From the NCBI GenBank assembly GCA_045646925.1, contig JAZRLQ010000163.1, forward strand, positions 8,872 through 32,871: DNA of 24,000 nucleotides, in the 5' to 3' direction. Positions within the stretch are counted from its first letter, which is position 1, and the number at the start of each line of letters is the position of its first letter. The position numbers were made by a program, and so were the translations under genes. Positions 1 to 24,000 of the stretch are shown in pieces. Under the pieces are notes generated by a model. It was not told the origin of the DNA. It worked only from the letters and a program-made list of their open reading frames with translations, and did not search any database. This stretch comes from Eubacteriales bacterium. Its GTDB lineage: Bacteria > Bacillota > Clostridia > Oscillospirales > CAG-272.

Positions 1-1
1 C

Positions 2-3000
2 CTTATTTTGGCGACAAGAGACGATAAGGGCAAAATTACAAGTGCTACCTTTGTGGACGGTACTCAAGCGACCGTTACCATAGATACTGACGTGGATGAA
101 AACATCACTGTATATACAGTCAGCGACGGTAATGGAAATTCTTGGACGAATTTCTTTGTCCGCGAGGTCTTCTTTACCACGGATGGTACGTCTGAAATCA
201 AGTATACAACGCCTGCGGGCAGCAACGTTTATGCTTGCGAAATGTTGGGCAATAAATATAACGGTCAGCCCCTCTGGAAATATTCAGCGGGAGGTAAGGG
301 TATTTGGCACTACGGTATCCGCGTAAATGAGAACGTGACTGTTGAGAATGGCGTTACCAGTGATTCGAGCTATGTGCTGGAAGACAGCACAGTTGCTTTC
401 TTTGATGGTAACAAGATCTATACTACGGCTGATGGTACGGAAAATGGTGAGATCAAAGAATTTTGGTACAGTTTCTTTGTTACAAAAACCGTGACGACAA
501 AAACCAAAGACAAAGATGGTAAGGTTTCTGAAACGAAAGAATATTCCCATTTCATGTATGATTTTTCGACGGATCCTGTTAACACATGGAATGTAACTCT
601 CTTCGAGCATAAGCCTTTGACTCTGATCGAAGCATACGGCGAAAACCAAAAAACGCATAATTCGGAGCTTCTTTGCGTGCAGTGGCAGATGCCGACCGCG
701 CAGGGCGAGGTTGCTTCCGGTCTTTACTACTTCTATGACGGTGTCTTCACCTTCGGTCTTTCCAGCCCTAATGATACCGTTCGCGATACTTGGAGAAACG
801 ATGCCGCGTCGAAACTCTATCTCGGTCCCGATACTCCTGACGGTTGGACGGTCGACGAAGATCGAGGCGATAGAGCTTTGATTGCATTGCTGAAGCCCAT
901 TACTAACAATAAAGATCTGAATGACGCGATCGTGAGCGGCAAGCAGTTTTATATTTCCGCGCAGCCTGTGGCAGGTGAAGCATATTTCATGTCTTTGAAT
1001 ACTCTCAATGATTCTAAGGATTTTGTTGTTGGCAATGAGAAGTACGAATCTAAAGATACGCCCGGTCAGATCCCGAATACGAAGGTTTCCTTGGAAAATA
1101 ATTTGGCGTCGACTTTGGCACAAAATTATAAGAACGGTCTCTTTACAAAGATTCCGACAGTTCCGATTACGGGTGCCACGCAGGAAGTGAAGATGTCGGT
1201 TAGCTTGACAGATTTGGAGAACCCGGACTTTTGGGGAAACTATACGATTTTGAATATCGGTCGTACTTCGGAATCCTTGACATTAGCAAGTTTGAAACAG
1301 GAGTATAATATCGTTCCGACCAACGTTACTGAAAATGGACAAACGAAGTATTATTACTATCGTAACGATACCGGCGCTTACGTTGGTACAGCAAGCGGAA
1401 CCAATTCCATTGATTCAGATAATGCTGGAAAAATTCCCAATTACGTAGAGTACGACGAGTACATCTATTATACCGTGGATTATGTGATTCCGGATGATGG
1501 TTATACATTTGGTTCGATTTCCGGAACAAGATATGAGGATATAAGGATTTATACCTTCACGTTCTGGTATCAACCTCCTGATAAAGCAGCTCCTGTTCCA
1601 CTTGGTTATACCACTGTGAAGGTTGACGCATATACACAGAATACTGGCCAAAACCCAAGCTATGTAAGTTATATGCCGGATTTTCATTATGGTATGGTAT
1701 ATTTTGGACAAGAAGAACCGAGCAATGATACAAACCAAACGGATCCGAGTTTTTTCTATAGACAAACTAGATTTGACGGAAATAATCATACGCTTCAGGA
1801 GAATGGTGATGGCTTGCTTGCGACCATTACTCCGGTAACACAAACAACTACCGGTTCGGGTTGGAATCCACAAACCACTACCACCTACGCGCCCAATAAC
1901 AATGGCGATTATGTTTTTAATCTTAGCTATCCCGATGAAGGCATTGATGCCACGAACATACCTATGGTCAATATTACAGCCAATCGCTTCCACGGAGATC
2001 GATATGATAAGAATAACAAAACCAGTACCAATGATACAGCAATTGCCGACCAAGCAATTGTGAGTGAAGGCTTTGTTTCCAAGGAAGTGGCGAACACTTG
2101 GGTGGAATATTATTATTATGACGTGACGACCAAAAACTATTATTACTATGATAATGGTTGGAAGAACAATGGCACGGTTGAACCGGAAAGAACCACTGTA
2201 AATGAAAATGGCGAAACGGTAAAGCAGGGGTTGGTGGGTGCCAATGCAGTTCTCATGAACCGTTATCCCGCATACACGTTTGCAAGTAATAATGCGGAAA
2301 GCCCTTCTTATCTTCAGTTTTTACATCAGTTTGCCGATTGGAACTATTGGTTTGGTTATCACGGCGACACTTATTCGCTTTGGGCAGGTACTGAGGCTCA
2401 GTACGAAGAATTGGATTTGAGAAAAGGTAGTACGACGGTTAGTTTTAAGAATACGGGAAATAATTGGAATCCTTATTATACGGACTATAAATTCGAACAG
2501 GTTTTTCAGTGGCTCACGGAGGGTGTTCTTGTCTTTGAGTCCGGTAAGGATTATTGCTATATTCAGTTTACCTATGACAGGCAGAATTTGGACATTTGGT
2601 ACCAAGGTCAAGAGAATGCTTTGGTAAACGGTGGCGACTATTTGGGTAACGGCGGAGAACTTGTTGGATATAGAGAACCCACCAAATCCGATCATAGTTT
2701 GACACAATACGTTGGCTATAATTATAATTCCTCGACCGAAACTTTGGAATATACGCTCAGCGCGACGAAGACGGAGAATACGCGACTTTACGTTTACGTT
2801 ATCGAGGGTATTTTGGATACTACTGCCGGCGTCAATACCTTCATCCCCGAAGATGTTAGAGAAGAAAATAGCAATACACACGCGTTGGACGCAAGTCAAT
2901 ACGTTTTGTGGCCGCAGAAAACCTTGACGCAGACCGGCTATAACACCAACACCGGTTACGATTTTGCAAAAAAGACCGTTTCCGCCTTGACGAGTGTTGA

Positions 3001-4261
3001 CAGTGGCGATGTTCATGCGAGATTGACTTCCTCGGAGGATCCTGTTTACAGTGCGCTTCCTTTGTACGGACCAAATAATACCGGTTTGAACTGGGGTAAT
3101 AGTGAGGGCTATATACTCGGCAGCTCAGGAACATATGGTTTGAATCAAAAATTCCAGATGGCAGACCAGGGCTTCTTTGGTAAACTGCATATTGACGAAA
3201 ACGGCTACGTCAGCTCGGTAACAGGCGGAAAATCCAATATGATGATCGTTCCCGTTGGCTCGAACAATGTGGAATCGCCCATCCCGAAGGGTTGCGTTGC
3301 ATTCAGCGTCAATGCTCAGAGTACGCAGACCATCCGTATCATCGTTTCGGTTCCGACGTCTGAGTATTATCTCCGTGAAAACGAAGCTTTGGATCCCATG
3401 GATCTTTTGAATGACTATTATGTTGGCGTTTGGAAGATCCCGTCGATCACTCCGGGCTCTGAGGTTACGTTTAAAAAATCCGAAGCGATTGAAAAATTCG
3501 AGCTTCCTCGTTCGTATTCGTTCAGCTTTGACGATGATCCTTCCAAGGTCGAGAAAAACGGAGAAAAACATTATATCAACGTTATATACGACGCCGATGG
3601 TGACGGTACATATGACGTTGAGTATGATGAAAATGGTAATATTATAGTTGAGCAATCCCCCGAATATTATCGTACGTATTTGAACGGCGATACCTTCCTC
3701 GTGGCATACGAGTTTACCATTCAAGGTGCTGGAACTGGTGGTACCTATATCATCGGTACTGCTCATGGCGCAGACGGTGTTACGGGCGGAAAGGATATCC
3801 CGATGGAGATCGTTCACTTCTCCGTTTCCGGTACTGCTTCCGCAGGACGTGACGGTGTTCAGGGTAACCAGCTTGGTGCGATCGACTTCGTATACGATAA
3901 TACGCAGGGTGCTATCGTTACCATTGATACCCGTGCGAAGGACGGTCAGACCACTCTGCCCAATGCTGACGGTAACGAGAACTATCAGAATTACTATTCT
4001 TCGCAGACCTTGCTCTATACAGATCTTGAACAGAAGGATTCCCAGACATATCTCAATCTCAACCAAGTTGAACTATATATTCGACGATGGTTGGATTCGA
4101 CGAGAACGGATACTTCTACGACTTATCAATCGAAGATTTCGTATTATATCGGTTCGGATGCTGCTACGAGTCAAGCTGGTCTGATAAAGTTTAAGAAGTA
4201 TTTGGATAACGGTGACGTACACGATCCTCTGACCGCAGAGCCGGGTGTATCGGGCAGTTGA
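2..4261 (+). CDS. Giant secreted/surface protein, 5'-truncated at the window edge (at least 1417 aa); no catalytic domain recognised
   Basis: The ORF is uninterrupted and stays open to the window edge (no stop in codons 2-7). The first residues have no signal peptide, so the true start is probably upstream. T/N/Y/G/D-rich composition is typical of beta-rich extracellular proteins. Aromatic motifs (KYYYYRNDTGAYVGT, VEYYYYD, NYYYYDNGW) loosely resemble cell-wall/glucan-binding repeats. DADGDGTYDVEYDENGN is an acidic Ca-binding-like loop. No LPXTG at the C-terminus. The next gene follows after 45 nt with its own RBS. Confidence 0.75.
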   Translation, partial: LILATRDDKGKITSATFVDGTQATVTIDTDVDENITVYTVSDGNGNSWTNFFVREVFFTTDGTSEIKYTTPAGSNVYACEMLGNKYNGQPLWKYSAGGKGIWHYGIRVNENVTVENGVTSDSSYVLEDSTVAFFDGNKIYTTADGTENGEIKEFWYSFFVTKTVTTKTKDKDGKVSETKEYSHFMYDFSTDPVNTWNVTLFEHKPLTLIEAYGENQKTHNSELLCVQWQMPTAQGEVASGLYYFYDGVFTFGLSSPNDTVRDTWRNDAASKLYLGPDTPDGWTVDEDRGDRALIALLKPITNNKDLNDAIVSGKQFYISAQPVAGEAYFMSLNTLNDSKDFVVGNEKYESKDTPGQIPNTKVSLENNLASTLAQNYKNGLFTKIPTVPITGATQEVKMSVSLTDLENPDFWGNYTILNIGRTSESLTLASLKQEYNIVPTNVTENGQTKYYYYRNDTGAYVGTASGTNSIDSDNAGKIPNYVEYDEYIYYTVDYVIPDDGYTFGSISGTRYEDIRIYTFTFWYQPPDKAAPVPLGYTTVKVDAYTQNTGQNPSYVSYMPDFHYGMVYFGQEEPSNDTNQTDPSFFYRQTRFDGNNHTLQENGDGLLATITPVTQTTTGSGWNPQTTTTYAPNNNGDYVFNLSYPDEGIDATNIPMVNITANRFHGDRYDKNNKTSTNDTAIADQAIVSEGFVSKEVANTWVEYYYYDVTTKNYYYYDNGWKNNGTVEPERTTVNENGETVKQGLVGANAVLMNRYPAYTFASNNAESPSYLQFLHQFADWNYWFGYHGDTYSLWAGTEAQYEELDLRKGSTTVSFKNTGNNWNPYYTDYKFEQVFQWLTEGVLVFESGKDYCYIQFTYDRQNLDIWYQGQENALVNGGDYLGNGGELVGYREPTKSDHSLTQYVGYNYNSSTETLEYTLSATKTENTRLYVYVIEGILDTTAGVNTFIPEDVREENSNTHALDASQYVLWPQKTLTQTGYNTNTGYDFAKKTVSALTSVDSGDVHARLTSSEDPVYSALPLYGPNNTGLNWGNSEGYILGSSGTYGLNQKFQMADQGFFGKLHIDENGYVSSVTGGKSNMMIVPVGSNNVESPIPKGCVAFSVNAQSTQTIRIIVSVPTSEYYLRENEALDPMDLLNDYYVGVWKIPSITPGSEVTFKKSEAIEKFELPRSYSFSFDDDPSKVEKNGEKHYINVIYDADGDGTYDVEYDENGNIIVEQSPEYYRTYLNGDTFLVAYEFTIQGAGTGGTYIIGTAHGADGVTGGKDIPMEIVHFSVSGTASAGRDGVQGNQLGAIDFVYDNTQGAIVTIDTRAKDGQTTLPNADGNENYQNYYSSQTLLYTDLEQKDSQTYLNLNQVELYIRRWLDSTRTDTSTTYQSKISYYIGSDAATSQAGLIKFKKYLDNGDVHDPLTAEPGVSGS

Positions 4262-4306
4262 CCAAGGAAAATATTTTGAACAAAATTCAACAGAAAGGAG
4301 ACGGCT

Positions 4307-5068
4307 ATGAAAAATAAGCTGACCAAAAGCAATTTAATAATAGCGCAAAGAGGCGTATCTCTCGTAGTCGTCTTCGCTACGCTTTTGACCGCGTTCGTCG
4401 CGATCGCTCCGTGGACGTACGGCTGGTTCGCCAAAAACAACAAGGTCACCGCAAGCGGTATGCATACGCAGGCGTACTATTCGAGATTTGACGTGACTTA
4501 CGCCGTCAAACAAGATGGTGAATATAAACCTGCCGAACCGAACGCTTTGTTCAATACGATCATTGCTCCCGGTTACTCGGCAGAAATTCAGATCACCATC
4601 ACGAATAAGTCGAGCAACAAGTATGCGGTCAACCTCACGGGCTTCGGTCTGGAAGCACCGACTGCTGATCAGGAGATTGCCAAAGTCGACTCTGCCGGAA
4701 AGATTCGCTATCTCAGCACCGAGCTTACTACAGAACTTCTTGGTGTGACGGTGGCATATCCGAGCACAAATACGAATACGCCTCCGGCTTATAGCGTAAC
4801 AATGCAGTCCGTTCCTGTACAACTTCGCGAAGGTACTTCCACAGAGCCGGGCGCAGCGGGACGCATTGACTATGTTCGGTATGTGAAGGATGTTGAAACT
4901 ACTCCGATTTCTGTTCCCGTTGGTGGTAGCGTGACCTTTACGATCCGCGTGACTTTCAAAAATACCGACTACGACCAGAATATCTATAAGGATTTTGCCG
5001 GCACGGGCGGTAAATGCGAAAGAAAGTTCTTCTTCACCTTTGAAGATGATATGAGTACATCTAATTAA
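4307..5068 (+). CDS. TasA/camelysin-like secreted protein with a SipW-type signal peptide (candidate matrix-fibre subunit)
   Basis: RBS AAAGGAGA lies 5 nt before the ATG. The N-terminus has a basic stretch and a hydrophobic core, then APWTYGWFAKNNKVTASGM. This resembles the T-x-A-x-F-x-D...N-x-F-x-x-G region of B. subtilis TasA and B. cereus CalY signal peptides as I recall them. LFNTIIAPGYSAEIQITITNKSS resembles the PGD...v.N.G strand of that family. Two SipW-type peptidase genes lie downstream. Confidence 0.6.
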   Translation: MKNKLTKSNLIIAQRGVSLVVVFATLLTAFVAIAPWTYGWFAKNNKVTASGMHTQAYYSRFDVTYAVKQDGEYKPAEPNALFNTIIAPGYSAEIQITITNKSSNKYAVNLTGFGLEAPTADQEIAKVDSAGKIRYLSTELTTELLGVTVAYPSTNTNTPPAYSVTMQSVPVQLREGTSTEPGAAGRIDYVRYVKDVETTPISVPVGGSVTFTIRVTFKNTDYDQNIYKDFAGTGGKCERKFFFTFEDDMSTSN

Positions 5069-5115
5069 ATTTTAAAAGTTTCTTTGAAAATACAGAGTTT
5101 TTCTTAGCATCTAAC

Positions 5116-5144
5116 TTGACTGGATATTGTATCTATGTTATAAT
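5116..5144 (+). promoter_or_regulatory. Sigma-A type promoter with extended -10
   Basis: TTGACT (5116-5121), exactly 17 nt spacer, TATAAT (5139-5144), preceded by TG at 5136-5137 (TGtTATAAT). It sits in the 314-nt gap between the tasA-like and sipW genes. The predicted TSS near 5151 leaves a leader of about 230 nt. Confidence 0.6.
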
Positions 5145-5170
5145 ATCGTTGTATTGTTTGTAATTTTATA

Positions 5171-5240
5171 TTCAGCAAAATAGTCGCAAGGCTATGACGC
5201 AAAGCTATAGGGACTTTGATCAAGTTAGCCAGTTGCAAGT
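5171..5240 (+). promoter_or_regulatory. Candidate c-di-GMP-I (GEMM-I) riboswitch aptamer
   Basis: GCAAAA (5175-5180) is followed by hairpin TAGTC-GCAA-GGCTA (5181-5194, GNRA loop) and then GACGCAAAGC (5196-5205). The second helix is GCTA(5204-5207)/TAGC(5226-5229) plus ACTT(5213-5216)/AAGT(5222-5225). The 3' strand is TAGCCAGTTGC (5226-5236). From memory, V. cholerae Vc2 reads GGCAAA-CCAUUC-GAAA-GAGUGG-GACGCAAAGCC...UAGCGGGGUUACC. Not verified with a covariance model. Confidence 0.6.
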
Positions 5241-5270
5241 TTTTTACCTTCGCACTGGCTGATTTTGTTG
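5227..5270 (+). terminator. Intrinsic terminator-like hairpin forming the riboswitch expression platform
   Basis: AGCCAGT (5227-5233) pairs with ACTGGCT (5254-5260). The stem is extended by GCAAG (5235-5239) pairing with CTT-c-GC (5248-5253). GATTTTGTTGTG follows. The 5' arm reuses the 3' strand of the proposed aptamer, so the two folds are mutually exclusive. Confidence 0.55.
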
Positions 5271-5382
5271 TGAAATCGGTTAGTGTGAATAACGCGAAGC
5301 AATCCCGAGCGTCAAACAAAACAATAATTCAATTTATTACTGAAAACGAAAGGCATTGTTTCGTGGAAGAGAGGTTTTATTT

Positions 5383-6096
5383 ATGGAAAAAGTAAAAAAA
5401 ATAGGGGGAATTGTCGGTAATACGATTATTTGGCTTTTTGTTGCCTTTTCCCTTGCAATCACCATTATGGTGTTTTCCGCTCAGCAGAGCTCGGACGGCA
5501 TTCCCGCCCTGTTCGGCAAGAGTATGCTCACCATCCAGACACCCTCGATGAAAGAGACTTACGACGTTGGCGACATGGTCTTCATGACGAAGCTCACCGA
5601 CGAAGACAAATATGAGCTGAAGGTGGGCGATATCATTACGTATCACGCGCCCATCGATATTGACCAGGACGGTCTGACGGGGGATATCAATACGCACCGT
5701 ATTTACTCCATCGATTCTGCGACGGGTCTCATTGTGACGAAGGGTGATGGCAATCTGATCCCCGATAATTACACGATCCACCGCAATGACGTTATCGGTA
5801 TTTGCACCGAGAACGGCAAACTTGACGGTGTTGGCAGCGTGGTTGAATTTCTCCGCTCCCGTATCGGATTTTTCGTTTGCATTGTATTGCCCTTGATTCT
5901 TTTCTTTGTTTTTGAACTCTATAACTTTATTACGATCCTTGCTTCCGAAAGAGCGAAGAAGGCTCCCATCGCAAAGGAGACCGAAGAAGAGATCAAACGC
6001 CGCGCGATCGAAGAATATATCAAGAGCCAGCAGGCTGCACAGGAAGCGGCTGCAGAAAAAGAAACTCCCGCCGATGAGAATTCTGCGGAGAAATAA
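5383..6096 (+). CDS. sipW: Signal peptidase I, SipW/archaeal-ER type (S26B), paralogue 1
   Basis: ATG at 5383 follows GGAAGAGAGG; the track's TTG at 5356 has no RBS. N-terminal TM helix, then QTPSMKET (catalytic Ser), INTHRIYS (His), TKGDGNLIPD, a C-terminal TM helix and an acidic/K-rich tail. The layout matches B. subtilis SipW (SGSMEP...THRIV...KGDNN) as I recall it. Confidence 0.85.
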   Translation: MEKVKKIGGIVGNTIIWLFVAFSLAITIMVFSAQQSSDGIPALFGKSMLTIQTPSMKETYDVGDMVFMTKLTDEDKYELKVGDIITYHAPIDIDQDGLTGDINTHRIYSIDSATGLIVTKGDGNLIPDNYTIHRNDVIGICTENGKLDGVGSVVEFLRSRIGFFVCIVLPLILFFVFELYNFITILASERAKKAPIAKETEEEIKRRAIEEYIKSQQAAQEAAAEKETPADENSAEK

Positions 6097-6127
6097 ACTA
6101 ATTTTTAGAAAGGACCGGTGATACGGA

Positions 6128-7687
6128 ATGGAAGGCTTTTTTGATTGGTTTTTTGCATTCTTGACAACAATGATCGACGGAATTTGGATGATTTTCTCCG
6201 GTATTTTCCGTGGCATCTTCCAGATTTTCAACGTCGTCAACTATTTCGAACTGTTTAAGAGTTATAAGGGCGGTTTTACCGCGATCGACTGGATCCTTGC
6301 AGTCATCAGCTTGTTTATGGTGCTTGCGATCCTTGGTATTCTTGTTTATCTCGCGGTTATCGGTATCAGAAAGTATATCAGATTCCGCAAATCCGCAGTT
6401 AACAACGAGGACCTTCTCGAAGAGCTTGCAACGCTCCACAGAGACGTTCTCAAGCTCACAAAAGAAAGAGAGAAGCTTCTTGCGCTCAAGATCGGTCAGA
6501 CCGATATTTCCATTAGCGACCTCAACGCTATTCTCTCTGATGGCGGTGACGAAGATGGTTATTCTGAAACCGACGACGGACGCGCAGATCTCGATGGAAG
6601 TGAGAATTTGCCTCGTTTCTTTAAACTCGATGCAATCGACCAGAAATATCTCAACTATGAAGCTCCCGAATACAGAACGGACTTCACACTGTATGACCTC
6701 TGCCGCGATTTCAGAAACTTCTGCTGCTCTCGCATGGGTCTTTACTATGAAGAAAAGGTCACCAGACTTATTTTCGCAGGTCTCGCTTCCACGAAGCTCA
6801 TTCTTTTGCAGGGTATTTCCGGTACCGGTAAAACATCTCTGCCTTACGCAATGGGTAAGTTCTTCCAGAAGGACGCGACCATCGTTTCCGTTCAGCCTTC
6901 CTGGCGTGACCGTACCGAGCTTTTCGGTTACTTCAACGAATTCTCGAAGCGCTTCAACGAAACCGACCTTCTCCGCCGCGTTTACGACGCTTCCTACAAC
7001 GATGATATCAACGTTATCATCCTCGACGAAATGAATATCGCCCGCGTCGAATACTATTTCGCGGAAATGCTTTCCATCATGGAAATGCCCGACCCCAGAG
7101 AATGGAAGATCGAACTCGTTCCTTCCTCCTGGGATAATGACCCCCAGAACCTCAAAGACGGTAAGCTTCTCATTCCTCAGAATACTTGGTACATCGGTAC
7201 GGCGAACAACGACGACTCGACCTTCTCGATCTCCGATAAGGTTTACGACCGTGCGCTTACCATCAATATCGATAATAAGGGTATGCCTTTCGAAGCTCCC
7301 GATACACCTCCGTCTCTCATCAGCTATTCCTCCGTCAACGCTCTCTACCAGAAGGCGATCGAGGATTATCCCGTTGACGAGCGTTACCTCCAGATGATCG
7401 AGGCGCTCGACACCTACGTTATCAAGAAATTCAGAGTTGCATTCGGTAACCGTATTATCAAGCAGCTTAAGATCTTCGTGCCCGTTTACGTTGCCTGCGG
7501 CGGTACTGCCGTTGAAGGTATCGACCATATCCTCGCTACCAAGGTCTTCAGAAAGTTTGAAATGCTCAACCTCTCTCTCATCAGAGACGAGATCAAGGGT
7601 CTTATCAACTATCTCAACACCATGTTCGGTAAGGATGCAATGAAGGAATGTATCGAATTCCTTGAAAGATTGCAGCGCACGTATTAA
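6128..7687 (+). CDS. Membrane-anchored McrB-like AAA+ GTPase (2 predicted TM helices, coiled coil, AAA_5/McrB-type core)
   Basis: Walker A is GISGTGKTS. VQPSWRDRTELFGYFN resembles McrB vqFH.sysYEDFi.Gy. Walker B and following residues VIILDEMNIARVEYYFAEMLSIME resemble McrB LDEINRA....FGEl..llE. YIGTANNDDST resembles the McrB iGTMNTADRS (NxxD) signature. The N-terminus has two hydrophobic helices (FFAFLTTMIDGIWMIFSGIF and WILAVISLFMVLAILGILVYLAVIGI), then a heptad-like EDLLEELATLHRDVLKLTKEREKLLALK. Confidence 0.8.
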   Translation: MEGFFDWFFAFLTTMIDGIWMIFSGIFRGIFQIFNVVNYFELFKSYKGGFTAIDWILAVISLFMVLAILGILVYLAVIGIRKYIRFRKSAVNNEDLLEELATLHRDVLKLTKEREKLLALKIGQTDISISDLNAILSDGGDEDGYSETDDGRADLDGSENLPRFFKLDAIDQKYLNYEAPEYRTDFTLYDLCRDFRNFCCSRMGLYYEEKVTRLIFAGLASTKLILLQGISGTGKTSLPYAMGKFFQKDATIVSVQPSWRDRTELFGYFNEFSKRFNETDLLRRVYDASYNDDINVIILDEMNIARVEYYFAEMLSIMEMPDPREWKIELVPSSWDNDPQNLKDGKLLIPQNTWYIGTANNDDSTFSISDKVYDRALTINIDNKGMPFEAPDTPPSLISYSSVNALYQKAIEDYPVDERYLQMIEALDTYVIKKFRVAFGNRIIKQLKIFVPVYVACGGTAVEGIDHILATKVFRKFEMLNLSLIRDEIKGLINYLNTMFGKDAMKECIEFLERLQRTY

Positions 7688-7730
7688 TTTTTAAATTCTA
7701 AAGAAAAAAGTCGCAAGGGAGGACCTTTCT

Positions 7731-9539
7731 TTGAATAACAATTACGAAAATTTCAGAGCCAAAGTGTTCTCCGCAATGAGAGGACTGGCAAATGATTGCC
7801 CGGAGTTTTCCGATGCGGAAATGCTGGTTGCGTCTTCTGAAGTCGATGCAACTTTAAAAAGAAGCACCGTACACAAAAATATTGATACCGAATGGGTCAG
7901 CAGAATCGAAGAAACGATCCCGTATCTCGATCTGATTGTTCGTAACCCCACGATCATGATCGAGGACATCGAAGAGATTCTTCCCGTCGAGCTTTCCCGC
8001 AGCGTTACGGAAAAGACTGTCAAGCATTTGGCTCAACATACCAATATGATCCTTACCATCACGGAGAAGGACGAGGTTATTCCTCAGAAGCTGCTCAACG
8101 TATATCATGAAGAGACGCTTCTTACATATGAAAACAAGTTCATCAATACGCTCCTCGCGCGCCTCACGGCGTTCGTTGATAAGCGTTATAAGCTGCTGCG
8201 CGGCGGACACGGAACTGAAAGAAATTATCAGTTCCGTTACTCCACGGAGTTCGATCACTTCGCTGACGAATATTCCGGGCGCAACACGGCGCAGATCAAG
8301 CTTTCCATCGACCTGACCTCCCCCGTGACAGAGGGACTCACCGAAGCGGAGCTTGAAGCAAACGAGAGATATATTTCGACGATGGAGCGCATTGAAAAGA
8401 TCAGTAATACGCTCACTTCCTATATGTCTTCTCCTTACATCAAGGCGCTGGGCAGAAACTATATCCGCCCGCCCGTGATCAGAACCAACGCGATTCTCAA
8501 GAATAAGAACATGAAGGTGTGTCTGAATCTTTGGGAATACATTGAGGGCTTTGACAAAGCCGGATATTCTTTCATCAACGACGAATATACGGAAATGCCC
8601 TCCGACAACTACATCTCCGATTTCTACTCCACCGTGGCTCTCCAGTACACCGATTTCTATAACGGCGTTGCGGAAAACGCGGAGGCAAACAGAATGCTCG
8701 CGAAGCGCCACATTTCCAATGTGGAACCCGATTTCTCTGCGGATTTCGACGTAGAGGAAATCAACGATTACGAGGTCTTCGACTCGGAATACAAGAAGAT
8801 GGTTCCGGTTTCCCGTTTGGCAAATGATGGTTCTCAACTTTCTGAGGACGAGTGCCGTGTAGGTGTTGCTGTTCTTGTTGCTTTAAAGGCTGATGAAATT
8901 CTTTTTGCGCCTATTCTTGCACAAGAAGCTGAAGAAAGAAGAATCGCAAGAGAAAAACGACTCGCTGAAGAAGAAGCAAAGAGACGTGCCGAAGAAGAAG
9001 CAAGAAGACGCGCCGAGGAAGAAGCAATTCGTCTTGCGGAAGAAGAAGCGAGACGTGCTGAAGAAGAACGACTCAGAAAGATTGCCGAGGAAGAAGCGAG
9101 AAGACGCGCCGAGGAAGAAGCAAGAATTCGCGCTGAAGAAGAAGCAAGAAGACTTGCAATTGAAAGAGAAGAGGAAGCAAGAAGACTTGCTGCCGAAAAA
9201 GAAGAAGCGAGACGTCTTGCGGAAGAAGCTGAAAAATATGGCTTTATCTTCCCTGATTCCAAGGATACATATAATGGAAAATCTATCGTTCTTCCGTATA
9301 CGAGAGAGCAGTATCTTGCTTTCCCGAGAAAGAAGAAAAAGAGCGTCCTCATGGATGTTAAGAAAATCAATTCTTATCATGAAAATTTGGAAGCGCTTGA
9401 ACTCCTTAAATCCAAAAATACTAATAATCCCAATGTGAAAGAACGTATCAGACTTCTTGAAAATCAGTTGAATGAAGAGTACAAGACTCTTCCGAAGGGT
9501 CAGCTTTGGGATTCTTGTATCCGTAAAGTGAAAAAATGA
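7731..9539 (+). CDS. Soluble 602-aa partner of the McrB-like ATPase (McrC position); N-terminal globular region, ~105-aa E/R/A helix, small basic C-terminal domain
   Basis: TTG start lies 8 nt after GGGAGG (7717-7722). No TM helix or signal peptide. TYENKFINTLLARL and NMKVCLNLWEYIEGF loosely recall the ENR...LFE.FV helical motifs of McrC-family proteins (from memory, unverified). I cannot find a convincing PD-(D/E)xK core. Residues ~398-502 are EEEARRRA-type repeats. The stop overlaps the next gene's start (ATGA at 9536-9539). Confidence 0.7.
   Translation: MNNNYENFRAKVFSAMRGLANDCPEFSDAEMLVASSEVDATLKRSTVHKNIDTEWVSRIEETIPYLDLIVRNPTIMIEDIEEILPVELSRSVTEKTVKHLAQHTNMILTITEKDEVIPQKLLNVYHEETLLTYENKFINTLLARLTAFVDKRYKLLRGGHGTERNYQFRYSTEFDHFADEYSGRNTAQIKLSIDLTSPVTEGLTEAELEANERYISTMERIEKISNTLTSYMSSPYIKALGRNYIRPPVIRTNAILKNKNMKVCLNLWEYIEGFDKAGYSFINDEYTEMPSDNYISDFYSTVALQYTDFYNGVAENAEANRMLAKRHISNVEPDFSADFDVEEINDYEVFDSEYKKMVPVSRLANDGSQLSEDECRVGVAVLVALKADEILFAPILAQEAEERRIAREKRLAEEEAKRRAEEEARRRAEEEAIRLAEEEARRAEEERLRKIAEEEARRRAEEEARIRAEEEARRLAIEREEEARRLAAEKEEARRLAEEAEKYGFIFPDSKDTYNGKSIVLPYTREQYLAFPRKKKKSVLMDVKKINSYHENLEALELLKSKNTNNPNVKERIRLLENQLNEEYKTLPKGQLWDSCIRKVKK
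8922..9236 (+). repeat. In-frame imperfect tandem repeat (about 24-nt / 8-aa period) encoding an E/R/A-rich helix
   Basis: The translation is QEAEERRIAREKRLAEEEAKRRAEEEARRRAEEEAIRLAEEEARRAEEERLRKIAEEEARRRAEEEARIRAEEEARRLAIEREEEARRLAAEKEEARRLAEEAEK. The 40-mers at 8988-9027 and 9084-9123 differ at 2 of 40 positions by my alignment, with an offset of 96 nt (4 x 24). Confidence 0.85.
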
Positions 9540-10126
9540 TTCAATTAAAAAAAATATCGGGTGTTCTCAAAATTGCGGCGACAATTTTTTGGTGGATCGC
9601 TACGGTTGCCATTGTCGTTTTGATCTGTATAATCATGGGTGCGAAGATAAAAGGTAAGGTTCCTTATCTCTTCGGTTACTCTGTGATGAATATTATCAGC
9701 GGCAGCATGGAGGATAGAATTCCTGCGGGAACCTATATTCTGATCAAAAAAACCGACGCGGCCGATATACAAAAGGGTGATATTATCTGTTTTTATTCAG
9801 ATGACCCTCGTATCCAAGGATATCCGAATACACATACTGTGATTGAAGATCCGATTCACGGTGAGAACGGAATCGAATTCATCACAAAGGGCGATGCGAA
9901 CCTCGTAAAAGATGATTATACCGCCAAGGGTGATAAATTGATAGGGAAATATGTGAAAAACCTCGACGGTTTGACGCGCTTTTCCCAATCACTCCAAGGT
10001 AACGCCATATTCTTCTGTTATATGATTTTAATGGGAATGTGTGTGATTTTTATGGTGGTTCCTGTATTCATAAAGGTTTTATCAAAAGATTCGGACGATG
10101 AAAATGCAAAGGATCAGCAGACTTGA
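9536..10126 (+). CDS. sipW: Signal peptidase I, SipW/archaeal-ER type (S26B), paralogue 2
   Basis: The ATG overlaps the upstream stop (ATGA). N-terminal TM helix, SGSMEDRIP (catalytic Ser), PNTHTVIE (His), TKGDANLVKDD, and a C-terminal TM helix (IFFCYMILMGMCVIFMVVPVFI). Confidence 0.85.
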   Translation: MIQLKKISGVLKIAATIFWWIATVAIVVLICIIMGAKIKGKVPYLFGYSVMNIISGSMEDRIPAGTYILIKKTDAADIQKGDIICFYSDDPRIQGYPNTHTVIEDPIHGENGIEFITKGDANLVKDDYTAKGDKLIGKYVKNLDGLTRFSQSLQGNAIFFCYMILMGMCVIFMVVPVFIKVLSKDSDDENAKDQQT

Positions 10127-10167
10127 TCCATTGGAGAGATGACTAAATGAAAGGATGAAAAATAGAT

Positions 10168-12444
10168 ATGGCCGATAAAACCAAAATAAAAAAACTGATG
10201 AAACATGCTGGAAAGATTTCCATCATTATAGCAGTGCTTTTTCTTACCTTTTATTTGATTACGATTATTACGAAATCGTCGGAATTTTATGCTGAATCCA
10301 CTGTGAAGAATGCTAAAATTTCTTTTGATAAGGATATGAACAATGTTTCCGCGTTGGTAGAGGAGCATTATGAAAATCTCTATGAGGTTGTCGATCATGT
10401 GAGTTATGCGAAAACAACGGAAGAAGTTATTGCAATCATGACTTCGTACATTGGCAGTGAACAGTTTGGTGATCTTCGTTATTATTCAAAAGGCGTGGCT
10501 TATGCTGCTACCGGTGCAATCATAGGCGATGATGTGAGCGGTCATGAGATGATCAAAGAACTTGCTCAAGGCAATAAGGCTGGTTGTACAGACGTATATC
10601 GAGATGGAAACGTGAAAATGGATTGCATTGCGTTCTTTATTCCCGTTCGCGGTTCTGAAGTTATCGATGGAATTGTCTCCGTTGTGCCGGCACGTAATAT
10701 TATTCAAGTTAGCGATATTATGCAGGATGAAACCTCTATGGTTGCTATTGTAGGGGCAAAGGGAAATATCTATGCGCGTAAGTTCGCAGAGAATTTTACG
10801 ACTGACGTAGGTGAAAACGTATATGATTTCCTTGAAGATTTTACCGCTAGTAAGACGATGGCGGATAATGTCAGAGGCGTGCTTAACGCCAAAGAGCTTT
10901 CTACGACAGAGATTCAGTCTGCGGGTGTTGATTATACAATTGTTGCGGAGCCGATCGAATCTTTTGACGGTTATCTGCATTTGATTACTATTAGCAAAAG
11001 CAATGATTTGATTATGACGGAGATTAGCTATATCCGTCACATAGTCAGTATTTTGTTGCTTGCGATCATCGGCTTCATTGTCGGTCTCGTGTTCGTATTC
11101 CTTTTCCAGAAAAAAGCAAAGGATGCGGTGATGACCGCAAACCTCAAGGATGCAGAGCTTGAATGTGCCAATATTGAGGGCTTCAGAAGAGCAGCTCTCA
11201 ATCTTTCTCACGGAAGCGATAAGCGTTACGCAGTCTGCGTATCCTCCATCCGCCAGTTCCATTTTGTCAAGGATAAATTCGGCGCGGATGCTTCCGATAA
11301 GCTTTTGAAATTTATTGCTCAGGTCTACAAGACCTTCTGTAACAAAAATGAAACCTTCGGTTATGCAGGTGACGGCAAGTTCCTGCTCTTTGCGGAATAC
11401 GCTTCCGAATCTGCATTCCGTGATAAACTGATGGTTCTTGAAAATATCGTTAATCAGCACGAGCTTCTCATGCAAAATCGCGTGAAGATCCGCTTCGCAA
11501 CGGGTATTTGTCTCGGCTTCGGACAGAAGAAACGTACGATCTCCGAAATGATCGACTGCGCTACCATCGTGTGCGAGGACGCGAAGAACGACGTTGCAAC
11601 GCCTTACGTGATCTACGTTGAAAACGTACGCGAAAAGATCAACCGCAGCGAACAGATCGAAGCGCAGATGGAGCACGCGTTGGATAACAACGAATTCAGA
11701 CTTTTCCTCCAGCCGAAATATAACGTTGCAACCGACTCGATTGACAGCGCGGAAGCGCTCGTCCGTTGGTTCGATCACCGCAAGGGCGATTATATTTACC
11801 CCGTAGAATTTATCGGTCTCTTTGAGACGAACGGCTTTATCGTGAAGATGGACCATTTCATCTATCTCGAGGTATTGAAATACATCAGCGAAGCGAGAGA
11901 GAAAAACGAGAAGATCGTTCCGATCTCCGTCAACGTTTCCCGCGTTACTGCAAGTAAAGACGATTTCGTTAACTTCTACGTAGGCAACAAGAGAAAGTAT
12001 ATGATCGACGACGATCTGATCAAGCTTGAATTTACCGAGACCTTCGCGGTTGAGGACTACACGAAGCTCGCAGAGATCGTAAAACAGCTTCAAGAGGGCG
12101 GTATCCGTTGCTCTATCGACGACTTCGGTGTCGGCTATTCTTCCTTCCGCGTTCTGAAGGAGCTTACGATGGACGAATTGAAGCTTGACCGCGTATTCCT
12201 TTCTAAAGGCGTCGACGTTCAGCGTGACGAAAAGATCATTTCCACCATCGTTTCCTTGGCGAATGAAATGGGAATGACCGTCGTTCAGGAGGGTGTCGAA
12301 ACCAAGGAAATGTTTGACCGCGTTTCCCGTTTGGGTATCAACGTCATTCAGGGTTATTACTACGCGAAGGCGATTCCTCTGGAAGAGTTCAAGATCTTCA
12401 TCAAGAGTAATACGTCCATCCGTTATAAATCCATCGTTAAATAA
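10168..12444 (+). CDS. Membrane sensor protein: extracytoplasmic Cache-like domain between two TM helices, degenerate GGDEF, intact EAL (predicted c-di-GMP phosphodiesterase)
   Basis: TM1 is ISIIIAVLFLTFYLITIIT. An extracytoplasmic region of about 270 aa precedes TM2 (VSILLLAIIGFIVGLVFVFLF). The GGDEF position reads YAGDGKF, so the motif is degenerate. EAL hallmarks are all present: EFRLFLQPKY, AEALVRW, FETNG, SVNVS, LEFTET, IDDFGVGYSS, KLDRVF, VQEGVET, IQGYYYAKA. Confidence 0.9.
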   Translation: MADKTKIKKLMKHAGKISIIIAVLFLTFYLITIITKSSEFYAESTVKNAKISFDKDMNNVSALVEEHYENLYEVVDHVSYAKTTEEVIAIMTSYIGSEQFGDLRYYSKGVAYAATGAIIGDDVSGHEMIKELAQGNKAGCTDVYRDGNVKMDCIAFFIPVRGSEVIDGIVSVVPARNIIQVSDIMQDETSMVAIVGAKGNIYARKFAENFTTDVGENVYDFLEDFTASKTMADNVRGVLNAKELSTTEIQSAGVDYTIVAEPIESFDGYLHLITISKSNDLIMTEISYIRHIVSILLLAIIGFIVGLVFVFLFQKKAKDAVMTANLKDAELECANIEGFRRAALNLSHGSDKRYAVCVSSIRQFHFVKDKFGADASDKLLKFIAQVYKTFCNKNETFGYAGDGKFLLFAEYASESAFRDKLMVLENIVNQHELLMQNRVKIRFATGICLGFGQKKRTISEMIDCATIVCEDAKNDVATPYVIYVENVREKINRSEQIEAQMEHALDNNEFRLFLQPKYNVATDSIDSAEALVRWFDHRKGDYIYPVEFIGLFETNGFIVKMDHFIYLEVLKYISEAREKNEKIVPISVNVSRVTASKDDFVNFYVGNKRKYMIDDDLIKLEFTETFAVEDYTKLAEIVKQLQEGGIRCSIDDFGVGYSSFRVLKELTMDELKLDRVFLSKGVDVQRDEKIISTIVSLANEMGMTVVQEGVETKEMFDRVSRLGINVIQGYYYAKAIPLEEFKIFIKSNTSIRYKSIVK

Positions 12445-12455
12445 GATTTTTAAAA

Positions 12456-12490
12456 GGACAGAGAAATTTCGCATTTCTCTGTCCTTTTTT
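12456..12490 (+). terminator. Rho-independent terminator ending the sipW to EAL operon
   Basis: GGACAGAGAAAT (12456-12467), loop TTCGC, ATTTCTCTGTCC (12473-12484), then TTTTTT (12485-12490). It starts 12 nt after the stop codon. Confidence 0.85.
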
Positions 12491-12591
12491 GCATCGTTAT
12501 TTTTAACAAATGGAACCTTTGATTTTTGGTGAAATAAGTGGGCAAATGTGGCATTTTTTTCACTTGAGTGATTTTTTCAGAGGATTGGATA

Positions 12592-12620
12592 TTGACAACA
12601 GACTATAAAAATGCTATAAT
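12592..12620 (+). promoter_or_regulatory. Consensus sigma-A promoter with extended -10
   Basis: TTGACA (12592-12597), 17-nt spacer, TGcTATAAT (12612-12620). It lies 37 nt upstream of the ATG at 12657. Confidence 0.7.
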
Positions 12621-12656
12621 AGGTTCAACAGTTAATCTTGATGGGGAAGAACATCC

Positions 12657-13226
12657 ATGTTGATTTTTATTTTGATTCCCTTGCTTATCGCTTATTTCAA
12701 GGGCTATCGCGTGTTGTCACTGTTCCGCGTTTTTGATATGTATCCGTTTTTCGCGGTATGTCTCGTTCACGGATTTTTCGTGATGAATGCGTGGTTTGGT
12801 AATTACAGCTTCGTGAAATATGCATCCATTTTGCAATATTTCATGATCGTTTCCTTGCTCCTTCCCGTTGTGCGCCGTCGATTTTTCGCTCCGACGCTGA
12901 TTGGCGTCGGTTTGACTATGCTCGGAACCGTGATGAATAAGATCGTCATCCATGCCAACGACGGAAAGATGCCTGTGTATCCCACTGTTTCCAAGTGGAT
13001 CGGGTATTACAAGGACGGACAGCTGGACGGCACGATCGACGAGCTGCATATCTTGATGGATGGTTCCTCGATGCTTCCTTTTTTGGCGGATTATTTTGAT
13101 TTTGGCTTATGCATTCTGAGTCCGGGCGACCTTCTCATTCATGCGTTTGCATCCATCATCATCTTTTATACCGTAAAATCCGTATGTCCGAAAGACAAGC
13201 GCGGGAAAGAAGCCGAGTTGATGTAA
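12657..13226 (+). CDS. Small polytopic membrane protein, DUF5317-like
   Basis: Four to five hydrophobic helices. NKIVIHANDGKMPVY and ILSPGDLLIHAF match my recollection of the conserved aNgG.MPV and S.GD.li motifs of DUF5317. This family assignment is from memory and unverified. Confidence 0.6.
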   Translation: MLIFILIPLLIAYFKGYRVLSLFRVFDMYPFFAVCLVHGFFVMNAWFGNYSFVKYASILQYFMIVSLLLPVVRRRFFAPTLIGVGLTMLGTVMNKIVIHANDGKMPVYPTVSKWIGYYKDGQLDGTIDELHILMDGSSMLPFLADYFDFGLCILSPGDLLIHAFASIIIFYTVKSVCPKDKRGKEAELM

Positions 13227-13245
13227 GGAAAGGCGGTTTTATTTC

Positions 13246-13785
13246 ATGTTGGAATACGTATATCTCTTTATAACCGATATTTTGCTTGGTTATTTTCCAC
13301 AGGCGGCGGGATGCGCGATCTGCTTGTTCGCAATCACGAATCAGGACATTCGTTCCCGTAAATTCATATATACTTCGTGTATCTATTCTCTGATCGCAAT
13401 GGTGATCCGATTTGCTTATAATCTTTCGCTCATTGATTTTGGATTCCATACCATCGTCATCTGGATGATATTCATCGTCGTTGCGATCGGATATTGCAGA
13501 TTTTCCGTCATGCAGTCCACACTCAGTATCTTGCTCTCGGGTATTATTATCGCTATTGCTGAGATCTTGACCGGACTCATTTTCGTTCTCGTGATCGGAA
13601 ACGACGCGTTCAATGAGATCATGAATAATACGAAGACGGTCGAAGGAAAGCTCATGAAATCGATCTGCGGTATCCCCGCAAATCTCTTCTTCCTCTTCGT
13701 CGTCATTGTTCTCTACTTCTTTATGAAAAAGAAAAGACAAAAATCTGCCGAAAAGACAAATGAATCAGCAGAAGTGACCGTTTGA
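13246..13785 (+). CDS. Polytopic membrane protein (about 5-6 TM helices), family unknown
   Basis: RBS AAGGAAAGG precedes the ATG. The protein is hydrophobic throughout and ends in a basic tail (KKKRQKSAEK). It sits 31 nt upstream of agrB on the same strand. Confidence 0.7.
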   Translation: MLEYVYLFITDILLGYFPQAAGCAICLFAITNQDIRSRKFIYTSCIYSLIAMVIRFAYNLSLIDFGFHTIVIWMIFIVVAIGYCRFSVMQSTLSILLSGIIIAIAEILTGLIFVLVIGNDAFNEIMNNTKTVEGKLMKSICGIPANLFFLFVVIVLYFFMKKKRQKSAEKTNESAEVTV

Positions 13786-13816
13786 TCGCGTCCGTTATGC
13801 TGAAGAAAGAAATGTT

Positions 13817-14455
13817 ATGGAACGTTTAGCGAAAAAAATCGCAAAATCCGTTGGCGAATCGCTTGGAAAAACAGAGGAGGAGGTCGCCGTCATCGCGTAC
13901 GGTTTGATCGGTATCCTTCAATTTTCCGCGATATTTCTCGTCGCGTCAGTAATCGGAATTATTTTCGGTTTCTGGCTTGAGGTGTTGACGGTATTCTTAT
14001 CCGTCGGCTTCCTGCGCCGCTTCACCGGAGGCGCGCATTCTTCGGGTTTGTACAGTTGTCTTTTTTACAGTGTTATTTTCGTTTGTGGGATCTCCTCGCT
14101 TGCGCATTACGTCTTGTCTGCGTTGCCGTTTGCAGCGAATTGCATTTTGTGCGGACTGATCTTCTCGTTCGGCTATCTGATGGTTGCGCTCAAAGCGCCG
14201 GTCGCTCCGCCCAACAAGCCCTGCCGCTCCGAAGCAAAACGCAAAAGACTGCGCAAGGGCGCGTTCATAGCGCTTTCGGCTTTTTTGATCTTCGTCGCGT
14301 TGACCGTCATTTTCAAGGATTCGGCGCCGAGACTTTATACGATCGGTTTGGCTCTTTCATTGTCAACGCTTTGGCAAATTGCCATGATGACGAAGGTCGG
14401 ACATATATTCATTACCTTTATTGACGGTATATTTATGAAAAAAGAAAGTCAGTAA
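13817..14455 (+). CDS. agrB: AgrB-family membrane cysteine endopeptidase (autoinducing-peptide maturation)
   Basis: LRRFTGGAHSSGLYSC carries the G-G-x-H motif with a Cys exactly 7 residues after the His. This is the same spacing as catalytic H77/C84 of S. aureus AgrB. The protein is polytopic with a basic loop (KPCRSEAKRKRLRKG) and is followed by an AgrD-like ORF. Confidence 0.85.
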   Translation: MERLAKKIAKSVGESLGKTEEEVAVIAYGLIGILQFSAIFLVASVIGIIFGFWLEVLTVFLSVGFLRRFTGGAHSSGLYSCLFYSVIFVCGISSLAHYVLSALPFAANCILCGLIFSFGYLMVALKAPVAPPNKPCRSEAKRKRLRKGAFIALSAFLIFVALTVIFKDSAPRLYTIGLALSLSTLWQIAMMTKVGHIFITFIDGIFMKKESQ

Positions 14456-14532
14456 AATTTTCCCTTTTGGTATCATCTCGCCTTTGACGGCGGATAGATA
14501 TAAAAAAATTCGGGAGAAAGGAGGCTTTTGAT

Positions 14533-14658
14533 ATGAAAGCCAAAATTCTGATGTCGATTTCTGTAATCGCTACCATGTTTGCAGCATTTGCGGCTTCTTC
14601 GGCCTGCTTCTGGTGGATCTATCAGCCCGAAGAACCCGCATCCTTGCAGGACAAGTAA
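14533..14658 (+). CDS. agrD: AgrD-like autoinducing peptide precursor (41 aa; predicted thiolactone ring CFWWI)
   Basis: Not in the ORF track. RBS GGAGAAAGGAGG ends 8 nt before the ATG. My translation is MKAKILMSISVIATMFAAFAASSACFWWIYQPEEPASLQDK. It has an amphipathic N-terminal helix, a Cys plus 4 residues, then an acidic YQPEEP..L tail. C. perfringens AgrD, as I recall it, ends ...TSACLWFTHQPEEPKSLRDE with ring CLWFT. Confidence 0.85.
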   Translation: MKAKILMSISVIATMFAAFAASSACFWWIYQPEEPASLQDK

Positions 14659-14671
14659 TGCAGGGTTGCGA

Positions 14672-14705
14672 ACGAGAGCCGAGAGAGCTCGGCTCTCGTT
14701 TTTCT
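14672..14705 (+). terminator. Rho-independent terminator after agrD
   Basis: ACGAGAGCCGAG (14672-14683), loop AGAG, CTCGGCTCTCGT (14688-14699), then TTTTTCT. Confidence 0.8.
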
Positions 14706-14741
14706 ATCGAAAAATATAAAAGTAACATGAGGTGACTTCCG

Positions 14742-16400
14742 ATGATACAATCTACAAAGGAATTAACTCAAGAAATAAAGAATATATTCGTTACGCTGAA
14801 GCTGCTCGTCCTTTTTCTTTGCGTAATTCCGGTTATCCAAAAGATATTTTCAACGACTTCAACGGATGAGACATTGTTCTTGAGCTTTTCGAAAATGCTT
14901 CTTTTCGTCGGCGTTATTTTGATCGTCGTTGTCTTCTGGGCGGTTACGAATTACGCGTTCAAAAATCAACGCGTCCGTTCGATCGTCGAGGTCGTGACGA
15001 TGTACTTCTTCTGCTTTCTGTGCTACAGAAGCACGGGAACGCATTTGAGTAGCTATAAGTTCATTTTCGCGCTGATCATTTTGCTCTATACCATGGAATT
15101 GGGACTTCGTTTCGGTATGATCTTTTCCATTGCGGCAGGTACGATCATTATCGTTTGCGATTATCTGAGCTGCGCGGAAGCGCTGAGATCGCAGTATTTC
15201 CAAGCGGATATTATGCTTTTGGGAACGTTTGCCCTGCTTGCTTATATCGTCGGCTTCTACGTGGAAAAGGACCGCGCGGTGATCGCTTCACTAAAGGAAT
15301 CGGTCAACAAGGACGCTTTGACGAAGCTATACAATCACCGTTATTTCCACGAATATATGCACGAGATCATCAACCGTCCTCACACGGAAGGCGGACGTGA
15401 GTATCTTTTCATTATGGACATTGACTTTTTCAAGGTCTATAACGATACCCACGGTCATCTGAAGGGGGACGTCGTTCTCGCGAAGATCGCCGAAATATCC
15501 AAAAAGACGATCACCACCGGCTTCGTATTCCGATACGGCGGTGAAGAATTCGCCGTGCATTTGTTTGCGCGTGACCCAAATCACGCCTTCGATATTGCAA
15601 ATAAGCTCAGAACCGCGATCGCGGATTACGTTTTCGAGGGTGAAGAGCTCATGCCCGGACACAACGTCACCGTTTCCATCGGCGTGTCCGAAAAGAGAGA
15701 AGAGGACGATACCGTTGCCGACTGGATCGAGCGCGCGGACAATGCGCTCTACAGAGCGAAGGCTTTCCGCAAAAACTGCGTTCAGTTCTATTCCTCCGTG
15801 TTCGACAGATTCGATCATCTCGACCAGATCAACGACGACGAACGTATCATCTCCATCAAGACCTTGCTTTCGGTCATTAACTCCAGAGACCGCTATACTT
15901 ATAACCACACGGACCGAGTCGTTCACTATTGCGAGATATTTTCCAAATACGCGAAGCTTTCCGAGGAGGAATCCCGTAAGCTTCTGTACAGCGCGTATCT
16001 GCACGACATCGGAAAGATCAATATTCCGCAGGAGATTCTGATCAGTGAAAAACGCCTCACCGACGAGGAATGGGCGCTGATGAAAAAGCACCCGTGGGAC
16101 GGCGCGGACATTGTTCGCAAAATCGAAAATTTCGAAACGATTGCGGATATCGTTCAGCAGCACCATGAAAAATATAACGGCGGCGGATATCCTCAGGGTA
16201 TCAAGGGCGAAGAGATCCATTATCTTGCCCGTGTTCTGACGCTTGCGGACAGCTTTGACGCGATGACGTCAAAACGTCCGTACCAGAAGGTCAAGACCTT
16301 CGAGGAGGCGTTCGCGGAGATCCGTAATTGCAAGGGAACGCATTTCGATCCCGAGCTTGCCGAAATTTTCGTGCAGGCGATCGGAGAGACCTACTGCTGA
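14742..16400 (+). CDS. 6-TM membrane sensor fused to an intact GGDEF (diguanylate cyclase) and an intact HD-GYP (c-di-GMP phosphodiesterase)
   Basis: RBS GAGGTG. About six hydrophobic helices occupy residues 1-190. GGDEF hallmarks: DALTKLYNHRYF, DIDFFKVYNDTHGHLKGD, RYGGEEF, SIGVS, ADNALYRAKAFRKN. There is no RxxD I-site five residues upstream of GGEEF (ITTG instead). HD-GYP hallmarks: HTDRV, LHDIGKINIP, KKHP, HHEKYNGGGYPQG, LADSFDAMTSKRPY. Confidence 0.9.
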   Translation: MIQSTKELTQEIKNIFVTLKLLVLFLCVIPVIQKIFSTTSTDETLFLSFSKMLLFVGVILIVVVFWAVTNYAFKNQRVRSIVEVVTMYFFCFLCYRSTGTHLSSYKFIFALIILLYTMELGLRFGMIFSIAAGTIIIVCDYLSCAEALRSQYFQADIMLLGTFALLAYIVGFYVEKDRAVIASLKESVNKDALTKLYNHRYFHEYMHEIINRPHTEGGREYLFIMDIDFFKVYNDTHGHLKGDVVLAKIAEISKKTITTGFVFRYGGEEFAVHLFARDPNHAFDIANKLRTAIADYVFEGEELMPGHNVTVSIGVSEKREEDDTVADWIERADNALYRAKAFRKNCVQFYSSVFDRFDHLDQINDDERIISIKTLLSVINSRDRYTYNHTDRVVHYCEIFSKYAKLSEEESRKLLYSAYLHDIGKINIPQEILISEKRLTDEEWALMKKHPWDGADIVRKIENFETIADIVQQHHEKYNGGGYPQGIKGEEIHYLARVLTLADSFDAMTSKRPYQKVKTFEEAFAEIRNCKGTHFDPELAEIFVQAIGETYC

Positions 16401-16424
16401 CACATTTTATTTAAGAAACGAGAA

Positions 16425-16464
16425 CTTCCTTGTGAGCCGTCAACGGCTTGTAAGGGAGTTTTTT
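16425..16464 (+). terminator. Rho-independent terminator
   Basis: 15-bp stem CTTCCTTGTGAGCCG (16425-16439) pairing with CGGCTTGTAAGGGAG (16444-16458), including four G-U pairs. Loop TCAA, then TTTTTT. Confidence 0.8.
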
Positions 16465-16497
16465 GTTTACGCGGCAATTCGTCATTGGATTTTATTC

Positions 16498-16526
16498 TTG
16501 ACAAATACTGCGGAAAATTTTATAAT
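16498..16526 (+). promoter_or_regulatory. Consensus sigma-A promoter
   Basis: TTGACA (16498-16503), 17-nt spacer, TATAAT (16521-16526). It lies inside the 5' end of the track ORF 16485-17519, which argues for a later start codon. Confidence 0.7.
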
Positions 16527-16562
16527 AAAAATATAATGATGAAATTGGAAAGGATCGTAACG

Positions 16563-17519
16563 ATGACGGCATACGAAACTTATAAGGCTATCCGAAGCAA
16601 TATGGAGCAAACGATCGCAGGCAAGGGGGACGTGATCGATCTCGTGATCATCGCGCTTTTTTGCGGCGGACATATTCTGATCGAGGACGTACCCGGAACG
16701 GGAAAAACGATGATCGCGCGCTCGCTCGCGGCAAGCATCGACGGCGAATATAAGAGAATTCAGTTCACTCCCGACCTCTTGCCCTCCGATATCACGGGCA
16801 TCAATTATTTTAACGTGAAGGAATCGGAGTTCCGATTCATGAAGGGACCCGTTTTCACCAATATTCTTCTCGCGGACGAGATCAACCGCGCCACGCCGAA
16901 AACGCAGGCGGGGCTTCTCGAATGTATGGAGGAGCATACGGCGACGGTCGACGGAAACACGTATCTGCTCGCCGATCCTTTTTTGGTTATCGCGACACAG
17001 AATCCGCTGGAGAGTATGGGAACGTATCCTCTGCCCGAAGCGCAGCTTGACCGTTTTCTCATCAAAACCGCCGTCGGTTATCCCGATTTTGCAAGCGCTG
17101 TGGAGATCCTCCGAAGATTCGGGGAACAACGCGGTGTGAAGGAGAACCGCTCCGTTGTGACACTTGACGACGTAACGTCGGCTATGAGAGAGACGGCGAG
17201 GGTTTACTGCCATGAGGATCTTTTCCGATATATCACCCGTGTGATCGAAATGACGAGAAAAATGCCCGGCGTCGTTCTCGGCGCGAGTCCGCGCGCGGCG
17301 CTTTCGCTTCTGATGGTGGCGAAGGGCTTTGCCATTCTCGATGGAAGAAATTACGTTCTGCCCGACGACGTCAAATCCGCCGCGATCCCCGTTCTGAATC
17401 ACAGACTGATCCTCACAAGCTCGGAAATGCTGAAAAAGAATTCTGCCGAGCGGATCATCTGCGAGGTCTTGTCAAAAACGCCCGTTCCCACGGAAACGGT
17501 ATTCGACGGAAGAGCGTAA
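16563..17519 (+). CDS. moxR: MoxR-family AAA+ ATPase (AAA_3)
   Basis: ATG at 16563 lies 7 nt after GGAAAGGA and downstream of the promoter. LIEDVPGTGKTMIARSLA (Walker A), RIQFTPDLLPSDITG, LLADEINRATPKTQAGLLECMEE (Walker B), VIATQNPLESMGTYPLPEAQLDRF. Confidence 0.9.
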   Translation: MTAYETYKAIRSNMEQTIAGKGDVIDLVIIALFCGGHILIEDVPGTGKTMIARSLAASIDGEYKRIQFTPDLLPSDITGINYFNVKESEFRFMKGPVFTNILLADEINRATPKTQAGLLECMEEHTATVDGNTYLLADPFLVIATQNPLESMGTYPLPEAQLDRFLIKTAVGYPDFASAVEILRRFGEQRGVKENRSVVTLDDVTSAMRETARVYCHEDLFRYITRVIEMTRKMPGVVLGASPRAALSLLMVAKGFAILDGRNYVLPDDVKSAAIPVLNHRLILTSSEMLKKNSAERIICEVLSKTPVPTETVFDGRA

Positions 17520-17528
17520 GGGTGCGCC

Positions 17529-18647
17529 GTGGACATTGTTTATTATCTGATCACGACGGTCGTCCCGTGGCTTGTAAAAATATTCTTCGTAGCGCTCGCC
17601 GTCCTTGTCAGCGTTCTGCTTTTTCGCGTGATACGGAAATTCACCGTTGACCGCTTGCGCTACGAGAGGTATTTTGCCGACGGGTGCGTTTACGAGGGCG
17701 ACACGACGGAGCTTGTGGAAACGATATGGAATCCCACCGCGTTTTTCGTTCCGTTTGCGGACGTGGGATGCTATTTCTATAATGGTCTTGCCGTGGATGG
17801 AAACCGTCCCGAAAAGGGAATGAGCCTCTTCATCAGCCGATACCATCTGCTCCCCTTCGAGAAGGTAACGAGGCGCATTCGGATCGAATGCGTCGGCAGA
17901 GGCTATTACCGCTTGACCTCCGTTTTCATATCGAGGCTCGGAGAGGAGCATCATATCGACGCGCCGACGGAGATCTACGTATATCCGAAAATCGAAAAGC
18001 TTCCCGATAACGTGCAGAGCGCTTACGGTATGGGCGACGTTCTTTCGCGGAGAAAATTGCTTTTGGATCCCTTTTCCGTTAGCGGCGTGAGGGAATATCA
18101 GCCGGGGGACTCCTTCCATACGATCAATTTCAAGGCGAGCGCCCGACTCTCCGCAGGCGGAAACGCTCGATTTATGGTCAATCGATACGAGTATTGCTCG
18201 AATTTCAAATATTACGTATATCAGAATTTTCACCTTCCCAAGAATGGCGATATCATGTTCGACGAATATGAGGAGATCATGGAGGACGGCTTGCGTATCG
18301 CGGCTTCTCTCGTCGTTAAGGCTTTGGGCGCGGGGGGAGTTTGCGCGTTCGGCGCAAACTGCTCGACACTCGACGGCAGACAAAAGGTGAAATTTGCCGT
18401 TCGCGGCGGCGACGTTCATAAAAACGATATCCTCCGCGAAATGTCAAAGATCCGCGCGATCGACGGCGCTTCGTTTGCAAGCATTCTCGCCGCGGATATT
18501 GCCGACGGTATCACAAACAGTGAGGTTTTTATCATCACGTCCTACGTGGATGAAAGCATAAGTGAGCAGGTGTCGCTTCTCGAACAGATGGGGAACACTG
18601 TGCAGATCATTTCTCTTGCCCATGCGGTGAAGGAGGATTCGTTTTGA
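17529..18647 (+). CDS. DUF58-family protein (usual MoxR partner)
   Basis: GTG start 9 nt after the moxR stop. N-terminal TM helix. VREYQPGDSFHTINFKASAR matches the DUF58 R.Y..GD....I.W..sA signature as I recall it. Confidence 0.8.
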   Translation: MDIVYYLITTVVPWLVKIFFVALAVLVSVLLFRVIRKFTVDRLRYERYFADGCVYEGDTTELVETIWNPTAFFVPFADVGCYFYNGLAVDGNRPEKGMSLFISRYHLLPFEKVTRRIRIECVGRGYYRLTSVFISRLGEEHHIDAPTEIYVYPKIEKLPDNVQSAYGMGDVLSRRKLLLDPFSVSGVREYQPGDSFHTINFKASARLSAGGNARFMVNRYEYCSNFKYYVYQNFHLPKNGDIMFDEYEEIMEDGLRIAASLVVKALGAGGVCAFGANCSTLDGRQKVKFAVRGGDVHKNDILREMSKIRAIDGASFASILAADIADGITNSEVFIITSYVDESISEQVSLLEQMGNTVQIISLAHAVKEDSF

Positions 18648-19243
18648 AAAAGATGGATTTGAAAAAAATAAGATCTTCTCCGCTTGCGGAAAAGGTGATT
18701 TTTATCGTTTTGGCGATAGCAGGGGCGTATTTTACGGATCTTGCGCTGGATGAAAAGCTTCTGGCGCGTCCGGTTCTCCATATTCTGATTCTGCTTTGCG
18801 CTCTGTTTTTCGACGTTTCTCTTTTGCGCCTGCTTCACAAAATGCTGAAGCGAAGGGTGATCCCCGCGGTGAAAAATACGGCGAGGAAGGCTTTCTCCGC
18901 TCTGTTCAGACGAATCGGAAGGATCGCCCGCAACTTCACGGGAAATAACCGAAACGGAAAAATTTTCGTGGAGGGCAAGGAGGAGAGAAGCTTTGCGATG
19001 GAGACGCGCGATCGCAAAAATGCAAAGCAACGAAAAAAACTCCCCCGTCTTTCCAAGGATGCAAGTGAAAGAGAAAAGGCGCGCCACGCGTATACCGTTT
19101 TCGTTTTCAAGAGAGAAAAGGACGTTCCGTCCGTTCTGACGCCAAACGAGGTCGCAGTCCGACTCGATGAAAAGGGCGAACACAAGGATATTTTTACCAA
19201 TTATAATTTTGCACGATATTCTGAAGAAAAAAAGGAGATATAA
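18644..19243 (+). CDS. Membrane protein with a basic linker and a DUF4129-like C-terminus
   Basis: TTG start 6 nt after AAGGAGGA, overlapping the DUF58 stop by 4 nt. Two TM helices. The C-terminal LTPNEVAVRL...NYNFARYSEE resembles the DUF4129 T.E....l....Y..aRYs motif (from memory). It is the third gene of the typical MoxR/DUF58/DUF4129 arrangement. Confidence 0.55.
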   Translation: MKKMDLKKIRSSPLAEKVIFIVLAIAGAYFTDLALDEKLLARPVLHILILLCALFFDVSLLRLLHKMLKRRVIPAVKNTARKAFSALFRRIGRIARNFTGNNRNGKIFVEGKEERSFAMETRDRKNAKQRKKLPRLSKDASEREKARHAYTVFVFKREKDVPSVLTPNEVAVRLDEKGEHKDIFTNYNFARYSEEKKEI

Positions 19244-19245
19244 GC

Positions 19246-20541
19246 ATGAAGCAATTTTCCGTTATCGTTATCGGCGCGGGAAGCCGAGGAAGAGGCTATT
19301 CGCGAATTATGGAAGCTATGCCCGATCAGTATAAGATCGTCGGCGTTGCGGAGCCGGTGGAATCCAAGAGAAAGGGTATGCAGAAGCAATTCGATATTCC
19401 CGAAGAAGCCTGCTTTCTCGATTGGCGCGATATTCTCGACCGTCCGAAGATGGCGGATATCGCCGTGATCGCAACGATGGATGCGGATCATTACGCGCCC
19501 GCGATGAAGGCGATCGAGCTTGGCTACGATATTCTTCTCGAAAAGCCCGTCGCGCCCACGGCGGCAGAGTGCAGAGATATTGCGAACGCCGCGGACAAAA
19601 AGGGCGTGCGCGTGCTGGTTTGCCACGTTCTCAGATATACGGACTTCTTCAAAAAGATCCGTTCGATCGTCAAGAGCGGCAAACTCGGAAAGATCGTTTC
19701 CGTCGATCACGTGGAGGGCATCGGTGATCTTCATTTCTCCCATAGCTACGTGCGCGGCAACTGGCATTCCGAAAAGGAGACCTCGCCCATGCTTCTGGCA
19801 AAAAGCTGCCACGATCTCGATATTTTGCAGTGGATCCTCGATAAGAAGTGCAAGAAAGTACATTCCTTCGGCTCTCTGACGTATTTCACGAAGGAGAACG
19901 CGCCCGAAGGCGCGCCCGTTCGTTGCTTCGAGGGGAATTGCCCCATTGCCGATACCTGCCGTTACGCCTCCGAGCGCGTTTATATCGAAAATCCCCACGG
20001 TGAGTGGTTCAAGGGCGCTTTCCGCTATATCATGTCCCGCGCATACGGCTCCTCCGACGAAGAATTGGCGAGAGCTTTGAGAGAGACGGATTACGGTCTC
20101 TGCGTTTTCCACGCCAACAACGACGTGAACGATCATCAGATCGTCAATATGGAATTCGAGGGCGGGGAAACGGTTGCGCTGAGCGTCAACGCCTTCAATC
20201 TCGGCGGCAGATATATCCGCATTTACGGCACGAAGGGTGAGCTTTACGCGCATATGTCCGACGATTTCATCACGGTCTCCACATATGAGGACGTGAAGAC
20301 GGAAAAGATTCCCGTGAGAGCGGCAGACGAGATGATCACGGGCGGACACGGCGGAGGTGACGAAGGCATCATCCGCGACCTTTACGATTATTTACGCGGC
20401 GATTATCACGGATTCTCCGTTGCGGATATTCACGTCTCCGTTGCGAATCACATGATTGGCTTTGCCGCGGAGGAATCTCTTCACAACGATACGGTCGTAT
20501 ACGTGGACGAGTTCTGTGAAAGATACGGTTTTAAAATCTGA
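19246..20541 (+). CDS. Gfo/Idh/MocA-family NAD(P)-dependent oxidoreductase
   Basis: N-terminal Rossmann motif VIVIGAGSRGRGY. ILLEKPVA (EKP motif). The alpha/beta C-terminal domain has the expected length. RBS AAAGGAGA. Confidence 0.85.
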   Translation: MKQFSVIVIGAGSRGRGYSRIMEAMPDQYKIVGVAEPVESKRKGMQKQFDIPEEACFLDWRDILDRPKMADIAVIATMDADHYAPAMKAIELGYDILLEKPVAPTAAECRDIANAADKKGVRVLVCHVLRYTDFFKKIRSIVKSGKLGKIVSVDHVEGIGDLHFSHSYVRGNWHSEKETSPMLLAKSCHDLDILQWILDKKCKKVHSFGSLTYFTKENAPEGAPVRCFEGNCPIADTCRYASERVYIENPHGEWFKGAFRYIMSRAYGSSDEELARALRETDYGLCVFHANNDVNDHQIVNMEFEGGETVALSVNAFNLGGRYIRIYGTKGELYAHMSDDFITVSTYEDVKTEKIPVRAADEMITGGHGGGDEGIIRDLYDYLRGDYHGFSVADIHVSVANHMIGFAAEESLHNDTVVYVDEFCERYGFKI

Positions 20542-20551
20542 TGGATATCGA

Positions 20552-20580
20552 ATGACTCTCGGTTTTTCGGGAGTCATTTT
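20552..20580 (+). terminator. Possible weak intrinsic terminator
   Basis: ATGACTCTCG (20552-20561), loop GTTTTT, CGGGAGTCAT (20568-20577), then TTT. The T-tract is short, so termination may be only partial. Confidence 0.45.
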
Positions 20581-20594
20581 TGAAAGGATATTAT

Positions 20595-21539
20595 ATGAAA
20601 TTGATTGCTCCCGATTATTATGAAACTTTCACCTGTATTGCAGATCGGTGCAAGCATAGCTGTTGTATCGGTTGGGAGATCGATATCGACGGCGAAACGC
20701 TCGCGGACTATCAATCGGTCGAGGGCGCGTTCGGAGAACGTCTGCGCGCGGGCATCGAGATCGGAGAGGACGGCGCTTGCTTCCGTCTCGGTGAAAACGA
20801 GAGATGTCCTTTTCTGAACGAAAACGGACTTTGCGATATTATTTTGAATCTCGGGGAAAACCGACTTTCCCAGATCTGCACGGATCATCCGCGATTCTGC
20901 TCCTTTTACGGCGACCGTACGGAGATCGGGCTCGGCCTCTGTTGTGAGGAGGCGGGACGGATCGTCCTCTCGAAAAAGGAGAAAACGAAGCTTTTCATTT
21001 TGCAGGATGACGGAGAGGATGGGTTACTGACCGAGGAGGAGGCGTTGCTTCTTCGCGAAAGAGAGAGAATGTTTGCGATCGCGCAGGATAGAACGAAGAC
21101 CGTTTCGGCGCGTATCCGTGCGCTTTGCGAGGCGTTTGACGTTGATATTCCGAAAAAGAGCTTCGGTGAATGGATCGACACGTTTCTTTCTCTCGAGATC
21201 ATGGATCGTGATTGGGAAACGCTTCTCCGTGAGGCAAGAGAGAGCGGCGCTACGCAAAACGAGGACGGGGACTTTGAGACTGCGTGGGAGCAGATCCTTG
21301 TGTATTTTATTTACCGACACGTTTCCGATCCCGAACGGGAAGTACGAAAGCAGATCTTCTTTTCCGTACTTGGCGTTGCCATGATCCGCACGCTTTTCGC
21401 GCATATTTGCGAGCGGGACGGAAAAGCGGATTTTGACGCCTTGGTTGAGCTTTGCAGATTGTATTCCTCGGAGATCGAATATTCCGAGGAGAATACGGAA
21501 ATATTGACGGAAATGATGATGGAGGAGGAAACGGCATGA
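20595..21539 (+). CDS. Cysteine-cluster protein resembling FliB (flagellin lysine-N-methylase) / YkgJ-type CxxCxxCC family
   Basis: ATG at 20595 lies 6 nt after GAAAGGA. PDYYETFTCIADRCKHSCCIGWEIDIDGETLADY resembles the FliB N-terminus P.F...F.C.G..C.D.CC.GW.I.lD..t...Y as I recall it from Salmonella. Further Cys-containing motifs (ERCPFLNENGLCDI, CTDHPRFC) follow. Confidence 0.55.
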   Translation: MKLIAPDYYETFTCIADRCKHSCCIGWEIDIDGETLADYQSVEGAFGERLRAGIEIGEDGACFRLGENERCPFLNENGLCDIILNLGENRLSQICTDHPRFCSFYGDRTEIGLGLCCEEAGRIVLSKKEKTKLFILQDDGEDGLLTEEEALLLRERERMFAIAQDRTKTVSARIRALCEAFDVDIPKKSFGEWIDTFLSLEIMDRDWETLLREARESGATQNEDGDFETAWEQILVYFIYRHVSDPEREVRKQIFFSVLGVAMIRTLFAHICERDGKADFDALVELCRLYSSEIEYSEENTEILTEMMMEEETA

Positions 21540-22387
21540 AAAATGAACAGATCAATATCAGAGATCCATTCGTCGTATGCGAGGATGGGAAATATTATAT
21601 GTACGGAACGAGAGCGTCCAATTTCGGCAGATTGGTTGCGGGATTCGACGTTTACGTTTCCGACGATCTTGAAAATTGGAGCGATCCGATCCCGTGCTTT
21701 GATTCGGCCCGATGTGGCTTGAACAGAGAGGTCAATTGGGCGCCCGAAGTACACAAATACGGTGGAAAATATTATATGCTTGCGACCTTTACGCAGGAAA
21801 ACGGGTTGCGCGGAACGTATTCGCTCTGTTCCGACAGCTTGCTCGGACCTTTTGTGCCGAATAGCGAGGGAGCGCTCACGCCGACGGAATGGGAATGCCT
21901 CGATGGAACGCTCTACGTTGATAAAAACGGCGCGCCGTATCTTGTCTTCTGTCACGAGCATACGCAGATCGTGGACGGAACGATCTGCTACGTGCGGTTG
22001 AATGAGGATCTGAGTCGGGCGCAGGGAGAGACGGTCACACTTTTCTCCGCTTCGTCCACGGGCGTGTCCGATCCGCTCTGGAAGGATCGCCATTTCGTGA
22101 CGGACGGGCCGTTCATGTACCACTCCAAAACGGGAGAGCTTTTCATGATATGGTCTACCTTCATTAAGGGCAAATACGCCGAGTGCATCGTGAAATTCAA
22201 AGGCGGAAGACTCGGACTCGATTTTGAGCATATGAAGCCTCTGATTGACGATGACGGCGGACACGGAATGATATTTGACGATGGAAAAAGAACGCTTCTC
22301 ACCTACCATACCCCGAACGTCAAGGGGATGGAAAGACCGATGTTCCGCTTGATTGAGGACCGCGGAAGCGAGATCGCCGTATTGTAA
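21536..22387 (+). CDS. Glycoside hydrolase family 43 (arabinofuranosidase/xylosidase-type five-bladed propeller)
   Basis: ATG at 21536 overlaps the upstream stop (ATGA) and follows GGAGGAGGA. NIRDPFVVCEDGKYYMYGT, WAPEVHKYGGKYYMLAT, LDGTLYVDKNGAPYLVF and TDGPFMYH are typical GH43 blade motifs. The track's longer ORF start (21452) lies inside the previous gene. Confidence 0.85.
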   Translation: MKNEQINIRDPFVVCEDGKYYMYGTRASNFGRLVAGFDVYVSDDLENWSDPIPCFDSARCGLNREVNWAPEVHKYGGKYYMLATFTQENGLRGTYSLCSDSLLGPFVPNSEGALTPTEWECLDGTLYVDKNGAPYLVFCHEHTQIVDGTICYVRLNEDLSRAQGETVTLFSASSTGVSDPLWKDRHFVTDGPFMYHSKTGELFMIWSTFIKGKYAECIVKFKGGRLGLDFEHMKPLIDDDGGHGMIFDDGKRTLLTYHTPNVKGMERPMFRLIEDRGSEIAVL

Positions 22388-22425
22388 AAATTGTGAATTT
22401 TTTTGAAAAAATACGGTGAAAAAGA

Positions 22426-22453
22426 TTGCTTTTTGTGAAAATTATGGTATAAT
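22426..22453 (+). promoter_or_regulatory. Probable sigma-A promoter with extended -10
   Basis: TTGCTT (22426-22431), 16-nt spacer, TGgTATAAT (22445-22453). It lies 54 nt upstream of the GH31 start. Confidence 0.5.
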
Positions 22454-22467
22454 ACAGACAGAAAAAA

Positions 22468-22485
22468 CACTCTTCGCGAAGAGTG
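22468..22485 (+). promoter_or_regulatory. Perfect 18-nt palindrome just downstream of the -10 (candidate operator or 5'-UTR hairpin)
   Basis: CACTCTTCG|CGAAGAGTG is perfectly self-complementary. It starts 15 nt after the TATAAT and ends 21 nt before the GH31 ATG. Confidence 0.4.
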
Positions 22486-22506
22486 CGCTCTGAAAGGAAG
22501 CCGAAA

Positions 22507-24000
22507 ATGTTAGATGCACATTTGATTGCCGAGACGCGTCCTCAGGTTCGTCCCGAGAACGTCGTTTTGTTCGGAGATTACCGTATCAGCGTACTTGCTG
22601 ACAGACTTTTCCGAATCGAAAAAGATGAAAAGAGAGAATTTTGCGACGAAGCGACCGAAGCCGTTTGGTTTCGCGATATGGCGCCCGTGTCGTTTACCGT
22701 TGAGGAAACGGAAGGTGGCGTGAATATCAAGACGGCGCGCGTAACGCTCGCATTCAGAGATAAATTGGAAGAAAGCTACGTATTGCTCGACGGCGAAAAG
22801 AAGCCCTTGAACAACGAGGGCAACCTCCGCGGTACGTACAGCACGCTCGACCGTTGCAACGGCGACGATTACATGGAGACTGACGGCGTGACCGTTCTGC
22901 GCCAGATCGAGCTTGATTACGGCGTTGTATCGAAGAGCGGCGTTGCCGTTCTCGATTATACGAGATCCTCCGTTCTGAAGCAGGACGGTATGATCACCAG
23001 AGAAAGAAACGACGAGCTTGATATCTACGTATTCGCTTACGGCCACGATTACAGAGCGGCGGTTCAGGCTTACTACATGATCTGCGGTGAAACGCCCCGT
23101 ATCCCCCGTTACGCCTTCGGTAACTGGTGGAGCCGTTACTACGCGTACACGGAAGAGGAATACATCAACGTTATGGAGCGTATGGAGGACCGCGACATTC
23201 CGCTGACCGTTGCTACTGTGGATATGGACTGGCACTGGTCGACTACACTCGACAAGGTGAAGAAGATCACCGAAAGCGGAAAGAACGACGAATTTCACGG
23301 CGGCAGAAGCGGTTGGACGGGCTATAGCTGGAACACCGACCTTTTCCCCGATTACAAGCGTTTTTTGAAGCGCCTGCAGGACAAGGGACTCAAGGTAACG
23401 CTGAATCTCCATCCCGCGACGGGCGTTCGTTATTTCGAGGATATGTATGAGGAAATGGCGACCGAGATGGGCATCGATCCCAAGACGGAAGCGCCCGTTC
23501 GTATCGATTTTACCTCCGATAAATTCATCAACGCATATTTCAAGATCCTTCACAAGCCCTATGAGCATGACGGCGTGGACTTCTGGTGGATCGACTGGCA
23601 GCAGGGCCCCCGCGCAAAAGCGCAGGGCATCGATATCATGTGGGTTCTCAATCACTATCACACGTTGGATAACGGCAAGGAGCATATGCCCCTCATTCTT
23701 TCCCGTTACTCCGGCCTCGGCGCGCACCGCTACCCGCTCGGTTTCTCCGGTGATACCATGATCACTTGGAAAACGCTCGCTTATCTGCCTTACTTCACGG
23801 CAAACGCGACCAATATCGGCTTTACCTGGTGGAGCCACGATATCGGTGGTCACTTCAACGGCGCGAAGGATGACGAGCTTTACGTTCGTTCCGTTCAGTT
23901 CGGCGTATTCAGCCCGATCAATCGTCTCCACTGCACCTCCGCGCGTTATATGACGAAGGAGCCCTCCTATTACATGAACGGCACGGGACTCGTTGCGGAA
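22507..24000 (+). CDS. Glycoside hydrolase family 31, 3'-truncated by the window edge (at least 498 aa)
   Basis: Not in the ORF track because it has no in-window stop. I translated frame 1 from the ATG at 22507 (RBS AAAGGAAG) to 24000 and found no stop. PRYAFGNWWSRYYAYTEEEY, IPLTVATVDMDWHW, DFWWIDWQQG (nucleophile region), SRYSGLGAHRYPLGFSGDT, WWSHDIGGH, VQFGVFSPINRLH. Confidence 0.85.
   Translation, partial: MLDAHLIAETRPQVRPENVVLFGDYRISVLADRLFRIEKDEKREFCDEATEAVWFRDMAPVSFTVEETEGGVNIKTARVTLAFRDKLEESYVLLDGEKKPLNNEGNLRGTYSTLDRCNGDDYMETDGVTVLRQIELDYGVVSKSGVAVLDYTRSSVLKQDGMITRERNDELDIYVFAYGHDYRAAVQAYYMICGETPRIPRYAFGNWWSRYYAYTEEEYINVMERMEDRDIPLTVATVDMDWHWSTTLDKVKKITESGKNDEFHGGRSGWTGYSWNTDLFPDYKRFLKRLQDKGLKVTLNLHPATGVRYFEDMYEEMATEMGIDPKTEAPVRIDFTSDKFINAYFKILHKPYEHDGVDFWWIDWQQGPRAKAQGIDIMWVLNHYHTLDNGKEHMPLILSRYSGLGAHRYPLGFSGDTMITWKTLAYLPYFTANATNIGFTWWSHDIGGHFNGAKDDELYVRSVQFGVFSPINRLHCTSARYMTKEPSYYMNGTGLVAE

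Follow-up and report, generated by a model that had tools for sequence, protein, structure and literature searches.

The closest described systems are class I c-di-GMP (GEMM-I) aptamers, for which Vc2 from Vibrio cholerae provides the reference structure (Rfam RF01051). In Vc2, the adenine A47 is stacked between both ligand bases, C92 pairs with ligand base beta in Watson-Crick fashion, and G20 is the contact for ligand base alpha. In cGAMP riboswitches G20 is replaced by A (PMC6140456), and the change A20G renders a Geobacter GEMM-Ib riboswitch selective for c-di-GMP (PMC6456294). For Vc2 G20A, values of 53 nM with c-di-GMP and 120 nM with cGAMP are reported, and those for the natural A20 aptamer Cbe 1-2 of Clostridium beijerinckii are 30 nM and 463 nM, i.e. 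a preference of about 15-fold for c-di-GMP (PMC6140456). With respect to the mode of control, transcriptional ON switching by a class I riboswitch has a precedent in Bc2 of Bacillus thuringiensis (PMC11218506).

We have analysed the leader of a sipW gene in the window, the whole stretch of 24,000 nucleotides under study. The sipW leader carries a genuine but ordinary class I c-di-GMP riboswitch, a class that is already known. We consider it quite likely that positions 5116-5382 represent a promoter followed by such a riboswitch, acting as a transcriptional ON switch. The features of this region are as follows.

5116-5144, forward strand: sigma-70-type promoter (-35 TTGACT at 5116-5121, 17-nt spacer, extended -10 TGtTATAAT, -10 hexamer at 5139-5144)
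5164-5240, forward strand: c-di-GMP-I (GEMM-I) aptamer, extent as in Rfam RF01051, with the core from A5174 to C5236
5170-5173, forward strand: 5' strand (AUUC) of a short P1 helix, partner 5237-5240 (AAGU), from register analysis
5174, forward strand: equivalent of Vc2 G20; A here, unpaired model position 11, directly 5' of the pair G5175-C5200
5175-5200, forward strand: first aptamer hairpin (G5175-C5200, C5176-G5199, inner helix 5180-5185/5190-5195, GCAA tetraloop 5186-5189)
5201, forward strand: equivalent of A47, the first A to follow the GC pair of GACGCAAAGC; invariant in 28 related aptamers
5203-5234, forward strand: second aptamer hairpin (5203-5206/5231-5234, 5210-5211/5229-5230, 5212-5216/5222-5226), from the Rfam alignment
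5236, forward strand: equivalent of C92, model position 83; invariant in the 28 aptamers
5227-5271, forward strand: intrinsic-terminator-like hairpin (loop 5240-5247) with a U-rich tail (GAUUUUGUUGU at 5261-5271)
5293-5365, forward strand: long-range hairpin seen in folds (5293-5305 with 5352-5365), ending one base before the Shine-Dalgarno sequence AAGAGAGG (5367-5374)

The promoter scan gave 11 of 12 consensus matches plus the TG of the extended -10, and TTGAC as well as TGnTATAAT are kept across six orthologous leaders. Transcription is predicted to start near 5151, which results in a leader of about 232 nt up to the ATG at 5383. This agrees with the consensus promoter and the leader of about 230 nt described in an earlier note on this DNA.

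RF01051 (c-di-GMP-I) covers 5164-5240 on the forward strand with 52.9 bits, compared to a gathering score of 35, and the match spans model positions 1-87, i.e. the full length of the model. The E-value is 6e-8 with all 24 kb of the window as search space and 1e-9 with 5050-5450, and RF01051 is the best-scoring member of clan CL00126 at the aptamer. RF01786 (c-di-GMP-II) had zero matches at E<=10 in 5050-5450. Our own covariance model R1, built in this analysis, assigns 83 bits to the aptamer, and the orthologous and paralogous copies of relatives also score above the RF01051 gathering threshold (50.5-64.3 bits). The earlier note had proposed a c-di-GMP-I riboswitch and had named as checks RF01051, RF01786 as its control, and covariation in the proposed helices. 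This call is upheld, as RF01051 scores above threshold, the control is silent, and covariation is found among homologous leaders.

The sequence elements GCAAAA (5175-5180), the near-invariant GACGCAAAGC (5196-5205), the second helix and the 3' strand TAGCCAGTTGC (5226-5236) are each located where they had been placed before. The GNRA hairpin is also present with its GCAA loop, but its stem, previously given as 5 bp, has 6 bp (AUAGUC/GGCUAU). When 28 related aptamers are compared, 97% of the pair cells form standard pairs, as opposed to 26-37% with slid partners. Changes on both sides occur at seven pairs, and the observed covariation score was matched by none of 500 shuffles. All six inner pairs of the first hairpin show compensatory changes in these aptamers, and the tetraloop, GCAA in the window, is found as GCGA or GAAA among relatives; in close relatives, it is either GCAA or GCGA. 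In the second helix, pair 50-71 of alignment A2 is found in GC, AU, UA and CG forms. One second-helix pair of the Rfam consensus is missing here, and the same absence is observed in all 28 related, covarying aptamers.

C5198, invariant in the 28 aptamers, corresponds to the conserved interhelical C44, and its distance of 3 nt to the A47 equivalent downstream is that of Vc2 and Vc1. G5228, the equivalent of G83, lies within an AG bulge and is invariant as well. Judged from these positions, G5228 likely partners C5198, corresponding to the tertiary, universally conserved interhelical Watson-Crick pair C44-G83 in Vc2. We take C5236 to represent C92 because it is the first C past the second helix, an assignment based partly on the Vc2 structure. 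Thus, two members of the contact set (A5201 for A47, C5236 for C92) are present and invariant, and the third position, A5174, is not a G and represents a tolerated variant.

P1 is short and weakly supported. It consists of A5170-U5240, U5171.G5239 and U5172-A5238, followed by a mismatch, C5173.A5237, which adjoins the binding site. The pair at this site is C.A in the window and in the relative L081, C-G in L082 and L086, and U-A in L083 and L091. No register of P1 is common to all 32 copies, and only in the group to which the window copy belongs does register 0 allow 3-4 bp. With a P1 of only 3-4 bp and a C.A mismatch at the binding site, the affinity for the ligand could be low.

Downstream of the leader, five genes are arranged as a unit that is predicted to be regulated by this element.

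5383-12444, forward strand: predicted regulated unit of five genes, from Pfam and NCBIfam scans, with gaps between genes of at most 43 nt
5383-6096, forward strand: SipW-type signal peptidase (sipW), 237 aa, or 246 aa from an upstream TTG start
6128-7687, forward strand: weakly McrB-like AAA protein (marginal similarity)
7731-9539, forward strand: DUF2357 coiled-coil protein (DUF2357 with 23.9 bits, cut-off 23.3)
9536-10126, forward strand: second SipW-type peptidase (TIGR02228)
10168-12444, forward strand: degenerate-GGDEF/EAL phosphodiesterase (domain scans, intact EAL motifs)

The operon presumably extends to 12444, and the next strong promoter is found at 12592-12620 (12/12 matches). These genes are arranged in the same order in L081-L083, L086 and L091. 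Both peptidases are of the SipW/archaeal S26 type and match TIGR02228 with 64 and 74 bits (cut-off 51.85). The EAL enzyme has kept EALVRW, DDFGVGYSS and EGVET; its GGDEF domain is degenerate. For the AAA protein, the matches to McrB are marginal (PDB 6hz4 with an E-value of 2.7e-4; NCBIfam McrB with 20 bits, cut-off 637), and there is a local match to PADLOC PDC-M26A (7.7e-35). A McrBC-type restriction pair would combine a McrB-family AAA+ GTPase with a McrC partner that carries a PD-(D/E)xK nuclease. For the DUF2357 protein, a Foldseek search of the PDB with the AF2 model (pLDDT 70, pTM 0.39) yielded no match at E<=0.001, and neither a McrC-like nor a nuclease fold was seen in it. Two signal peptidases and an EAL phosphodiesterase had already been recognized in the earlier note, whereas its label of an AAA+ pair, or McrB-like operon, reflects marginal similarity. 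Genes for TasA-like secreted proteins adjoin this cassette.

The earlier note had left ligand specificity open; this is now narrowed to an A at the G20 equivalent in a gene context that speaks for c-di-GMP. Position 20 was mapped from published spacings: A5174 is located 27 nt before the A47 equivalent, and the same spacing is found in Vc2 (G20/A47), Vc1 (G12/A39) and Bc1 (G11/A38). Position 20 differs between near-identical orthologous aptamers (A in L006, G in L007) that have the same EAL genes downstream. EAL genes are also preceded by copies with A (L005, L017) and by copies with G (L009, L013). At 11 of 11 distant loci tested, the related riboswitch is followed by a stand-alone EAL gene as the first gene. 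This alternation of A and G in orthologous leaders before EAL genes, together with a clostridial A20 aptamer that prefers c-di-GMP, favours c-di-GMP, which on these sequence comparisons is most likely the physiological ligand. Because the G20 equivalent is A5174, the RNA may, by analogy with other A20 aptamers, also bind 3'3'-cGAMP in vitro.

We regard it as unlikely, if conceivable, that three extensions of this reading hold jointly, namely that the operon responds to both c-di-GMP and 3'3'-cGAMP, that its genes form a new export or assembly cassette, and that the riboswitch is a transferable module. If the dual-ligand reading were true, a cGAMP signal would be linked to the cassette of SipW, McrB-like AAA, DUF2357 and second SipW proteins. 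It is quite improbable that the element is a GEMM-Ib-type riboswitch selective for 3'3'-cGAMP, with fold and anti-termination alike and with cGAMP being read by A5174. An A at the position of G20 is a hallmark of cGAMP-sensing GEMM-Ib RNAs (PMC6140456), the reverse exchange A20G turns the Geobacter RNA c-di-GMP-selective (PMC6456294), and the A is kept in every sipW-proximal copy among close relatives. However, A20 alone is insufficient for selectivity, as seen for Vc2 G20A and for Cbe 1-2 with its approximately 15-fold preference for c-di-GMP, and A and G interchange among orthologous aptamers as described above. The surrounding enzymes are of the c-di-GMP type: besides the EAL protein, the neighbouring cyclase has a canonical GGEEF with the guanine-reading Asp, not the Ser of Hypr enzymes. 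No cGAMP synthase is visible within the 24-kb window.

The 3' part of the aptamer also belongs to a second structure. The 5' arm of the terminator hairpin consists of the 3' strand of the second aptamer helix, the C92 equivalent and the 3' strand of P1, so that 5227-5240 is common to both. The stem has 12 bp, composed of 5227-5233/5254-5260 (7 bp), 5235-5236/5252-5253 (2 bp) and 5237-5239/5248-5250 (3 bp), and is followed by GAUUUUGUUGUG. This U tract is imperfect: it begins two bases past the stem and is broken by a G. Thus, the 12-bp hairpin of the earlier note, which re-uses the aptamer 3' strand and precedes a U-rich tract, is present at 5227-5260. The overlap geometry behind its ON logic, with the 3' strands of P3 and P1 forming the terminator arm, is also found, and 25 of 29 relatives are alike in this respect. 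In these 25 cases, a segment complementary to the aptamer 3' strand (AGCCAGYUGCA...) and then at least four U are located downstream of the aptamer, and this recurrence supports an ON switch via anti-termination.

A simple terminator scan of 4800-5700 did not flag any terminator, probably due to the bulges in the stem. We discount this negative scan because the stem is bulged and a direct fold of the hairpin yields -18.5 kcal/mol (z = -3.9 compared to shuffles). Changes in the terminator of relatives are wobble-compatible, and between L006 and L007 a U-A pair of the aptamer strand with the terminator 3' arm is swapped for C-G. When terminator duplexes were permuted, own pairs had a mean of -15.2 and cross pairs of -13.6, a weak difference that is explained by the near invariance of the 5' arm. 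Support for the terminator therefore comes from the recurrence of the design and from swaps such as that between L006 and L007.

The aptamer pairs alone account for -11.4 kcal/mol, the aptamer-enforced fold for -16.8, the terminator with the first hairpin for -22.4, and the minimum free energy (MFE) structure for -32 kcal/mol. According to these energies, the terminator state would prevail unless the ligand adds stabilisation. We propose that the aptamer (core 5174-5236, P1 5170-5173/5237-5240) folds during synthesis after the start near 5151. In the ligand-bound RNA, the aptamer would retain the 3' strand of the second helix along with C5236 and the 3' strand of P1, the hairpin 5227-5260 would be blocked, and the polymerase would pass the U-rich tract at 5263-5271 into the operon. 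In the ligand-free RNA, the aptamer 3' strand would pair with 5248-5260, and the hairpin with its U tract would end transcription near 5265-5271. The overlap geometry is directly supported; the ON direction, and termination itself, we infer.

The structured leader continues for 110 nt between the terminator and the start codon. The arms of the long-range hairpin 5293-5365 are 79% and 91% identical, compared to 45% for its interior, which has large indels. The four changes that L091 shows in the 5' arm are one-sided, and pairing is retained with each of them. The terminator 3' arm can alternatively pair with 5273-5285. The resulting hairpin 5252-5265/5273-5285 was tried as a conserved alternative switch element and was rejected, as it suffers disrupting changes in L081, L082 and L086.

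We see only a slim chance that a real aptamer acts by another mechanism here, either as an OFF switch or on translation or mRNA stability via the hairpins at 5252-5285 and 5293-5365. The weak U tract and the negative terminator scan would fit this, as would the full-leader MFE, which takes 5252-5265/5273-5285 in place of the terminator, and the conserved long-range hairpin that stops one base short of the Shine-Dalgarno sequence. However, stepwise folds have the terminator formed co-transcriptionally, before 5273-5285 is transcribed, and the pairing within 5252-5285 is degraded in the three relatives just mentioned. In relatives that share the aptamer 3' strand, the hairpin is immediately followed by canonical U runs. 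Moreover, the aptamer is about 140 nt away from the ribosome-binding site, and no complementarity between the aptamer and the ribosome-binding site was found.

The transcriptional ON switch is also consistent with the conservation of the leader. Among six orthologous leaders, identity is 97% for the aptamer and 89% for the terminator, compared to 54% at four-fold sites of sipW; by this measure, the terminator is under purifying selection. Family membership, conserved structure and purifying selection are directly supported. That the aptamer is a decaying, non-functional remnant with an RF01051 match reflecting ancestry only is very improbable: a weak P1 with its C.A mismatch, the missing consensus pair and the absence of the element in sister lineages would agree with decay, but the identities of aptamer and terminator far exceed that at the neutral-like sites, the contact nucleotides are all intact, and the missing pair is lacking from all 28 covarying aptamers.

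The riboswitch is absent from the close relatives L001, L089 and L090, which have the same operon, and riboswitch control is thus dispensable. The leaders of the riboswitch-free L001, L088 and L089 are unrelated in sequence and do not represent a clean deletion (that of L088 contains a run of N). Distant relatives have the module in front of an EAL gene, 3-6 kb upstream of sipW; in the window it directly precedes sipW, and in sister lineages it is absent. Judged by these positions, the riboswitch-terminator module seems to have changed its place within the cluster, which suggests a transferable regulatory module. We considered and rejected a relationship between the 253-aa upstream protein and the genes that come first downstream of the riboswitch in distant loci; there is no similarity, and those genes code for EAL proteins.

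In summary, the sipW leader cleanly exemplifies a well-known regulator. Taken alone, it contributes little to riboswitch biology, and its value lies mainly in annotation and context. We predict that it marks a five-gene operon as c-di-GMP-induced in an uncultured clostridial lineage of gut or rumen. At high c-di-GMP, the EAL phosphodiesterase would be made and c-di-GMP would be degraded, so that a negative-feedback loop is predicted. Read-through would also yield the two SipW-type peptidases, the AAA protein and the DUF2357 protein, and this co-induced machinery probably processes secreted TasA-like proteins. Thus, c-di-GMP would be tied to a conserved, uncharacterised cassette that lies beside TasA-like genes and that may constitute a new machine by which TasA-like surface fibres are exported or assembled. 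We consider this link a starting point for work on biofilms or fibres in these organisms. Orthologous leaders that naturally carry either A or G at position 20 offer a convenient set for testing how far this position by itself determines selectivity between c-di-GMP and cGAMP.

Compared to Vc2, the window aptamer shares the two hairpins, the GNRA tetraloop, the GACGCAAAGC core, the equivalents of A47 and C92, the interhelical C-G pair and the 27-nt spacing from position 20 to A47. It differs by the A at position 20 and the very short P1, and lacks one pair of the second helix, which leaves an AUA bulge. A canonical 11-nt tetraloop receptor was not recognised by eye in the window aptamer. Bc2 from Bacillus thuringiensis/cereus resembles it as a class I element from a Firmicute, and c-di-GMP raises transcription downstream of Bc2 (PMC11218506). 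That riboswitch was tested in vivo, in another host and with other genes, whereas the one in the window is predicted only.

The A at the G20 position is shared with Geobacter GEMM-Ib RNAs (e.g. Gs1761/pgcA) and with Cbe 1-2, and the Geobacter pgcA riboswitch is likewise an ON switch with a terminator (PMC6456294). However, the Geobacter RNAs are cGAMP-selective and occur in a cGAMP-producing host, whereas the context in the window is entirely of the c-di-GMP type (EAL, GGEEF). Because of this gene context and the interchange of A and G between orthologues, the closest functional analogue is the c-di-GMP-preferring Cbe 1-2.

The leader ahead of sipW (ATG at 5383) contains a class I c-di-GMP (GEMM-I) aptamer. 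In a search of the whole window with Rfam 15 at gathering scores, the only match was RF01051 (c-di-GMP-I), at 5164-5240 (+), with 52.9 bits against a gathering score of 35 (E 6e-8) and with the full model covered. A permissive search over 5050-5450 returned RF01051 again (E 1e-9), the remaining hits being at chance level, and the control family RF01786 had no match at E<=10 in this interval. The promoter, the leader of about 230 nt and the landmarks GCAAAA, GACGCAAAGC and TAGCCAGTTGC, which the earlier note had read from the sequence, are all in place, as is the GNRA hairpin, except that its stem has 6 bp (AUAGUC-GCAA-GGCUAU) and not 5.

Elements of the sipW leader
5116-5144: near-consensus promoter (TTGACT, 17 nt, TATAAT preceded by TG; 11 of 12 matches)
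near 5151: inferred transcription start, giving a leader of ~232 nt
5164-5240, +: aptamer (RF01051)
5170-5173/5237-5240, +: short P1, from register analysis
5227-5260: 12-bp hairpin, followed by GAUUUUGUUGUG
5293-5365: long-range hairpin of the distal leader
5367-5374, +: Shine-Dalgarno sequence AAGAGAGG ahead of the sipW ATG

Related loci (L numbers) were collected via the SipW protein: 80 from GTDB species genomes (uncultured Clostridia, Eubacteriales, Oscillospiraceae or Ruminococcus from gut and rumen) and 12 from close metagenomic contigs. By motif search, followed by a covariance model built in this analysis, the same aptamer type was found at 36 places. Eleven of the 12 sites tested with Rfam passed the RF01051 threshold (50.5-64.3 bits), while the remaining one scored best with the variant family RF03167. 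The proposed helices covary in the homologues: among 28 aptamers, 97% of the pair cells hold standard pairs, against 26-37% when the partners are slid by 1-3 columns. Both-sided changes occur in 7 pairs, including all 6 of the inner helix of the first hairpin, and none of 500 shuffles reached the observed covariation score. In the numbering of Vc2, the Vibrio cholerae reference aptamer, the nucleotides that correspond to A47, C92 and the C44-G83 interhelical pair (A5201, C5236, and C5198 with G5228) are invariant in these 28 sequences. Across six orthologous sipW leaders, identity is 97% in the aptamer and 89% in the terminator region, compared with 54% at four-fold degenerate sites of the adjacent sipW and 45% in the distal-leader interior. 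The element is thus real, structured and under purifying selection. Farther downstream, the hairpin at 5293-5365, which has no Rfam match, stops one base ahead of the Shine-Dalgarno sequence; its arms are conserved and its interior is highly variable, with indels of 35-45 nt.

Within the aptamer, 5227-5240 holds C92 and the 3′ strands of both the second helix and P1. As had been proposed, this segment doubles as the 5′ arm of the 12-bp hairpin 5227-5260 (-18.5 kcal/mol, z = -3.9) with its U-rich tract.

Energies of alternative conformers, computed for 5151-5275
Aptamer pairs alone: -11.4 kcal/mol
Best aptamer-compatible fold: -16.8 kcal/mol
Terminator plus first hairpin: -22.4 kcal/mol
Unconstrained minimum free energy: -32 kcal/mol

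Without stabilisation by ligand, the terminator conformer would be favoured; with ligand bound, the 5′ arm of the terminator would be tied up, leaving the switch ON. The energies and the overlap geometry support the idea of a transcriptional ON switch that acts by anti-termination, from which we infer both termination and its dependence on ligand. Of 29 related aptamers in a non-redundant set, 25 share this design: AGCCAGYUGCA and the variable nucleotides following it are complementary to a downstream segment directly followed by a run of at least 4 U. Between L006 and L007, a U-A pair is swapped for C-G across the two terminator arms, and hairpin changes in the close group are wobble-compatible or improve the stem. 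Bc2 provides an experimental precedent for a class I transcriptional ON riboswitch (PMC11218506). The 3′ arm of the terminator (5252-5265) can instead pair with 5273-5285 (13 bp including G.U pairs), and the minimum free energy fold of the full leader favours this pairing. It is weakened in L081, L082 and L086, however, and is thus probably incidental.

The leader precedes five genes.

Genes downstream of the riboswitch
5383-6096: SipW/archaeal-type S26 signal peptidase (TIGR02228, 64 bits, cut-off 51.85)
6128-7687: 519-aa AAA protein with marginal McrB similarity (PDB 6hz4, E 2.7e-4; local PADLOC PDC-M26A match)
7731-9539: 602-aa protein with a borderline DUF2357 match and a long coiled coil
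9536-10126: second SipW/archaeal-type S26 peptidase (TIGR02228, 74 bits, cut-off 51.85)
10168-12444: phosphodiesterase with degenerate GGDEF (AGDGK) and intact EAL domain (EALVRW, DDFGVGYSS, EGVET), from motif and domain evidence

As no intergenic gap exceeds 43 nt and the next unit opens with a perfect promoter (12592-12620), these genes probably form a single operon. The two signal peptidases and the EAL phosphodiesterase expected from the earlier note are present, while its McrB-like label depends on the marginal similarity of the AAA protein. The first four genes (5383-10126) constitute a cassette with the same order in L001, L011, L024, L081-L083, L086 and L089-L091, in which the DUF2357 coiled-coil proteins have 600-1050 aa. 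For the 602-aa protein, an AlphaFold model (pLDDT 70, pTM 0.39) matched no fold in the PDB and showed no nuclease domain, so that, judged from this model, the cassette looks different from a simple McrBC restriction system.

Two putative substrates of the SipW peptidases are encoded upstream of the riboswitch, outside the 5383-12444 unit. The 253-aa protein at 4307-5068 has, judged by eye, a TasA-like SipW-type signal peptide (...APWTYGWFAKNNKVTASG). It is preceded by a very large secreted-looking protein, the 1417-aa ORF at 8-4261, which has no Pfam match and is apparently cut by the window start (homologues have 1483-1804 aa). Both are likely substrates. In the likely biology, c-di-GMP would induce the processing or assembly of surface or matrix proteins, and the phosphodiesterase would supply feedback.

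A sipW-proximal riboswitch is present in the window, L081-L087 and L091/L092 (SipW identity 71-89%). L001, L089 and L090 (73-76%) lack it, though they keep the operon; each has a promoter of its own, and the leader of 250-300 nt is unrelated (L001 6694-7000; L089 7747-8030; L090). The L088 leader (494-754) contains a run of N and carries no information on this point. More distant relatives carry this aptamer type at the head of the cluster, 3-6 kb ahead of sipW. In all 11 distant loci tested (L005, L009, L011, L013, L015, L016, L017, L021, L024, L025 and L029), the first gene after it, heading the cluster to which the sipW cassette belongs, codes for a stand-alone EAL protein (about 250-370 aa). 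A predicted ON switch feeding a c-di-GMP phosphodiesterase is therefore a recurring arrangement across the group. Tandem GEMM-I aptamers 110-125 nt apart precede an EAL gene in L024 (3313-3397 and 3428-3511), L029 (4281-4356 and 4392-4467) and L035 (57-135 and 182-260). A separate terminator-like hairpin accompanies most of the copies, and the first L035 copy matches c-di-GMP-I-GGC best (RF03167, 60.2 bits, GA 59).

The ligand could be c-di-GMP or cGAMP. A5174 adjoins the G5175-C5200 pair on its 5′ side and precedes the counterpart of A47 by 27 nt, a spacing shared with Vc2 (G20/A47), Vc1 (G12/A39) and Bc1 (G11/A38) in published work including PMC11218506; by this alignment A5174 occupies the G20 position. 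G20, which reads the ligand's alpha base, is replaced by A in cGAMP-sensing GEMM-Ib RNAs (PMC6140456), and A20G switched a Geobacter riboswitch to c-di-GMP selectivity (PMC6456294). However, A20 alone is insufficient for cGAMP selectivity, since the G20A variant of Vc2 binds both c-di-GMP (53 nM) and cGAMP (120 nM), and the natural A20 aptamer Cbe 1-2 from Clostridium beijerinckii does so at 30 and 463 nM, respectively (PMC6140456). Dual binding in vitro is plausible. Position 20 alternates among orthologous leaders of the distant loci (A in L005, L006, L011, L017 and L019, G in the rest), and the aptamers of L006 and L007 are near-identical, yet differ here. The neighbouring GGEEF cyclase has Asp in NDTHGH, the guanine-reading residue, and not the Ser of Hypr enzymes. 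Together with the EAL gene ending the operon and the EAL-first distant loci, this context favours c-di-GMP, which we consider highly likely to be the physiological ligand.

This cyclase (14742-16400) adds another cyclic-dinucleotide enzyme to the neighbourhood of the riboswitch operon; it is a membrane protein in which canonical GGEEF and HD (HD_5) domains are fused. An agr-like quorum-sensing module (12592-14698) lies in between, behind the promoter at 12592-12620.

Agr-like module
12657-13226: DUF5317 protein
listed between the DUF5317 protein and AgrB: 179-aa protein
13817-14455: AgrB
14533-14658: 41-aa AgrD-like peptide (...SSACFWWIYQPEEP...)
14680-14698: terminator-like hairpin

G+C is higher past ~16 kb (about 0.51, against about 0.43-0.47 before), and the genes at 16000-24000 (MoxR-type AAA_3 ATPase, GFO/IDH/MocA oxidoreductase, GH43 glycosidase) seem unrelated to the cluster.

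Our results support the original interpretation: the leader belongs to a well-known class of riboswitches, and its ON platform is of the standard kind. Its departures are mild: A at position 20, a variable placement in the cluster, and control of an uncharacterised cassette.

Follow-up and report, generated by a model that had tools for sequence, protein, structure and literature searches.

Why should a pair of genes derived from a restriction enzyme lie between two genes for secretory signal peptidases? The question is raised by four densely packed plus-strand genes, which encode in order a SipW-type signal peptidase, a McrB-like NTPase, a DUF2357 partner and a second SipW-type peptidase and span positions 5383-10126 of the window, by which we mean the whole 24,000-nucleotide stretch of DNA analysed here. 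The gaps between the four genes are 31, 43 and -4 nt, followed by 41 nt to a GGDEF-EAL gene at 10168, and the stop codon of the partner overlaps the start codon of the second peptidase gene in the sequence ATGA at 9536-9539. The coordinates, spacing and ATGA coupling reported in the original prediction, which was made from the sequence alone, are all confirmed. The features discussed in this study are as follows.

8-4261, plus strand: candidate giant secreted protein of more than 1417 aa, 5' end beyond the window (resemblance to a protein of related locus L085)
4307-5068, plus strand: candidate TasA-like fibre subunit, 253 aa, with an N-terminal signal anchor and the motif GWFAKNNKVTASGM (AF2, Foldseek, hydropathy)
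5116-5144, plus strand: putative sigma-70-like promoter, TTGACT-17-TATAAT with an upstream TG (consensus match only, 11 of 12 positions)
5164-5240, plus strand: c-di-GMP-I riboswitch aptamer before sipW1 (Rfam RF01051)
5222-5277, plus strand: terminator-like hairpin with a U-rich tail, putative expression platform (folding energy)
5383-6096, plus strand: sipW1, SipW-type (S26B, archaeal/ER-type) signal peptidase with two TM segments and a charged C-terminal tail of about 50 aa (TIGR02228)
6128-7687, plus strand: membrane-anchored McrB-type NTPase, NxD subclass (CoCoPALM McrB homologue), 519 aa (PDB, HHalign, Pfam, motif, hydropathy)
7731-9539, plus strand: partner with the McrC N-domain (DUF2357) and without nuclease, with a long E/R/A-rich helix and a basic C-terminal domain, 602 aa (Pfam, AF2)
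9536-10126, plus strand: sipW2, SipW-type signal peptidase overlapping the partner stop codon (TIGR02228; Peptidase_S26 over the gathering score)
10168-12444, plus strand: membrane protein with degenerate GGDEF and EAL domains, likely c-di-GMP phosphodiesterase, last gene of the unit (Pfam, motifs)

Sequence comparisons assign the 519-aa protein to the McrB family of AAA+ NTPases, NxD subclass, whose Walker A and B motifs are intact. Its top match among solved structures is E. coli McrB (PDB search, E=2.7e-4), the family profile aligns with E. coli McrB over 241 columns at an HHalign probability of 96.9% (E=1.6e-10), and Pfam AAA_5 is matched in 24 of 30 family members. The motifs GISGTGKTS, DEMNIAR..FAEM..IME and TANNDDS, cited when the McrB type was proposed, are each found in the protein, and the proposal is borne out. 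Across 30 diverse representatives, which share 29-62% identity, N360-x-D362 is invariant and position 363 is D, E or, once, Q. The suggestion that a membrane anchor replaces the DNA-reading domain also stands, since residues 1-200 consist of hydrophobic, coiled-coil or acidic linker sequence in which Pfam finds no DNA-binding family. As for the two TM helices and the coiled coil predicted there, the segment 55-73 is strongly hydrophobic (score 2.94) and the best heptad-like stretch lies at 85-119, whereas the segment 8-26 is just marginal (1.64), both segments being called by Kyte-Doolittle hydropathy only. The segment 55-73 is directly followed by RKYIRFRK, and this order of hydrophobic anchor and positive patch would place the NTPase domain in the cytoplasm.

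The partner carries the N-terminal DUF2357 domain of McrC and has no nuclease. DUF2357 in the window protein barely passes the Pfam threshold (E=2.9e-5, 23.9 bits against a gathering score of 23.3), and it is matched in all 28 members of the family with a best E value of 5.3e-18. No McrC signature had been recognised in this protein in the original prediction, which must be corrected on this point. In canonical McrBC, it is DUF2357 that inserts into the McrB ring and stimulates it. A comparison of the family profile with E. coli McrC reveals no detectable similarity. That the protein occupies the McrC position without a PD-(D/E)xK nuclease, as had been proposed, agrees with our results: Pfam finds no nuclease in it or in nine long variants among its relatives, its AF2 model (of moderate quality, pLDDT 71, pTM 0.40) has no significant PDB fold match and no nuclease fold, and no residue beyond W268 is invariant in the family and no conserved catalytic residues occur there; the shortest relatives span just 360-397 aa. 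The long E/R/A helix and the basic C-terminal domain described earlier are likewise recovered, in a 109-residue stretch holding 38 E, 26 R and 25 A, modelled by AF2 as helices 372-446 and 455-503, and in a 99-residue tail with 21 K/R against 12 D/E. The putative ring-inserting region (75-128, with a hairpin at 106-121) is of low confidence in the AF2 monomer model.

Both peptidases pass the NCBIfam model TIGR02228 for archaeal/ER-type signal peptidase I (64.4 bits for sipW1 and 74 bits for sipW2, cutoff 51.85), in agreement with the S26B type assigned to them in the original prediction, and both remain below the cutoff of 190 for the Bacillus SipW equivalog NF046067 (63.6 and 68 bits); they are thus SipW-type but not SipW orthologues. 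The first has TM segments at 15-33 and 161-179 by hydropathy and contains the motifs SM..., THR and GDGN. The linkage survey that had been called for covered 82 related loci from 80 species (49-75% identity) and found a SipW gene within 10 kb in all 82, directly upstream in 50 of 72 and directly downstream in 49 of 70, and a downstream sipW gene frequently lies at -4 to +12 nt from the partner. In five species of the Ruminococcus group the partner occurs as a DUF2357-coiled coil-TM-S26 fusion protein of 984-998 aa with a tail that resembles the charged cytoplasmic tail of SipW1. These comparisons indicate that S26B peptidases flank the pair in essentially all relatives and that the partner is, in some, fused covalently to one of them.

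Such an architecture already has a name, so the module is not undescribed, and the statement that no McrBC-type pair is known to be wired to secretory peptidases does not hold either. Bell et al. (eLife 2024, PMC11090510) introduce CoCoPALM in one paragraph of the main text, with further analysis deferred to a later publication, and define it by an NxD-motif McrB GTPase bearing a TM/coiled-coil segment that resembles FtsB, a McrC homologue with a coiled coil, and signal peptidases associated with them, which they call likely pilus assembly factors; the NxD motif is usually followed by D or E. Their supplementary text gives no details of CoCoPALM (PMC11090510). Judged by this paragraph, the window locus is a CoCoPALM member: it shares the NxD McrB-type GTPase with a predicted N-terminal TM and coiled-coil segment, the coiled-coil DUF2357 McrC homologue, the adjacent signal-peptidase genes and the lack of a nuclease, so that most of the features compared were found and nothing contradictory was seen. 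The c-di-GMP riboswitch and EAL link, the TasA-like cargo and the McrC-SipW fusions go beyond what the CoCoPALM paragraph in the main text of PMC11090510 describes. From canonical McrBC of E. coli (PDB 6hz4, 6ut6, 7vsr) the locus retains the McrB AAA+ core, the B-then-C gene pair with a small gap and DUF2357 on the partner, but it differs in the membrane anchor in place of an N-terminal DNA-binding domain, in the motif NxD(D/E) instead of NxxD, in the partner, which has neither a PD-(D/E)xK nuclease nor detectable similarity to E. coli McrC, and in its setting within a secretion/fibre operon.

What, then, might the peptidases cleave? The products of the adjacent genes carry SipW-type signal anchors, and one of them models as TasA-like. 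In the 253-aa protein the hydrophobic segment is 16-34, and its AF2 model is a beta-sandwich (pLDDT 80.6, pTM 0.73) whose sole PDB match at E<=0.001 in Foldseek is the TasA fibre 8aur (E=5.2e-4, prob 0.99, low TM of about 0.33). Pfam Peptidase_M73/camelysin is weakly matched by 4 of its 43 relatives (best E=8.4e-4). On this one low-TM structural match and these few weak Pfam matches, we regard the protein as a candidate TasA-like subunit, and the wiring of the pair to a TasA-like protein postulated earlier is upheld to that extent. Its N-terminal motif is common to the family (c3) encoded beside homologous loci and appears to resemble those of TasA and CalY. A signal anchor followed by (S/T)(F/Y)AW(F/L) is found in the conserved neighbour families c2, c3, c5, c18 and c25, and likewise in L085. 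The gene for the giant protein has no in-frame stop upstream and is therefore cut by the window edge. No Pfam or NCBIfam match was obtained for this protein; its C-terminal 480 or so residues are 32% identical (E=4e-49) to a 1413-aa protein at the same position in L085, which begins with a signal anchor followed by VYAYF.

The leader of the unit points to control by c-di-GMP. The aptamer scores 52.9 bits (RF01051, gathering score 35, E=6.2e-8) and is full length, covering model positions 1-87 of 87. This riboswitch was absent from the original prediction. The c-di-GMP-I aptamer also occurs in 12 related loci and is confined to the clade nearest the window, a clade-specific model finding none in the other loci. 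The hairpin at 5222-5265 (-18.5 kcal/mol, z=-2.7) is followed by GAUUUUGUUGUG, and its 5' arm is the 3' arm of the aptamer, an arrangement that would suit an ON switch. The last gene of the unit likely encodes a c-di-GMP phosphodiesterase by sequence, with EAL at E=1.7e-50 and GGDEF at E=1.3e-8 in Pfam, the motifs EAL, DDFGVGYSS and EGVE, and YAGDGKF at the GGDEF site. An EAL gene occupies the equivalent position in related loci L001, L002, L004, L005, L007, L009 and others. Direct phmmer searches find EAL genes in 18 of 44 full-length loci, and 51 loci are covered when the window EAL gene is counted with the small EAL cluster c4. Related operons have conserved small EAL-domain proteins at their head, and in loci of the Bacilli/Erysipelotrichaceae type EAL-like proteins (c9/c22) are encoded directly upstream of the McrB homologue.

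We consider it reasonably probable that the CoCoPALM locus is a c-di-GMP-controlled operon for TasA-like surface fibres, in which a McrBC-derived GTPase module has been recruited to the signal-peptidase step. An envelope-localised assembly machine had been one of two proposals in the original prediction, and it is favoured by the presence of SipW in every related locus, the McrC-SipW fusions, the riboswitch and the EAL context. The McrB homologue would assemble into a hexamer tethered to the membrane, with the DUF2357 partner triggering its GTPase cycle, and the long coiled coils, together with the cytoplasmic tails or TM segments of SipW, would couple this cycle across the membrane to the cleavage and release of anchored TasA-like subunits and of the giant protein. 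Once cleaved, the subunits may assemble extracellularly through donor-strand exchange in the manner of TasA. At high c-di-GMP the aptamer would be stabilised, the overlapping terminator hairpin prevented and the unit turned on, and the co-transcribed EAL phosphodiesterase would provide negative feedback. If this is right, a restriction-enzyme engine has been repurposed to build cell-surface fibres, and an NTP-dependent route is added to TasA-type biogenesis, for which a signal peptidase plus an accessory protein are currently thought to suffice. Concrete starting points for experiments are the riboswitch, the EAL genes and the McrC-SipW fusions.

More tentatively, and with clear reservations, the McrBC-derived pair may be a fibre-assembly motor of an unrecognised kind, a DUF2357-plugged, membrane-tethered hexameric GTPase linked mechanically by coiled coils to an extracytoplasmic S26B peptidase, in which hydrolysis would drive or time the release of TasA-like subunits, their donor-strand polymerisation and the anchoring of the giant adhesin, switched on by c-di-GMP. 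TasA fibres of B. subtilis need SipW and TapA and are not known to need an NTPase, so a motor is not obviously required. The operons tapA-sipW-tasA of B. subtilis and sipW-bsaA of C. perfringens (PMC7395162) share with the window a dedicated SipW-type peptidase beside TasA-like substrates and a role in the biofilm matrix, which for the window is a predicted one, but they contain no NTPase, whereas the window has two peptidases, several cargo paralogues including the giant protein, the McrBC-derived pair and c-di-GMP control. If the motor exists, it would be an analogue of the type IV pilus ATPase and peptidase made from restriction-enzyme parts. The likeness to the type IV pilus core, in which a platform protein accompanies PilB and PilD, is a functional analogy only and consists of a cytoplasmic hexameric NTPase at the membrane (PilB), a dedicated signal peptidase (PilD), membrane-anchored precursors and c-di-GMP riboswitch control; in Clostridioides difficile such a riboswitch controls pilA1. 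However, the protein families differ (PilB secretion ATPase versus AAA+ McrB, aspartyl prepilin peptidase versus S26B), as do the subunits, which are alpha-helical pilins there and predicted beta-sandwich TasA-like proteins in the window.

An alternative that we think unlikely, though it deserves attention, is that the pair does no mechanical work on subunits and acts as a c-di-GMP- or cargo-responsive switch that licenses or inhibits SipW or signals to matrix-gene expression. The EAL proteins at operon heads and directly upstream of the McrB homologue fit such a checkpoint, as do the long charged tail of SipW1, the similar tail on the fused proteins and the NTPase-free assembly of TasA elsewhere. 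For signalling to matrix-gene expression, an analogue is provided by B. subtilis SipW, whose C-terminal tail is reported to have a non-catalytic signalling role. On the other hand, a complete hexameric-type AAA+ protein with invariant catalytic motifs and strong conservation exceeds the needs of a simple switch, although McrB-type GTPases can serve as timers, and the pair itself shows no identifiable c-di-GMP-binding motif.

The second proposal of the original prediction, a membrane-tethered and nuclease-less McrBC derivative in defence or abortive infection, finds little support, and we judge it improbable. In such an anti-phage system the pair would sense a sign of infection at the envelope, and the peptidases or secreted proteins would act as effectors (e.g. 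by surface remodelling or receptor blocking). The pair does descend from the type IV restriction system McrBC, as the PDB and HHalign matches indicate, and defence is the predicted role of its sister groups, the CoCoNuTs (PMC11090510). CoCoNuTs (CnuB/CnuC) share with the window the NxD GTPase clade, coiled-coil fusions and McrC homologues often lacking an active nuclease, but in the text of PMC11090510 they lack a membrane anchor and invariably have RNA-binding domains and HEPN or other nucleases, none of which is present in the window locus, and those without a McrC nuclease always have another nuclease nearby. Pfam, PADLOC and neighbourhood analysis reveal no effector in or beside the pair, be it a nuclease, a HEPN domain, a methyltransferase or one of another type. 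The sole PADLOC match is the candidate model PDC-M26A on the AAA+ core (E=7.7e-35, profile positions 312-433 of 724), the second component model of PDC-M26 having no match and the partner and both peptidases no PADLOC match at all. Unlike variable defence islands, the gene order and flanks are conserved over 80 species, and relatives have the same signalling genes downstream; in the remainder of the window these genes are DUF5317, agrB/agrD, GGDEF-HD-GYP and MoxR, with no defence genes among them, and the riboswitch points to lifestyle regulation. A division or envelope-remodelling factor, with an FtsB/DivIC-like TM and coiled coil targeting the GTPase to the divisome and SipW linkage secondary, is very improbable, for although Bell et al. 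(PMC11090510) call the N-terminal segment FtsB-like and Pfam DivIC weakly matches 1 of 30 family members (E=0.012), Pfam finds no significant FtsB/DivIC similarity in the window protein, no division genes lie near the pair in the window or the related neighbourhoods, and its invariant partners are SipW peptidases and SipW-type cargo.

These findings carry a warning for annotation, in that McrB/DUF2357 pairs should not all be taken for defence systems. The family abounds in Firmicutes of the gut and rumen: the NTPase has more than 8000 homologues, the best 120 of these matches being 72-100% identical, and clustering at 50% identity gives 751 clusters at E<=1e-30. At least 579 species-level genomes contain matches. 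Cultured hosts include Eubacterium ruminantium FB3002, Ruminococcus flavefaciens MC2020 and Ruminococcus sp. FC2018.

The genes of the module form a compact plus-strand row with spacings of 31, 43, -4 and 41 nt, the -4 overlap being an ATGA, just as the original prediction had it, and every motif quoted there for the McrB homologue is found in the sequence. The module is real and was correctly observed. The row runs as follows.

8-4261, plus strand, giant protein, 5' end beyond the window edge
4307-5068, plus strand, p253, a 253-aa candidate for a TasA-like fibre subunit
314-nt gap before sipW1, with a promoter-like site, an aptamer and a hairpin
5383-6096, plus strand, sipW1, SipW-type (S26B) signal peptidase
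6128-7687, plus strand, AAA+ protein (McrB homologue), 519 aa
7731-9539, plus strand, partner, 602 aa
9536-10126, plus strand, sipW2, SipW-type signal peptidase, overlapping the end of the partner gene
10168-12444, plus strand, GGDEF-EAL protein, final gene of the unit

The McrB homologue alone gives a weak match to Pfam AAA_5 (E=0.0098). Among solved structures, chains of E. coli McrB come closest (E=2.7e-4), AAA_5 is matched by 24 of 30 diverse members of its family, and the family profile aligns with E. coli McrB over 241 columns (HHalign probability 96.9%, E=1.6e-10). These results establish the McrB identity of the AAA+ protein, as had been proposed from its motifs. In an alignment of 30 representatives with 29-62% identity, Walker A residues G229, G232, G234 and K235, Walker B D300, N360, D362 and R442 are invariant, and residue 363 is D or E in nearly all. 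Judged by these positions, the protein bears the NxD(D/E) form of the McrB signature, which Bell et al. 2024 (PMC11090510) give as the defining mark of an unusual McrBC branch. Hydropathy indicates two hydrophobic segments, one marginal (residues 8-26) and one strong (55-73); the latter is followed by RKYIRFRK, so that by the positive-inside rule the NTPase domain would be cytoplasmic, and a heptad-like stretch spans 85-119. The family is very large: a word-index search returned at least 8000 matches, and an exhaustive search returned 8268 cluster representatives at E<=0.001, of which 751 reached E<=1e-30. NxD McrB homologues also include coiled-coil-only relatives of 700-870 aa.

The partner had been thought to lack an McrC signature, which proved incorrect. 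Its residues 66-159 match Pfam DUF2357, the McrC N-terminal domain, just over the gathering score; the domain is present in 28 of 28 relatives tested (best E=5.3e-18), and most database homologues carry a precomputed PF09823 label. A profile of the partner's N-terminal core had no match among PDB sequences and aligned with E. coli McrC at an HHalign probability of 0.07%. As no direct resemblance to E. coli McrC can be detected, the partner is linked to McrC by Pfam DUF2357 only. The predicted absence of a nuclease, on the other hand, was confirmed: the family alignment has no invariant position past W268, the smallest relatives measure 360-397 aa, no nuclease family appears in nine long relatives (821-1320 aa), and a Foldseek search of the AF2 model (pLDDT 71) against PDB returned nothing at E<=0.001. 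The top Foldseek hits, TolC-like helical bundles, arise from the long helices of the partner and are uninformative. In the model, the E/R/A-rich stretch forms two long helices (372-446 and 455-503) and the basic C-terminal domain (504-602) has a confident fold with no structural match. Three homologues (P0385, P0331 and P0304) have a …VKGKxLYLYLALDPxEF… domain instead of the basic PYTRxQYLALPRKKKK domain (columns ~500-794 of the partner alignment), suggesting that the C-terminal module is swappable.

Bell et al. 2024 (eLife, PMC11090510) describe a clade, CoCoPALM, whose GTPase carries a fused FtsB-like domain of transmembrane and coiled-coil helices and in which the McrB and McrC homologues both usually have coiled coils; signal-peptidase-family genes are associated with it, and the authors regard these peptidases as likely pilus assembly factors. 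They name the class and leave its analysis for a later paper. The window shows the testable defining features of CoCoPALM, the FtsB likeness of the McrB homologue being an architectural match only. The module is a member of an already named, experimentally untouched class, and in view of this naming the term "undescribed" was wrong and "uncharacterised" is right. We found no CoCoPALM details in the supplementary text of that paper, and our literature search found no follow-up on CoCoPALM and no experimental work, Bell et al. being the one paper it turned up on this system. New here for the class are a riboswitch and EAL link, McrC-peptidase fusions, a putative SipW-type cargo set and a likely TasA-like fold, which make CoCoPALM directly testable.

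When one genome per species was scanned, at least 579 species proved to have a relative. The best 80 of these at least 579 species, together with two metagenome loci, were used for a neighbourhood census (49-75% identity), covering Clostridia, Ruminococcus, Lachnospiraceae, Christensenellales and Bacilli/Erysipelotrichaceae/"Tenericutes" MAGs and including the cultured carriers Eubacterium ruminantium FB3002, Ruminococcus sp. FC2018 and R. flavefaciens MC2020. All 82 of 82 loci contain SipW homologues, and the DUF2357 partner occurs at 81 of 82. A sipW gene lies immediately upstream of the McrB homologue in 50 of 72 informative loci and immediately downstream of the partner in 49 of 70, often overlapping it or at most ~12 nt away. 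Several downstream peptidases that appear to be absent are in fact fused to the partner, as in the following DUF2357-S26 genes of five Ruminococcus-group species.

L022, 9828-12824
L028, 7353-10307
L033, 11787-14765
L036, 11709-14681
L041, 11595-14564

The fused proteins measure 984-998 aa; in their C-terminal part an S26 domain (TGSMEP...THR...GDAN) lies between two TM segments, and a charged tail comes last. That the two genes have become one in five species argues strongly that McrC homologue and peptidase function together as a single physical unit, and it would fix the topology, with DUF2357 and the coiled coil inside and the peptidase outside. The cytoplasmic tail of SipW1 (residues ~185-237) is long and charged, as is that of the fused proteins, and both contain a similar (I/L)(K/R)R(E/R)AIE motif; the tail of SipW2 is short only. 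The GTPase pair might dock on the SipW1-type tail.

Recurrent neighbours at the census loci are a small EAL protein, the families c2 and c3 (~240-330 aa), further paralogues c5, c6 and c7, and giant proteins of 1100-2600 aa (c10, c13, c18 and c25). In most of them an N-terminal signal anchor precedes an (S/T)(F/Y)AW(F/L) motif, and p253 carries the same motif (...TYGWFAKNNKVTASGM). Neither the giant protein nor c2, c3, c5, c6, c7 and two further families, c9 and c22, has a Pfam or NCBIfam match. The AF2 model of p253 is a beta-sandwich (pLDDT 80.6, pTM 0.73), and the TasA fibre 8aur is the one PDB structure that it matches at E<=0.001 (prob 0.99, TM only ~0.33); the archaeal fibre protein CanA is also in the fold-match list, and 4 of 43 p253 relatives match Peptidase_M73/camelysin weakly. 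On this model p253 is likely TasA-like, a resemblance visible at fold level only. A search of PDB sequences with the p253 family profile gave spurious HSP90 hits and no other matches. Over its last ~480 aa the giant protein is homologous to a protein of 1413 aa that occupies the equivalent position in L085, a close relative; the 1413-aa protein has the same kind of signal at its N-terminus.

A larger locus variant of the Bacilli/Erysipelotrichaceae type (L046, L050, L053, L054, L056, L064, L066, L072, L074, L080 and others) has a minimal 360-397-aa partner that lacks the coiled coil, as many as four sipW copies and extra cargo families (c5, c6, c7). Immediately upstream of its McrB homologue is a ~330-aa cytoplasmic protein (c9/c22), the C-terminal half of which resembles a degenerate EAL domain by eye, with no match in Pfam.

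Directly upstream of sipW1, the region 5116-5277 extends from a promoter-like site to a U-rich tract.

5116-5144, near-consensus promoter, by consensus match
5164-5240, c-di-GMP-I aptamer, full-length, 52.9 bits against a gathering score of 35
5222-5265, hairpin of -18.5 kcal/mol, followed by the U-rich tract

The 3' arm of the aptamer doubles as the 5' arm of the terminator-like hairpin; a ligand-stabilised aptamer should therefore block the terminator, and we infer that the riboswitch is an ON switch. This region was absent from the original prediction. The same aptamer recurs, sometimes twice per locus, in 12 related loci (L001, L002, L004, L005, L008, L011, L012, L014, L017, L019, L035 and L083), where it stands at the start of the operon or immediately ahead of sipW. 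With a clade-specific search model, it is restricted to the clade nearest the window, and other clades hold EAL-domain genes instead. A minus-strand pattern match in L007 was rejected after alignment as chance. The GGDEF-EAL protein has two TM segments flanking a ~250-aa extracytoplasmic region and is probably a sensor phosphodiesterase. Its intact EAL motifs (AEAL, DDFGVGYSS, EGVE) and degenerate GGDEF site (YAGDGKF) suggest that it acts in feedback.

The best-supported reading, which we regard as fairly probable, is a c-di-GMP-induced fibre or "pilus" operon with an McrBC-derived GTPase module acting on SipW-type peptidases. The membrane-tethered module would be physically coupled to the peptidases and would control or power the steps by which TasA-like subunits and the giant surface protein are processed and assembled, with c-di-GMP inducing the operon. 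It seems unlikely that the GTPase module is a pure switch that merely gates the peptidase and performs no mechanical work. A role in defence, to which McrBC ancestry and one PADLOC candidate match could point, is quite improbable, because no effector is present, synteny is conserved and the regulatory context argues otherwise; PADLOC gave no matches for the partner and both peptidases. We give very little credence to a role of the module in the divisome.

The remaining genes of the window encode a DUF5317 protein and the following.

13817-14455, agrB
14533-14658, ORF of a 41-aa AgrD-like peptide (MKAKILMSISVIATMFAAFAASSACFWWIYQPEEPASLQDK), kept in the related locus L083
14742-16400, membrane protein with GGDEF and HD-GYP (HD_5) domains, predicted second c-di-GMP turnover enzyme
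16485-18647, MoxR-type AAA_3 ATPase, then a 372-aa protein without a Pfam match

The AgrD-like ORF after agrB, with its conservation in L083, suggests that a quorum-sensing peptide system adjoins the putative fibre operon. The GGDEF-HD-GYP gene follows the GGDEF-EAL gene at a distance of 2.3 kb, with synteny in L083-L086. By their gene content, these surroundings are those of signalling rather than of a defence island, and their synteny extends to relatives. The MoxR-type ATPase and the 372-aa protein constitute a second AAA+ pair in the window, unrelated to the McrB homologue.

What the first reader, a model, noticed from the sequence alone, without database searches (positions are those of the whole stretch)
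12592..16464. Orphan agrBD with no agrCA; the next gene is a 6-TM GGDEF/HD-GYP enzyme, a possible peptide-to-c-di-GMP link
agrB and agrD are clear, but no histidine kinase or response regulator exists anywhere in the 24 kb. Only 83 nt downstream on the same strand lies a gene for about six TM helices, comparable in size to the AgrC sensor module. These are fused directly to an intact cyclase (GGEEF, no I-site) and an intact HD-GYP phosphodiesterase. The 83-nt gap is mostly the agrD terminator and I see no -35/-10 pair in it. Expression may therefore depend on read-through from the agr promoter at 12592. One hypothesis is that the thiolactone peptide is sensed by this membrane domain and converted directly into a change in c-di-GMP. 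That signal would then act on the riboswitch-gated operon 9 kb upstream. Receptors for orphan clostridial Agr systems are largely unresolved.
Basis: inference. Interest (0 to 1): 0.8.

Follow-up and report, generated by a model that had tools for sequence, protein, structure and literature searches.

The report
Peptide quorum-sensing cassette wired to c-di-GMP
The agrBD genes here belong to a five-gene cassette found across Clostridia, including the well-studied Clostridium perfringens agr locus, whose last gene is a membrane enzyme that makes and breaks c-di-GMP and is the best candidate for a new, non-kinase receptor of the cyclic signalling peptide.

Summary
agrB (13817-14455) and agrD (14533-14658) are real. 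No kinase or response regulator turns up in the 24 kb. The next gene, 83 nt on, encodes a 6-TM protein with intact GGEEF and HD-GYP motifs.

The five genes form one cassette:
- 53 of 55 informative genomes anchored on DUF5317 carry all five genes.
- 80 of 89 informative metagenome loci anchored on agrD carry a gene with the same 6-TM domain just downstream.
- The C. perfringens agr locus has the same order, so CPE1560 is probably this enzyme.

Two results point to the 6-TM domain as the peptide sensor. In a sister cassette the same domain is fused to a PAS-histidine kinase instead of GGDEF/HD-GYP. Among close relatives, its divergence tracks changes in the four hypervariable ring residues of AgrD.

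Nothing is shown biochemically, and VirS is already a reported receptor in C. perfringens. The nearby riboswitch link is not conserved.

I found no published link between agrBD and this enzyme. The idea is directly testable.

The parts
12592..12620 (+). Sigma-70-type promoter of the cassette (TTGACA-17 nt-TATAAT, with TG before the -10)
   Evidence: 12 of 12 consensus match. It lies 36 nt upstream of the DUF5317 start codon. It follows a terminator-like hairpin plus T-run after the upstream EAL gene (about 12455-12491), read by eye from the sequence.
12657..13226 (+). Gene 1: DUF5317 membrane protein (189 aa). It carries invariant polar residues: N101, G103-M-P-V107, D128, H131, D145, D148, D158, H162.
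   Evidence: Pfam PF17248, E 1.5e-16. Alignment A1. First gene of the cassette in 53 of 55 informative genome loci. Its counterpart in the C. perfringens-type locus L075 (8092-8658) is presumably CPE1563.
13246..13785 (+). Gene 2: 'X175', an unannotated stand-alone 5-helix membrane protein (179 aa). Near-invariant residues are R55, G66, T69, E106 and Y157.
   Evidence: No Pfam or NCBIfam match. The family is small, always stand-alone, and 150-190 aa long. AF2 model pLDDT 95. No PDB fold or sequence relative. Present in both the GGDEF-type and the kinase-type cassettes.
13817..14455 (+). Gene 3: AgrB, the membrane peptidase that cyclises AgrD (212 aa)
   Evidence: PF04647, E 1.9e-31. The sequence shows GGAH-x6-C, matching the His-to-Cys spacing of the S. 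aureus AgrB catalytic pair (H77/C84, recalled from memory).
14533..14658 (+). Gene 4: AgrD precursor (41 aa). The predicted thiolactone ring is C-F-W-W-I, followed by YQPEEP.
   Evidence: TIGR04223, E 8.8e-14. Family motif is [ST]SAC-x4-[YHN]QPxEP. Only the four ring residues are hypervariable, with 42 distinct rings in 50 cassettes. The C. perfringens AgrD has SACLWFTHQPEEP.
14670..14708 (+). Intrinsic-terminator-like hairpin (14-bp stem, 4-nt loop, then a U-run) between agrD and the enzyme gene. Probably an attenuator that sets a low receptor-to-peptide expression ratio.
   Evidence: MFE -30.4 kcal/mol for the 91-nt gap region, z = -3.6. A stable hairpin with a T-containing tail lies at the same place in 40 of 55 loci, with unrelated sequences. 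Also present in the C. perfringens-type locus.
14742..15296 (+). Gene 5, N-terminal part: 6-TM sensor-type domain ('TMN', aa 1-185). Family invariants are E83, S103, K106, D140 and D156.
   Evidence: AF2 helices 2-37, 44-72, 76-97, 107-120, 122-143, 146-189. Pfam 6TM_PilS matches 10 of 50 members and DUF4118 matches 7 of 50; the window copy itself has no hit. The same domain is fused to PAS-HisKA-HATPase_c in the sister cassette.
15306..15776 (+). Gene 5, middle part: GGDEF diguanylate cyclase domain with an intact GGEEF active site and no RxxD I-site
   Evidence: PF00990, E 8.7e-33, aa 189-345. R264, Y265, G266, G267, E269, D226, N234 and D235 are invariant in 119 homologues. Foldseek matches to WspR, PleD and SadC.
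15864..16358 (+). Gene 5, C-terminal part: HD-GYP c-di-GMP phosphodiesterase domain with all metal-binding motifs
   Evidence: PF13487, E 1.3e-40, aa 375-539. H421-D422, H450, H474-H475-E476 and G480/G482-Y-P484 are invariant. Best PDB fold matches are 4MCW (PmGH) and 4R8Z (PA4781).
16425..16468 (+). Terminator-like hairpin plus T-run that ends the transcription unit after gene 5
   Evidence: Read by eye from the sequence: CTTCCTTGTGAGCCG-TCAA-CGGCTTGTAAGGGAG-TTTTTTGTTT. The stem is imperfect and the consensus scan did not list it. The next perfect promoter is at 16498-16526.

Best explanation
**What it is.** The window carries one copy of a conserved five-gene clostridial Agr-type cassette. 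The order is promoter, DUF5317 protein, X175 protein, AgrB, AgrD, an attenuating hairpin, then a 6TM-GGDEF-HD-GYP enzyme. It is orthologous to the C. perfringens agr locus (CPE1563 to CPE1560).

**Shown for relatives.** AgrB cyclises AgrD. By analogy with the C. perfringens CLWFT peptide, the product here is a very hydrophobic five-residue thiolactone, C-F-W-W-I.

**Inferred.**
- The fifth gene takes the place that AgrC/AgrA occupy in canonical loci, and is the cassette's built-in signal transducer.
- Its six-helix membrane domain has almost no extracellular loops. It would perceive the peptide in the outer leaflet of the membrane, possibly together with X175.
- The continuous TM6 helix would then shift the balance between the intact cyclase and the intact HD-GYP phosphodiesterase.
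- Peptide density would thereby become a change in cellular c-di-GMP without any phosphorelay.
- The hairpin after agrD keeps enzyme expression well below peptide expression.
- DUF5317 and X175 are accessory membrane proteins, for peptide maturation or export, or as co-receptors. Their roles are open.

The direction of the c-di-GMP change is unknown.
For: **1. Synteny from three independent anchors.**
- Enzyme anchor: six orthologues at 43-63% identity all sit in the same five-gene order, with unrelated flanks.
- DUF5317 anchor: of 63 species-level genome loci, 53 carry the full cassette, 8 are cut by a contig end, and 2 are exceptions.
- AgrD anchor: of 89 metagenome loci with room downstream, 80 have a gene with the same 6-TM domain directly after agrD.

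**2. The cassette is inherited as a unit.** Pairwise distance matrices of all parts correlate at r = 0.79-0.87.

**3. Output-domain swap.**
- In a sister cassette (X175-AgrB-AgrD-X) the gene after agrD has the same 6-TM domain fused to PAS-HisKA-HATPase_c. The domain HMM scores E 3e-31 over positions 8-182 of 185, and all family invariants are kept.
- These kinase-fused domains are 30-46% identical to a GGDEF-type copy on the same contig (L094).
- A few AgrD genes of the same motif family sit next to canonical AgrC-like kinase plus LytTR regulator genes instead. The position is therefore a receptor position.

**4. Co-variation with the ring.**
- Only the four ring residues of AgrD vary.
- The test used 40 close cassette pairs and controlled for catalytic-domain distance. 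Ring differences correlate with divergence of the 6-TM domain (partial r 0.71) and X175 (0.66). The correlation is weaker for DUF5317 (0.37) and AgrB (0.38).
- For identical-ring pairs the TM-to-catalytic divergence ratio is 0.98. For pairs with two or more ring changes it is 1.46. The GGDEF and HD-GYP ratios stay flat.

**5. Both catalytic centres are invariant** over 119 homologues down to 37% identity.

**6. The TM domain is of a sensor type.** Members match 6TM_PilS, DUF4118 and MASE-type models.

**7. No conserved kinase or regulator next to the cassette.** This holds for eight annotated loci and for the 94 immediate neighbours of 50 cassettes.

**8. Literature.** Additional receptors for the C. 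perfringens peptide are considered possible, and an unidentified ~75 kDa pulldown band was noted (PMC7492741). The C. difficile AgrD1 receptor is unknown (PMC10602386).
Against: - No experiment shows peptide binding or any peptide-dependent enzyme activity.
- In C. perfringens, which carries the orthologous cassette, VirS/VirR is the reported receptor, and most Agr-dependent toxin regulation runs through it (PMC7492741, PMC10602386).
- Over all 1225 cassette pairs, the ring-versus-6-TM co-variation is weak. The partial r is 0.08, and it turns negative once the other proteins are controlled for. X175 scores higher.
- The close-pair test rests on non-independent pairs, only six of which have identical rings.
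- Substitutions linked to ring change are only slightly enriched in the outer membrane half (ratio 1.22 against 1.11).
- A strong terminator-like hairpin separates agrD from the enzyme gene, so co-expression is not assured.
- One genome has the four upstream genes without the enzyme (L031).
- The TM domain shows no similarity to the AgrC sensor, and the window copy hits no Pfam sensor model.
Confidence: 0.55

Rival explanations
1. The enzyme is a co-located and possibly co-transcribed output, not a receptor. The peptide would be sensed by a VirS/AgrC-type kinase encoded elsewhere. The 6-TM domain would respond to some other membrane cue. Quorum sensing and c-di-GMP would then be linked only through shared transcription from the cassette promoter.
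For: - VirS is the reported receptor in C. perfringens, which has the orthologous cassette (PMC7492741).
- A terminator-like hairpin separates agrD from the enzyme gene.
- The TM domain is not AgrC-like.
- The all-pairs co-variation is weak.
Against: - This does not explain why the same 6-TM domain follows agrD with two different outputs.
- It does not explain why the domain's divergence tracks ring changes among close relatives while the catalytic domains do not.
- About 90% adjacency across several orders of Clostridia, with all flanks different, is more than co-regulation usually preserves.
Confidence: 0.22
2. X175, possibly with DUF5317, is the component that recognises the ring. It would act either as a co-receptor handing the signal to the 6-TM enzyme within the membrane, or as a ring-specific maturation or export factor. 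The 6-TM domain would then follow ring changes only indirectly.
For: - X175 evolves fastest (mean p-distance 0.72). It shows the best ring co-variation over all pairs (partial r 0.26) and nearly the best among close pairs (0.66).
- It is the only accessory gene shared by both the GGDEF-type and the kinase-type cassettes.
- It is duplicated in some cassettes.
- Complementation of a C. perfringens agrB mutant needed the two upstream ORFs as well (PMC2706048).
Against: - X175 is never fused to a signalling domain.
- It has no recognisable fold or catalytic motif.
- Its faster evolution alone may inflate its correlation with a fast-saturating ring distance.
- The complementation result may simply reflect the promoter lying upstream of the first ORF.
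Confidence: 0.15
3. The enzyme monitors the producing machinery rather than the extracellular peptide. Its TM domain would contact AgrB, X175 or DUF5317 and report the flux of AgrD processing. This would feed c-di-GMP back on production or couple it to cell state.
For: - Four membrane proteins are inherited as one unit.
- The TM domain has very short extracellular loops.
- 6TM_PilS-type domains are reported to sense a membrane-embedded protein segment. This rests on my own recollection of PilS-PilA work and was not checked here.
Against: - No evidence of contact between these proteins.
- The kinase-type sister cassette lacks DUF5317.
- Ring-specific divergence fits ligand recognition at least as well.
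Confidence: 0.08

Closest known systems
[quoted passage not shown]
   Same: - Same gene order and families: DUF5317 (188 aa), X175-type protein (153 aa), AgrB, AgrD, then a 563-aa GGDEF/HD-GYP protein (L075).
- The AgrD motifs are nearly identical: SACLWFTHQPEEPKSLRDE there, SACFWWIYQPEEPASLQDK here.
- The four upstream genes are co-transcribed in C. perfringens, and the two upstream ORFs were needed for complementation (PMC2706048).
   Different: - The published description stops at agrD. I found no paper that discusses the downstream GGDEF/HD-GYP gene.
- In C. perfringens a separate kinase, VirS, is the reported receptor. Whether the window's organism has one cannot be told from 24 kb.
- The assignment of locus tags CPE1563, CPE1562 and CPE1560 to these genes is inferred from gene order.
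Canonical agrBDCA (Staphylococcus aureus type)
   Same: - AgrB plus AgrD produce a cyclic thiolactone.
- A multi-pass membrane sensor is encoded directly after agrD.
- The ring residues are hypervariable, with signs of co-diversification between peptide and sensor.
   Different: - No AgrC (HPK10 kinase) and no AgrA (LytTR regulator).
- The sensor domain is unrelated in sequence.
- The output is c-di-GMP turnover.
- Two extra membrane genes are present.
- A hairpin separates agrD from the sensor gene.
One-component autoinducer receptors with c-di-GMP outputs (RpfR, a PAS-GGDEF-EAL receptor for the BDSF fatty-acid signal in Burkholderia; RpfC/RpfG with an HD-GYP output in Xanthomonas). Recalled from my own knowledge, not tested here.
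   Same: The logic is the same: a cell-density signal is converted directly, or almost directly, into a c-di-GMP change by a GGDEF/EAL/HD-GYP protein.
   Different: - Those signals are fatty acids sensed by a cytoplasmic PAS domain or by a hybrid kinase in Gram-negative bacteria.
- Here the signal is a ribosomal cyclic peptide.
- The proposed sensor is a 6-TM domain in Gram-positive anaerobes.
Sister cassette found here: X175-AgrB-AgrD-[6TM-PAS-HisKA-HATPase_c]
   Same: - Same 6-TM domain with all invariants kept, same X175 and AgrB families, same AgrD motif family, and the same position directly after agrD.
- Both cassette types lie in tandem on contig L094.
   Different: - The output is an orphan histidine kinase with no regulator gene beside it.
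- DUF5317 is absent.
- The AgrD leader differs.
- It may correspond to the 'AgrC' kinases without AgrA described in C. autoethanogenum (PMC8748961). That was not tested.
PilS-type 6TM and KdpD-type DUF4118 membrane sensor domains
   Same: - All-helical membrane-embedded input domains with minimal loops, found on signalling proteins.
- Pfam 6TM_PilS matches 10 of 50 members and DUF4118 matches 7 of 50.
   Different: - The matches are weak, with best E-values of 3e-5 and 2e-6.
- The window copy matches neither model.
- No shared ligand is implied.

Membership tests
Agr-type peptide quorum sensing (AgrB/AgrD production half) | AgrB family membrane peptidase | tested here: met
   PF04647, E 1.9e-31, covering positions 5-184 of the 185-position model. 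GGAH-x6-C is present in the sequence.
Agr-type peptide quorum sensing (AgrB/AgrD production half) | AgrD precursor with a Cys five residues before the cleavage site, and a conserved acidic, proline-containing C-terminal recognition tail | tested here: met
   TIGR04223, E 8.8e-14, score 51.3 against a cutoff of 19. The sequence reads SSAC-FWWI-YQPEEP.
Canonical agrBDCA system | AgrC-type histidine kinase (HATPase_c_5 / HPK10) encoded in the locus | tested here: not met
   - No kinase domain in any of the 19 long ORFs scanned in the window.
- None next to the cassette in eight annotated loci.
- Not among the top families of 94 immediate neighbours.
Canonical agrBDCA system | AgrA-type LytTR response regulator encoded in the locus | tested here: not met
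   The same scans found no LytTR domain. Response_reg appeared in only 2 of 94 neighbours.
AgrC-type sensor domain | Sequence homology of the membrane domain to the AgrC N-terminal sensor | tested here: not met
   hhalign of the 50-member 6-TM profile against S. aureus AgrC residues 1-216 gave probability 0.2%. X175 was likewise negative.
C. perfringens-type Agr-like cassette | Gene order DUF5317, small membrane protein, AgrB, AgrD on one strand behind one promoter | tested here: met
   Window genes compared with L075 and L073. The four-gene operon is shown by RT-PCR in PMC2706048.
C. perfringens-type Agr-like cassette | The 6TM-GGDEF-HD-GYP gene lies directly after agrD | tested here: met
   - L075 10001-11692 encodes a protein named 'diguanylate cyclase [Clostridium perfringens]' (P0155).
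- 53 of 55 informative genome loci.
- At least 65 of 89 informative metagenome loci.
Diguanylate cyclase (GGDEF) | Intact GG[DE]EF active site and Mg/substrate-binding residues | tested here: met
   RYGGEEF is present. D226, N234 and D235 are invariant in 119 homologues. TIGR00254, E 5.9e-38.
Diguanylate cyclase (GGDEF) | Cyclase activity | not testable with these tools
   Needs an enzyme assay.
HD-GYP c-di-GMP phosphodiesterase | HD, HHE and GYP motifs that bind the metal centre | tested here: met
   H421-D422, H474-H475-E476 and G-x-G-Y-P 480-484 are invariant. PF13487, E 1.3e-40. Fold match to 4MCW, E 2e-11.
HD-GYP c-di-GMP phosphodiesterase | Phosphodiesterase activity on c-di-GMP | not testable with these tools
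   Needs an enzyme assay.
6TM_PilS / DUF4118-type membrane sensor domains | Match to the Pfam model above its curated cutoff | tested here: inconclusive
   - P0173 scores 27.5 bits against a cutoff of 27 for 6TM_PilS.
- 10 of 50 members match 6TM_PilS and 7 of 50 match DUF4118 at E < 0.01.
- The window copy has no hit.
Autoinducing-peptide receptor (functional class) | Binds the cognate peptide and changes output activity in response | not testable with these tools
   Only indirect evidence exists: position in the cassette, the output-domain swap, and ring co-variation.

The most novel reading that the evidence does not exclude
The 6-TM domain defines a second lineage of Agr peptide receptors, previously unrecognised and unrelated to AgrC.
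- It is dedicated to agrBD cassettes across Clostridia.
- It is wired either to a bifunctional c-di-GMP enzyme or to orphan PAS-histidine kinases. Those kinases could feed Spo0A.
- If true, this would supply the missing receptor class for 'orphan' clostridial Agr systems.
- It would also give C. perfringens a second, VirS-independent output of its peptide signal, through c-di-GMP.
- DUF5317 and X175 would be new accessory proteins of peptide maturation or perception.
Probability: 0.45. Interest if true: 0.9.

Novelty: new variant of a known kind. Interest (0 to 1): 0.8.

Why it matters
Receptors for agrBD-only systems in Clostridia are a long-standing gap. The C. difficile AgrD1 receptor is still unknown, and additional C. 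perfringens receptors are suspected.

This work turns one odd adjacency into a defined gene family with a clear prediction. A cyclic peptide pheromone would be read by a one-component membrane enzyme and converted into c-di-GMP. That messenger governs motility, adhesion, biofilm, sporulation and toxin expression in these bacteria.

I know of no peptide quorum-sensing system in Gram-positive bacteria with a c-di-GMP enzyme as its receptor.

The cassette includes the agr locus of C. perfringens, which is genetically tractable and for which synthetic peptides already exist. The idea can therefore be tested at once.

The sister cassette, with the same sensor on an orphan kinase, suggests a parallel route from peptide to phosphorylation.

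Tried and rejected
- **Exact look-up of the window enzyme:** not on record.
- **Homology among the four membrane families** (X175, 6-TM domain, DUF5317, AgrB): none by hhalign, all probabilities below 3%. X175 is therefore not a detached copy of the sensor.
- **AgrC sensor against the 6-TM domain and X175:** no similarity. The AgrC sequence was recalled from memory.
- **PDB relatives.** By sequence: none for DUF5317, X175 or the 6-TM domain. By fold: none for X175, best E 0.42. For the full-length model only the catalytic domains match.
- **All-pairs partial Mantel test:** the 6-TM signal is weak (0.08). It is confounded by saturation and by differing evolutionary rates. I replaced it with a close-pair analysis, which has its own caveats.
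- **Outer versus inner membrane-half enrichment** of ring-linked substitutions: only a slight trend.
- **Conservation of a nearby c-di-GMP riboswitch:** none in six other loci.
- **Metagenome scan with the 6-TM alignment:** I used an AgrD DNA pattern instead.
- **Literature:** no paper held in the library mentions DUF5317, and none links agrBD with the adjacent GGDEF/HD-GYP gene. Ohtani 2009 is not held.
- **Own promoter for gene 5:** only a 9-of-12 match whose -10 overlaps the start codon.

Full report
**1. What is in the window.**

On the + strand, behind a perfect sigma-70-type promoter (12592-12620), lie five genes:
- a DUF5317 membrane protein (12657-13226; Pfam E 1.5e-16);
- a 179-aa multi-pass membrane protein with no family match, which I call X175 (13246-13785);
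- AgrB (13817-14455; PF04647, E 1.9e-31);
- AgrD (14533-14658; TIGR04223, E 8.8e-14...SSAC-FWWI-YQPEEP...);
- after an 83-nt gap, a 552-aa protein with GGDEF and HD-GYP domains (14742-16400).

The gap is dominated by a 14-bp GC-rich hairpin with a U-run (14670-14708). A second terminator-like hairpin follows the enzyme gene (about 16425-16468, read by eye).

Pfam scans of the 19 long ORFs examined found no histidine kinase, receiver or LytTR domain. A c-di-GMP-I riboswitch is at 5164-5240.

It overlooked the two genes between the promoter and agrB.

**2. The enzyme.**

An alignment of 119 full-length homologues, down to 37% identity, keeps these residues invariant:
- the GGEEF site;
- the Mg/substrate-binding residues D226, N234 and D235;
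- the HD, HHE and GxGYP motifs.

Both activities are therefore under selection. The window copy lacks the RxxD I-site, while 55 of 118 homologues have it.

The AlphaFold2 model (pLDDT 85.6) shows six membrane helices with very short loops. TM6 continues as one helix into the GGDEF domain. The catalytic domains match solved cyclases and the HD-GYP enzymes 4MCW and 4R8Z.

The membrane domain ("TMN") of the window copy hits no Pfam model. Of 50 family members, 10 match 6TM_PilS and 7 match DUF4118, with scattered MASE-type hits. It is a sensor-type domain but not AgrC-like.

**3. Is the adjacency conserved?** Yes, from three independent anchors.

- *Enzyme anchor.* Six orthologues at 43-63% identity all lie in the order DUF5317, X175, AgrB, AgrD, enzyme. 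Their flanks are completely different.
- *DUF5317 anchor.* A scan of one genome per species returned 63 loci. They come from Oscillospiraceae, Christensenellaceae, Lachnospiraceae, Proteiniclasticum, Acetobacterium, Anaerofustis, Clostridium and others.
  - With HMMs built from the first loci, 53 carry the full cassette and 8 are cut by a contig end.
  - Two are exceptions. L031 has four genes followed by an SLH protein. L058 has DUF5317 alone.
- *AgrD anchor.* A DNA pattern for S-A-C-x4-Y-Q-P-x-E-P found 113 AgrD genes in metagenomes.
  - Of the 89 with at least 600 bp downstream, 80 have a TMN-domain gene directly after agrD.
  - The nine others include three next to canonical AgrC-like kinase genes, two of them with a LytTR regulator as well.

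Distance matrices of all cassette parts correlate at r = 0.79-0.87, so the cassette is inherited as a unit.

**4. Link to a studied system.**

A search with the C. perfringens AgrD sequence, followed by a search with the neighbouring enzyme, led to a contig (L075). Its AgrD is MKKLNKNLLTVFAALTTVIATTVATSACLWFTHQPEEPKSLRDE. Its enzyme is the protein NCBI names "diguanylate cyclase [Clostridium perfringens]".

The gene order there is DUF5317 (188 aa), a 153-aa protein, AgrB, AgrD, GGDEF/HD-GYP (563 aa), again with a hairpin after agrD.

This matches the published operon CPE1563-CPE1562-agrB-agrD. In that work complementation needed the two upstream ORFs (PMC2706048). The downstream CPE1560 is mentioned there only as a landmark.

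I found no paper in the library that discusses this gene, or DUF5317, in connection with Agr.

VirS is the reported receptor in C. perfringens. The authors allow for further receptors and mention an unidentified ~75 kDa pulldown band (PMC7492741). The C. difficile AgrD1 receptor is still unknown (PMC10602386).

**5. Is the membrane domain the sensor?** Two new lines of evidence bear on this.

*Output-domain swap.* The AgrD-anchored sample revealed a sister cassette, X175-AgrB-AgrD-X.
- Gene X has the same TMN domain. The HMM scores E 3e-31 over positions 8-182 of 185, and all invariants are kept.
- These domains are 30-46% identical to a GGDEF-type TMN on the same contig. That is more than the 22% between the window and C. 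perfringens TMNs.
- Here the domain is fused to PAS-HisKA-HATPase_c, with no regulator gene beside it.
- Contig L094 carries both cassette types in tandem.
- One input domain in the receptor position, with two interchangeable outputs, is what a dedicated sensor module would look like.

*Co-variation with the ring.* AgrD is almost invariant except for the four ring residues after the Cys. There are 42 distinct rings in 50 cassettes, and the residues are nearly all aromatic or aliphatic.
- The test used 40 close pairs and controlled for catalytic-domain distance. Ring differences correlate with TMN divergence (partial r 0.71) and X175 divergence (0.66). The correlation is weaker for DUF5317 (0.37) and AgrB (0.38).
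- Identical-ring pairs have a TMN-to-catalytic ratio of 0.98, against 1.46 for pairs with two or more ring changes. The GGDEF and HD-GYP ratios stay flat.

*Caveats.*
- The pairs are not independent, and only six have identical rings.
- Over all pairs the TMN signal is weak and X175 is stronger.
- Topological enrichment of the ring-linked substitutions is slight.

**6. The accessory genes.**

DUF5317 has a set of invariant Asp, His and Asn residues, which suggests a catalytic or metal-binding site.

X175 is a small family, always stand-alone and 150-190 aa long. Its model is confident (pLDDT 95), yet it has no solved relative by fold or sequence. None of the four membrane families is homologous to another.

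DUF5317 occurs almost only with the GGDEF-type cassette. X175 occurs with both types.

Their roles remain open: peptide maturation or export, or co-reception.

**7. Expression.**

A stable hairpin lies between agrD and the enzyme gene in 40 of 55 loci, with unrelated sequences. I read this as an attenuator that gives abundant peptide mRNA and little receptor mRNA. This is inference only.

**8. What is not supported.**

The proposed action on the riboswitch-gated operon 9 kb upstream is not a conserved feature, since six other loci have no such riboswitch within 10 kb. Any c-di-GMP riboswitch in the genome could still respond.

Extra c-di-GMP genes are, however, the commonest immediate neighbours of the cassette: GGDEF 6, HD_5 4 and EAL 3 of 94 neighbours.

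**9. Verdict.**

The adjacency is real, ancient and widespread. It includes a model pathogen's agr locus.

The best-supported mechanism is a peptide-to-c-di-GMP one-component receptor, possibly working with X175. I put this at about 0.55.

The main rival is that the enzyme is a co-located output while a VirS-type kinase elsewhere senses the peptide. I put that at about 0.22.

This is a new variant of Agr quorum sensing, unreported in the literature I could search, and immediately testable.

Noticed in passing
L094 192-9036; also L092, L108, L109, L136, L169, L177, L190: A sister cassette, X175-AgrB-AgrD-[6TM-PAS-HisKA-HATPase_c]. It uses the same 6-TM domain, lacks DUF5317 and has no response regulator beside it. 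L094 carries a GGDEF-type and two kinase-type units in tandem. These orphan PAS kinases resemble clostridial sporulation kinases, and may be the 'AgrC without AgrA' described in acetogens (PMC8748961).
   Followed up: partly
window 5164-12444: The c-di-GMP-I riboswitch (5164-5240) precedes a same-strand run of genes. These are two S26/SipW-like signal peptidases (5356-6096, 9536-10126) and two unknown proteins (6128-7687, 7731-9539). Only 41 nt further on is a TM protein with a degenerate GGDEF and an intact EAL domain (10168-12444). If co-transcribed, a c-di-GMP-gated operon would end in a c-di-GMP phosphodiesterase, which could form a feedback loop.
   Followed up: no
window 8-4261 and 4307-5068: A 1417-aa ORF with no Pfam match at all, followed by a 253-aa ORF with only a weak calycin-like hit. 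They lie just upstream of the riboswitch and could encode a large surface or matrix protein.
   Followed up: no
L004 5733-7448, L006 11882-14257, L007 5512-7485, L036 8631-9887, L051 8591-9646, L054 14471-15964, L059 5757-9863, L068 6417-9719; window 10168-12444: A second c-di-GMP turnover gene (GGDEF-EAL, GGDEF-HD-GYP or HD-GYP) often sits within about 100-600 bp of the cassette. These are the most frequent families among its immediate neighbours: GGDEF 6, HD_5 4 and EAL 3 of 94.
   Followed up: partly
L059, L065, L068, L108, L177, L189; L054 13951-14442: X175 is duplicated in tandem in several cassettes, and in L054 an extra copy follows the enzyme gene. Duplication of the fastest-evolving component may matter for specificity.
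   Followed up: no
L031 10001-13673; L058 10001-10564: Two exceptions to the five-gene rule. L031 has the four upstream genes followed by an SLH-domain protein instead of the enzyme. L058 has DUF5317 alone, between a P-type ATPase/methyltransferase pair and an antiporter.
   Followed up: partly
window 16485-16563: A second perfect consensus promoter (16498-16526) lies inside the mechanically called start of the MoxR-type AAA+ ORF (16485-17519). The real start codon is therefore probably one of the ATGs downstream of 16530.
   Followed up: no
Literature: PMC7492741, discussion: Pulldowns with the C. perfringens signalling peptide showed an unidentified band of ~75 kDa that is not VirS. The enzyme encoded after agrD is 563 aa, roughly 65 kDa. 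The sizes are close but not equal, so this is only a lead.
   Followed up: no
L114 4277-6129: An apparently decayed cassette. It has DUF5317, AgrB and AgrD, then only a 91-aa HD-GYP remnant. No TMN domain or X175 was detected.
   Followed up: no
L007 12356-12446: A group II intron D1-D4 fragment (35.4 bits, just above the threshold) lies about 700 bp downstream of the cassette in one locus.
   Followed up: no
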